Source of the DNA: Caecitellus pseudoparvulus
Lineage: Eukaryota > Protista > Bigyra: Bicosoecida
Direction of reading: 5' to 3'
DNA length: 64,000 nucleotides
Assembly: GCA_965644315.1 (NCBI GenBank)
Contig: CBFFRQ010000028.1
Coordinates: forward strand, 62,001-126,000
A program made the position numbers and the translations under genes. The notes under the pieces were generated by a model. That model saw only the letters and a program-made list of their open reading frames with translations. It was not told the origin of the DNA and searched no databases. Positions within the stretch are counted from its first letter, which is position 1. Each line of letters starts with the position of its first letter. This document shows, in pieces, positions 1-64,000 of the stretch.

Positions 1-65
1 CTGCCGTGCCAGTGTCGTGGCTCCCCGCTTGCCCCCCCACGCTAACTGTTGCGCCAGCCAGGGCC

Positions 66-976
66 ATGGCTGCCAAAGCAGCCGGCGGCCTCAGCGCCCT
101 GCGCAGCAAGAGCTCGAAGCGCTGGTCTGCGTTGAAGGGACTGGCCCACGCCAATGCAGTGGTCAAGACCATCCCACATGGAATAGATTCAGAGACGTTC
201 TTGGGCGACAGCATTCCCCCCGAGATCAAGTGCGTGCACTGGTGCAGTGCACTTGAGCGCCGCATCTGCACCTGCCCTCCACGCCGCCGCCCGCTTCCTC
301 CCGCACCAGAGCAGCAGTGCCTGCCCTGCATGACGTGCCTGACCACCGCGCCATCATCTCCCAAGTCGTGGAGGACATGCAGGTGCGCCTCGGCAGCGCA
401 CCCGTCGCCTGGCGCACGCAGCCTCATCAACCCTCCACTCTCTCCCGCCCACAGCGCCCGCTGGCCAGCACAGCGCCTGCACACAGCGAAGCCACGGCGC
501 CCGAGGACGCCTTCGAGGCACAGACACGTGCTGCAGCTTACACAGGTGTGCTCATGCTGTTGCAAGCTGCCATCCGGCACCGCACCAAGCTGTCCGTCGT
601 GCAAGCGGACCTGACGAAGATGAACGCGCCCGAAGCCTTCGTGTCAGACTTCGTCGCCGTCTTGCGGCGCCATCGCGCTACCCTGGAGGAGGCCACCGTC
701 CAGCACAGCACCCGCTTCCCCGCCCTGGACAAGCTCAAGTGGCGGGTGGACGTCACCATCAGCTCCTCCTCTGCCCGGCGCGTGATGCAGCCGGCCCTGC
801 TCATGGAGACGGCGCTGTCCGACGGCAGCTTGCATTCGTTTGAAATGCCCATCGAAAAGTTCCACGCCCTGCGCCACAGCGTCGCGCGCATGCTGCTGGA
901 GATGGGGGACATCCGTGCCCACCCCGTCATCCAGCTGGCCTTCGACGCAGAGAAGGCTGCCCTGGACAAACCCTGA
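66..976 (+). CDS. COMMD5: COMM domain-containing protein 5 (Commander complex)
   Basis: ATG at 66. Introns 230-309 and 383-454. N-terminal 'FLGDSIPPEI' and C-terminal COMM domain 'LKWRVDVTISSSSARRVMQPALLM..LSDG..FEMPIEKFHALRHSVA' match the COMMD5 pattern. Confidence 0.88.
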
Positions 977-981
977 CCCGC

Positions 982-3203
982 TCACAGCACCTGCAGCAGC
1001 CGCCCGCTGCAGCGCAATGCATCCTCGCCGCTGGGCGGCCCGAGGGACGCCAGCTTCGATGCAGCTGCAACGACCCTTGCCTTGAAGTCCAGCCCTTCGT
1101 ACGGACTGGGCTGCTTGTTGGCGGCCCGCTTGGCTTCGGCCTCGGCGGCTGCTTGCTTGCGCTGCTCCAGGTAGTGCTGGCTCAGGGCATCCCCTGCGTG
1201 GTACTTGTCCTCAGGCAGCTCCTCCCCCTCCCTGAAGGGCGCCTCGGCAGCTGCTGCGGCGGCGGCGGCCTGGGCAGCAGCGGCGGCGGCGCTGGCGGCA
1301 GCAGCAGCCTGTGCTGCAGCCTCTGCTGCTGCATCTCGCCGGCGTGCCGAGACGTCGTGAGGGGCGCTGCCGCCGCCGTCCAGCGCCCGTGCCAGCAACC
1401 ACGGCTTGGAGCCTGGGTCTGGACCGGCAACGTCACCTGCGTTGAACTGCTTCAGGGGGAGGTGCAGGGTGACGGCTGCCGCATCCAGATCCACGTGCAA
1501 TGTGAGCCCTGACTCCGGCTGGCTCAGCGCCTGCACATCCAGCAGGACCGGCACTGCCGTGGACGTCTCGCGGTGCCCAGGGGCCGTCATAGCCACGCTC
1601 TCCTCACCGAGGGCCACGCTGAGGCCAGGCAGTGCGGCCAGGGGCAGGGCGGGCCCCACCTTCCCGTGGCGCCGCAAGTCTGTCGCCCACTGCATGACCT
1701 GGGGCTGGCTGGGCACCAAGTCGAAGCGCACGGTGACACCAGTCACTACGGCGCCAGCAGCAGGAGGGCCGTAGTTCATGGGGACCATGTCCCAGTCGGC
1801 AAAGGACCAGGCTTGTGCCTGGGCCTGCCCCGCGCGGTGCAAGCGCACAGAGGCTTTGGCAAACACCTTGGGTGCCTCCACAGCCACTGGTCCAGTGGTC
1901 AGCTTCCTGGACTTGCGCGCGACCAGTCCAGGGGTGGCCCCCGGTGCAGGCGCAGTGCTGGCGCCGCCTGGCTGCAGTTCCGAGATGAGGGGGGCCTTCG
2001 GGGCTCCGCCGCTCTCGGCAGTGCCTCGGCGCACGGCTGCCGCAACAGCCTCGGCAGAGGCGCTCCCGCCGCTGTCATCACCCACCCCTGCCTCCGCTGC
2101 GCCTGTGAGCGACTCCAGGACGCCTTTCTCGTCATCCTTCGTCCTCAAGTCCAACGCACGACCACGCTGGAAGGTACCATGAGCGGGTGGGGCGGCGGGT
2201 GCCCGAGCAGGCTGGGACGGTGCAGGCACCACTGCACCGCCCTGGCTCTCAATGGCCCCCAGTGCCGCCGCATTCGTGACTTCCCCTTCCTTTGACTCGG
2301 CAGCAGAGGACACTGCCGTGATGCCGGGCTTGGGAGCGGCGGAGCGCACCCACTGCGGCACCAGCTCCCCCCCCACGCGGCCCTTGTACGCAAGCTTGGG
2401 CAGCTTGTACTGTGCAGACAACAGCAAGCCATGCTTGCGCTCTGCGTACTGCAGTGCCAGCTCCACGGCAAAATGCCGGAAACGGCCGCTGGTGTCTGAC
2501 AGGCAATCGGACACGACGCCCGGGTTCACGATGACGTCCAGGACAGCACAGGGGGCCCCCGAGCGGTCCGAGTCCTGGCGAATGGGCCCCATGCTGAGGG
2601 GAATGTTCAGCCCTTCCACCTCATTCCCTGCGTCGTCCAGCGTCACCCGCTTGGACATGGGCGCCACCTCCTCTGCCTGCGTCATGTTGATGAACACCTT
2701 CTGGCCAGAGGGAATGGCGAACGCCGACCCCTTGTCCCCTGCAGGCAGGGACTTGACTGCGTTTGTCTTCACAGTGAACCCTGGCTTGGGGGTCACCAGC
2801 GCACCGGCCTGCGGGGGCGCTCCGCGTCGCTGTGCTTCCGTTGCCAACGCCAAGCGCCGAGGCACGACTCACTTGTTTGGATGGCGTGCCGCCACTGACG
2901 CCACCAGCTCCTCCTACAGGGACAGCATAGCAATGAGTGTAAAATGATCACACGCGCAAGCAATCCCACGCGCAGGAATCCTCACCCATGGTCAGCTGGG
3001 CCATGACATTTGCGTAGGCTGCCGGGTCGGTTTCCTTCAGCTTGTCCAACACCTGCGACATGGGGCAGTGCCATGCAGCGTGTGGGGAGCACCTGCAGCA
3101 GGCCTGCACCCTTGCAGCGATTTCAGTACAAGGGCCAGCGACTCACATCAGCAAGTGCCTCCAGCTCCGCCTCGTCCCCCGGCTTCGGCCCTTGGTCAGC
3201 CAT
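982..3203 (-). CDS. PIH1 domain protein (PIH1D1/Kintoun-like co-chaperone)
   Basis: PIH1-N motifs 'VTPKPGFTVKT', 'KVFINM', 'IPLSMGPIRQDSDRSGAPCAVLDVIVNP', 'YKLPKLAYKG'. Three short upstream exons reconstructed (MADQGPKPG.. at 3203, GTGAG donors). Confidence 0.85.
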
Positions 3204-3344
3204 GCTGTGTGAAACGCCGAAGCAAAACGCCGGCGGAGTGGTGTGCATGCGCGGCCCGCACGGTTCACGCTGTGGACCAAAAGCCCGTACATTCTCACTG
3301 GGTGGTGGGAATTGTTCCCGACCCGTGTAGACCAGTGGTAAGCA

Positions 3345-5608
3345 TCACACATAGCCCCCGCCTGTGGGTGCAGGGTTGGCAGGGGGGTACCCAGGCGGCG
3401 CTCCTGGTCCACCTGCTGGCGGGTACCCAGTGCCGCCAGGGGCAGGGTAGCCTGCAGAGGGGGGAGGGTAGCTCATCCCAGGCTGTGCGTGAGGGGCACC
3501 CCCGGTGTTGTAGTAAGACAGGTTGGCGCCTGGTGGCCGGTGCGTCGCAGGTGCGGGGTACGCTGGCGCCGGGGCTGGTGCGGGGGCAGGCGCAGAGGCT
3601 GGCGCCGGGGTGGAGCTGGTGACGGGGGGCGGCGCCTTGCTGCCACTAGCACGCTTGACACAGTAGAAAACGATGGCAGCCACTGCGATGAGGGCCACGA
3701 CGCCGCCAATGATGCCGCCCACCAGCGCGCCGGAAACGGCACTGGACTCCTCCGGGTCACAGCAGCGCAGGTCCTTGTACGTCGCTGCGTCGCCGCCGAA
3801 GGGGCTGCCGGCACAGAAGGGGTCCGGGTTGGAGGGCAGGGGGATGGAGCACGCTGGGACGGAGTCCTGCCCTGCCCGGCACTGCTGTGCCAGGGTCTCG
3901 TTGCAGGCATGGTCGCCTCGCAGCAGCTCCACAGTGCAGTTGTTGAAGGTGTTGGCGCCACACACCTGGCTGCGGGAGATGAGGGCACTGAGGACGTCGT
4001 CGGGGTTGGCTGCCAGGGAGTTAAAGTCAGACATGGTGATGTCCACGCCCGCCACGCCCAGCAGAGCGGGGGGGCTGACTGTGTCGTCATACACGGGCAG
4101 GGAGGCGGTGGTGACAAGGCCAAGGCCGTTGATGTCTTCGTACGGCTCCACCCACACGACGGAGTCCCGCTGGATGCCGGTGGCGAGGAATTGGTAGTAC
4201 TGCACCATCTTCGTGCGCAGGTTGGCGTTGTTGGTGATGGGCGCCCACACGCCGTTGCCGATGCACGCCATGCGCTTGGGGTACTCCTGCAGGTCTGCAC
4301 GCGTGTCGGCGTCCGGCCCCAGGGTGTACGTGAACAGGAAGGTGTTGTCTCGGCGCTCGGCAGGCAAGCCTGCCAGCCAGTTCTCCAGGCGGGTCACAGC
4401 GGCGTCGCCGTTCTCCGGCGCACCGTCCGTCAGGAAGAGAATGACAGACCTGCACGCCGTGGAGCCGATTTCCTGTGCCTGTGAGTTGTCCAGCACGTTA
4501 AAGGTCGTGCTCAGGGCGTCTGCGAAGTTGGTGCCACCAGCGGGCGAGATGGAGTCCACGTAGCGGGTCAGCACCTCACGGTTCTGCTCGTTCATGGGCA
4601 GCAGGCGACCATTGCCCTGCACCGTTGCAGTGGTGGAGAAAGACACCACTTGGGCGTAATCCGCCGACGTGAGCGTCTCCAACACACTGCGGGCGGCTGC
4701 CAAGGCCACATTGATGCGGGAGTCTCGAACGCTCAGACTGCCCATGCTGCCAGAGCGATCCAGCACGAGAACCAGGCGCTTGGCCCCCGATGCACCCGCA
4801 ACATACCAAGGCCTCACGCGGGGGTCATAGGCGGTGCAGCCGAAGGAGCTGAACCCCCACACACGCCCAGGGTAAGAACCTGTGAGAAGGTCAAGCGCAG
4901 CGCAGCAGGTCAGCCACGGCGTCCGGGCAGACGCAACCATGGGCGTGGGAGCACTCACGGTGCATGCCATTGACACTGCCAAAGTACTGGTACTTCAGGT
5001 TGTTGGCTGACTGGGCGTTGCTGTTGCGGTTCTCCATGAACGTGGCGTCCAGGCCTTGTGTCGCGCAGATGTCGGTGCGGGGCTCCTCAGCAGAGCCAGA
5101 TGGCACAGAGTCAGCCAGGCGCACAATACTCCTGCAGGGATGGTGGTGCTTGCGCGCGGGTGGCCCTACGCTACATTACACTCCCCGGCCGACCGACACC
5201 ACTCACTTGGATGTGTCAATGAGCTGGCCAGGCTTCCGTCCTGAGCAGTCACTTCCCGTGCTGGGGTCTCCAAACTCAAGGGAGCACTGGCTGCCGGTCA
5301 GTCCACTCATATCATTGTAGCAAGCATTCACTGTGCACTCGCTGCACTCGCGCACTCGGCTTGTGCACGGCGCGGTGCCGCTCAGGAGCGTTTCTGTGCA
5401 TACGTCGAGGTCAAGGAAAGGTGCAGCGACAGGCCGCGCTCCGGGGCGCCCATCCCTGCACATACGCACTGGCCGTTGTGGCGATGGCCCGCACTTCCGC
5501 CTCGCGATCTTGGATGGCCTGGTTGAGGGCTGCGGAGCCTTGGGCCGTGCCGGGCTGCACGTACACAGCCGCGGCAGCTGCCGCCAGAAGCAGTGCCAGC
5601 GTCCTCAT
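3345..5608 (-). CDS. vWA + Cache domain type I membrane protein (Ca-channel alpha2-delta/CACHD1-like)
   Basis: Signal peptide MRTLALLLAAAAAAV. 'YDPRVRPWY' then MIDAS 'DRSGS', 'GGTNF', 'FLTDG'. Cache-like 'WVEPYED..GLGLVTTASLPVY..LLGVAGVD'. One TM helix and a Pro/Tyr-rich tail. Multi-exon. Confidence 0.85.
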
Positions 5609-5955
5609 CCTGCGCTGTGCAGATCGGGGCAAAACACGCCGCCCAAAGCCGTACCTCTGATCTGAGTGCACAGGGGCCTGTGCAATCAGTCGGGCTGTGG
5701 GGGGATTGCGGGATTTGACCTCTGCCAGTGTGTGAGTCTGGAGCAGGCGCTGTGTAGCTGCATCAAGGAACCGAGCACCTGACCATCAGTCACACCTTGT
5801 AACGAGCGACAAACCACTCACACCAGCTGTGCACAGACGCTCACATCCGTATCTTGTTCCCAGATCAGCCCTCTGCTGCCTGCCCGGGGTCACTTGGCCA
5901 GCTGTTGTGAATTTGCGTTTCGGGAGAGTTTCTGAGCAACCCCTTCCTCTTCAGC

Positions 5956-6348
5956 ATGGCGGACAGCCAAAGTGAAGCACCCCTCCCCCCAGTGCACAAC
6001 ATCAACACCGCCTTCGACTCCATCACCGACTTTTGGAGCCCCAAAGTTGTCTGCCTCGCCAATGGCCAGGCCCTGAAGGTTGCCAAGATCAAGGGCGAGT
6101 TCGTGTGGCATGCCCACGAAGGCGAGGATGAAGTCTTCCACGTCATCAAGGGCGCCTGCGTCATCCAGTACAAAGCAGGGGACGTGCACCTGTCGGAGGG
6201 CGACGTGCACGTCGTGCCTGCGGGCGTGCAGCACTGCCCACGTGCCGCTGAGGAGTGCTGGATCAGCCTGCTGGAGCCAGTGACCACCAAGCACACCGGC
6301 GACACCGCCAGCACCCTCACACGCAGCTTCCAGGACCAGCTGCAGTGA
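5956..6348 (+). CDS. Cupin_2 domain protein, bacterial type
   Basis: Intronless, 130 aa. 'WSPKVV..NGQALKVAKIKGEFVWHAHEGEDEVF' and 'VVPAGVQHCPRA' provide the cupin H-x-H..E..H metal ligands. Confidence 0.88.
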   Translation: MADSQSEAPLPPVHNINTAFDSITDFWSPKVVCLANGQALKVAKIKGEFVWHAHEGEDEVFHVIKGACVIQYKAGDVHLSEGDVHVVPAGVQHCPRAAEECWISLLEPVTTKHTGDTASTLTRSFQDQLQ

Positions 6349-6395
6349 CCACTGCCGCAACGTGCATTGCTTTCTGCAGTGCGGCCTGGGCCACC

Positions 6396-7881
6396 TCACA
6401 ACTGCTGCCACTGCACACTGGCAGCGTCGGCACCGTCCAACAATGCGTCCCCACGGGACACGCCCACACACACCCACTTGCCCGCCTCGCGCACCCAGCT
6501 GCGCACCTCGCTGCCCACACTGACCTTGGTGACGTCAGTGTCGGCAGCGCCCTGGGGCACGACCTTCCGGCTGTACGCCACGGTGGCGGAGTCAGGCCCG
6601 CTCAGCGTCACGACGGGCGGCGACACCCACACAGCGCCCGGCACGCCAGCCTCCCGCGCGGCAACATCTGCGGCCTCCCCCCGCGCCAGGCGTGCGATGA
6701 CTGCCGCATCGGCGTGTGCTGTGGCCACCTGCAGCCGAGCGTTGGCGTCAAGCACCTCCCCCTCCACGATGGGCCCTGCAATGGCCTGCGTGGCTGTGAA
6801 CACGTCCTCAATGCACGCCGTGGCGTTCACGACGAACACCTGCCCTCGGTGGGCGTAGTGCTCCACCACGGGCATGGTCTGCGTCTTGAACACCTTGAAG
6901 CGCTTGCGGATGGTGATGACGTTGTCGTCCCCGCGCCCGCTGGTGGCGGCCCGCCCCAGGATGCGCTTCTCCATCACCTCCTCGTCCGTGTCGTAGAACA
7001 GCACGCCCAGCACGTTGGTCACGGGGTCCATGTGCTTCTGCCACCCCTGCAGGTTGTCGTACGAGCGCGGGAAGCCGTCGATCAGGAACTTCGTGTTGCC
7101 GTCCGCCTTCATCGCGTTGGCCAGCAGCCGCAGCGTGATCTCCACCGGCACGATGTTGCCCTCCTTGATGTACGCGTTGATGAGCTCGCCGTCTGCACTG
7201 TCGGGGTTGGCCCGCTCTGCACGCAGCAGGTCCCCCGCGCTCAGGTGCGTGAAGCCATACTCCGCCACCAGCCGCCCGCACTGCGTGCCCTTCCCCGCGC
7301 CAGGCCCGCCCAGCACGAACAGCACCTTCGGCTGGCCATACACAGACTCCTGTGCCGCATGTCGGGGGCAGGGTGCGTGAGCCACTCAGTGGTGCCCTCG
7401 GCAGTGTGTGAGTGACGCCCTGCGCCACACAGCTGGCCCACCTCACTCACATCGCTGGCAGGCACAACACCTGTCAGGTCCAGCGGGGTGCCCTGCAAGG
7501 TGGCGGGGGAGGTGAGAGGGGGCAGGCTACGTGGCGAGGGCAGTGAATGCAAGTGCGCCACGCTGAGACCTTACAGCTGCAAGTTGTGCCGTGCTGCCGG
7601 TGCTGTCATTGGAGACGGGGCTGGCGATTACCGCAGCAGCGCCCATTGCCGCGCCTGCCACCGCCCAAGCTGGCCTGTGGAACGAGCAAGAGCAGTCCAG
7701 TGCCGGCATTCAACGCCGAAGCAGGACACAAGGGAGTAAATACCCACATGGACTCCTCCTGGGACGAGGTGAACCGCTCTCGAGTCGGCCCTGCAGCTGG
7801 CAAGGCGCGTGCCATAGTCTGGCGTGCCGCTCGTGCCGCCGAGGGCAAGGCGCCTCGAAGGCCTGCCACAGCTGCCAACAT
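6396..7881 (-). CDS. UMP-CMP kinase (adenylate kinase family) with mitochondrial-type presequence and C-terminal NTF2/CaMKII-hub-like domain
   Basis: 'VLGGPGAGKGTQC', 'HLSAGDLLRAE', 'FLIDGFPRS', 'GRGDDN'. First exon MLAAVAGLRGALPSAARAAR.. at 7881. Several short introns. Confidence 0.9.
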
Positions 7882-8192
7882 GACTGCTTGGAAGGAGAAG
7901 AGGATCAGACAAGGCTGGGTGCCGAGCGAGCTGGCGCGTTGTGAGGTGGGGAGCGAGAAAGACGAGGAAAGTGGAGCGTGCGGGTGAGTGCATGGCCAGC
8001 ATGCTTTCGAGCTAGCCATTTCAAAGCGGTCGGCCGGGCAAATCACGCGAGACTGAGTGGGATTCAAGTCACATGCGGGTGCAGAGGGGGATTTAGATCA
8101 AGGGCACCCTGTTTCGGCCCTTTGCAGCGCTCTGCACCCTGGTCACTGAGTGGCATGTCACGTGTGCTTGGAGGCGTGGCACGCACCGTTTC

Positions 8193-11009
8193 ATGGCGAA
8201 ACCCCGGCGCCTGCCCCTGCGCTGCAGTGAGGCCGTTGCAGCTCTGAACAGGCACTCCAAGCAGCCATGGATGTGGGGCGTTAGTTGTGCCTTGGGAATG
8301 ATGACTCTTCTGTGGCTGAGCCTCCCACCAGCCACTCCAGTGGGTCCGACGGGACCGGCGCTGAGTCTGGCGGGTACGCTGGAACCGGCTACCAGCGGTG
8401 GCGCGCCTGGGATTCCCCTCGCGCGTTACGATGCACTCGGCGCCCATAGGCACACAAAGGCTGCAGTCTTTATGCAATGCTCTTTAGACCAGTGTGTGCA
8501 GCATGCAGAGAACCTGCCGCTGTTCTGGTGGCAGGCCGTCGCTGAACAGGGGCTGGTTGTGGTGTATGTTGTCTCAGCCGACGTCGAGGGGCATGTGGAC
8601 GCCGCCGCCTTCCCGGACTTCTCCGCCGCAGGCGTGCATGCAGCTGTGGCTGTGTTGACCGTTGATGCCCCTGAAGAGCACCCTCCCCTCCGGAAGGAAG
8701 TGGCGCTCCTGCGCTGGGCACGGTCCAACCTCCCGCCTGGCGCGCTGGTGGTGAAGAGCGACACTGACGCTGTGTGGGAGCCAGGCCGCCTCGCAGCAGC
8801 CCTGGGGGCCCTGGATGCGGCGAGTTCGAGCTTGTTTGTGGGGCGCCCTGTGGCGGCCTGTGAGTGTTCCGTCGCCCTGCCACGTGGCAAGAAGAACCCC
8901 CCCTGCACGGCCGCCGCCGCGACACATTACTGCTCCGGCTGGCTGTACGCGACGTCGGTGGCCACCCTGCGGTCCATTCCAGAGGCCTCCATCGCCCCCG
9001 TCATGAACGGCACCACTGGCAAGGTGTGCAAGAGCTCAGACTTGACAGTGGGGCGCATCATGAACGCTGCTGGCGTGCGCCAGTGCACCCCCCTCACCCT
9101 GCCCGGGACCCCCCCTCCCCCAGGGGGCAAGAGCTTCCCCATCGACCTGGCCACAGACAAGCGCTTCCTGGCCAAGCACGCCCTGTGCAACAACGTTGGG
9201 CTGCACGGCGGCGTGGGCATGGCCAAGTACTTGGCGTGGCCAGCCCAGTTCAGTGCCCAGGACTTCGCCGGCTGTGTGGGCATCCACCCCGCCAAGGCGC
9301 GCCATGACGTGCGGTACCTCGCACACCACATGCTGGGCGGCAGATCTGCGCCTGATTGGCCCACGGCAACTGGCGTCTGCACCGTGGCTGTGGGCCTGCT
9401 GTCCATGCCTCGCGACTTTTCCCCGAGGCAGGCTGCACGGCTCACGTACGGCCCACTGGCTTCACTGCTGGGGGTGCGCCTGCGCTTTTTTGTCGGGCAT
9501 GAAGCGGGCGGCACGCCCCCCGTCATCTCCGCCGCCATCGCTGCAGAAGGGGATGTGCACGTGCTGGACCTGGAAGAGTCGTACATGGGCATTTGGCGCA
9601 AGGTGCGGGGCATGGCGCAGTGGGCGGCGTCCACAAACTGTGCAGCCTTCGTGAAGACAGACGTGGACACGTACATCCGCCCACACCAGCTGCTGAAGGA
9701 GTTGGAGGCGCTGGACCTGCGTGCGGACACACAGGCCCTCATTGGCAACCTGTGGGTGGCCAAGCCCGGCACGCGGAATGTGGTGGCGGACCCCACGTCG
9801 CCCTGGTACATGGCCCATCTGTACGACAAGCCCACCTACCCGCCCTACGCATCGGGGTACTTGTACATCCTCACGATGCCCCTGCTCAGGGCAGCTCTGC
9901 CCCACATCCTGGCCTCGCCTGACTACCCTGTGGAGGACGCTGGCATGGGCATTTGTGTGGAGAAGGTGCGGAATCGAGTGGGCGCGCCGCCAGTGCGGTA
10001 CGAAGGCCCCGACGCCCTGTCCCTCACCAAGCTCTGCAGCAGCCGCACAGTGGCGGAAAACGCCGTCACCTCCCACAAACAGTTCAACTTCTACCACCTG
10101 CACGCCCTGGAAATGGCGGGGGAGCTGTGCAAGTACAGCACGCGGGACCACCTCGCTGCCAGCCGCTCGTACGCGGCGTCCGTCGCCTTTGACGAACCAG
10201 GCGCGGTGTCCCTGGACGCGTCCAGTCAACTCCTGGCCCACACGGCGCTGGCCGCGTCACTGGCCATCACCCCCGGCGCCACGACTCGTCTGCTCATCGC
10301 CACCCTACCTCCCAGCGGGCACGACGCGCAGTGGGGCGTGTCCCCGGAAATGGTCGCGGCCTTCACACAAGAAGCCTCCGTGCAACCCTCCCTCGTGCTG
10401 CGCTGCCTGTCCTGTCCCGGCAACTCGCTGCTGTTGGCTGCAAACGCCGCCGCCAGCTCCACCGTGCACCTGCTGCACTTGCAGCCACGATCGGCTGCTG
10501 AGCTCGCCGCCCCCCCCACTGCCTTCGCAGCGCTGCTTGACGACATGCTCCTGGTGCTGCCGGCACACAGTGCCGCGGAGACACACCCCGTAGTGCGTGA
10601 GCTGCTGCACGGAGGGCGCTGCGTGCTCACGACCACCCTGCCCAGCGAAGCATGCGACGCATGTGACACGCCCGTTGTCTTGTCACCTGGACAGTGTGGG
10701 GCGCTGTGCATGGCAGGCGCAGCAACGCACATCGCCCAGCAGCGAAACGCTGCAGGCGTCATCGCACTGGATGGAGCATTCATTGCCGCCGGCAAGCTGG
10801 ACACAGCCTTTGCTGTGGCGGCGCTGGCGCACCTGCAGACAGGGGCAGCGGCAGCGCTGCAGGTGCAGGGGTCAGCAGGGTCGGCGGTGTATCTTGGCTC
10901 CGACGTCGGTCCCAGCCCCTCCACAGGCATGGACCAGGCCCTGGGACAGCAGTTGCTGGGCATGGAGGGAGTGCAGTCTGTGTTTGACGTCGTGTTGTTG
11001 TCAGGGTAG
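8193..11009 (+). CDS. Type II membrane glycosyltransferase with two GT31 (Fringe/beta-1,3-galactosyltransferase)-like domains
   Basis: N-terminal TM. Domain 1: 'VVKSDTD..YCSG..SSDLTVG..HPAK'. Domain 2: 'FVKTDVDTYI..YPPYASGYLYILT..VEDAGMG'. Confidence 0.82.
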   Translation: MAKPRRLPLRCSEAVAALNRHSKQPWMWGVSCALGMMTLLWLSLPPATPVGPTGPALSLAGTLEPATSGGAPGIPLARYDALGAHRHTKAAVFMQCSLDQCVQHAENLPLFWWQAVAEQGLVVVYVVSADVEGHVDAAAFPDFSAAGVHAAVAVLTVDAPEEHPPLRKEVALLRWARSNLPPGALVVKSDTDAVWEPGRLAAALGALDAASSSLFVGRPVAACECSVALPRGKKNPPCTAAAATHYCSGWLYATSVATLRSIPEASIAPVMNGTTGKVCKSSDLTVGRIMNAAGVRQCTPLTLPGTPPPPGGKSFPIDLATDKRFLAKHALCNNVGLHGGVGMAKYLAWPAQFSAQDFAGCVGIHPAKARHDVRYLAHHMLGGRSAPDWPTATGVCTVAVGLLSMPRDFSPRQAARLTYGPLASLLGVRLRFFVGHEAGGTPPVISAAIAAEGDVHVLDLEESYMGIWRKVRGMAQWAASTNCAAFVKTDVDTYIRPHQLLKELEALDLRADTQALIGNLWVAKPGTRNVVADPTSPWYMAHLYDKPTYPPYASGYLYILTMPLLRAALPHILASPDYPVEDAGMGICVEKVRNRVGAPPVRYEGPDALSLTKLCSSRTVAENAVTSHKQFNFYHLHALEMAGELCKYSTRDHLAASRSYAASVAFDEPGAVSLDASSQLLAHTALAASLAITPGATTRLLIATLPPSGHDAQWGVSPEMVAAFTQEASVQPSLVLRCLSCPGNSLLLAANAAASSTVHLLHLQPRSAAELAAPPTAFAALLDDMLLVLPAHSAAETHPVVRELLHGGRCVLTTTLPSEACDACDTPVVLSPGQCGALCMAGAATHIAQQRNAAGVIALDGAFIAAGKLDTAFAVAALAHLQTGAAAALQVQGSAGSAVYLGSDVGPSPSTGMDQALGQQLLGMEGVQSVFDVVLLSG

Positions 11010-11056
11010 ACTTTCGTCAGGGTGTGTGGTGAATGCATTCACGGTGGCAGGCAGCC

Positions 11057-14000
11057 CTACACCCCTGCCTCCAGCTGGCTGAGGATGTCGCGCGCGTGTT
11101 CCGGCATGGCAACCAAGAACACCATGGCGCAGTCCCCTGCCACCAGCACCGACCCGTGCCGCAGCGGCACGGCCGCGGTGTCATCTGTGGCTGCCCGGCC
11201 CATGATGCGGCCAGCTGATGTGATGCGGCCGCCGCCCCGCCCACTGGTGGAACTTCCGTCTGCACCTCGCAGGGCCTGCTGCCGGAAGGAGGGCCTGCGG
11301 CAGGACACCGCGACACCGTCCACGTACGTGGGGCGCAGGCCGAAAGCCCGCAGGGTGAAGGTGGGCATGCCAGCGCCCATGCCAGCCAGGGACACGCCGG
11401 GCAAGGCTCCTGGCATGCCCTTGGCGCTGGCTTTGGGGGAGGACGTCTGGGTGATGGCTGCGTGCACACGGGAGACGCGCCGGGAGGTGGACATGGCACA
11501 GTCCACGGCACCGTACCCGCTGCCCACCACCACAGGCAGGCCCTGTGCCGCCATGTGCTGCCTGACGCTGGAGCCGATGCGGCCCAGGACGAAGGCGGCG
11601 CCGTGCCGCACCTGAGTGCGCATGACCGGCCGCACCCAGGCGCCGCTCACCTCCCGCAGAACCCCCGCCACATCCCCCGCTGCCACGCGCTTGAGGAAGG
11701 ACACGGGCATGACGGTGCTGGGCAGGAAGCGGGAGATCTTCAGGCGCAGGGCCAGGGAGCGTGCCGCTGCGGGGGGGTGCACCGGAGCACAGCGCTGCAC
11801 GGCGTGCAGCAGGGCCAGAGACAGCCGCTCCTCCCGCCCAGCCTGGGCCTTGGCCTTCGCGAGGGTCAGGCCGGGCGGCACAGTGGGCATGCCGGTCTCC
11901 GCCACCACAGCCGCCAGGACGTCGTCTGCAGACATCTTGGGGGGCTCCTCCCCCGCCTGGCCGGTGGGGGACGCCGCCGGGTTGGGGGACGGAGCGGGCG
12001 TGCTGGGAGGTGCCATGAGGCCCTTGCCCCCCCCTGGGGCAGGCCCAGGTGGTGCGTCAGCCAAGGCGCTGCCGCCCCCAGCCCGCAGTTGCCGCAGGGC
12101 CCGATCGTGCAGCACCCCCAGCGTCTGCCGCGTGGCCTCTGGCACTGACAGCGTGCCGGGCAGTGGCACGTCAGCGGGCGTGGGGGCGGCGGCGGTGCCC
12201 GTGGAGCCACCCCCCCGCCGCAGAACACTCAACACGTCGCCCTCCTCCTCCTCCTCCTCTTCGTCGCCCCCCTCCTGCTCCTCCTCGTCGGCCCCTCCAT
12301 CCCCTGCACCCCCCACGTCTGCCGCGCCATCCCCGCGCCGCTTCTTGCGGCTGGTGCTGGGACGGTTGTCCACAACCTTCCACGTCCGCGCCAGCGGGTC
12401 GTACCGCCTGCCACAGTCCACACACCGAGTGTACCGCTTCTTCAGGGAGCCCGTCTGCCGAGTCCACTCGTGGGGACACGTGGGGTCCCCCCACCGAGTG
12501 TACCGCTCACGCGAACGCTTCTTCCTGCCCCCTGCCGGTGCCGCCGACACAGACAAGGCTGCCTTGAGGGCTGGTGCGCTCAACACGGCAGGCGGCGTGA
12601 GGGTGTACAGCGTCGTCATGAGCAAGGCATCCGATGTGTGCAGGCGCCGGCTGCCAAACACGAGCTGAGCGGCGGGGTGCAGCAGCAGGCCGGCGGGGAG
12701 GATAGCCTTGCCTTCCAAGGTGGGGTGGGGCAGAGGCCAGGCTGTGTGGGGTGCGAAGGGCCCCGCTGGCGCCTGGTCTGGTGCCGCCCACGAAGCCGCC
12801 TGCAGCAGCACCAAGCCCAGGCGTGCAGGCAGCGGCAGCTCACGGGCTGGGCGCGTCCAGGGCGTGTCCAGGGACAGCAAGCCGTCCCCGCGCAGTGTGG
12901 CCCAGGTGGCCGTGCCGCGACCCTGCCCGCCCAGCCGTGCCTTGCGCCGTGTGAACGCGTGGCACAGCACCAGTGCAGCGCTGTCCACTATGGCGGCACA
13001 CAGGACGGCATCAGGCACCATGCCTACACACGGCGCTGCCTCCTCGCCCACCAGGGCCTCCACCTCCCCCCCCAGGCTGTCCACGTCTGCCGTGGCCAGC
13101 ACGCCCTCCATGCCGGGAGACGGCGCGCCTGGTGCCGTGGCTGTGGGAGGGGCGGGTGGCGGAGCAGACGCTGCGGCGAGGGCGGCAGGTGCCTCCCGTC
13201 CCACCTGCGCCAGGGACTGCACACTCCACTGCAGGCCCTCCAGCACAGCCGCCTCGGCAGCCAGCACGTCCACAGCCGGAGGAGGGGCATGCCCCTTCAG
13301 CTGCAAGGCCAGGGTGAGACCTCCCAGTTGCACTGCCAAGGCGGGGGGCGGCGGCCCGACTGCCTCCAGGGTGGTGGAGAGGGCCGCCCGGCTGGCGCCA
13401 GGGGGTATGCTGGGGCTGCCCCCGCTTGTGAAGAGGGCAGGGGGCAGCGCCACGCCTGGGTCAGTGGAGAGCGGCGCCACCCAGTCCAGCAGCGGGAGGG
13501 GGGTGCCCTCAGGGTGGTGCAGGGCCCCAGACAGCTCGGACACGGTGTGAGGCAGGGCCAGACGCTCTGCACCCTCCCCGCCCCCACCGTCCTTCCCGAC
13601 ACTCGCTGTCCCGGCCTTGGGCCCGCCTGCACCAGTGGCGGCCTCGGGGGCAGTGGCGGCATGCACCAGGTCAGTGTGGTTCACCGCCGCCTGGGCTGGG
13701 GTAGCCAGCAGCAGGGTCCGCGTGATGCAGGGGATCTGGCTCACCTGGGGCATGAGGGCAGCAGTGGCCGGGGGCAGGCCCATGGCCACCGTGGGCGCCC
13801 CTGCCCCCGCCACAAACACCGTCGCCCACGCACTCTGCACCAGGGCTGCCTTGCTGTGGTGGAAGGCGGGGTACGGCACCACCACCACCAGGCGCGGGGC
13901 GGGCCCGGGGCCGCCCGACCGCGGCAACCACGCCGCCTGCTGTGCCGCCAGGTGGGCTGGGGAGCCCGTGTGCAGCTGCACGGTGTGGCGCGGGGCAACG

Positions 14001-16951
14001 CCTTTGAGCACGGCCTGCCACAGCACCGCCTGGGGCGGCGGCACTACCAGCAAGTGTGGCCCGGGCAAGCCAGCCCACTGCAGAGCCGCGATGCTGCCTG
14101 CCACGCCGGCTGCGGTGGCCTGGGAAGGCAGGCCTCGCAGGAGGGACCCGGGCGTGGCGTTCAGAGTCTGGCGCAACAGGCGGCACGCCAGGGCGGTGGC
14201 GTGTGCCGCACCGCCCTCCCCAGCCACGCCCGCGACACGCTCACGCACGGCGGCAGGCAGGACGGCGGGGTCGGCGTGGCTAGCGCGGGCAGTGGTCTGA
14301 GCAAATGCCAGGCATTTGCGCAGCCTGTCCCTGCGCAACCACGCCCCCGCCGCCACCGTCGGCACGAGGCGACCCACCGGTTGCACCGCCATCGGGTGGG
14401 ACGTCTCACCACGCACGGGCAGCTCAGACGGCGCTGCCAGGGGCAGGCACAGCCACGCAGTCCACTTGGCAGCCGCTGCATCGGCGGCCAGGTGCTCGGC
14501 ACTGACAGCCAGCGCCCGCTCCGCAGCAGCATGCGCCTGCTCCAGGGGCACCGTGGCCTCCTCCGCCACGAAGACGCCCCCGTCCTTCACAGTGCGCATC
14601 CACGCCTGCGCCACCGCCTTGGCTGCCGGCGGCACCTTGCCCGTGCCCCGCGCAGGCGGCTCGAAACGAGGCAGTGGCGGCAGGCTGGCCAGCGGCTGCC
14701 TGGCCTCGGGGGCGCCCTCCCCTGGCAGCAGGTCATCGAAGGGCAAGCCTTCAACCAGGGTGACGCCAGCCTTGGCCAGCACGACGCTGGGCGCGACGGG
14801 GCCGCTGAGCACCGGCACGCCCAGCGCGTTGGCCAGCAGCTTGAACTGCTTGCCCTGCAGGCCAGCTGCCGCCTCCCTGCCCAGGCTGCCCCCCGCCTCG
14901 TGCGCCAGCTTGGCCAGCTCAGAGTTGGCACAGCACAGGTCCACGGCCGTCTCGGCAAATCGGTACAGACGCGTGCAGGCCTTGCACAGGCCGCGTGGCG
15001 TGGGGCTCAGGCCGTCTCGCAGACAGGAGGGGCAGAGGAAGGGGCCGTCTGGCGCCCAGGCCCCCTGCGACTGCAGGTGCACCGACGCCATGAGCACCGC
15101 CAGCTCAGCAGAGGTGAGGACTGCCGCGACGTTGGTGTCGGCAGCAGGCGCTGGGACCCCCGCCTGCCCCCACACGAAGCGCTGCAGGCTGATGCCTGAG
15201 GCTTGCTGTGCCTGCTGGGTGTGGTGGGCCGGGGGCGGCTTCGTCACCACGACAGAGGGTGCAGGGGGTGTGGGAGGGGGCGTGGCAGGCAGCGCCTGCA
15301 CTGGCACGTTGGGCACGTCGGCAGGCGTGTCGGGCGGCAGTGCCAGCAGGGGCAGGCCCCCGGGTCCCGCAGGCAGCCCTGCCGAGCCTGCCGCCTGCGC
15401 CGCTTGCAACAGTGCTGTGCCCACCGCCTCCTTCGCCTGGACACTGTCGGCAGCAGGCGCCTCGCCCCACACACCTGCCACACCCTTGCCCCACACGCCA
15501 CTGCTGGGCACCCGCTGGATGCAGTCTTGTAGGGCTGCCGCTGACGCCTCCGCCGCAGCGGTGGGGCTGCCACTGCACCCCGCCGCTGCGGCAGACGCAG
15601 CAATGCACACCTCCACCGCTGCCATGACGGCAGGCAAGGCTCCGATGGGCTGCGGTGCCGTGATGTCAAAGCCCAGGGAATCCAGGCCTGCCGCGGACAG
15701 CGCAGGTGCAGCTGCCGCGCGGCGTGCCTCTGCCGCCCCCGCCACCGCCCTGTCGTACACCTGGGCCTTGGCGGCGTTGCGCAGCTGGCGCACGTGCACA
15801 GCCTGGGCTCTGTGAGCCTGCAGGGCGGCTCGCCTGGGCGCAGCAGGGGCGCTGGTCTCCTCCCACTGCCGCACTGCCACGGCCAGGCGGGCGGAGATGG
15901 GCTGGTACAGGAGAGTGACGCGCCCGCCCAGGGTGGGGTCCAGCCCAGGGGGCAGGCGGCCGGGGGGCACTGCATGTCCCCCACACGCCGCCACCCACGC
16001 CTGGCGCTTCGCCTCCAGGCGTCGCTCAGCCTGCAGCCCCGCCAGGGCCCTGTACATGCTGCGCACGGCATTCAGCGCCCTGTCCCCGCCTGTGAGGGAG
16101 TCCACCCAGGAGAGGGAGGCGGCCTGGTCCCCTTCCGCCGTCGCCACGTCCCCTGCACATGTGAAGGGCGCCGCCGACGTTGAGACGGGCGCCGTGAGCC
16201 CTGCCTGCACCGCATGCACCCCCAGTACGAGGGGCACGAGGGAGGAGGGGGCGGCCGGCTCCACGGCCGCCAGCGGGTCCACGCCCTGCCCCTCCTCCCC
16301 CTCCTCCTCGTCCTCCTCGTCCGACGGCGGCGGTGGCGGCGCACGCAGCTCGGTGAGCGCATCTCGGTGCTCTGCCAGGGTCTTGCCGCGGCGGGCCCGC
16401 GCCGCAGTCAGGCTCTTCTTGCTGTTGCTGCCTGCGTCGGCCAGGGACAGGCGCTCCGCCTCGGCAGTCATGCCCGAGGCGCCGTCGGAGCGCCCCAGGA
16501 TGTGTCTTGTCAGCCCACGGGCCTTCAGCATGGACGTGTCCAGGTCGGGCGACCGCCCATGCGCGTCCCACCCATCGGACAGGGAGTCTGTGGAGGAGGC
16601 ATCCAGCCACGACAGCGAGCCAGTGCGGGAGTGCGTGTGGTGCCGGCGCTTGCCGTTGGCCAGGTTGCCGCGGAAGGCGCCCGAGGGCGCCTCCTTGTGC
16701 AGCGCCTGGGCTGCACTGAACACTGCGTCACACGCCAGCATGCTGTCTCGATCACGCAGTGCTCGCCGACGGGCCAGCACGTTGTCCGCGTGGCGGGGCG
16801 CCTGCGCGACGTTGCACTTGGCCACGACTTCTTGGATGCGCTTGGCGCTTGCTGCAGACTTCCAGCCAAAGACGCTGTCGAATGAGAGCGGCGCAGGCCC
16901 TTCGCCGGGCGCTGCCTGCCGTTTTCCGCTGCCATTGCTGACGGCAGCCAT
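11057..16951 (-). CDS. Large low-complexity nuclear protein with degenerate SNF2-like segment, Cys pairs and C-terminal FHA domain
   Basis: ~1960-codon ORF. FHA motifs 'FVLGR..VD..VSRVHAAI..G..PTYVDG..LRHGSVL'. SNF2-like 'GPHLLVVP..LW..HTGS..VVPY..W..V..RTLLLATP'. Confidence 0.7.
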   Translation of the reverse strand: MAAVSNGSGKRQAAPGEGPAPLSFDSVFGWKSAASAKRIQEVVAKCNVAQAPRHADNVLARRRALRDRDSMLACDAVFSAAQALHKEAPSGAFRGNLANGKRRHHTHSRTGSLSWLDASSTDSLSDGWDAHGRSPDLDTSMLKARGLTRHILGRSDGASGMTAEAERLSLADAGSNSKKSLTAARARRGKTLAEHRDALTELRAPPPPPSDEEDEEEGEEGQGVDPLAAVEPAAPSSLVPLVLGVHAVQAGLTAPVSTSAAPFTCAGDVATAEGDQAASLSWVDSLTGGDRALNAVRSMYRALAGLQAERRLEAKRQAWVAACGGHAVPPGRLPPGLDPTLGGRVTLLYQPISARLAVAVRQWEETSAPAAPRRAALQAHRAQAVHVRQLRNAAKAQVYDRAVAGAAEARRAAAAPALSAAGLDSLGFDITAPQPIGALPAVMAAVEVCIAASAAAAGCSGSPTAAAEASAAALQDCIQRVPSSGVWGKGVAGVWGEAPAADSVQAKEAVGTALLQAAQAAGSAGLPAGPGGLPLLALPPDTPADVPNVPVQALPATPPPTPPAPSVVVTKPPPAHHTQQAQQASGISLQRFVWGQAGVPAPAADTNVAAVLTSAELAVLMASVHLQSQGAWAPDGPFLCPSCLRDGLSPTPRGLCKACTRLYRFAETAVDLCCANSELAKLAHEAGGSLGREAAAGLQGKQFKLLANALGVPVLSGPVAPSVVLAKAGVTLVEGLPFDDLLPGEGAPEARQPLASLPPLPRFEPPARGTGKVPPAAKAVAQAWMRTVKDGGVFVAEEATVPLEQAHAAAERALAVSAEHLAADAAAAKWTAWLCLPLAAPSELPVRGETSHPMAVQPVGRLVPTVAAGAWLRRDRLRKCLAFAQTTARASHADPAVLPAAVRERVAGVAGEGGAAHATALACRLLRQTLNATPGSLLRGLPSQATAAGVAGSIAALQWAGLPGPHLLVVPPPQAVLWQAVLKGVAPRHTVQLHTGSPAHLAAQQAAWLPRSGGPGPAPRLVVVVPYPAFHHSKAALVQSAWATVFVAGAGAPTVAMGLPPATAALMPQVSQIPCITRTLLLATPAQAAVNHTDLVHAATAPEAATGAGGPKAGTASVGKDGGGGEGAERLALPHTVSELSGALHHPEGTPLPLLDWVAPLSTDPGVALPPALFTSGGSPSIPPGASRAALSTTLEAVGPPPPALAVQLGGLTLALQLKGHAPPPAVDVLAAEAAVLEGLQWSVQSLAQVGREAPAALAAASAPPPAPPTATAPGAPSPGMEGVLATADVDSLGGEVEALVGEEAAPCVGMVPDAVLCAAIVDSAALVLCHAFTRRKARLGGQGRGTATWATLRGDGLLSLDTPWTRPARELPLPARLGLVLLQAASWAAPDQAPAGPFAPHTAWPLPHPTLEGKAILPAGLLLHPAAQLVFGSRRLHTSDALLMTTLYTLTPPAVLSAPALKAALSVSAAPAGGRKKRSRERYTRWGDPTCPHEWTRQTGSLKKRYTRCVDCGRRYDPLARTWKVVDNRPSTSRKKRRGDGAADVGGAGDGGADEEEQEGGDEEEEEEEGDVLSVLRRGGGSTGTAAAPTPADVPLPGTLSVPEATRQTLGVLHDRALRQLRAGGGSALADAPPGPAPGGGKGLMAPPSTPAPSPNPAASPTGQAGEEPPKMSADDVLAAVVAETGMPTVPPGLTLAKAKAQAGREERLSLALLHAVQRCAPVHPPAAARSLALRLKISRFLPSTVMPVSFLKRVAAGDVAGVLREVSGAWVRPVMRTQVRHGAAFVLGRIGSSVRQHMAAQGLPVVVGSGYGAVDCAMSTSRRVSRVHAAITQTSSPKASAKGMPGALPGVSLAGMGAGMPTFTLRAFGLRPTYVDGVAVSCRRPSFRQQALRGADGSSTSGRGGGRITSAGRIMGRAATDDTAAVPLRHGSVLVAGDCAMVFLVAMPEHARDILSQLEAGV

Positions 16952-17494
16952 CTTTAGCTGCTGCCTACACCTGCGCTCAGGCTGCCTCAAAGGAGTAGTC
17001 CCAGGCGCACGTTTCCTGCTTCCAGTCACTGCGGGGCCCCCAAATGGACGCCCTTTTGCCTTGGCGCTTCCAGACGACCTTGCTGGGTGGCTGCTGCGGC
17101 TTTTGAGGATGGGCGCTCAGCACCCGTGTATGCAGCAGGTGCTGGGAGGGCTGCACCGAGGCAGTTGCAGCTGGCAACTTCCTTGGCAAAAGCGCCTCAC
17201 GACAAAGTGCAGTTCGGACAGGCAGTCGACAGGCACCGTCGCGCTCGCAGCAATACTGCTTCAAACGCCTGCCATCCTCTGGTGCTGGCATGCAATTTGA
17301 CGAGCGCAGACCGCCTGCGCGCAGCCCTGGCCCTGATCAAATTTCCCACGACGAGCGCTACAGCGCCACATTTCGTGCACATTTACCCAGTGCGTACCTG
17401 TACCTGACTTTACACACGCCCCTGCGGCCTCCAGCTCGCGCCTTCTCCTGCATTCCTGGGGTGACAGGCACATCGCTGCGGCTGGCGCCCCGCC

Positions 17495-20400
17495 ATGAGT
17501 TCTTCATTGAATGCTTATGGGCGGAGCACGCTTGAAGTGGGGGAGCACCATGGCTCTGGTGGTTACAAAACCCTTGTGGACCCCGCAGAGTTCAAACCCC
17601 TGCATGCTGACGAGGTGGACCCCGACAAGTGAGCGGCGACCAAAGTGCAGTGCACCTGCACTCTTTGCTTCCGCAGCAGCTTGCAAGCCCCCCCCTCGAG
17701 CCATGAACAGCGCACACCGTGCCACGCTTCGTGCAGACCTGTCAAGCTGGGCACATGTCGCACCACAGTGTGTGCCTGTGTCTGCCTGAGCATCCTTGCG
17801 ACGCTGCTGGTGGTGGGAAGTGAGTTCTCCCCATGCGGCCCCTGGGGCGGCCACTGCCCACGCCTGCCCGTCGCCACCGCTGCCCAGGTGTCTTCCTCAT
17901 CGTGACGGCGGCTGCACACCACACGGCCCAGGAGGTCCTGGACCACGCGGAGCTGGCCTTCGTGAACAGCAACATCACCAACATCGGCGACGCCTCCTTC
18001 GTCATCGGCGTCAACTCGCAGCTGTCCCACTCCGGCTCCTTCGACGCGCGCCTGAACGGCGTCACCATCGGCCTGCACTTCCAAGGCAAGGAGATGGCCA
18101 CCTGCCTCCTGGCGCCCATCGAAGTCAAGGCGGGTGTCACCAACACCTTCCAACTGCACTCCCTGGTGGAGGTGAGCGACGTCGCGCAGTTCAACGCCTT
18201 CGGCACTGCCCTGCTGACGCAGGAGAGCGTGCCCTGGCGAGTCGTGACCAAGACTGCCTCCATTACCCTCAACGTCATCTTCGACTTTGGCGTGACAGTG
18301 GACAACCTGTCTCTGGACAAGGAGGTGCCCCTGCCCGGCGCGCAGGGCATGCTGTACCCCACCGTGCAGGACTTCTCCCTGGCCTCCTCCAACGCCACCC
18401 ATGCCAACGTCCTCACCAGCGTCAGCATCTTCAACCCCGGCGCATTCAACGTCCTGCCCTTGGGCGGCCTGGAGCTGGACATCCTGTACCAGGGCACGGT
18501 CGTGGGCAGTGTGGGGGGGGACGACGTGTACCTGCGTCGGGGGTGGAACACCATCACCTTCGCAGGCACCCTCGTGGACGCCAACCCCAACGACACCAAC
18601 ACCATCATCTCTTCCTTCCTGGGCGGCCGGGCCGTGAACCTCACCACCCGCGGGCGCCCCGCCCAGCGCACGCCCCTGCTCTTCCGCCAAGCCGTCACGG
18701 CGCTGTCCCTGGATGTCACCCTGCAGCCCTGGCAGCAACCCCTCGTCGCCGGCATGCACGTGGAAAGCATGTCCGTGGCACCTGCCCCCGGCGTGGGCGG
18801 CGGCCCCTCCTCCCTTGTCGCGTTGGACATGGTGGCCACAGTGACAGTGAACTCGCCCCTGGGGCCGCACTCGCCCCTCCTCGTGCAGACAGTGGCCATG
18901 GACGTGGAGCTGACGGGGAATGGCGCAGCCATGGGGGAACTGCGGGTGCCACCGACGGCCCCTCTGGCCCTGGCCGCCCAGGCGCCCCCACTTAGCGCCC
19001 TGGCAGGCGCTGGCTCCGGCGCCACGCCAGTGAACGTCTCCCTGGCGCTGCAAGCGACGCTGGACTTGAACACGCCCCAGCACGAGGGGGCGTTCGAAGG
19101 CTTCATGGACGCCTTCCTGCACGACGGAGCGGTGCAGGTGGGCCTGGCCAGTCTGGGCCCACGCAGCCTCTCCACCGTCATCTCCTGCGCGCTCGGCGCT
19201 GACATCGCCGTCACGGTGCCCATGCCCAACGTGACCACCACCGTGCCAGCCATGGCCGGCCTGCCGCAGGTGTCCTTCCAGTCCTTTGCGCTGACTGGCC
19301 CAGTGCCAGTGCCAGGCCACACCCCGTCCACTGGGCTGGGCGTGGTGGCGCAGGTGTCCATCACCAACCCCTCCCCAGCCACGGTGCCGTTGGGGGGCAA
19401 TGTCACCATGGCCGTGCTGGGGCAGGACCCCCTGACAGGGGCCTCGGAGCAGGTGGGGTCCGTCTCTGGGCAGGGGCTGGTGCTGCGCCCCGGTGTGAAC
19501 GTCCTGAACATGACAGGCATCCTGACCGCCCCCCGATCCCCCGCCGCCACCCGCGCCCTCACACGCATGGTGTCCCTGTACATGACGGGCAAGGCGGGGC
19601 CGGTAGCGTGCCAGGGCCTGGGCATCGACATGCCTGACGGCCAGGCTGCGCCTGCCTGGCTGCTGGCTGCCGTTCGGGACCTGCACTTGGTCACGACGCT
19701 GCCCCCCGCCTCCCACGCCCCCCTGCTCACCAACTTCAGCCTGACCACCCTGAACATGGACTTCAGCACGCAGGAACCAGGCACACCCACCACTTCGGGG
19801 TTCATGTACACCGATGTGCACCTGCCCTTCACCACTGTGCCGGTGCAGTTCCACACGGCGGACATCGTCTTCTCCATGCTGCCCAGCCCCGGCGCCGAGC
19901 CCATGGGGCAGATCATCCTGGCCAACGTCACCACGACCTACGAAGCCTTTCCCCATCCGGCGCCTGGCCAAGCCACTGGCCGCCTCACCGTGGCCCTGCC
20001 TCCCGGCACGCCCATCCACGTCCTGGACCTGCCCGCCATGCAGCAGTTCATGAAGGGGGCGTTCTTGAACGACACGGTGTTCCTGGACGGGCACCTGCAG
20101 GCCAACCAGACTGTGGGGCTGCCGCTGGGCCCCCTCACCATCCAAGGCATCACGTCCCCCGTGTCCATGCGCCTGGCAGGCATGCAGTCCCTGTCCCACC
20201 CCCCCGTGTACATGAAGTCCGCGGAAGTGGTCAAGGGCACGGAGACAGAGCTATTTTTCCTGTCCAACATCACCGTGACGAACCCCTCCCAGTTCGTGGG
20301 GTCCTTCGGGCCGGTGTCCCTGGACCTCATCTACGACGGCCAGGTTGTCGGCGTGTCCCTCCTGGACGACCTGCTCCTGCAGCCTGGACCCAACAACTTC

Positions 20401-21069
20401 ACCGCCTCCGGCATCCTGCAGCCCCCGGTCGACCCCCACACTGACCCTGCCAAGGCAGCCGCCTGCACCCAGTTCATCTCGCGGTACCTGACAGGCCAGG
20501 ACACGCCCATCTCCCTGGCCGGCACGCTGAACACGACGCCCATCCCCCTGCTGCAGCCTGCCTTTGCCGCATTTGTGGCTGCGGGCGTGCTGCCCGGGCA
20601 CCACCAGGCCCTCATCGTCAACGCCACGTTCGATGAATTGAGTGACAAGGATGACCACGGCCTGGTGGCCCAAACCATCGCGAACCCCTTCGCCGTGCCG
20701 GTGGAGATCATCGCTGCCAAGATCCGCATCTACGCCTGCGAGACACGCAGCAAGGATGCCCCCTACCACTGCGAGGGAGGCGAGGTGCCTTCCTCCTACC
20801 CCACCCAGATCGCCCTGTTCACGGACCAAGACTTCTCCGATGACCCTATTCGTGTGCCGGCCCTGGGCGTCAAGCAGAGCACCTTCCGCAAGTTCCGCGT
20901 GTACAACTTCGATAAGGAGCTGCTGCCCCTGTTGGTGGACTGGTCCACGGAGCCGTACTTTGTGCCCACCCTGGCCAACGGCACCATGACTGTTCGCGTG
21001 GAGAACTTTACACAGCAGGCCCCCTACTTCCAGTGGGAGCTGCCCCTCTACGGCAAGGCGGGGGACTGA
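17495..21069 (+). CDS. Type II membrane protein with repeated DUF3712/LEA_2-like beta-sandwich domains
   Basis: Two short 5' exons lead into a TM helix. Repeated motifs 'NP..xGxxxLDxxYxGxxVG..xLxxGxNxxxxxG' (e.g. 'IFNPGAFNVLPLGGLELDILYQGTVVG', 'TNPSQFVGSFGPVSLDLIYDGQVVG'). Many N-glycosylation sequons. Confidence 0.75.
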
Positions 21070-21074
21070 GGCGG

Positions 21075-22661
21075 TCACGGCGACCCCACCTCGCGGCGTG
21101 CCAGCAGCAGGCGGCGTCGCCTCGTCCACGTCAGCTCCCGCGCAAGTGTCGCTATGGCCGGCCACGCCTCAGCCACCAGATCCTGCACCTCCTCTGGCGC
21201 CCAAGCAGCAGGCTCTGTCAGAGGTGGCTGAGCTTCAAATGGGACGAAGCGCGGGGGGCGCGGAGTCAGCTGTTGTATGCGCAGGTCACCGGGGGGAGCC
21301 TCGGTCGCCGCCACATAGGCACCATGTGGAAGCGGCGGCTGGGTGAGCACAGCACGTGCGCTGCCACCGCCACCTTGCACTTCGCAGCATGTCCTGACCC
21401 AATGCAGGAAGAATTCCGCGCTGCACGGCCCGACGTCAATGCCACGGTCCAAGAGGAAGGCGGCTGCCTGCGCTGCGGCATATGCGAAATACACACAGTG
21501 CGCCAGATCCATGTGCCACCTGCCGTCCCGGAACAAAGCCTCCAAGCACTTGACAGAGTTTCTCGCGCCACTGCCGTCCGATGCGGGTGGCTGCAGCCGC
21601 ACGGACGCCAGCGCCTGCAGCTGACAACCACGCAGAAACGGCTCCCGCACCGCGCTGCCAAGGGCCTCCGACAGCACCTCCACCCCACGCCATGCACCCT
21701 CCCGCGACACCAAGAACAGTATCACACCATCTATGTCGCTCGGAATGGGTGCCTCCTCCCCTTCCAACGATAGCAGCACACGCAGAAAGTCTGCTGACTC
21801 GGAATTGCTGTGCAGGGGGCCTTTCACAGCGGCAAGCAAGCACCCCGGCACCTGCCCACGCGACAAGCGCAAGTTCAAGGGAGGCGACCGCAGCAATTCG
21901 AAACACTCAACTGACCCCGCTTGGGAAGCAGCCTCCAGCGGGTGCCCCTCGGGCCATGTGTGCACATTGCCCACTTTCCCGGTCGTGAACGTCTGCAGCA
22001 GCCGACGCAGAAGACCGGCATCTCCAGTGCTCGCAGCAGCAGATACGGGCCCCAGACCAATTGGGTACTCTAGATCTGGTAGTGCCAACAGGAACTCCAC
22101 CATGTCTTCTTGCTGGCCAGCCGCGGCGCATGCAAGGGGGGTGCCCATCGTGTACGAAGCATGGTTCACGTTCAGTGGCTCGCCAAGCTCTTTGCCCAGC
22201 TGCTGCAGCCTCTCGTAGAAGTGTACATGCCCGAAGAATGCAGCCGTGTGCTGCAGCATGCCCGGGAAGCCCTTCATGGCGTCTGCACCGAGCATGTCCA
22301 AGTGCAGCTGCAGCACAGCAATGTGTCCGTGCTTGGCTGCCCGCTCCAGGCCAATGTCTGTCATCGCCTCCTCCACTTCAGGGTGCATGCCCGATGAGTC
22401 TTCGTTGGAGTCGTGGCCCCCATACAAGTCCACCCCTTCGCCCCTGCCATCTGCCAGCATCCAGCCCAGGACAGACATGCTGGCCCGGCCACACGCCGCT
22501 CGGTACGGCAACTCTTGGCTCCCATGCCACACGCCCTGAGGGTGGCCAGCCTTCACAGCTGCAGCCAGCAGTGCAGTGAAACCATCCACGTCATCCTCCT
22601 GTGCCTTCTCCGCGAGTGCTGCCACCACGGCCTCCTCATCTGTCATGTCCACACCAGCCAT
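21075..22661 (-). CDS. Ankyrin repeat protein
   Basis: Ankyrin-like units 'LERAAKHGHIAVLQLHL', 'TAAFFGHV', 'GTPLACAAAGQQEDMVEFLL', 'HPLEAASQAGSVECFELL'. Intronless ORF. Confidence 0.8.
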   Translation of the reverse strand: MAGVDMTDEEAVVAALAEKAQEDDVDGFTALLAAAVKAGHPQGVWHGSQELPYRAACGRASMSVLGWMLADGRGEGVDLYGGHDSNEDSSGMHPEVEEAMTDIGLERAAKHGHIAVLQLHLDMLGADAMKGFPGMLQHTAAFFGHVHFYERLQQLGKELGEPLNVNHASYTMGTPLACAAAGQQEDMVEFLLALPDLEYPIGLGPVSAAASTGDAGLLRRLLQTFTTGKVGNVHTWPEGHPLEAASQAGSVECFELLRSPPLNLRLSRGQVPGCLLAAVKGPLHSNSESADFLRVLLSLEGEEAPIPSDIDGVILFLVSREGAWRGVEVLSEALGSAVREPFLRGCQLQALASVRLQPPASDGSGARNSVKCLEALFRDGRWHMDLAHCVYFAYAAAQAAAFLLDRGIDVGPCSAEFFLHWVRTCCEVQGGGGSARAVLTQPPLPHGAYVAATEAPPGDLRIQQLTPRPPRFVPFEAQPPLTEPAAWAPEEVQDLVAEAWPAIATLARELTWTRRRRLLLARREVGSP

Positions 22662-23023
22662 GCTGCGTGCGGAAAATGCCCACCACCACGCCAACCAAAC
22701 GCCCTACAGCACAGCCCTCCAGCGCCTGGGGCTCGCGGCAGTCCAAGTCGTGTGCTTTGACAACCGTATGCATGCAGACCGATCCCTTGTCTTTTCACAC
22801 CAGTGCTGGACAACGTGCTTGTTGTCATTGAGTTTGACATTGACGAGCTGCTGTGTTTCTCGTGCAGCGCCCACACACTGCAGCTTCCACAGCGTCCAAA
22901 CCACACCACGCAACACGCTCGCTGCATTGACACAGTGTAGGCCTGTAAGGGCCGTGAACGGGCAACGGGGGGCAGGTGGTGCAGCCAGGCAAGTGGTCTG
23001 CGCCGCCTCTGGCGCCCCCCCCC

Positions 23024-25570
23024 TCAGCTCTCTTGGTAGATGCCCGTCAGGACGCCAGCCGCCTCAAAGTCCACAGTGTTCTGGCTCATCTCGCTACCAG
23101 CACGGGACAGCTGCCGTGTGCGTGTCTGGCGTGGGTGCAAGGAGGAGGGCGGCGCGTCATCCGCCCCTGTCCCCAGGACCTCCTGCGGCAGGGCAGAGGA
23201 GGGGGACGGCTGCAGGTTGGCCAGGCCGCGAGAGGAGGGCAGGGCGACGGAGATGCCGGGCAGGGCAGGGCCCCGCACGGGTTTCCACACGCCGCCCCGC
23301 CACTGCCCCCGTGCCGCAGTGCCCACCGGCACAGTGGTCAGGGGCAGGGCTGACCCGACGGCGTCCTCCCCCCCATGAGGCACGCTGCACGCCGGCGATG
23401 CCCCGCTGCTGCCCTTGGCGCTGCTGCCCCTCGTGCGTACACCCGAGCCGCTGCGCTTGGCGCCTTGGGCCAGCAGGGTGTTGCGTGGGTGCACCACCAG
23501 GGGCTGGGGCTGCACGGTGCGAGGGGACACCCGGAAGCTGCCCCAGCCCTTGCGGCGGGAGGCCAGAGTGCCCCGTCCCCGGCGTGGCACGTGCAGTTGC
23601 GCGGCACTGAGGGGGGGCGGGGACGCCGAGCGGGCTGAGAGGACCACCTTGGGGTTGACGTTGGCGGGCGTGGCGACGTCGCTGTCATCCTCCCCGCGGA
23701 AGCGCTTGGAGGTGGGCTCGCCAGGTGTGGGCAGGCCCGGCAGTACTAGGGCACTGGGGTTGGGGTTGCGGGTGTGCTGTGGTTGGGCGAGGTGGGGGGA
23801 CGCCGGCGCGAAGCCGTCCACCGCCGTGGCCAAGGCCAGAATGCCGCCCGCCGCCTGTACGGAGGGGGAGGCGGGGCCGTGGCCCCATGCCGCCGCCGCA
23901 CTCTCCAGCATGGTGGGCCCACGGCCCCGCCCACGGTCCTCCTGCACCACGCCCACCCGCAGGGGCGCCGGGCGTCCGGACTTGGCCCCCGGCTTGGAGG
24001 GCGGGGAGAGCAGGGTGTACTGCAGCTTGTGGGGGGTGGTGGTGGAGGTAGGGGCAGCGTGGGGGTCATCCTCCTTGTGGGAGCTGCTGGGCTTCATGCC
24101 ACTGCTCCCCTCGGCCGTCACGGACACCGTCTCCAGCGGCACTGGCACAGTGAGGGGGGAGGTCACGGCAGAGCGCGAAGGGGACACGCCCGCCACGACA
24201 AACTGCTTCCCATCCTGTGCGCCCACGACACAGGGCGTGGCCCGGCTGAGGCGTGCGGAGCCGATGCCACTGCTGGGCGTGGGGTGGGTCAGGGTGGAGC
24301 CGGGTGTGGAGGGCAGCAAGTGGGGGGGGCGGCCAGCCCGCTGCAGCGTGCGCTGCTGCGCAGCAGCCACAGCTGTCGCCTGCGCCGTGAAGGATGGGGA
24401 CATGAGCGGCAGCATGTTGGCTGCCACGGCCATGACAGCCGCGTGCTGCGCCGCCAAGGCCGCCGAGCTGGTGGTCACGGCGTACCGCCTGAGGCCGTTC
24501 TGCTGCAGCACCCGCACGTCAGTGCCGTGGAAGGCGCCAGAGTGCGTGGCTTGATCGTGCAGAGGCTGGAAGGCGGCCTGGGAGGGCGCTGCGAAGCCGG
24601 GGCCGCCCTGAGGCGTCGCGTTGACTGCCTGAGGCCCAGGTTCAGCGGCGCTGGCGGGCGTGGCCACTGGGCGGCGGCTGGCGTCATGGCCGGCAGAGGG
24701 CGGAGGGGACTTGGCGGAGAACTTGACCTGTCCATCGGCGGGCGCAGGCCGCGGCCCTGGCTTGGCGTGGGCAGGGCCGCCGCTGGCCAGCGGCACCAGG
24801 CGCTCCGCATCCAGCGCCGCGATGAAACGCAAAAACGTGGCCTCACGCTCCTCCTGCGCACTGGCCAGGCTCGCCGCGCTGGCGGGCGCATGCTTGGATG
24901 GGGAGTACTTTTGCTGTGAAGGGGGGGTGGCAGGTTGTGCAGTGTTTGGAGGCGGTGCTGGTGGAGGTCACAGGCGTAGCACGCTCAAGCCAACCTGCAA
25001 CTGCAGTATGGTGCGGTCAACGCTGCAACATCAGCTTGCAAGGCAAGAAGGGGGCTGACAGACCATGAGTGAGCATGGGGTGCACGCAGGCTTGTCGAAG
25101 CGCTTGCTTCGGAGCCATCCGAGCCAGTGCAAGGACAGGGTGTGCCGGGTGCAAGGGCAGCGTTTCACCCAGAGCGCTGCCACCCAAGCACCAGTTGACG
25201 TTGACCCTCGCTGCAACATGACATCACGTTCCGGGCACAGGAAGCGGCACAGGCTAGAATGCAGGCCACTCACCTTCCCCAGTGACTGGCCACGCGCCGA
25301 ATACTTCTTCGTGACCCGCAGGGGGTTGCTATTCGTTGCCTCGGCAAGAAGCCCCCGGAGGGACGTGGCAGGCGGCAGCGGCAAGGTGCCCGCTTCGAAC
25401 TGGGCCAGCAGGGCATCCGCAAAGAGTTGCTCGGGGGCAGACCACTTGCCTCCTCGACTCTTGTCACCAGACAGCACCGCCTCGCACGCGTCTGGGAACT
25501 GCGCCTCGACACGCTCAAGGAATGCGGGAGACAGCAGCGCACAGAGCACATGCTCCCTCTGGCGGCTCAT
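23024..25570 (-). CDS. Putative DNA-binding protein with stramenopile-type 'GKW..F.AG.LPL..LR..L....PMRISKK' domain and low-complexity C-terminus
   Basis: 'GGKWSAPEQLFADALLAQFEAGTLPLPPATSLRGLLAEATNSNPLRVTKKY' in ORF 25031-25627. GTGAG donor near 25273, presumed spliced to ORF 23024-24832. 5' end uncertain. Confidence 0.65.
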
Positions 25571-26104
25571 GATGCGCACAGGGCCAGCACAGCCGGCAAC
25601 ACCAGGTGTGCGTCGCACAGTAGTCACTTCTGTCGCACAGCAATGTGCTCAGGCAAGCGCTCGCAGCTGCACGGTGCAAAATGGCTGGCCCACGGCAAAA
25701 CGCGGAAATTGAGAGCAGCTTCCGCACAGGGCGCTGCAGTGCACCAGTTGCTCAGCCGCGACCCAGGCACGCACGCACGATGAGCACATACGGCTTAGGC
25801 CCACATGACGTGCATGAATTGGACCTTGCGTGTGTTTTGTCGCAGGGCTGCAATGGACCGCGCCGGGGCGCGGTTACCGTCGTTCAGAACAGGGTTGACG
25901 TTGCGGTGCAACAGTGACTTGCCTGCCTTGTCCACCAAACCGCCGCGCCACACCGGCAGCACTGCCCCTGGACATGCCTAAGAGTCCATCACATACAATT
26001 GCATGCAGTGGAAGGGAAGGTATGCATCGCCCGGGGCAAGGCACGGTGGAAGTGTTGTGGGGTGCGTTTCGCTCCTCTTGCACCGCCTGCCGGGCGCGGA
26101 TGCC

Positions 26105-28210
26105 TTAGAAGTCGAGCTCCTCTGGCTCCCAAACCTTGATGAGCTTGTCAAATCCTGATGACACAAAGTGCTTCTCAGTCGGGTCAATGTCTGCGACGCG
26201 GGGGTTGCAGAAATCGGTGAGCCGCCCTGCCGAGCCTCTGCAAGACAAAGAAACGCACCAACGCAAGTGATCTTGTCCTCATGCCCGCGGTGCACGCTGA
26301 TAGCGGTCCAGTCGCGTGCACTCCAAGTGCGGATTAGCCCATCATAGGCTGCTGTGACGAGATACGCGCCAGAGACAGGCGCAAACCTGTGAGGGGAGGG
26401 AACGCAGTGGTGTGCAAAGGGGCTGTCTGCGCTGTGCTCTGCGGCAGCCGGCTCACTTGACGGTGGAGATGAGGCGTGAGTGCGCCGCGATGCTGTACAC
26501 GATGCGCTGGGCCCGCAGGTCCCACACGTTCACTGTGTGGTCGTCCGACCCCGTTGCCAGGTTTACACCGTTGGGGGACATGTCCAGAGCCAGCAGCTGC
26601 GTGACGTGGCCCTTCAGCGTCATGACGCTCTTGCCACTGCGCAGGTCCCACACGCGGCCAATGCCACCCAAGTCACCCGTGGCCACCAGAGACCCGTCGG
26701 GATGAAACGCGACTGGATACACTTCACGTGCGTGGCCCTGTGCGCGGGGGGGGGGTAAAGCGGGGTGTGGTGTTGCTGCGCACTGGCGCCTTACGCCAGC
26801 GCACGCACGTCTTGGACCAACAGCTCTGCCTGCGCCTCCACGTCCCACAGGCGCCAGGTGTAGTCAAATGAAGTGGACGCCAAGTGTCGTCCTGCCGGGT
26901 GCCACGCCACCCGAGCGAGGCGGTCCCGGTGTCCCTCCAACGTCGCCACGGCCTCCTCCTGCCCCGCGTGCCACAGTTTCACACAGCCGTCTGCTGCCCC
27001 AGTCGCCAGCTGCACAGGCGCACTGCCACTGGGGGGGGCGGTGTCCGCCCCGCCCCCCTCCAACGCCACATCGCCCTCGTCATCCGCTACGGGAGGGGGC
27101 GGCGCCACCACGGCACCTGGGCGCCAGGCGAGCGTCACCACTCGCTCGGTGTGGCCACGCAGGGACTGTGTGGCCGTCAGTGACTCACGGCTCCACACCT
27201 TCACTTCACCTGACCAGGAGGCAGAGGCCAGTGCGCCGCCACAGGGGCTGAAGCCCACAGCGGCAACTGTGCGGCGGGCATCACCCGGGAGAGAGGCAGC
27301 CGGCTGCAGGGTCTGCAGGCGTTTGAAGGTCTCCAGCACAGCAGTGTCCTCTTCCTTCGCCAGGGCGGCTGCGTTGGGTGCGTTCGCACGGCCACGCTGC
27401 GCGGCCAGCCGCGCCTGAGCCGCTTCAATCGACCACTTGCCAATGTCCACGCGAGCCTCGATGAGCGAAGGCGAGGCGTGTGTGTGCACGACAGTCGTAC
27501 GAGCTGGCCCTGTGGAGCCTGTTTGGGGCTCCGCACTGGCCGGCCCCGTGCTGAAGCTGGACAACGGCGCCTCGCCGTCGATCTCGCGCTGGGCCAATAG
27601 CAAGCGCAGGCGTTCCCTGCGGTCCCCCACACGCTCACCAAACAGTGTTATGGGGTGGCCCATGCTTCGTAGCACGGAAATGACTTCTGCCGGGTCAGTT
27701 GGCACGATGACTGTGCGCGCAAGGCGCTCTGCCTCGACCTGCGCATGGGAGCAATGCCGAAACTCCTGCGTAACGCAAAGACGCTGCGCTTGCCTCGCCT
27801 GCACGCCGACACACCTTGCGCAACAACTCAGCATGACGCGCTTGAGCTTCCAAACTAGACTCGGACAAGCCTAGAGTTGTCGTTCCTGTGAATGGCGCAG
27901 CACGTAGCTTGCTATGCCCAGCCGCCGAAAGTCTGGCCTGGCCTGGAAAAACACACCTGCACTCTGCAGGTTGATGTTGCCTGCGTCGATGCCTGCCTGC
28001 ACAGCTGCCGATCCCCGAACGTCCTGCGAGGTGATCAGCGATTCTTGCCGTTGTGGCACTGCCTGGTGCCGCGCAACCTGCTCGCTCGCGCACCTGCGTC
28101 GGACCCCGCTGGCCTGCGCTGCTCCCGGCACTTGCCTGCGAAGCCAGCGCCTCGCTTGAACTCTCAGCGACTCGAGCGAGACATGTACACACGACACTGC
28201 AACGCACCAT
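26105..28210 (-). CDS. PRPF4: U4/U6 snRNP protein Prp4 (WD40)
   Basis: 'AGIDAGNINL' and PRP4 motif 'VPTDPAEVISVLRSMGHPITLFGE..DRRERLR'. WD repeats 'STSFDYTWRLWD', 'GRVWDLRSGK', 'TGSDDHTVNVWDLR'. Last exon 'SSGFDKLIKVWEPEELDF*' with stop at 26105. 5' end approximate. Confidence 0.92.
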
Positions 28211-28509
28211 GGCTCCTCCTGCACTGAGCTCCCGTGCTGCAACTGCTGCCGTTGCTGCGCTTGCTCCTGTCACGTCTCCGGCTGTGCCCAACAACAAGGC
28301 AACAGCGGACACAGTCCCGGCAGCACCACAGATGCCCACAGGCCATCAACACCCGGGGGAATCAAACAGATGGATTTTACTCCCGCGTGGGTCGCACTAT
28401 CTGTGTCATGGCAGTGACGACGCCTGAGGGGGGGTGGACACCCACGCGCTCGTCCCAGGAAAATGGGACTTGCACAGAACCTGTGCAATACTGCCGGGCA
28501 CGTCAAAAG

Positions 28510-28609
28510 CAGGGATCTCAGGGGGGTCCGGGAAGCTATTCCCGCACCTTTTTTGCCAAGATACCGGACACCCCAACCTGAGGGGGGGTGCCCCCCTTGT
28601 GGACCCCCC
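28510..28609 (+). repeat. Structured repeat copy A (begins CAGGGATCTCA; probable transposon end)
   Basis: ~100 bp direct repeat of 36104-36204, about ten differences by eye. Contains hairpin CGGGAA-gcta-TTCCCG, a T6 run and CCGGACAC. Confidence 0.92.
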
Positions 28610-28835
28610 CCCGTCAGCCTCCCGCGACACCACCCCCGCCCTAACACCAATACCCGCAGCCCCCAAAGCTCGCAACACCCGACACCACTGAGATTGACCT
28701 CCCCCCCGGCATTTCTATCATTTCTGGGCGGGAAGCGGGTGCTGGGACTGACTTGCTGGTGGCAGGCAGGCTTGCAAGCAAGGCTCTGCGAGCCTTTGGG
28801 GAGCCTGCCGTCCCACTCTCTGGGCACCTGACGAA

Positions 28836-29170
28836 GTGAGGGGTGCAACACCATGGCCCCAAATTAACCCAACCGCACCAGCTTCAACGGCATCTCAGCA
28901 CAGCACCCCTGGCCTGTACTGCATGGCCTGCCCATCACTGTTCCCGACGGGCGCTGGCGAATTTACTCTTCGACAGCCCCACCTCAAGATCCCAGTCACG
29001 GAGGCGGATGCGATCCCCCACCTGCTTTTCGTTGCCCATCGCAACACACACGGTCGCTGGGTATACCCAGCCCAACAGCACCCTTTTCTTGCCTTGCTCG
29101 CCTTTGACAACGTGCGAAGGTATGCGGCGTTTGAGGCTGGCCCGCACGACAGAGAATCCGGTGTTTTGTT
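28836..29170 (+). pseudogene. Helitron/Helentron RepHel N-terminal fragment
   Basis: 'WPQINP..STPGLYCMACPSLFPTGAGEF..VT..HLL..HPF..AFDNVRR' resembles the conserved '(A)FPTLFPxG' region upstream of the Helitron Rep domain. No Rep HUH/Y2 or PIF1 helicase motifs follow. Confidence 0.7.
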
Positions 29171-31217
29171 TTTGCCCACGCAACGAACTTGCATCGCCTG
29201 TGAAGCCACCCACAGCGCCCATCCGACACCCCACCCAATAGACTTACCCCACTGCCGGCCACCATTCACGTAATGCACTCGTTCTGGGCTGGTGGGATAC
29301 CTTTGCCTGGCAAATTGGATCGAGTGCGGGTATCAATGTCTCTTTGGCGGAGGGATGTGCTCCAGTTGCCTCTTCACGCGAAAACTATAGGCACTGGGAA
29401 AGGAGTCTTGATGTTTGTGATGCAATGTTTAACGGCCTGGTCGCGCTCGCCACCATATGGTGGGTGCAGGACGACAAGGTGTGTGGCAGCCAAGCTCAGC
29501 GCCAGCCTTCACATTTTGCTGGCAAGGGCACACGGCGCGAAATTCACAGTCATTGCCCATCGCGAGCAGGTCCGCAGAACTTCGGGTGCCTGGCCACATG
29601 TTGTGGATATCATGCGTCACTCCCCTGTGGCATTTCTCTGAGATCCGTCGGGACAGACGCCCCTTGCAAGCTCCTGGCACCCTCCACTTCTTTCCTTTGG
29701 AGTGACTCGCATGAGCCGAGGAGGGTGGCCACTGCACGCTGGGCAACGCCTTCAAACAGTGTACTCCAAGCATGCCTGGACCTTGGCAGGGCTGGGCTGG
29801 TGCGCTACGTGCACAGTCCTGCCACTGTGCACGGTCACGCTGACTTCGATGCGCAGCCTCAGTGCGCGGATGATCCAGTTTGAAAGGTCTCACAACTTGG
29901 CAAGGTGTGGCCGTCTGGGCTCCAGGGCATCAGCTTGCTGGGGCATGGGCCAGTGCAGGGCGGGGAGGGACGTTGCTGCTCTGGCCTTGTGCTGGATTTG
30001 GCTGGGAGGCCAGGTGGTTGGACACCCAAGTTGACGGGCTGCTTGTAGATGGGGTGACGTGTACTGCTTGGACAGTGAGCCAACAAGAGCAGCTGGTGGC
30101 TCTTGCGCAGTTCGTGGGTCTGGGGCTGCCTGGGTCAGCTGTCATGGCGAGGCTGCCGCTTCAGGATGCTGAGGAGAAAGCACGTGGCCAGCTGTGTCAG
30201 TTTGGGGCACTCCATGAACAGCCGCTGTAGGTCGCATTGACTGGGCGAGGTCGGCAAGCTGGGCTGTGGCACCACACATGCTTGGCAGCTACTGGCCTGT
30301 GGGGCCATCAAAAGGATAGGGCCTGACGTGGAATGGGCATTGTGCGGACAGATACGCTGTGTGGTATGGTATTGAAGAGAAGCCGCTTGGTGGTCTGCAG
30401 TGTTCGGAGCATGACTGGGGCAGTGGCTGACCTCCGTGCAAGCGTGCTGGTTCGCAGCCTGGCCCGCACTGCACGAGCTGCACAGCTCAGCCGCACTTTC
30501 GACAGCATGTCCCCATGCAGCTTGTGCGGTGGACTGCTGTTGGACTCGGTGTGTTGCGGGGTGTAGCGCGGGATCCGCCAATCATGGTGGGCGAGTCCGT
30601 CCACATCATGGCCACGGCAGCTTGCTCGCTGGAAGCTTGCAGGCCTGTTGCTCGCTGTGTCGGTGTGCGAGAGGTCCACATGTATGAGAGTGTGCACCTC
30701 ATGTTGAATGCCGCGTGGGGGGCTTCAGCGTGGTTTGGCGCTTGACCGTTTGAATGCTGAGATTGACTTACTTCACCTTCATCCGCGCAGTGTGCAGGGG
30801 GTGACTGGAGCGAAGGACGGGGCAGTGGTTGCTGGAATCTCATGGATCACGTTGTTCGACTAGTCTGCTACTCCAGGCGCCGCGATTCTCCCTTCGAGGT
30901 TTGGTGGTGCATTCTTGGCGTCTGCACTTTGAGACGCATTTTTACATCATTCGCGCACATCGAATAGCGCCCATTCATGTGCCAACTGGCTTGCTAGGGC
31001 TGTGTAACAATGGTAAGCAAGAAAACAAACAACACACATGTTCCCACAATTCAAATAGCACAGCCTGTGTACTGCACGCTCTGGGCATCGTGTTGAACCT
31101 TGCCTCACCTCCGCTCTGTGCAGCTCTGCGCTGCTCAGAGTCGGCACACTTCCGCACCAGGGCGACCTCGAGGACTGAGCGAGCACCGTCGGAACCTGCA
31201 CACCTCGACGGCGTAGC

Positions 31218-34200
31218 ATGAGTTTGAAGGCTGTCTCGGCTTTGTCACGTGGCCTGGGGGTGTCATTTCGGCCCTTGTTGGCGTTGCGCAGTGTTGGGGC
31301 GGAATTTGCTGCTGCTCCAGTGCTTTGGGCTCCACCGCGCGCACCCCAGGCGCACAAGGCACCCAGCCTGGTGCGGCATGCTTCATCTGTGGCTGGTGCT
31401 GCAGTGGAAGGACCTCCAGTGGCCAGCGATGTGCTTCCGAGCACGTCATGGTGGGGACAGCTTCCAGAGAAGAAGAGGGAGAAGTTGCTTGTGGCTTTGT
31501 CTGAGCTTGAAGAAGCAGATGGAAGGCTTCCACTAGAATTGGCACTTGCAGCCCTCGAGAAGCTGGAGGTGCGTGACCTTGCGCGCGGGCCGTGCTTGGG
31601 CGAGTCACCCCGCCCTTCACTCGGCTTCATATTCTTCACAGACGCCTCCTGACGCTCTCCTGTTCCAAACCTTCGCTTCATGCGGATTCATACGTCAACT
31701 TGAGTTCGGGCTTCGGACAGAGAAGAATGCCATGGACGTGCAGACGCGACTCCTTTCGTCTCTGCTGTCCGTTCCGATCAATGCTTCACTGAGGCTGGTC
31801 AAGGGCGAGAACTACCTCTCTGACCTGGGCGTCGAGCTGCAGAACTCCAGCTCAAAGGCTTGGGTCATAGATCTGCCAGAGATGCTGGCCAAAGCAGGGG
31901 GTCATTACACGAACCTGGTCGAAGCAGACAACGCTCTGAACGAAGAACTCAGACGACGCCGAGAGGCACTGGAAGCCGAGCGAGTGGAGAGGCAAAAGGC
32001 ACTGAAAGCTGAGCGAGTGGAGAGGCAAAAGGCACTGAAAGCTGAGCGAGCGAAGAGGCAAAAGTTAATTGCAGACACAAAGAGTGCCATGCAAGTATGT
32101 GAGGTGAGTAGGGCGTTTGACTTGTCCGTTGTCTGACATCGCTGCACTTCGGCTTCTTCCTTCGCTTTGCACAGGCCGAGGCGGGGGCTGAGTTGTGGAG
32201 TATCCTTAAAGGCTGTGGGGTATTGGGCACCATTCGCGTGGCCAATGTGACTTGGAATCCAGAGGGTGCACTCAGTGCAGTCAAGCAGCTCAGCAAACTG
32301 TCTGTCGCTGACCTGGCAGGAGAAGATGCAGCAGACTTGTGCTCAAGGGTGCTTCCGAAGGATTTTCCACGTGGCCTGGCGAGGAGAATCCAAAAACAGC
32401 TTGAGAAGGCTGTCCAGTCTGCGTGGTTCAACGAAGCAGTGCGAGAGCACGAGGTCGTGAATTTGGGGCTCCCGCTTCGCGCACTCTTGATTGCGAAACG
32501 AGGCGATAAGGCCAAAGCACGAGCTGTGCTCAAGACCGCGGGGGTCACGGATGCAAGCTACATCGACAGGCTCCTCAATATTGAACAGAAGAAGCTTGAC
32601 GCCTTGGCCGACAACTTTGGCTGGCTGCTCGATGTTGAAGCTGCCTTCAAACGCCAAGATGCGTGGTACTGGGACGTCGTGCATGCCTTTCGCCCCGAGT
32701 CACCCTTGACTGCAGAGCGACTTGAGAAAGACAAAGAGTTCAAGGATAGCGTTGACCCAGTGAAGGACATCAAGTGGAGCACTGGATGCTACCCTGTCTT
32801 TGTCAACGGCGAGTTCAAAGCAGCCGTGCTGCGAATTCCCATCTGGGAATCGCTTCCTTTCCTGCTCGAAGACGAGAAGACTGACTTGACCAGCCTCCCG
32901 CTGGACGAGGTGACATTGCCAGGCTTGAGGCCCGGCGCACACGGCTTCCTTCACTTGCCAGAGTCTGAAGTGCCACAAGAGGAGCTGAAGTTTACGACGT
33001 ATGTTCTGACTCGCTCACGGGCAAGGCTGCTCGTGAAGGCTGCATACAACTGCCTTGGAGCCCAGCTTGGTACCATGACAACTGCCGTGCACGGGACGGG
33101 GAAGTCTGCTTCTCTGCGGGCTCTTGCAGCGATGATCGGCATCGGGGCTGGGGGCGACGTCATGTACTTGTCAGAGTCGGAAGTGCTCGCTCCAAACTCT
33201 GACAAGTTTGACGAACTCCTGAACCGACTTCTTCAGGGGGGATTCTCGTTCTCATGTGGCAGGAGCCTGCGGACTCCCGTGCTGTGCCAGCAGATTGCTG
33301 AGATTGGCATGCAGGGTACCGATGCACACCTAGCCTTCCTCCGAGCTTTTGTATCACGCTCGGTGTTCAACGCAGGGGACTTCAAGTCAAGCCAAAAGGG
33401 GGGGGTGCCAAGTGCTTTCATCATTGACGAAGCCAACCGCCTGCAGGAACAGCTGATGAAGAAGCATACGGAGCATGTAAGGTGGTGGGAGTTGCTGAAG
33501 CGCTTGATGAGCTGGAAGTCAAATGCGCGCAAGGTGGTCGCCTTTTCCCCTGACTTCCACGCTGCAGCACTCCGTCAGACGAACCAGACAGTGAATAAGG
33601 CGTTTGACACGTCCTCTTCAGCTGACAAAGAGCACCCCTTCTTCGAGATGCAGCGGCTGGACCCGAGCTTGGCGCTGAAGCTCATGCTGGGGCCGGCCGA
33701 GTATGAGGTGCCTAAGCGGCTCACGGATGCAGACGAGGGAGCACTGGCTGTTGGCAGTGGGGCGGGTAAAGACACTTCGCTCCAGCTTCCGCCCCTTGCC
33801 TTGGCTGTTGTGAAAGACGACAAGCAACGGGAGCTTCTTCGGAAACTGATCCATTCGTTGGGCGGGGTTCCTCGGAGTTTGCGTCGGGTTGTCAAAATTG
33901 CAGGCGACCAGGAGAAGGATCGTAGAGAGATCGAGGATCGCAGTAAGAATAAAGCTGAAATCGCCAGTTTGTTGAAAAAACGTGGATTGGCGGCGAACCC
34001 AGAAGAGTGGTTCTTCAACGTGCTCCATGACGCTTGGAAGGAAAGCATGCAAAGCATGCAGATTCGCTGCTTCGACCATTTCTCCGACAAGTCGCTCAAG
34101 GAGCTTGCGGGCAACGCGGGTGGACTGTCGGTGTTTTGGAATCACTCCTTGGCAGCGTCCTCGATCCTCTCGAGGATCAACCCGAAAGAGCTTGCGTTGG

Positions 34201-35519
34201 AGGACAATGTGGAGTTTTCGTCGCACACAGCGAGGCACGCCTACATGCGAGCTCTGTTCCAGAAGCACACAGAAGCTGCGAAGAACCGCCACGACCCGGC
34301 GACGCAAGAGGCGTGGGAGGCATTGCTGTCTGGGGCGACCGTCTTTGGCACAGGGCAACTGTTTGAGGACTCGGTGACGACCCTGTTGGAGCTGGGGCTG
34401 TTCGGGTCGGAGTACACGCCACTGTCGAATGATGCTGGCAAGCCCCCGACTCAGATGCTTCGGACGTACTCCTTTGGGCTGGACAAGGACTCGTTCCCGG
34501 CGGAAAGGGTCAAGCATGAGGTGACAGGGGCCGGCTTGTCTCCAATGGACGTGCAGATTGTGCAGAACCTGGAGCCTGGGAACACGCATGTGGTGCGCAC
34601 TCCCCACGTCTTTCCAGCAGTTGACTTCGTTGTATTCAGACGGCCGAAGGAGTCGGAGCAGGGGCAGCTGGAGGTGGCCTTCATCGAGACCACCATTTCT
34701 TCCCTGTCCGTGCACGGTTACGGGAGAACCCTGGAGAAGCTGAAGTTCGCAGGCGTCCCCCCGAATGACTTGAAGGATTTACAGCTTCCGAACACGCTGA
34801 AAGACATTGCCAACCTTGCGTGCAATCTGAACTACCACACAGAATTGGACGGGAACAGGGTGAAGTTCACACAAGCAGCTGGGAAGCGAGGTCAGCAGAA
34901 GACAACGATGGCGAACTCCATTTTGTGGATGTTTGGGGTCCCCATTGACCTGAATTGCACAATTAAGTCAATTCCATCCACTGGCCACTTCACCAAGATG
35001 GCCATGGATCCGACGATGCTGAGTGAGGAGCAGCGTCGGCGAGTTGGGGCGGCCACGGCAGAGTTGCTTCGACTGGCGACAACTCAAGCTGCCAGAGATC
35101 CAGTGCTCTCAGCAGCTATTTTCGAGGAAAGTGCGTCGCCCACAGACCTTGGGCAAGAGGTCACCGACCACGTCAGTGAGGCATCCGAGGCAGCGTCCGA
35201 CATGCCTGGCGTTGAGGCTGAGGCCATGGAAGTGCAGCCGCACGCTGATGCACAGGTTGGGAGCAGCACGGAGCCTCCTCTCATGACACTAATCCGATCT
35301 GAAGATGATGTGAAGGTCTACTTCATCTACTGCACGTCCAAGGGTCAGGACAAAGGAGAGGAGCACCATGACTTGAAGCATGTTGAGATCCCTGGCTTCT
35401 TCGGAGTGTTCAAGGACGGGTTCCTGCCCCCCGAGATGAAGTCCCTGGAATCCCAGCTTTCAGTCAACATTGAAGAGTCATCGCCCTTGCCTAGGAGGCA
35501 GTTGCCGAAGTCAAAATAA
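31218..35519 (+). CDS. Crinkler/RHS (CR)-type protein: presequence-like N-terminus, coiled coil, P-loop NTPase, PD-(D/E)xK-like nuclease
   Basis: Exons 31218-31568, 31642-32094 and 32175-35519 joined by two phase-0 GT-AG introns give ~1382 aa in frame. Walker A 'AVHGTGKS', Walker B 'FIIDEA', 'VVAFSPD', 'LGGVPRSL'. REase-like 'GQLFED..PHVFPAVDFVVF..FIETTIS...H'. Confidence 0.8.
31964..32064 (+). repeat. 33-bp coding tandem repeat x3 (KALKAERVERQ coiled coil)
   Basis: Units start at 31964, 31997 and 32030 and are near identical. Confidence 0.93.
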
Positions 35520-36103
35520 CTCCGCTGTTGCCACATTCGTCCTTGCGGGGGGCTGACTGTGCCTTGTTGACAGCCTTTGCAGGCTGGAGTCGGACTTTGT
35601 TTCCTCAGAGTGGTTGGCACGGGGATCTTGGGTTTCTGATGTGAGAGTTCAGTGAGTGAAGAATGTAGACATAGCAGCGTGAGAGGCGGGAAAGTGTGGT
35701 GTGTCTGGAGTGTGCGTGCCGGTGTTGGAACTACGATGCATTGCCAGCCTCTTGCTTTATTCAACGCTCCGTCCGTGCTTTCTCCATTTCTGTTCGACCC
35801 AGCCCAAGAGTGGCGTGGCTCAGCATGATCCAGGCGGCAGGCGTGTGTTGCGGGCTCGCCGCGCTGGAGTAGCATTGGCCTGCTAGCTAACGCAGAGTCA
35901 GAGCCGGGCGGGCGTTTAAGACAGCTGGAAAGTAACCCCCACCCCGACCATCTCCTTTCGGTTCGGATCACCAGCGTCGTGGGTTGTAGGGAACTCGGCG
36001 TTTCGAAGGTGAAGGATGCGTCTTTGCACCCGGTTTTTGAGCTCCCTCACCTCAAGGGACACACACTCATATTCATCGCCATGACAAACTCTGGGCACAG
36101 AGC

Positions 36104-36204
36104 CAGGGATCTCAGGGGTGTCCGGGAAGCTATTTCCGCACCTTTTTTGCTGAGATGCCGGACACCCAAACCATAGGGGGGGGTGCCCCTCCTGTGGACC
36201 CCCC
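36104..36204 (+). repeat. Structured repeat copy B (begins CAGGGATCTCA)
   Basis: Direct copy of 28510-28609 with internal inverted pair GGGTGTCCGG/CCGGACACCC. Abuts the hAT transposase remnant. Confidence 0.92.
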
Positions 36205-36213
36205 TCGCCGTCC

Positions 36214-37500
36214 GTGTCCATGGCGCTGGGAGTCACTCATCCTCCGTCTGCTTGCCAGCGCTGGTTCCCGAGCAAGTTCAAGTGCCACCTTGCCATCAAT
36301 GCACCAAATAACATCAATGCTGTGTACTCTAGGCTTGATATTTACGCCTCTAGGCTCCGAAACTCGACCAGATTCGTTTGCAACGGCGGTGCTGTCATGA
36401 GGGGTTTCGGTCACGTTCCACCTTCGCTGCATGATGGCGGAGGGCGCGGCAGTGTCTGAAAAAGCTATGACTGTCACTAAGCTCGCTCCAGTTCTTCATT
36501 TCTCACCAGGGTGCAAGGTCTTGCCCACTGTGCCTGCCTCTTGCGAGTGCTTTGCAGCCAGGAGGCATGCCGTCACTTCTGCGATACCAAGACCATGGAC
36601 CAGAGGAAGGCTGCAGCTCAGCACTGGAAGGCTGTGTGCCCAGATCTGCGCGTTGGCGACTTCCTTCTGCTTACAATGCTTGGGCTGAAGGGGTGGAAGG
36701 CAAAAGGGAATAGTCTCGCGGATTTCCAGCGGCCAGATTTGCGCACTGGAAAACCTATCCTGTGGTCCGAGACCCTGAAGTGCTTTGTTGAAGCACGAGA
36801 GGAAACACTTCTCAGGAAGCACCTGCCTGCCATGCATGGCATGACCAAGCAAGAAGTTCTTGCACTGGCCAAGACGTTCAGTGTTGAGAAGCCCATGAAA
36901 GCTCAGCCTGGCAGTGACGCGCACAGAGCCCTGCTAGGTGATGCAAGGAACCTCGTACATGAGGCACAGGTGCTTCTGCAGACAGCGCCTGTCTCGGCGG
37001 AGATGATCGCACGTGATAGCATGTCTCACTTGCGAATGGCTCAAAAGCTTCTGGTGCAGAGCTTCACTTCGATTGGGCTGTCGCCGCAACAGCCCAGGTC
37101 ATGTCCCCTGAGAACCACATGCTGATGACCGTATGGGGTTCAGAAGCCACTTCAAACACGACGCACTGCCACATTCGGCGAGCAGCTGGCCACATTGCTG
37201 CTGATTTGTGCATGGAACTGGCAGAGGAGCCTTGTGGTTGACTGGCGTGACTTCGTTGCGGTCTGTGGGAGTCAACGAGTGCTTGCATCCAGTGCGGTCT
37301 GCAGCGACAGCACAAACCTAGCCGCGTTCTGCACGCATCTGGAGGCATGGAGGAGGGGGGAACGAGCTGTTGGGCCCCTCCTTTCCCATGTCGCGCGGGC
37401 TGTGTGCTCAACACCGGCCACAAGTGCAAGCGCTGAGCGTTTCTTCTCCGTGCTGACCTTCTGGGATGCCTGTGGTAAGAGGACCAGGGCACACACTACT
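36214..37500 (+). pseudogene. Decayed hAT-family transposase (C-terminal half)
   Basis: hAT dimerisation motif 'W....GPLLSHVARAVCSTPATSASAERFFS'. Weaker upstream echoes of TRWNS ('QRWFPS') and ATLLDPRFK ('LTMLGLKGWK') lie in different frames, separated by stops and frameshifts. Confidence 0.8.
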
Positions 37501-38460
37501 GCTTGGCAGCGAACTCTTGCTGCTTTCCTTCCTGCAGCTGGTGGCTCAGTGCGGCAAGGACTGGCTGCCCCCCCCCCCTTCACAGTGAGCAGCTCATCAG
37601 TCCGCCCCGGGCGCCAGGAGCAGGGCCAGGCACTCGGCACGAGCCTGGATGGGCTAGCTGTGCGGCTTGTTTCCTCTCGAGCTGCTCCTGCTGCGCGTGC
37701 ATGCTCCACTGCTGGGGCTTCATCTGCCCCTTCACGCCGGGCTGTTGGTGGCAAGAAGAGGGGGTCGTGCAGGAGGAGCACCTCCAAGCGGTCCCAAGAA
37801 GGCGCTAAGGTCCGGTGGAGGGAAGCGGGGAACGCTTCTTGATGTGTGGGGAAGCTGGCCAGGTGCTGAAGTGAGTTTTCCAATGCATAGTTGAGTTTGG
37901 GGGTAATTTATTGCGGGCTTTGCTTTCGGGCCCGAGTCACTGCTTGTGGAGACAAGTTTCAAGGATGATCCAAGGGAGTGGATCCGGGAGCTCAATGAGG
38001 GCGCCTCCGCCTGCGTGATACTCCTTCCCTTTTGCACGATTAGGGCAAAGTTTCACTGCAAAGGGTGTCTGCATTCTTTTTTCATCCCGCATTGCTTTTG
38101 CTCCTTGTGCAGGAGGGCGTACGGGGAGCTCTGGGCATCCAGGCAAGCGACACTACACAGACCACAGATCACCACGCCAATCGACACAGTGCCGTACAAG
38201 CAATATCGCGCACATTAAGCACTATTAGGGCTTGAGACCGTGTTGAGTAGGACAAGATTACCTGCCCAGATGCAAAACTGCAGCAGTATCCATTCAAAAA
38301 GTTGTAAAGAACACGAAGTTGCTTGTACGCTTTGCCGTGGAGTCGTTTATCAATTTGAAGCTCTTTCAGAGGCACACAGATTCACAGAGGACGACACAAG
38401 AAGATACATTCTACCAATGAAGCGATGCTATGGACTACAGGGTATCGTTCATTGAGGTCT

Positions 38461-38575
38461 TTGAGGGGGGGGATACGGGAACTGGCCGAAGGCCAGTTCC
38501 CGGACACCCGGGCGTTTGGCTGAGGGGGGACTTCGGCCTCTTGCCGGACACGGGGTGGGACGGGGCCGGACACAT
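38461..38575. repeat. Structured repeat copy C: perfect 12-bp hairpin plus three CCGGACAC motifs at the island's right border
   Basis: CGGGAACTGGCC-gaa-GGCCAGTTCCCG at 38476-38502. G-runs and TGAGGGGGG are shared with copy A. Confidence 0.8.
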
Positions 38576-38721
38576 TTGACTGTTTTGACTCAAAAAGTTC
38601 CCAGCAGAAGCCCACACCTGGTGAGGTTCGTGCCTCGACCCTTCCATGCTCGCTCGTTCCTCCGCACGGCAGCATCGAGCGGCAGTGCACCCCCTTGCGT
38701 TTCGACACGCGGCGTGGCAGC

Positions 38722-41700
38722 ATGGCACGTGGCGCATTGGTGCTGGCCATGGTGGCCCTGGCGGCCACCTGCTCGTCTGGCTTCATCCTGGGTGTGGACT
38801 TCGGCAGCGAGTTCATGAAAGTGGCCCTGGTGCAGAACGGCAAGCCCTTCGAGGTGCGTGGCCAGGCGCCAAGGCGTGCTACACCGCCACGTGTGCGGGG
38901 GTGCAAAATCCGCACCTGCGCCAGAGCAAGTGTCCTGCGCGGCGCACACGCCTCCCCACTCGCCCTGCCTCGCGCAGGTCATCACCAATATTCATAGTAA
39001 GCGCAAGACGCCCACCGTGATTGGTTTCTACAAGGGCGAGCGCTTGTTCGGGGCCGATGCAGAGCAGATTTCCACGCGCAAGCCCAAGTTCGTGCTGCGC
39101 AACCCACAAACCCTGCTGGGCCGCAACATGTCCGACCCCATCGTCCAGGCCCATGCCGCGCAGCCCTTCGTGGGCTACGACATCGTGCCCTCCGCCCACG
39201 GCGGCGTGGCACTGCGCCTGGCCCCACACGAGGACAGCTTCCCGGAGGGACGCACCTTCACTGTAGAGGAGCTGACTGGCATGCTGCTGGCGTACGCCAA
39301 GCACTTCGCCAGCATCTTCGCGGGCGGGGCCCCCATCTCCGACGCAATCATCACGGTGCCGGCCTTCTTCACGCAGCAGCACCGCCTGGCCATGCTGGAC
39401 GCCGCCGCCCTGGCGGGCCTGCGTGTGCTGGCGCTGCTGGATGAGAACACGGCCGCCGGCGTGCAGTACGGCATCGACAAGGTGCACACCAACACCACCA
39501 ACCTGCTCATGTTCAACTCCGGCTCCGCCCGCACCCAGGCGACCGTCATCCAGTACACCGCCTACAAGGCCAAGGGCTTCGGCAAGGGCAAGGTGGGGCA
39601 GGGGGAGGTGCTGGGCGCCTGCTGGGAGGACGGCGTGGGGGGGGCCTCTGTCACCCAGGCCCTCCTGAACCTGCTGGCCGACGCTGTGAACGCCAAGCAC
39701 AGCAAGGCGCTGGAGGGCGCCGACATCCGCACCCTGGCCCGCCCCATCTCCAAGCTCCTCAAGGCCGCCAAGAAGGCCAAGGAGGTGTTGTCTGCCAACA
39801 CCGAGTACACCGTGTACGTGGAGTCCCTCACGCCCAACATCGACTTCTCCCACAAGGTCCGCCGCGCAGACCTGGAGCAGGCCGCCGCGCCGTTCCTGGC
39901 AGGTGCCATGAAGCCCATCGCCTGCGCCCTGGAGGCCGCCAACCTGACCCTGGCCGACATCCACGCCGTGGAGCTCATCGGCGGCAGCGTCCGCGTGCCA
40001 GCCATGCAGGCCCTGCTGAAGGAGACCTTCGCGCCCGCCAACTTGACCCTGGGCATGCACATGAACGGCGACGAGGCCATGGCGCTGGGCGCCGCCTTCG
40101 TGGCCGCCAACCGCTCCACCTCTTTCCGCGTGCGGCAGGTGGGCATGGTGTCCACGACGCCCTTCTCCGTCGGCGTGGAGCTCACGGACCTGCCGGGTGC
40201 GGAGGTGGACACGCCCCTGTCCAAGCGCAGCACGCTGTTCAAGGCCGGCAACAAGCTGGGGAACCTGAAGAAGCTGTCCCTCAAGCACAGCACGGACATG
40301 GTGGCGTCCCTCGCCTACACCAGTGACGCCCCCCTGCCCGCCTCTGCCCAGACATTCCTGGCCGCGTACAACATCACGGGCCTGGCAGCTGCTGTGGCCA
40401 ACCACTCCACCCTGGACGCTCCCAAGGTGTCCCTCACCTTCCAGCTGGACCACAACGGCATCGTGCGCGTGACCAAGGCTGAGGCGGTGTTTGAGGAGTG
40501 GGTGGAGCCCGCGGCAACCACGCCGGAGGCTGCCAAGGAGGCGGAGAGCAGCCCCTCTCCCACTGCGGAGCCAGCCAGCGAGGACAAGGACAGCGCGGCT
40601 GAGGACAGCACAGCAGAAGACTCGCCAGACGCGGAGGGCACTGCCAAGGACGAGAAGGAGGACGCGGACAAGGGCGCCGATGCGGCGGATGAGAACACGG
40701 CCACAGCCACACCCGAGCCCACTGCCATTCCCCAGCCCAAGCGCAAGCTCATCCGAGTGCCCCTCACCGTCACCTTGGCGGACACCCCCGATTTCACGCG
40801 GGCAATGAACAGCAGCGAGATGGAGGCGTCTGCCGCCGTCCTGGCAGCGCTGCAGGCCATTGACGACGCCAAAGCCAAGCGCGAAGCTGCCAAGTCGTCC
40901 CTGGAGTCGTACATCTACGCGTCTCGGGGACAAATGGGGGAGCTGTACGAGGAGGTGGAAGCGGTCAGCACGGAAGAGCAGCGGGAGGCCATCTCCACAG
41001 CGCTGGAAGTGACCGAGGACTGGCTGTACGACGAGGGCGACAACACCAGCCTGGACAAGTACCTGAGCAAGGACGCCGAGCTCAAGGCACTGGTGCAGCC
41101 GGTGCTGGAGCGTGTCAAGGAGGCAGCCGAGCGCCCTGCCGCCATCAAGTCAGCTCGCAAGTTCATCGTCAGCACAGAGGCATCCCTGGCGGACTGGAAC
41201 GAGACGCGACCATGGGTAAGTCACCGCACCGCACCGCACCCTCACACGCCCTGGCACGGCTAGCTGGGCGGCGACGGATGGCAGCTCGCCTGCCACTTGA
41301 CGTCGCCGTCATGGCCCTGCCACACAGTACTGGCGCCCCCCTCCTGCGTTCCCTCACTGCCCCTGCATGGGGGAACACTTGTTTCTTACTGCGCCGGAAG
41401 TGGCCTTCGGGCCGCGACCAGCAGAGGGTGATGGCACCCAATCATGACGGGGTAACCCGTTGGAGAAGGTAACAACTGGGAGGGGGGCGCCACGCGTCGT
41501 GGACATTCCGGCGCCGTGCAAGGCATCACGCGCGTCTCACAGACCTCCCGCACATTCCACCCCCCCCGCCCCCCTGCGCAGTTGACGGACTACCAGCTGC
41601 AGCGTGCCGCAGATGCGCTCAAGGTCTTCACGGAGTGGCTGGAGGAGAAGGTGGCTGCCCAGGAGGCCAAGGAGGCGCACGAGGAGCCTGCGTTCACTGT

Positions 41701-42049
41701 GGCCCAGCTCAAGGGCCAGCGCCAGCCGGTTAAGCTGCAGATGAACATGCTGAAGCGTGTGCCCAAGCCGACACCCACACCCAGCCCCACTCCAGCTGCC
41801 GAGGCGGCAGAGGAGGCAAGCGCCAAGGCAGACACCGAGGCAAGTGGCGCAGATGCCGGTGAGGCCGACGCTGCCGCCGGGGAGAGCAAAGAGACTGCTG
41901 AGCCAGATGCCACCAGCGAAGGGGAGGCGGCGCCCAAGGATGGCGCGGAAGCAGCGCCCGAGGGTGAGGAGGACGCGGCACCCAAGAGCGAAGAGGAGGA
42001 CGCGGCAAAGGCAGACGCAGACTCTGAGGCGGGCAAGGAGGACTTGTAG
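38722..42049 (+). CDS. HYOU1: ER Hsp70-family nucleotide exchange factor GRP170/Lhs1
   Basis: Signal peptide, 'ILGVDFGSEFMKVAL', 'SKRKTPTVIGF', 'ITVPAFF', 'ELIGGSVRVP', 'NGDEAMALGA', 'LESYIY', 'EDWLYDEG'. Ends in KEDL*. Introns near 38854-38977 and 41216-41581. Confidence 0.93.
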
Positions 42050-42091
42050 GCACACCTGTAGCAATGCATTGCTGCAAGCCCCCGGCGCGCC

Positions 42092-42978
42092 TCAGATCTT
42101 CAGGGTGGTGCCTGCTTTGACAGACTTGAAGTACCTCCAGAAAAAGTCAGCGTACAGCAAGGTCTGGACGGCGCCACAGAACCAGGGCAGCCATGCTGAG
42201 TAGTGGGGCTCTGTCCACGCGCGGTAGATCCAGTTCAAAATGTACAGCGCCCTGTGGCAAGCAGTGTGGGGTAAGGACTGCGGCAGGGTTCCAGCACAGT
42301 CAGGCGCTTCGCGGATTCACACCTGTACGCTCCCAGCGTCGCGATGTAGTGGCTGGTAATGTTCTCCACGTCCTTGTCTCGGGTCAGCAGCACCAGCTGT
42401 GGGAAAATAGCAATGGCCTCCAAGAAGATGGAGAAAGACCAGCAGTACTGCGACGACGGGGCGGGTGAAGTGGGACGGCGTTACAGGCGCGTTTCATGCC
42501 TCCTGCCCCGAGCGCGCACACGCACCTCCCTGAAGATGAGCCAGACATTGAAGCCCGTCCAGTTGATGTCGTTGATAAAGAGCGCAAGCACTGCACAAGG
42601 CAGCACTGCAAACTTCCAGTGCAAGAAGGTGTCCCTCTCGAAAAGGTACATGCTCTTGAAGGGCTCCCGAAAACGGATGAGGTACACCAGCCCAGCAGAG
42701 GCAGCGATATAGAAGATCTTGAAGAGCGTGTTGTACAGAGACGTCTTGTTCGTGAACAGGTCCAAGTATCGGGTCAGGAACACGATCAAGTACAGCTCCT
42801 GGGTCTTCAGAGAGATTCCTGTGGGGAGCGGGGGAGCGCCAAGTGGCACAGGCGCCTGAATTTTCAGCCGCCCTCGCTCACCGTTGGCGTTCTTCGTCTT
42901 CATCAGCCTCCAGCCAAGGATGAAAAAGCTGGCCAGATGGGAAAAGTCACCCAGGATGCGGAAGCTATTCCAGTGCAT
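42092..42978 (-). CDS. ERD2: ER lumen protein-retaining (KDEL) receptor
   Basis: '[12 protein letters not shown]', '[22 protein letters not shown]', '[23 protein letters not shown]', '[10 protein letters not shown]'. Four exons. Confidence 0.95.
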
Positions 42979-43375
42979 GGCTGACAGGTGCTTGGGCAGT
43001 GTGGCGCTCAGGTTCCCTTCCCTGGTGCTGGGCGTCTGGACAAACCCGCTCAAGGGCTCTCCAGTCCTGCAAAGGACACAGCAAACAAGCTGCTCCCCAG
43101 TTAAGAGCTGGTTCGGCGGCAGCTGTGCGTGTGAAAATTGTGCCAAGTATGGAGTATGCCAGAAAGGATGACATATGTGTGCCTGGAGGTACTGTAGTTT
43201 GATCTTTCATCAGCCGATCATGCGCGCTCATTTCTGGTGAGTGCACAAATCACCTCAAGTGAAACATGAGCGTGCAGGTCTTCTACGTTTGAGTTGGCTG
43301 CACGGCCCTTCTTCACTGCTGTACTTGCAAGCTGCTTTCCTGGTGCTTGGCAGGCTGCGTAAGCGAGCTGGGGCC

Positions 43376-45188
43376 ATGCGCCTGACCTCGCCCGCACAAG
43401 TTGCTCCTGCTGCAGAGCAGAAGGATGGCAAGGCGGGAGACCAGGATGAGCAAGGCCCGCCCACCCAACCCACTGCCCCTGGCAAGGGCAAGGCAGGCTC
43501 GCTGAAGCGCTCCCGGACGATGGCTGTGCTGGAGCTTGCGCGCAGCATCAACGTTGCGAACATCCCGGCCAGCGCCATGGAAGAGTACAAAGTCCTCTTC
43601 GACACCATGGACGATGACAAAAGTGGAACACTGGAGCCTCACGAGTTGCGGATGCAGTTTCACCGAGTGGGCATTGACATTGACTCGGCTGACTTACGCT
43701 CCCTCCTCCGCGCCTTGGACGTTGACGGGAGCGGAGCCATTGACGCAGATGGTGGGTGCTCACAGTCGCAATGGGAGGATTTCCATGGGCGACACGCATG
43801 TCCAACGTATCACCCGCGTTCCCGTCTCACCAGCTGCTGTCGCTGCCTTGCCCGCGTTTCCCCTTGCGTTTCACTGTGCACCCGGTGCCCCATCCCTCGA
43901 CTGCAGAGTTTGCAGCGTTGCTCCACGCTTTCGTAGTCCAGAAGCGGGATGTTGGTGATGTTTCTATGTATGGAGACTTCAGCGATGACCCGCTTCTCAT
44001 GCGAGGTGTGTGCTGCGCCGGTTGGCGTGGCTCGCTCACCCTGGAAGCCTCCTCGCCCCGTCCCACCTTGCAGAGCGCGCCGTGCACACTTCGTCCTGGC
44101 TTTGGCTGCAACACCACACTTGGAACCTTATGGATAGACCTGGCTCCTCTATCCCCGCAACTGCAGTGTCGGTGGTCATCATGGTGCTCATTGCGGTGTC
44201 ATCCACCGCGTTTGTGCTGGAGACCGACCCGGGTCTGCGCACAGGGCACACCGCCGTCTTCTCGGCCATTGACACCGTCAGCGTGGCAGTCTTCACTGCT
44301 GAATATGTCTTGCGGCTGCTGTCGTGTCCGGACAAGCGTGCTTTCCTGCTGTCGGGCATGAACACAGTGGACTTGCTGGCCATCGTGCCATTCTACCTTG
44401 AGCTGGCCCTGGCCGGCAGCAGCCTGAAAGGCTCCCAAGTCTTCCGGGTCATCCGCCTCGTGCGTGTCTTTCGAGTAGTGAAAGTGTCTCGGTACCTCAC
44501 GTGGCTGAGGGTGTTTGGCTCCACGCTCTCGTCCAGTGGAGCGCCCCTGGGCATGATCATGTTCATTGCCCTCATCGCCACAGTCGTCTTCTCCTCAGCC
44601 CTGTACTACGCGGAGAGGGATTCCCCGCCCACAGAGAAAGATTACGCAACTGTGCCCTTCTCTTCCATCCCCATGGCAGCTTGGTGGTGTATTATTTCAA
44701 TGACGACGGTGGGCTTCGGGGACATGGTGCCCACGACCGCAGTGGGGCAGCTGCTGGGTGTGGTGACTGCCTTTGCTGGCATCCTCATCTTAGCCATTCC
44801 AATCTCTGTGATTGCGGCAAACTTTCACCAAGAGTACCAAATGTCCATTGTCACCAAGGTCCTGAACAAGGCGCACAACAAGGTGCAGCACGGCGAGGGA
44901 GGTGGTGACAGCCACGACAGCAAGACCCAGCACTGGAGCACGGACTTCCTGGTGTCAGCCCTCTCCCTCGCGAGGTCCAACCGCTCCCGCCTCATGACCA
45001 ACCTGAAAGCCATCGAGCGCGTGAATCGCGAAGACTGCTTGGAGGAAGTGCACGCCCTGGCAGACTTTGTACACAAGGCAGTGGAGGAGGACTTGCACAC
45101 CCCTCCCGAGCACTGCGTCGTGCCTCTTCCGAGCCATCGCCACACAGGGGACGGCCAGGCATCAGCAAAGGTGACCCCATTGAGCTGA
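43376..45188 (+). CDS. Voltage-gated K+ channel (6TM, Kv-like) with N-terminal EF-hand pair
   Basis: EF loops 'DDDKSGTLEPHE' and 'DVDGSGAIDAD(E)'. S3 'NTVDLLAIVPFYL', S4 'FRVIRLVRVFRVVKVSRY', pore 'WWCIISMTTVGFGDMVP', S6 'AIPISVIAANF'. Confidence 0.9.
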
Positions 45189-45220
45189 TTGCATTTGCAC
45201 CTCCCGCCGACTCCGGAACA

Positions 45221-47674
45221 TCACGAGTACTCGTGCTGCTTCAGCCACGCCCGCAGCCGTGATGCCTCGCCTTCCAACTGCAGCAGGCGGCTCTCCAGGT
45301 CTGCTTTCTGGCGCCGCTCAGACATGGATCGCCCCATGCCTGGTCCAGTCTTCGCCAGCTCCTGCTTCACTCGATCGCGGGCCTGGTTCACGCTCAGCAG
45401 CTTGCTTTGCACGTCCCCCACTGCAGCGAGGTCAGCGCTCAACGATGCTTCTGTCGCGAAGGGAGCAGCTGCCGCGCGCAGTTTTACCGCAGCATTGGCG
45501 TGGTCTTTCGGGGACTGAGCCTGGTGTGGGGGGGCACCATGGCCACCGCCGGCGGCCCTGGCACGCGCCGCTGCAAACTGCGCCATGAGTTCAGAGGCGG
45601 CGGCATCGGGGGCGCTGGGCTGGGAGGCTGCGCTGGGGGCTTGCTGGTGCTGTGGCGCACTGGACACTCGGTACGTGGGCGGGGGAACTGCGCCTGTAGC
45701 CCCAGGGACGTACTGTGGTGTGGAGGCAGGCTGCTGCTGCTGCTGCTGTTGTGGGGCCCACCCAGCTGAATCCCGGCGCTGCGCCTCTGCGATGTCGGCC
45801 ATCATGTGCATGCGCCGCGCAGCCTCATCAGGTGCCAGCGTGCCTTGCTGCCTGGTCCGGGGAGGGGTGGAGTCCTGCACAGCGAAGTCTTGGGGCGAGG
45901 CCACGTCTGCGCTACGCCAGGGCTCAGGGTGGCCCATGGGGGGCCGCACCCCCTGCTCTGCGCCAGGTTCGTGGTGGGGGTACTGCGGGGCGGGGCGCGT
46001 AGGCGCCCACTGTGCCGCATGCACCCGTTCTGGCACAGGAGGAGGTGCAGGTGCCTGGTAGTCCTGGTGGCCACCGTGCCGCTGCCTCGTCTCGCCGGGG
46101 GATTCCTGCCCGCCCAGCGAGAAGCCGCTCGACATCTGCCGCCGGGCGTTGGCGGCACGGGCGTTTGCGTTGGCCTGCAGCATGCGTCGCTCAGCACCCT
46201 CCTCCGCAGGGACGGCCACCGCTGCGGGAGCTGGCGCATGCGGGGCAGGGGCTCGCACCGGGTCCTCCCGTTGGCGGTGTGCGCCGCTGGAAGGGGGCGG
46301 CCGCCGCCCCGCCCGCGCCACCTTCCCGCCCAGCTCACGGACTTGGTCTGCCAGCTCGTCCCGCTTGACGTGCATGTCTGCAAGGTCAGTCTGCGCCTTC
46401 TCCAAGGCCTGCTTCGCAGCGGCTGCCTCCGCCTCCACGGACCGCAAGCGGCCCTCGGCGATTTGCCGGGCGGAGGCCTCCCCCGCCAACTTGCGCTTCA
46501 AGTCAGCCACCGTCTCCTCCTCTGCGGCCAGAGCCAGCTCCAGCCGCGTCACCTCTGCACGTGCCTCTCGCAGCACAGCGCTGTCTGCGCCAGTGGATCG
46601 TGGTGGGGTGCGTGCCAGGCCTTGCCCGGACTGCATGCCGCCGGCGCTGCCGCCTCCACTGCCAGAGTCCAGGTCCACCACGACGCCCCCACGCTTGGGG
46701 CGTGCGGCGGGGGCAGGGGCAGCTGCCGCAGAGCTCTGCTGCACAGCCGCCAGCTCAGACTCCAACTCTGCGATGCGAGCGTAAGCTGCGTCGGCGTCAC
46801 GCGTCGCGGCGTCTGCGGCTTGGCGCGCCTGGGCCAAGGCTGCAGCGTCGGCCCCGCCCCCCGGCGACATGGCACGCTCTGGGGACTGCTGCAGCACGGA
46901 GATCAGCTGGTCCTTGCTCCGCATCTCATCCTGCAGCGACAGCACGCGCTCCCTGTGCTCCCGCTGTGTCTCCCGCATCTCCTCCTCAGCAGCCGCCAGC
47001 CGCCGGCGCAACACGGTGATGGTGGCACGGGCGTCGTCCCGCTCCTCCTGCGCCGCACGCAGCTGCTGCACTGCGACGGTGGACGGCGGAGCGCCGCCAT
47101 GCCGCCCTTGGGCGTGGTGCGCGCCAGCAGCAGAGCCCGGCGGCTGACGTGCCTGGGCCGCGTGCATGTGGGCAGGCGGCGGGGAGTCCGCCTGGAAAGG
47201 AAAGAAGAACTGCGTCGTGGCATTCAGCTTGCTGCGGGCAGCTTGGTTGGGCATGGCTGGTGCGTAGAACGCCTTGCTGGGCAGGGGGCGCTCCCCGTCC
47301 ACGGCCGGGTGGGCGGCCTGCGCTGGCTGGGGGCTGCGGCGCCTGCTGTGGGAACGCTTGCTCCGCCCACGTGCATGCTTCGAGGGCTCCCGCCGCCGCC
47401 GCCGCCTGGGCGACGGGGAAAACTCGACCAATGCACCATTTGCATCGTACCGAATGCCCCGCTCCGGCCGGGAGCGGCTGCGAGAGCGTGAGCGGCTGCG
47501 GGAGGAGGCGGAGCCAGAGGCATCCGACGAGCTGCCTGTGCCGCTGTGCGAGTATGAGGACCCCGAGTCGGAGTAGTACGTGCGGGACCCGGAAGAACCT
47601 GTAAATGACCCTGTGGAAGAGGAGTACCGCCGCCTGTGCCGACTGCTGTGTCCTCGACTCTCCCGGGAAGCCAT
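45221..47674 (-). CDS. Coiled-coil protein with Ser/Arg-rich N-terminus; C-terminus resembles MPHOSPH9/enkurin-type helical hairpin
   Basis: 817-aa ORF with heptad-rich segments. Tail 'LLSVNQARDRVKQELAK..GRSMSERRQKADLESRL..EASRLRAWLK'. Confidence 0.6.
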   Translation of the reverse strand: MASRESRGHSSRHRRRYSSSTGSFTGSSGSRTYYSDSGSSYSHSGTGSSSDASGSASSRSRSRSRSRSRPERGIRYDANGALVEFSPSPRRRRRREPSKHARGRSKRSHSRRRSPQPAQAAHPAVDGERPLPSKAFYAPAMPNQAARSKLNATTQFFFPFQADSPPPAHMHAAQARQPPGSAAGAHHAQGRHGGAPPSTVAVQQLRAAQEERDDARATITVLRRRLAAAEEEMRETQREHRERVLSLQDEMRSKDQLISVLQQSPERAMSPGGGADAAALAQARQAADAATRDADAAYARIAELESELAAVQQSSAAAAPAPAARPKRGGVVVDLDSGSGGGSAGGMQSGQGLARTPPRSTGADSAVLREARAEVTRLELALAAEEETVADLKRKLAGEASARQIAEGRLRSVEAEAAAAKQALEKAQTDLADMHVKRDELADQVRELGGKVARAGRRPPPSSGAHRQREDPVRAPAPHAPAPAAVAVPAEEGAERRMLQANANARAANARRQMSSGFSLGGQESPGETRQRHGGHQDYQAPAPPPVPERVHAAQWAPTRPAPQYPHHEPGAEQGVRPPMGHPEPWRSADVASPQDFAVQDSTPPRTRQQGTLAPDEAARRMHMMADIAEAQRRDSAGWAPQQQQQQQPASTPQYVPGATGAVPPPTYRVSSAPQHQQAPSAASQPSAPDAAASELMAQFAAARARAAGGGHGAPPHQAQSPKDHANAAVKLRAAAAPFATEASLSADLAAVGDVQSKLLSVNQARDRVKQELAKTGPGMGRSMSERRQKADLESRLLQLEGEASRLRAWLKQHEYS

Positions 47675-47785
47675 CGTGTGCCGCCGTTAGGGTTCGGCGA
47701 AACGCCGCTGCAACGCTCGGCAGGCTGCAGGCTGCACCCACTGCGCGCGACAGGGGAGGCTCGAGAGCGGCGCGGTGTGAATAAA

Positions 47786-50700
47786 TTAAATTGGTCTGGG
47801 CTGGCAAGGGTCGCAGTCACCCGCGTCCTCTTGCTCGTGCTCCCCCCCTTCCTCAGAGGGTGGGGCAGGGTGTGGCCCTTGCTCGTGCAAAGACGAGTTG
47901 ATCAGGCTCTGCACCGTGGGCAGGGAAGGGGACGGCGGCACGACTGAGTCAGTGCCAAAGAGCGCCGAGAAGATGCCTGTCCCCGTGTGCACCGGCTCAG
48001 GGTGCGGCGTGGCGGGGGGTGCCAGGGACCCGTCACACCCCATGGGCGTCGGGAAGTGCACGCGGTCCACAGCCAGTGCGCCCAAGCCAGGCGTTCGCGG
48101 CGAAGGCGGCGTGGACCACCACACCGGCCCTCGCGCCCTGCTAGGTTGGCAGGTCGCGTCAGAGGTCTGGCGCCCGCTCTCCAGGGGCGCCACCCCCTCC
48201 TCCCCCCCCGCACCACCAGCGGCAGCAGTGGTGAGACGCGGCGACAGCAGCACGCCATCGTCCTCCACCGGGCTGACGGGAGGCAGGCGCTCCACGGCAG
48301 GCGCGCCCACACTGCCCCCTGACGACGCACGGGGCCTGGCTGGGGAACTCACCAGGGTGAGCTTGGAGAAGCGATCGGCGAGGGGGGTGACGCCGCCCCC
48401 TGGCGTGGGCCCAGTGCGCAGGGCTCGGCCGGCTGGGGTCGTGCGTGCGTGGGCAGGCGTGCCGAGGACCAAGCCACCCTCTCGCACCGCCTCTTGCACC
48501 AGCTGCCGCTGCGTCGCGCGGGAGTCGCTGGCAGATGCAGGCGTGTGGCTACGGGGCGCGAGGGGGGGTGAGCGCAAGTCACTGCCCCCCTCGCTGGCGT
48601 TGTTGGCGGAGGGCGTCGCGGGGATGTCTCCCAGCAGCGGCGACGGCGCCACATCGTCATCCTCCGCCAGCAGTGCGTCAAGCACGGCCAAGGCCTGGGC
48701 ATCCTGAGGCGTGGGCGCCGAGGTGGGAGGCGGGGTGACTGTGCGAGCAGGGGTGGATGTGCTGGCGTCCACGCCTGCGAACGACAGCGCCACGGCCGTG
48801 CCTGGGGACGCGCCATCCCCGGAGGTGGGCCCACTTGACCCCACCAGGTCCAGCAGTGAGGTGGGGGCGGCGTCCTCCCCCCGCAGAGGACTGCCGCCCA
48901 CACGGGGCCGCGTCTGCTGCCGTTTGGAGGCAGACAGGTACAGCCTGGCACCCATGCGGCCTGGTGTGCCCTCCACCCCTCGGGGCCGGCGCTGGTAGGC
49001 GGAGCGCACGGCACGGCGGGCAGCGGGCGGCGGCGTGAGGGGCGTGGAGGCGCCCCCCCTGCCCAGCCAGGCAGCCACAGCCGCGTGCACTGCTGCTTGC
49101 AGGGAGTCGCGCTCACTGGGCGAGGACGCCAGGCCGCGCTGTGTGATGACGTCACAGGCAGCCTGCGCTGCTGCCGCGGCAGGGGACATGCCGGCGCCTG
49201 GCGAGGCACAGGCAGGAGACGGGGACACGGGCTGGGCGCACGCCTGTGCCTGTCCAGAGTGTGCAGGAGACGGCGAGGCTGAGGTGTGTGCGGGCAGGCG
49301 AGGGGGTGTGGCGAGGGTGGGCGCCACTGCCGTTGCAGGGGAGGATGGGACGGCAGGTGGGCGCACTGCTTCGTCCTCCGCCTCCACCGGCGTCGGTGCC
49401 GGTGCCAGGGCCACCCCCACAGCAAAGGCCTCTGGTCCCTGGGGGTGCAGCCACCAGGAGTCCTCCCCATGGGGTGTCTGCACGGAGGGGCCCTCCAGGA
49501 AGTGCTGTGCCCCCCCCCGCTGCGCCACCACGTCCCGCATGAACAGCTCCTCGTACTCCGCGAAGGACAGCACGCGACCACTGCCCTCCTGCACGTACTG
49601 GTACGTCTGCCCTGGTCGGCGCACCTTGACCGCGATGGCGCCCGTGACACGCCGCATACGTGCCTCCTCCGTCTTGCGGGCGAGTGACATGCTGGCCAGG
49701 CCCGGCTGCAGCTCCTGCAGGGTGCGTCGGTGGTCATCCGTCGTGCGGCGGGGCACGGGCCACTGCCCCACATCCACGGCAGAGTCAGGTGCCAGCAGGA
49801 CGAAGGGCGGAGGGGGTGCCTGGAGGGGATAGGCCCGCCCCCCACTGGCCGCCGTCAGCTGGTGCAGGCGCCCCAACAAGGCGTCCACCCGGTCCACGCT
49901 AGCCCATGGCGTGAGGCCGGCGTGGGGGTCACGGGGGTGCAGGCGGCAGGGCACGAGGGGGGCGGGGTCCCCCCCTTCAGGCAGCAGCGCATCCAGCACA
50001 GCCTGGGCACGGCAGGCAGCAGGGGGGGCAGGGCCATGCAGACGGGGGTCGTCGTCGGCCCCCTCGTCGTCGTGTGCGACCAGGAAGGCCGGCAGGACGA
50101 CGCGGGGGTCAGTGTCCCCTTCCGCGTCGCAAAAGAGGACACTGTCCAGCTCCACGGGGGAGTCTGCCAGCGCCTGCGCATCGGCCTGGGACGCCTGTGG
50201 TGCCAGCTCCCCCTCTTGCACATCTGGGCACTGGCGCAAGAGAGCCACGTCCACGAGCAGCGGCTGGCAGGCCGTGCCGAACCCCGGGATGGGAGACGCC
50301 ACCGGCACCCCCACATCCTGCAGCGTGGTGAGTGTGCCGCCAGCCCCCGCCCACGTGACGCGTGACACCGTCTGACTGGGCCCCGTGCCGTTAGTGGGCG
50401 CCGTCACCGCACAGGGGCTCGCTGCGCTGGCTGATGGCGTGGCGAAGACGGCGTGGGTGAGGTGTGGGACACGGTGGGGGGCCGACGCCGCCACGGCGTG
50501 GGTGGACCCCTCTTCCACCGCCATGGACATGGCTCGAGTCATGGCGTGCAGGCCCAGGTCAGGGGGGGGCGGAGCATCCACTTCAGACGACAGGGGGTGT
50601 GAAGGGGGCGTCCGCGCGTACGACAGCGCAGCCAGCTCCCGCACAAGTGCCAGCACCCCCATGCTGGCAACGGGCGGCAAGTCTGCCCGGCGCATGCCCC

Positions 50701-51600
50701 GCGTCTGCACGGCAGGGTGCTGGCGCACAGGGGCAGGCTCGGTGCCCTGTTTCTTGCTGTCCGCCTGGGCGTCGCCGGGTGAGGTGCCTGTTGGTGAGGC
50801 CGCCTGTTCCAGCGCCACGTCTGGCGACGCCACTTGGGCCACTGTGGGGGACAGCTTGCCCAGGCGCGTGCGAGGTGTGTCAGCCGGGACGGGCGGCTCC
50901 ACCGGGGGCACAGGTGTGGGGGCTGGGACGGGGGACGGCTCCTCAGCGCTGTGCAGGATGGTGGCGCCAGGGGAAGGCGGGTTCGGACTGGCGGCAGCCT
51001 GCGCCACCTGCCCTTGCACGAAGGTCGCCAGGGCGGGCATGTCCACGTCAGACCCAGGCGGCACGTGCAAGGATACGGCAACAGTATCGTCAGACGCCCA
51101 CTCCGCCTCGCAGTCCAGGGGCAGGGGCAGGTGCAGGCTCAGGCCAGTGCCGTCGCCAGCACCCTCTGCCACCGCAACGCCAGAAATGCCCGCGTATGGC
51201 AGGAAGAAGAAGGCAGGCTTCTTAGCACCGCTACCAGGCGCACATGTGAGCTTGCAAATGCACAGTAGTCCTTCTGCTGTTACCTTTACCTGGCCTTGCG
51301 CCGTGACTTCCTGTAGCCGAGCAGGGTGGTGGCGGAGTGCAGCCTCATAACGGACGCGTCGGCAGGCGTCGAGGGCGGTTGCCAGCCTGCAGTACGTACT
51401 GAGTTGACACTAAGGGTGATATCTTTGATATTGGCTCCCCAGTCTTCGTGCCAGCGCCGCAAATACGCCTTTTGCGCAGGCTCGCTCCACCGTTGGAGGA
51501 CTGCCGCGCGGGTGACTGTGGCTCGATTTCCGCAGCTCTCCCCAGCCGGGCAGTGCCGTTTGCTCGCTCCCTGCTCGCAGGCACCGCGGAGAAAGTGCAT
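47786..51600 (-). CDS. Hypothetical Pro/Ala/Ser-rich protein
   Basis: 1128-codon ORF plus probable upstream exons (GTAAAG donor near 51289). One ordered-looking patch, 'YQYVQEGSGRVLSFAEYEELF'. 5' end uncertain. Confidence 0.6.
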
Positions 51601-51911
51601 GCAGGGAAATGATACACGTCAGTACAACATGCCCACGGGGAATTCAACGCACCAGGAGAGGGGATGCGGCGTTCGTGGCAGCGCTGGTGCCCAACGCTTG
51701 CACGGCCGCCATGCTGCACTCAAAATGGCAAGGCAGGAACACGCGGCGAGGTTGCCTGGGGCATGTCTGGGCAGTGTGTGGAGACATGCAGTTTGTGAGC
51801 GCTTCTGGCTCGCATGGAAGTGCGCGCAGGCGGTGAATGCGGCTGGCGCGGTTCAAACGCGGGCGCCTTCGCCGCACACGTGCATTCACGGCAGCCTCAG
51901 TCCGAAGCCAC

Positions 51912-54167
51912 CTACGACGAAAAGCCAAAGCCTGAGAAGAAGCCCAGGCTGCCCTGCTCGTCAGCATCGTCCCCACCCTTCGCCGCGTCCCCCCACAGCA
52001 CATCCTCAGCCGCAAACCCCATGCCCAGGCTGCCCCGCTCATGACCCTCGCTGCTGGCGGCTGGTAAGGCAGCGTGCCCGCCGTGCGCGAAGCCATACGC
52101 CCGCCCTGAGTGAATGTCCTGCAGTAAACGGGCGTCTGCGTCGATGTGGTCCTCCTCAGTGGGGTGCTCCTCCCCCCCACCGCCCTCCGCCGGCGGGCTG
52201 CTGGCTTCGTGCTGGCCTAGACTCATGGCGTCCCACTCCTTGGGGCTGCCAAGATGCAGCGCATGGGAGGGCGATGGAGCCGGCGCACTGGCATCTAGCA
52301 CCCTCAACCTCTCCCCTGCTGCGGCTTCAGCAGGAAGGCGGGGCGTGGTCGGCGCCGAGGCCTCCTGGCCACCCCCCTCGCCGTCCACGGAACGCGGTGT
52401 GGCCGCCGACCCACCCGAGCTGAGACTGCCGCTCCCTGCCGCTCCCTGGCCATCTCCAGACACGTTCTGAGCTGCTGCCGCGGCGGCCGCGAACACCCCC
52501 GACACACCAGGCAGGCTGGGCAGGGATGCGGTGCTGGCGTTGGAGAGGCGGCGCGTGTGGGGTCCGCCTGCCACTGCACTGGCACGGGCATGGCCGGGCT
52601 GGTCTGAGAGGCCCCGCACATGGGAGGTGCTGGGGCTGTTGCTGCCTTGCGGGCAGCCGGAGGACCCACTGCCTGGGCAGCGCGTGCCGTCCACGGGGCT
52701 GAAGCAGCCGTCTGGCAGCGGGCTCATGGAGCGGGGGGAGAGTGAGGCACTGCTGTCCCCTGACGAGGCGAACTGCCGCAAGCTGGGCACCCGGATGCGT
52801 TCAAAGCCAGGCGGAATCCAGGTGGGCTTGGAGAACCACGGGTGCTGCAGCACGCGCGCCATGCATGGGCGCTCCTCAGGCCGCACTGCCAAGCACTCCT
52901 GCACGAGGTGCCGCAAGGCAGGGCTCATGGAGGCAGGCCAGGTCCACCTGGGCAGGGGGGCCTTCCACAGGGGAGAGGAAGGGTTGAACAGCTCATCCTG
53001 TGCGGCGTGCGCCTGCTGGGAGCGCAGGTATGCCCGGAAGCGGGTGGAGGAGATGTTTGCGGCAGAGAACGGCGTGCCTCCACAGCACGTCGCGTACAGC
53101 AGCATGCCGAAGCACCAGACGTCAGTGGCGAGCGCATTATACCCCGCCTCCTCCAGAGCTTCCCAGTTGAAGCTGCTGCGGGGCCAGAGCTCCTCGGCCT
53201 GGCGCCCGCCGTGGGACAGTGCGATGAGGCGAGACACCTCAGGTGCAGCATACCGAGCACTGCCACACGGCGCCCAGCCGCGCTGCCTCCAGCCGGCCGG
53301 GGCGCCCACCGGGAGGTGCTGTGCCGTTGACGCGGAGCCAAAGTCACACAGTTTGGCGAGGAATCCATGCCGCAGCGCGTCGTGCGTCTCCTTGGAGTCC
53401 ACCAGCGCACTGGCCTTGAGCGCTGAAGCCAGGGCTGACCGGGACTCCGCGCTGCCAGCAGGCGCCGTGGCTGACGGGTGCTGGCAGAGCAGGACATTCT
53501 CAGGCTTAATGTCCCTGTGTGCCACCCCACAGGAGTGCGAGTGGGAGACGGCGTGGGCGATTTGCAGCATCCACTCCCGTGCGCAGGAGCGCTCGCCCAG
53601 CGTGCGCCCCAGGCGCAGGCCGAGAGCGTCGTGCAAGTCCATCTCGGCACACTCAGTGAAGATCATGACAGCCCCATCTGCTGCACGCAGGATCCCATCC
53701 GTGTGCACGATGTGCGCGTGGCTGTTGCGCAGGCGCTTCAACTGCGGAGGCGCGGGCAGGTGGGGTGCACTGAAGCTGGCGTGGCATGATGTGCAGCTGC
53801 GCTCAGCAGCGCATCACAGGCACGCACTGCTCTGGTCTCGTTTCGGGCCGCTGCGCGCTGGTCCGGGGTGATAATCTTCACAGCAATGAACCGCCCTGAG
53901 ACAGAGTCATGCAGGCGCTTCACTGTGCCCTGCCCGCCCTTCTGCAGGTGTTCTGCGCCGTGCTTCAGCAGTGAGCCTGTGCAGCGGCAGCGTGGCAGGG
54001 CATGACGAGGAGTGTGACGCCATCAGCACACGCATCACATCCAGCGTCTCCTCGCAACACAGTGAAAACACCGAAACAGCCTGCACGCCTTACAACGTAC
54101 GCCAACGGAGGAGACTGTTGCTGTCTGCACTGCGGCTCTCAGCGGCTGGCAGGGGCGCAGCAGCCAT
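51912..54167 (-). CDS. Ser/Thr protein kinase (CAMK-group-like)
   Basis: 'QKGGQGTV', 'IAVKII', 'HRDIKPEN', 'LCDFG', 'CGSARYAAPE', 'DVWCFG', 'PEERP'. 5' exons approximate. Confidence 0.9.
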
Positions 54168-54432
54168 GCTGGTCAGCGGTGAGCCGGTGGCAGGCTGTGG
54201 GAGGGAGAGTGGATACTCGGCGCTAGTCCTGCAGCGCCCCCCCCTTCGGAGCAAGGCAAGAATACAGGAGGGCACTTCTCCGTTCAATTGCACTGGTTCC
54301 ATGCTGCGTTGGGGCACTGTGCACATCGCTGCTGTGAATTGAGCCGCCACGCGGCTTGGGCGCCTGGCTCTGCCCGAAGCCCCCCTGAGCCCCCCCGAGC
54401 CCCCCGCCGCGCCTTGCACCACGCCCGGCGCA

Positions 54433-55824
54433 TCATTGGCCCTCACCTGCCCCTTCCGCCAGGGCAGTCTGGACCTCTGCCCACCACTCAGGCAGCCCCC
54501 CCTCCTCCACCGCATCGTCCCACTCGTTGAAGGCCCGGCGAAACTCCTCCACGCTCACCTGGCCGTCCCCGTTAAAGTCGTAGCTGGTGGCGGCACGGTA
54601 CCAGCAGGCGTCAAAGACGTCGTCAGGCATCACAATGCCGGCGTTCGTGAACACGTCTCGGATCTCGCTCTGCCCCCGCACGGCCAGGAAGTCCTCGTCC
54701 GTGACGCCCCGCACCTCAAACGGCGCAGGGCACAGGCACTCGTATGCCGTGGGGTCACGCCCGCCCCTGTACCCCGCCGTGGGCTTTCCAAACACCATAC
54801 GTGGGTCCCGCACCTCGTTCCGGAAGCCCTTGTGCGTGGCTCGCCCCAAATCCGCGTCGGGCAGCTGCTCCTCCACACTGTAGTCGCCCACCAAGCAGTC
54901 CCCCGCCGTCACAGCCTGCGCGTCAGAGGGGCGGCCAAAGACAGACGGCAAGGACGCAATCGGCGCCGACCCTCGATACTTGCTCTTGCCCACCTCATCC
55001 CTGCGCCAGTGCTTGGCGTCCTCGCCACGCTTGGACACCACGCGGCTGGGGCGGGACGCGGTGGCATCCCGGGAGGGGTCCAGGCACGCCGCCATCTGGC
55101 CCTTCTCAGCGTGCTGCGCAGCCTTGCCGAAACGCATGGTGTCTGCGCCGGGAGGCGCGCGGTGGGCCCACTGCCGAGCGCCCACTGGTACCGTCCCGTG
55201 AGACTTGGCGTACATGCGCGCTTCAAGTTCGGGGTTGTCCAGCGCCTGCTCGGGCATGATGCTCTCTTTGGCTGTGGTGTTCTTTGCTGCGGTGGACACA
55301 CCGAATGCGCGCCCCTGCATATGTGCTGGGACTTCTGTGTGTGTGTACCCACGCCCCAGCGGCTCCCGCTTGGTGGTGCGGTAATTGGCTTCCCCGCGCT
55401 GGTCCTTGTACTCCTCCAGGCGGCCCTTGACTTGCTTCAGCGCCGCTGCAGTGCTCTCAGTCTCATCTTTCCCCAGTGCCCCATACGTCACATCTGCAGG
55501 AGCACCTTCGGTGCGCTGTGCAGGGCAGGTGCGAGGTAGGTGTGCGTGGAGAAAAGTCGCAAGCTTCAGCGTGGCTGAGCCAGGCACTGCCACGCCTAAC
55601 CCGCACGGCGCCCTGCTCGCCCAGGGCGCGTCAGTGCAAACATCACGCACCATGGGGCCCTGGGGGCGCACGCGCACTCCTGGCCGGGGGTCTGCCCGCC
55701 ACGCTCGCTGCTTCTCCGGTGTGCTGGCTCGCATGGTGGCGGTGAAGTCCAGGCAGCGGTCTGTGCCATCCTCCGTGCCAAACTGGCGCACACCTGCACG
55801 GCGCATGCTGGAGGCGTAGGCCAT
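54433..55824 (-). CDS. EFHB: EF-hand domain family member B-like ciliary protein
   Basis: 'Y...KREPLGRGY', 'FGVST', 'YAKSHG', 'DADLG', 'DFLAVR..EIRDVF..G', EF loop 'DFNGDGQVSVEEF'. Confidence 0.75.
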   Translation of the reverse strand: MAYASSMRRAGVRQFGTEDGTDRCLDFTATMRASTPEKQRAWRADPRPGVRVRPQGPMVRDVCTDAPWASRAPCGLGVAVPGSATLKLATFLHAHLPRTCPAQRTEGAPADVTYGALGKDETESTAAALKQVKGRLEEYKDQRGEANYRTTKREPLGRGYTHTEVPAHMQGRAFGVSTAAKNTTAKESIMPEQALDNPELEARMYAKSHGTVPVGARQWAHRAPPGADTMRFGKAAQHAEKGQMAACLDPSRDATASRPSRVVSKRGEDAKHWRRDEVGKSKYRGSAPIASLPSVFGRPSDAQAVTAGDCLVGDYSVEEQLPDADLGRATHKGFRNEVRDPRMVFGKPTAGYRGGRDPTAYECLCPAPFEVRGVTDEDFLAVRGQSEIRDVFTNAGIVMPDDVFDACWYRAATSYDFNGDGQVSVEEFRRAFNEWDDAVEEGGLPEWWAEVQTALAEGAGEGQ

Positions 55825-56029
55825 GCTTTCCCTCGGATCGGCCTGGCCGCTCGGTCCCTGCCTCGCGGGGATGGCCAGGCGCCGCAGCAACCACGGAAAA
55901 ACGCTCGCTGCACTCGGCGCTCAGATCGGCACACTGCACGAGTGTGGACAAGTTGCGAGCAGGTGCGCAGGGTATGGATGCAGAGGGCAACGTTCTATGG
56001 CTGTGAACAGTCTTGGCGGGTTTGCATTG

Positions 56030-58005
56030 TTACACCACGGCATATGCTACAAGCCCGCCGCCACCCTCCTGGCCCTCCTCCTCAGCGGCGGCACACGCCG
56101 CCTCATCCCCGCCCTCTGGCACCAAGAGCAGCGCTTGTGCCGGTACGCAAGCGCTGGCCATGTGTGGTTCGTGCCCTGCACCCTTGGCCGCGCCCGCTGG
56201 CAGCGCACACACCCACCCTCCAGCACAGCCAGCGCTGCCCACTTGCACCAGCCTCGCATGCCGCCCAACGTCCCAGCAGCCCAGACGCCGCACAGCCGGC
56301 ACCTCCCACACCTCCAACAGTCCGCGGCTGGGCGCATACAGCACTGCAGCCGTCACACACCGCCCCTTGCCGCCCCCCCCTGGCGCCGCGCCGTACTGCG
56401 GCAGCACCTGCCACGCCACCTGCGCCCCCCGAAACCCCTTCCACACGTGCAGCAAGCCCAGGTCATCCGTGCGCACGAGCAACACACGCCCAAAGGCGTC
56501 TCGTGTCAGCGCCAAGCGCCCTGAGGCGTCCACCGCCACGCCCTCCACTGCGCGTTCCATGTCGGGCAGCTGCTGGCACGGTTGTAGGTCACGAGGCACG
56601 GCGCTGCGCAGCTTGGCGGCTGCGTCGGCGTTGGCTTGTCGGATGGCAGCGGCAGGGTCCTGGGGTGCTTCCTGCCCGGTGGCCACCAGGCCCAAGCTGC
56701 TGGCCCAGGAGCCAAAGCCCAGGCTGCTGGCCACACTGCCGAGGGCCGATGAGTCAATACCGGCCACAGCTGAGGCGAGGATGTTGGAGACCCGCTCCGC
56801 CACTGCGCTGGTGAGGGCGGTGAGGGAGGGGGGGGCGCCCCCTCCGCCCCCCTGAGACATGGCCAGGCAGGGCGCCGAGCCACCCGTGAGCAGGGTGGTG
56901 GAGGGGGGTGGTGCTGCGCCACGCTGCCCCTCCCCGGCACAGGCCGCCGCCCAGGCGCCGTCGAAGAGCGCCACGGCAGCAGGGCGTGCCACAGCCAGGC
57001 AAGTGACGCTGCCTTGGCCGGCCATGCTCCACTTGGCAAAGGCAAGGGGGGGCGTGAGGGTGGCGTCCTCCCCTGCCGCTTGCAGCGAGGCAGCCTTGGT
57101 CACGGTGGCCAGCACGCTGTCCCAGGCGAAGCTGACTGCACGGCCACCATGCAGCAGGAGCCAGATGGACTGCAGGGTCTGCCTGCAGGGCGCCGGTTTG
57201 AACGCAGCAGGGGCCCAGGCAGCCGCGCCCGCCGGCGAGGTGGTCTCGCCACTGCCGTTGCAAGCCACTGACAGGCCAATGATGGGCAGCGTGCTCACAC
57301 GCTGCTTCAGGCGACACACGCCGTGGTCATGCACTGACAGCACGCCAGTGTCGTCGCCGAGGAACAGGTACCCAGCCACGAAGGCGGCGCAAGTGATGGT
57401 GGCACGCACTGGCGGCGGGGCCGTTGTCATGCCTTGTCCTACAGTGCGCGAAAGGAACCCTGCACTCCACGCCGCCCCCACTGCATCTACACGATGTATG
57501 TACAGGACTTCGTGCCCACTCCACAGGGCGAGGCTGCCGTCCGAGCTGAGGGGGGGGCACAGCGTGTCGAGGTGCGGCGAGCGAAACGGAGCCGAAACGC
57601 GGCATGCCTCGCGACTCACCCTGCCGCGCACCCGAACGTTCCACGCGAATGCGGGACAGAAAAGGCGTCTGCCAGTGTACTGGCATGTCCCAGGGTGGAC
57701 ACTGCATGGGGAGGGCGCACAGCGGCCGTGCACAGCTGAATGCCTTGCCGCATGCTGTGCCTGCTCGAGCTCGGTTCGTACATGAAGTGCTGTCCACGCC
57801 CCCTGCCTTCGCTGCCGGCCATTCTGGCAGGTGCACCCGGGCAACCCGCGACAGCATGTCGAGCAGTGCTTAATAGCTCAGGCACGCTTGCTACAGTGGC
57901 AGACAACTGCGCTGGCACTTGCACGCTCAGTGGTCGATCAATGCAACCAGGTTCGCCAGCGTCAGTGGGCGACCTCGCGAGGGCAGGACAAGTCACCCTG
58001 CACAT
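56030..58005 (-). CDS. RAB3GAP2: Rab3GAP non-catalytic subunit N-terminal domain protein (stand-alone)
   Basis: 'D..R....VDASGRLALTRDAFGRVLL..LHVWKGFRGAQVAW', 'VLYAPSRGLLEVW'. Multi-exon; the gene ends right after this domain. Confidence 0.8.
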
Positions 58006-58233
58006 CACTTCACACACGCCACACTTGAAGAATCGTCGTTTTGGGCCAACTGACAGCCTGCACGGTGCAGCGAGGGCGCCACCTCCTCCTTGCCCTGCGA
58101 TCGAAGGCCGTGAGTGGGGTGCTGTGCGAATTCCGCCCCGAGCTGCAGCACCTCTGCGCTTGCTGGTTGCGCGGCACACCCCGCACTCCGCGCTGCTGCA
58201 CCTTGCAGGGACCATACACTTGACACGTACCGG

Positions 58234-59496
58234 ATGCTGGCAACGTCACGCAAGGCCTTGTGGCCTCTGTGCCGCAGGGCCTTCTCAACCTCCGCCGCCA
58301 GCAGCTCAGAACTTACCCTGCACCTGCCAAGCGAAGCTGCGCCAGCCTGCATGTCATGGGGCCTGCCCAGCGCCGAGCAAGTGGCTTCCGGGGAAGCCGC
58401 AGACCTGGACGTCTTCGTCTTCACGCACGCTGCAGGCCTGTGCAAGGAGCTGTGGGCGCCGGTGTGGACACACCTGCAGGCTGGACTAGCCGACGCTGGG
58501 CGGCGTGGCGCCTTCCTCGCCCTGGACGCTGTGGGTCACGGCGACACGCCAGAGGACGGCGCGGCAGGGCGTGACTGGCCCGTGTGGTACCTCTCTGCCC
58601 TGCGCAGTGCCATGCGCACGCACGTGCCGTGGGCAGGCCAGGGCGCCGGGCGCGTGACGGGTGTGGGGCACAGCTTCGGCAGCGTGCCGCTCATGCAGCA
58701 TGCGTGGGCGGCAGGGCAGGACCCCGCTGTGCTGGCAGCCCTGCCCCACCGCCCTGGCATGCCCTCCCTGTGCCCCATGACGCCCGCCTTCGACCACCTA
58801 GTGGTGGTGGAGCCGGTCATGGTGCCCGCCCTGCTGCCGCCCGAGGAGCAACACCGCGACAACGCCCTGTCTCGACAGGCCGAGCAGCGCAGGCCCAGCT
58901 TCCCAGACCTGCAGGCGGCAGTGGAGTACTTCTCCGCCAAGCCCCTCATGTCCACCTGGACGCCAGAGGCGGTGCAGCTGTACTGCCAGTTCACGCTACT
59001 GAAGGAGGAGGAGGGGCAGGCGACTGCGAACCTGCCTCTGTACGGCGGCAGCGTGGCGGGGGGGCAGGCGCCTCTCCTGGCGCTGTCCCAGGCGGACTGG
59101 GATGCCCCCGCCTCCACCGGCCCCGTGCACCTCAAGTGCCGGCCTGGCTTCGAAGCAGACTGCTACCGTGCCTACCACGAGCTGTGGCACATTATGCGGG
59201 CGGGGGCGGTGGACGACCAGCCCGCCCTCATGGGCTGCACTGGCACGGTGCTAGTGGGGGACCAGGGCTCAGTGTTCGCAGGGGAGGACAAGTGGCAGGT
59301 GCCGGGGGGGCACCTGGGCCTCTTCACCACCCTGGCGTCCCAGTGGGGCGTGCCCGGCATCACGCACGAGCCAGTGCGAGGCGCCCAGCACCGCGTCATG
59401 CCTGGCCTGGGGCACTTCATGGTTCAGGAGGACCCCGCCGCCATGGCCGGCGCCGTGCTGGACACGCTGCCAGTGGAGGTGCCCCCCGCTTCGTAG
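58234..59496 (+). CDS. Alpha/beta hydrolase (Abhydrolase_6-like), probably mitochondrial
   Basis: 'FTHAAG', 'ALDAVGHGDT', nucleophile elbow 'GHSFG', catalytic His 'LGHFMVQEDP'. Presequence MLATSRKALWPLCRRAFSTS. Confidence 0.88.
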   Translation: MLATSRKALWPLCRRAFSTSAASSSELTLHLPSEAAPACMSWGLPSAEQVASGEAADLDVFVFTHAAGLCKELWAPVWTHLQAGLADAGRRGAFLALDAVGHGDTPEDGAAGRDWPVWYLSALRSAMRTHVPWAGQGAGRVTGVGHSFGSVPLMQHAWAAGQDPAVLAALPHRPGMPSLCPMTPAFDHLVVVEPVMVPALLPPEEQHRDNALSRQAEQRRPSFPDLQAAVEYFSAKPLMSTWTPEAVQLYCQFTLLKEEEGQATANLPLYGGSVAGGQAPLLALSQADWDAPASTGPVHLKCRPGFEADCYRAYHELWHIMRAGAVDDQPALMGCTGTVLVGDQGSVFAGEDKWQVPGGHLGLFTTLASQWGVPGITHEPVRGAQHRVMPGLGHFMVQEDPAAMAGAVLDTLPVEVPPAS

Positions 59497-59507
59497 AGTG
59501 CATTGGC

Positions 59508-60104
59508 TCACTTGGTGAGCTTGGGGTGCAGGTGGCTGGCCTTGGCCAGACGGGCCATGGTCAGGGCTGTGCGACCCCAGTCTGGTCCGTGGTTCATGTG
59601 GGCCTTGCCGGGCACCAGCCCTGCTCGCAGCGTGGCCTGTGCTTCCTCTGTGCACGTCAGGACGCCAAAGACCACGGGCGTGTCGGTGTCCAGCTGCACG
59701 CGCATGATGCCCTGCGTCACCGCTTCGCAAATGTACTCGAAGTGCTTCGTGTCACCCTTGATCAGGCAGCCCACCGCGATGACGGCGTCCACGCCACTGC
59801 CATTGATGAGGCACTTGGCACCAAAGGGCAGCTCGTAGCTGCCTGGGACTTCCTGCAGCACGACGCTGGCGCCGCTGGCCTCCAGCTCGTCCTGGGCGCC
59901 CTTCACGAGAGCATCCACCACAGTGCGGTTCCACCGAGCATGCACGATGCCCACGCGCAGTCCCTTCCCGTCCACCTCTGCAGTGTGGCTCGCCTGCGAG
60001 GGGCATGACGTGCTCAGGAAGTACAGTCTCATGCACAAGCAAGCTCCAAGTCCCTGCCTCACCTTGACCTTCTCCACGCCACTAGGAGCTCCTTCGGCTG
60101 CCAT
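59508..60104 (-). CDS. RIB4: 6,7-dimethyl-8-ribityllumazine synthase
   Basis: 'GIVHARWN', 'VPGSYELP', 'GCLIKGDTKHFEYI', 'PVVFGVLT', 'NHG.DWG..A..M'. One 69-nt intron at 59994-60062. Confidence 0.95.
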   Translation of the reverse strand: MAAEGAPSGVEKVKVRQGLGACLCMRLYFLSTSCPSQASHTAEVDGKGLRVGIVHARWNRTVVDALVKGAQDELEASGASVVLQEVPGSYELPFGAKCLINGSGVDAVIAVGCLIKGDTKHFEYICEAVTQGIMRVQLDTDTPVVFGVLTCTEEAQATLRAGLVPGKAHMNHGPDWGRTALTMARLAKASHLHPKLTK

Positions 60105-60692
60105 GTTGTTTGCGGATTTTGATGCAACGAGGCAACCTGCGATGCCCAGCTGAGCGCGTCGCACAATCGAGCAGGGGCAAGCCCGGCACCTGTAATTCTC
60201 TTGCGTGTACTGTAGGCGTTCACTGCCACGATGTATATGCCCGCCACTGCAAACTGCTCGCGTGCAGCACGTTGGCAAGCATGCAAGCGTGGCAGGCTGC
60301 AACTCACGAGCAAACACGCCCGATGTGCAGCAGGCAGTGGAGGTCAAACCCACCGTACCCGGTTATGTCTGCCAGCAAAACCTTTCAGACATCGTTGCCT
60401 GGGCGCCAGCTGATCAGCCTGCTGGGCACAGGCTGTGCATGCAGCTCGCCTGGCTGTTATTCCGCACACCACGCCGGCTGCCTCGCGAAGGACTGCGCTC
60501 CGTGTTGAGGCTGCGGGCGGGACAGCACGAGCCAAGCGCCACATGCACTACATCGAGGCCCACCTGGACACGCAGCCATGCAGAAGACCGAAACAATCAA
60601 CCGCGATGACCCGGAAGCAGGTGAGAGCGTGCAGGGAGAGCGAGGCGCTTCGCAGAGCCGCACGATCAGCGGCCCCTAGTCGCTGGCGCGCC

Positions 60693-63600
60693 ATGTACAC
60701 AGCCGCAGGCCGCCCTGAGGGTGTGCCAGTGCCCCTCACTGCCCTTGGCGCCCTTCTCCCCGCTCAGCCATTGACTTCCGCTTCATCGTGGATGGCACCA
60801 TGCCACTGCCCAAGCGAGTCGTGGAGTATGCCGTTGACAAGCCCCTGGCGTCTCAGAGGTGAGTGGAGTGGTAGTCGGAGCAGCTCAGTACCTAGTTTGT
60901 GCTGACTACTCTCGCAGTGGGGCCTGACAGCCTCGTCTGCGGCAGCAGCGTGCCCTGTGCAGCGCCAGCAGCCGCACAGCGACTCCACACCACCATTGCA
61001 CCGATGGCGACGCCCCTGGCCCGCCTTCGCAGGGCTGCGCATGTGCGCATGATCACGGCAGCGTTGGAGCTTATCACGTGTGTTTCCGCTGCCACCCAGC
61101 CCCATGCTCCCTTGCCACGCGCGGCTTGACGCGTTGGCTCGGCGCTGCCCTGCGCAGGCTTCCTGAACTGGAGGCGATCTTGGACATCCTGCTCTCCATC
61201 ACCAAGGACACAGAGCCAGACTCCCGCATGAGTTTGGCCAGGCAGTTGCCCACCATTGTCAAGGTGCGCCTTGGCGGTGGCGCGTGCCCTGCCGCTGCAG
61301 CAACGCTGCAACGCAGCCTGCTCACGTTGCCATTCACGCCTGCGCAGAGCGTGCTGAAACATGCCGCGACGCTGGACGACGCCTGCACGCTGCTGTGTGA
61401 CAAAGTGCACCCGGCCCTGGAGGCGTTGTTGAAGGATGAAGGCGAAGCTGTGCGTGTGTCGCTGTGGCACGGCCACGAGAGCAACCCACCATGCACCGCC
61501 TTCCTCTGCTGCAGATCGGAGAAGAAGCCATCCAGGCGTTCGTGCGCATCTTCTGCATGACTGTGCACGAGACGACGTACGACATTTGGGACATGGTGGA
61601 GCGGTGCACGCACAGCAACCGAGAGGACGTGCGGGCCCGCGCAGCCGGCATGCTGTCAGGCGCAGTGAAGCACCTCACGTCCACGAACCTGGCTGTGACG
61701 AAACGCAAGGCCACGCAAAGCGCCCTGGGCGCCTTGTCTCCCACTCAACCCGACCAGGAGGAGGGCGCTGGAGCTGCGGGCAGCAGGCGGGGGCGTGGTG
61801 TGCCTGCGCCCCCCCCTCGCCGTGCACGGGCTGGCGGGTTGCCGGCCATGCCCAGCTTTGCGGAGGAGGGCGAGGGCGAGGGCGAGGGCGAGGACGCCTC
61901 CGAGGGCGAGCAGGGGGAGGAGGAGGACATTGTCCCCCCCCTGCTCTCCGAGCTGCACCAAGGCATGGACAGCGCGCCTGCGTCCCGGCGGTCCAGCCTG
62001 CCAGGCGCGTCGGCGGATGACCTGCCCGAGGTCATTCGGGTGGAGTTCCTGCAGCAGGCAGCCACGCTGTACATGACCCTGCTGAACGACATGGACCCCA
62101 TGGTGCAGATGGCAGCCCTGAGCCCCCCTGTCATCAGCAACGTCGTGGGGCTGCTCATCCTCATGCGGGGCCAGGGCGACGCGGGGGGCCTGGACACGCT
62201 CGCCTTCGTGCCGGAAGACGACCCCCCCGAGTACGACGACGGGTACTCCCCTTACATCGAGCGGGATGAGGAGGACCTGGAGCCGGACGAGGACGAAGAT
62301 GCCCTGGCGACGTCCCTTGCCTGGGTTGCCGCCCTGCCAGCAGTGGTGGAGGCAGAGAAGGCCAGCATGTTGGAAGCGCCCGCCGAGCTGGGCGGGGGGC
62401 AGTCCTTCACCGCCGTGTTCGTGGATGAAGATGCCCTGAGCGACTTTGAGGACGCGTGGGAGGGCGGCGACGGCGCTGGCGGCATCCAGTTCTGCGACGG
62501 CTTGGAGGAAGGCGCCGACCCCGCCCTGGACGAGTACTTCGGAGACGCCATGTGCGACGTGGACAGGGACAACCGGGGCGAAGTGGCCCTGGCCCGCGCC
62601 CTGCGCCGCCTGGGGGCAGAGGAGTCACCCATGGTCCGTGCCAGCGTGGCCAAGGCCCTGCCTGAGGTGGCTCACGCCCTCCCCGACGCCATTCGCCGCA
62701 CCACGCTGCGCCACCTGCTTGTGCGCCTGGCCTGCGACGAGCACAGTGACGTGCGCGTGGCTGCAGCAGCAGCCACAGGGCGCATGATCACCGCCTTTGC
62801 CGTAGAGGCGGCCATTCCGCAGGGCGGCGGGCTGGGCCCCCTATGCGCCTCCATGTCCCCCCTGTCCCCCACTCTGAACCCGGCAGCCCTCACCTTTGCA
62901 GACGCCAACAACGACACTGGCGTGCCTCTCACCCTGCTCGCAGCCTTCGCGCTGTCTGCACGCGGGCTGCACTGCACCAAGCAGCGCATCGCCGCCGTCG
63001 TGTCGGCAAGCCTGGCTTTCACACGTCTCTCTGCCCGGCACGCGGCGCTGCACCCAGAGGAGTCGGCGATGTCTCCGCAGGGTGGCGTCGCCTCTTCCTC
63101 AGGCTCCTCCACTGACAGCGACAGCGACAGCGACAGCGACAGCGAGGGTGACTCCGCTGCCAGCCACAGCTCGAGCGGCAGCCTACAAGACGGCTTTGAC
63201 CTGGAGGAGCTGGATGCCGAGGCAGACTCCCCTCGAGGGCGCTCGCGCTCGTACACGCTGCGTGGTCGGAACAGGGAAGAGGCCGAGTCCGAAGCAGCCA
63301 AGAACGCAGACTTGCGCGCTGCTGCCAAGAGCAGTGGCGGCGGCAAGGGCGCGTCTGCTTCAGCCCCGGCGGACGATGGCGAGGGCGAAGGCGACTACGG
63401 GCTGTGGACCACCCACGACAAGCTGCAGACTGCCGTCGCACACACCCTGCCTGCCTTGGTGCTGACCCTGGGCGTGCCAGCATGGCATGACATCCTGCGC
63501 CGGACTCTGCCTGGGCCGACCCCCCGCGTACCAGCGGCGGTGCGAGAGGCAGCCGCAGCGGCGCAGTGGCCCGCCACTGTGCCCTGCACTACACCGCTGT

Positions 63601-64000
63601 CCCTGCACTTCCTGTCCACGGCTGTGGCGCAGCAGGAGGAGCCGTGCCTGGCCGTCACCTCCACAGTGCTGGCTGGCGCCCACGAAGCGGCACGGGAGCT
63701 GCGGCACTGCCCCCCAGCCCTGGCCGTGTTTGAGGGCGTGCTGCGGCAAGCCCTGGGTCCCGAGCGGTTCAGGTGGCCCACGCTGCAGCAGCGTGCTCTG
63801 GACGCCTTGCCCCGCGTACTGCAGTGGACCACGCACCAAGACCACGTCTCCTTGACCAGCAGCCTGTACCAGATGGTGCAGCCTGCGCAGTGCCAGGTGT
63901 GGCGCACGCGCTGGAAACTGGCCAGCCTGCTGCCCACCTTGACCCTCATCATGAGTCCGCGGGCCCTGGCTCTGCGCCTGCTGCCCCTCTGCAACATCCT
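60693..64000 (+). CDS. HEAT-repeat phosphatase scaffold (PPP4R1/PP2A-A-like), runs off window
   Basis: HEAT motifs 'KDTEPDSRMSLARQLP', 'EDVRARAA', 'PMVRASVAKALPEVA', 'DEHSDVRVAAA', 'WRTRWKLASLLP'. Multi-exon; start inferred. Confidence 0.75.
63114..63144 (+). repeat. (GACAGC)n coding microsatellite (Ser-Asp)
   Basis: Five tandem hexamers inside the HEAT-protein CDS. Confidence 0.85.

Follow-up and report, generated by a model that had tools for sequence, protein, structure and literature searches.

A predicted CR-type NTPase-nuclease with a presequence-like N terminus, encoded in a hAT-rich island of Caecitellus pseudoparvulus

CR (Crinkler-RHS) effectors of the NTPase+HTH+REase type combine a variable N terminus with a P-loop NTPase, a helical domain and a REase-like domain, and they form multi-member families near transposons that are present in free-living eukaryotes (Zhang et al., 2016, as related in the available text of PMC5289972 and PMC11342252). 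Characterised CRNs are nuclear in the accounts available to us (PMC5289972, PMC6131194). Descriptions of CR proteins have thus far placed them in the nucleus or in a host to which they are delivered. In Tribolium, a free-living eukaryote, the element Medea1, which joins CR-NTPase8 to CR-REase7, acts as a selfish killer, and the accessible part of its description mentions no organellar targeting (PMC11342252). AACRNL of fish is a Crinkler-like gene of free-living eukaryotes that, according to the available text, spread with neighbouring hAT elements (PMC12957317). The nearest organellar precedent is the katablepharid mitochondrial HpaII restriction-modification system, whose restriction-fold nuclease, in the text available, is proposed to target the mitochondrial DNA of a protist and thereby to bias inheritance (PMC8099122). 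No mitochondrion-targeted CR protein turned up in listings from the accessible open-access literature.

We analysed a 64,000-nucleotide stretch of C. pseudoparvulus DNA (the window), in which positions 31218..35519 of the forward strand form an unbroken gene, likely of three exons. Judged from its sequence, the product would work like a CR NTPase+REase protein and is neither a narrow-sense Crinkler, its header being unmatched, nor mS29. Unlike the CR effectors described in those sources, it has a presequence-like N terminus in which no LxLFLAK or ubiquitin-like header was detected, large nuclease insertions, and ExT..H rather than ExK. It shares the CR NTPase+REase combination with Medea1, whereas the REase7 His lies three residues after the Glu (PMC11342252, available text) and ours nine. 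The katablepharid system is mitochondrion-encoded with a methyltransferase (PMC8099122, available text), whereas the present gene is nuclear-encoded, intron-bearing and NTPase-fused, with no partner seen in the window. AACRNL encodes an ADP-ribosyltransferase toxin with paired TIRs (PMC12957317, available text), in contrast to a nuclease with same-orientation ends only. From mS29/DAP3 (and RNA12/Yme2) the protein differs at 9–16% identity with no sequence-level match; it is fused to a nuclease-like domain and ~1385 aa long, whereas mS29 is a stand-alone ribosomal subunit of ~400–480 aa, and, instead of being a conserved single-copy gene, it belongs to a family that evolves fast and is set in a transposon island.

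The sequence-only reading had joined three open reading frames by two phase-0 introns into a ~1380-aa product. The exons are open, all of a length divisible by three and free of internal stops, and both predicted introns are GT..AG with pyrimidine tracts; neither junction is bridged by RNA-library contigs. Exon 1 (31218..31568, + strand, 117 aa) encodes the presequence-like residues 1–56, a linker and a short stretch of helix that includes a KKREK motif. After the predicted intron 1 (31569..31641, phase 0, 73 nt), exon 2 (31642..32103, 154 aa) encodes a small header domain and then coiled-coil repeats, three of 11 residues each at 31964–32062. Exon 3 (32175..35519, 1114 aa plus stop) encodes a helical domain, the NTPase module, a second helical domain, a REase-like nuclease with insertions, an acidic disordered stretch and a basic tail. 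The earlier donor of intron 2 at 32095 would give an exon 2 of 31642–32094 (151 aa) and an 80-nt intron. We favour a second in-frame donor, GTGAGT at 32104 (predicted intron 32104..32174, phase 0, 71 nt), because the NCBI gene model P0008 has QVCK directly before the residue aligned to the exon 3 start (QVCE in the query) and because a contig match beginning at 32173 fits an exon ending in AG; the length is thereby corrected to 1385 aa.

Exon 2 aligns with P0008 residues 1–73 (26% over 73 residues, pairwise E 2e-4), and since homology to P0008 spans both, exons 2 and 3 are taken to be joined. The putative link between exons 1 and 2 is indicated by two things, the splice signals and the requirement for a start farther upstream. 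Exon 2 has a coding look already ahead of its first Met (4 of 9 substitutions synonymous), and an upstream exon is therefore needed. Position 31218 is the sole in-frame ATG of exon 1; its start context is similar to that of the neighbouring Hsp70-family gene, and the intron 1 donor (GAG/GTGCGT) is the same as the first-intron donor of that gene. One pairwise test returned no homologue of exon 1.

Parts of the locus were present in 20 of the 24 listed runs; these derive from 12 studies and include many marine or seawater metagenomes, and the microbe is likely marine. Contigs from four RNA runs (one run twice) were placed on the locus; they are uninformative on level, strand and start. Run X17 gave 32 contigs, 3 at ≥99% and 21 at <95% identity, and this prevailing divergence means that relatives or other strains are also reported. 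In runs X18–X20, where less than one tenth of the words was present, contigs fall on portions of exon 3 and of the 3' flank alone, and cover at 30000–30935 was zero across the RNA runs. A check of both junctions in the four runs, as proposed with the earlier reading, did not confirm them: no contig bridged an intron, and one 89%-alike contig was unspliced through intron 2. Two X17 contigs lose their match exactly at the acceptor AG (31640 and 32173), with 5 and 18 unmatched letters, as expected of spliced RNA. Contigs ~91% alike cover 31086–31229 and 31278–31353, around the exon 1 start and within exon 1. One of 91% likeness across the start codon and the 5' region departs from the query ahead of 31086, which suggests a related copy that would share the exon 1 start in another context. 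Among the best-supported substitutions listed, 10/19 in exon 2 (p 0.015–0.034) and 7/11 and 18/40 in exon 3 were synonymous in the predicted frame, against an expected 24–30% (p 0.002–0.034 overall), so that exons 2 and 3 are coding.

Searches with the protein uncovered a divergent family. A word-index search gave two relatives (45% and 34%) and a profile search 34 at E up to 0.001; exon 3 was aligned with 32 proteins, comprising 31 of these 34 (three short fragments were left out) and P0002. Conservation at each site was counted in members of at least 600 aa covering it, query included. The Walker A Lys is kept in 19/20 of these long members and the Walker B Asp and Glu in 19/21 and 20/21; the nuclease-like Glu, Asp, Glu, Thr and His are kept in 18/20, 21/21, 18/21, 18/21 and 19/21. 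Several catalytic residues are lost in P0002. Atlas neighbours of the protein lie at 0.91–0.96, a similarity given with neither alignment nor E-value. The assignment to a CR NTPase-nuclease architecture is supported by the family-wide motif conservation, the STAND/ORC-type fold matches and the Atlas neighbours, which include a Crinkler cluster at 0.91. No match to the protein was found in PADLOC or PHROGs. Contigs from metagenomes and viruses yielded no locus related to this one and, in weak searches, neither shorter relatives nor longer proteins sharing exon 2 were found; the main text of a Cafeteria spatial-proteomics preprint, as available, mentions no nuclease or Crinkler. The sole named family members carry the label Symbiodinium sp. 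KB8. They possibly come from a heterotrophic flagellate that was co-assembled (the host lineage being our reading), because the KB8 assembly carries mavirus-like genes otherwise known, from the available text, from Cafeteria (PMC10120064). P0002, P0006 and P0021 have lost Walker or nuclease residues and are nevertheless long and open; such inactive copies could serve as decoys or antidotes.

The STAND-type NTPase module spans 32607..33914 (+ strand), with the Walker A Lys at 33102 and the Walker B Asp-Glu at 33426–33431. All motifs lie where the sequence-only reading had put them (33084, 33417, 33861, 34353, 34611, 34680 and 34707). The predicted structure gave STAND/ORC-type fold matches (a CDC6-ORC-type P-loop NTPase with Walker A and B), and the module is predicted to have a DAP3-type fold; a single-sequence fold prediction, at pLDDT 38, was of no use. 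The closest predicted-structure matches are mitoribosome chains, which from entry titles and lengths appear to be mS29/DAP3, and the mS29 match falls within 1 Z unit of those to archaeal STAND ATPases (2qen, 11.5), at 9–16% identity. This likeness, which the sequence-only reading does not mention, makes nucleic-acid binding probable, but it does not locate the protein, because kinship with Dap3 is general to CR-ATPases. At the sequence level, Pfam DAP3 did not match this protein and was absent among the 25 of 41 families listed, Pfam gave the family weak AAA-type matches and nothing stronger, the protein itself matched no PDB sequence, and a profile of 33 members retrieved generic P-loops alone, mitoribosome chains being absent at E up to 1.

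Residues 581–720, between the NTPase module and the REase-like core, are helical in the model; archaeal ATPase matches reach residue 692, and no match names an HTH. The REase-like core (34353..34724, + strand) carries Glu 34365, Asp 34623, Glu-x-Thr 34686 and His 34713, with the last strands predicted near 35310–35414. This region is modelled as a helix, three strands, a helix and later strands, with E..D..ExT..H on the expected helix and strands. Pfam returned no nuclease-like domain, and the fold-search matches listed were taken up wholly by the NTPase, with none for the nuclease region.

The candidate mitochondrial presequence (31218..31385, + strand) is basic, acid-poor and amphipathic and ends near an RHA/SS cleavage-like site. 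As claimed earlier, the first 60 residues contain a single acidic residue. They include 5 R and 2 K; the first 28 contain no acidic residue, and the net charge is +3 in 30 and +6 in 60 residues. Its 18-residue hydrophobic moment is 0.53, while the hydrolase start scores 0.37 and the kinase start 0.51; both of these, from elsewhere in the window, are likely presequences. A presequence look of this kind exceeds chance, yet it is not rare. Our scoring is home-made, of modest specificity, with loose, middle and strict criteria chosen after the peptide was seen, the strict test combining charge, amphipathicity and a cleavage-like site. At these three levels, 38, 9 and 6 of the 258 ATG-started frames in the window passed (real starts and this one included), as did 7–11%, 1–2% and 0.3–0.6% of simulated DNA. 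One of 1044 internal windows of exon 3 passed the presequence test, and shuffled versions of the first 30 residues matched the peptide's amphipathicity in 6%. Working mitochondrial import is plausible from these properties, at about even odds.

The presequence-like part does not make up the whole header: beyond it, ~350 residues precede the NTPase module, comprising a helical stretch, a small predicted alpha/beta domain, a coiled coil and a helical domain. The Crinkler header (Pfam PF20147, ubiquitin-like LxLFLAK) gave no match at E up to 1–10, whether to exon 1, to exon 2 or to the beginning of exon 3, and Atlas neighbours of exon 2 did not exceed 0.86. A ubiquitin-like fold in exon 2, suspected by eye, found no support in Pfam, the PDB or Atlas, although exon 2 may still contain one that is unrelated to the Crinkler header.

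We tentatively propose, at a probability of about 0.4, that the protein is a CR-type STAND NTPase with a restriction-fold nuclease that is imported into the cell's own mitochondrion and cuts nucleic acid there under NTPase control. Both introns would be spliced, residues 1–56 would be removed upon import, and nucleotide binding and oligomerisation of the NTPase would switch on the nuclease against mitochondrial DNA or RNA. The role would be one in conflict, such as suicide defence against viruses or that of a toxin-type selfish element. The CR protein would be ordinary apart from the presequence exon, which its lineage alone would have added. The narrower version, in which a transposon-associated, nucleus-encoded ATPase-nuclease with a captured presequence exon cuts the cell's own mitochondrial DNA, whether for suicide defence, as selfish addiction or to bias the inheritance of the organelle, we regard as rather unlikely. 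An ordinary nuclear or cytosolic CR protein (a selfish element, a transposon relic or a defence against invading DNA) is nearly as likely as mitochondrial import; exon 1 would then be unused, or the N terminus a chance product of recently added GC-rich sequence. Codons 1–60 fit this, with a non-coding-like GC by position (0.68/0.62/0.57) unlike the remainder of the gene, as do the NLS-like basic motifs in each of the three exons, including the C-terminal basic tail, and the 15% of ATG-started window frames that pass the loose test. None of 17 called homologue starts passed the presequence test, many of them probably called after an intron and hence unreliable. In the sources available, CR proteins act on nuclear DNA and are also found in free-living eukaryotes, and CR-like genes adjoining hAT ends have been described (PMC12957317, available text). 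The rarity of the strict combination (6/258 frames, 0.3–0.6% of simulated frames), the single ATG of exon 1 in a context like that of neighbouring genes, and the upstream exon required by exon 2 speak against this reading.

A mitochondrial but domesticated protein, one that was recruited like Dap3/mS29 and RNA12 and now serves mitochondrial DNA or RNA in a housekeeping role, is improbable. The gene is intact and present in RNA libraries, its predicted structure is close to mitoribosome chains, and two mitochondrial members of the same NTPase clade offer a precedent; yet it lies in a low-GC, transposon-rich island with a GC3 of 0.67 against 0.88 in the Hsp70-family neighbour, its relatives are numerous and divergent, with catalytic residues missing from some (P0002), and DAP3 is absent among the 25 of 41 Pfam families listed. 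Least probable of all is an effector delivered into prey, a competitor or a host, with the peptide aimed at that cell's organelle. In the sources available, the CRNs of oomycetes and fungi carry variable headers and are effectors that undergo delivery, but the Crinkler header is unmatched in Pfam, the cell's own mitochondria would capture a working presequence, and the peptide is without a signal-peptide-like stretch (maximum 12-residue hydropathy 1.36, versus 2.56 for the neighbouring Hsp70-family signal peptide). If import into the cell's own mitochondrion is real, it would add an organellar target to the CR class and a testable route for nuclear control of mitochondrial DNA fate. It would also link mobile CR ATPases to mitoribosomal Dap3. 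If the protein moreover cuts the cell's own mitochondrial DNA, then, with its mS29/DAP3-like NTPase still fused to a nuclease, it would illustrate in a living cell the route by which mobile ATPase-nucleases reached mitochondria and became the source of Dap3 and RNA12. If the peptide is non-functional, a new, unannotated CR subfamily remains, of modest interest.

The gene lies in a region of reduced GC (0.57 at 28500–38450, 0.67–0.68 outside). Two copies of a 101-bp direct repeat, 89% identical, flank it in the same orientation (copy A, 28510..28609; copy B, 36104..36204; both + strand), and their sharp common 5' boundary and the position of copy B, directly before a decayed transposase, point to hAT-like ends; a search with the end found no match. 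The transposase remnant (36205..37842, + strand) matches Pfam Dimer_Tnp_hAT above the curated cut-off (E 6e-6) and is broken by in-frame stops. The gene had been called transposon-borne, which we could not bear out: no matching right end was found, and 27000–45000 contained no inverted partner with an 8-bp target-site duplication, save a 10–12 nt match inside coding sequence, so that the gene, though surrounded by a hAT-rich island, is a candidate cargo at most. Nor was an antidote or modification partner seen within the window. The description of an island of pseudogenes fits the low GC and the stop-broken transposase to the right, but not the left flank, where 2.5 kb (28610–31150), low in GC and with frames that are short and broken, had no Pfam match in six of six frames; a decayed paralogue there was rejected, the stretch having no relation to this gene's family.

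Just upstream of the Hsp70-family gene, 38465–38575 holds three CCGGACAC motifs and a hairpin and is possibly a third, decayed hAT-like end. CCGGACAC also occurs in both hAT-like ends, and 6 of its 7 matches in the window fall in these three places, a total not above chance. A second low-GC dip (0.58 at 42000–44000) includes, at 41456–43206, an exon of an ER lumen receptor together with short frames that are acidic or resemble coiled coils. The adenylate/UMP-CMP kinase at 6396–7881 (minus strand) has a presequence-like start and a C-terminal extension past the kinase domain. At 17833–21069, a 1078-aa frame carries repeated DUF3712/LEA_2 domains, a family with mainly fungal descriptions.
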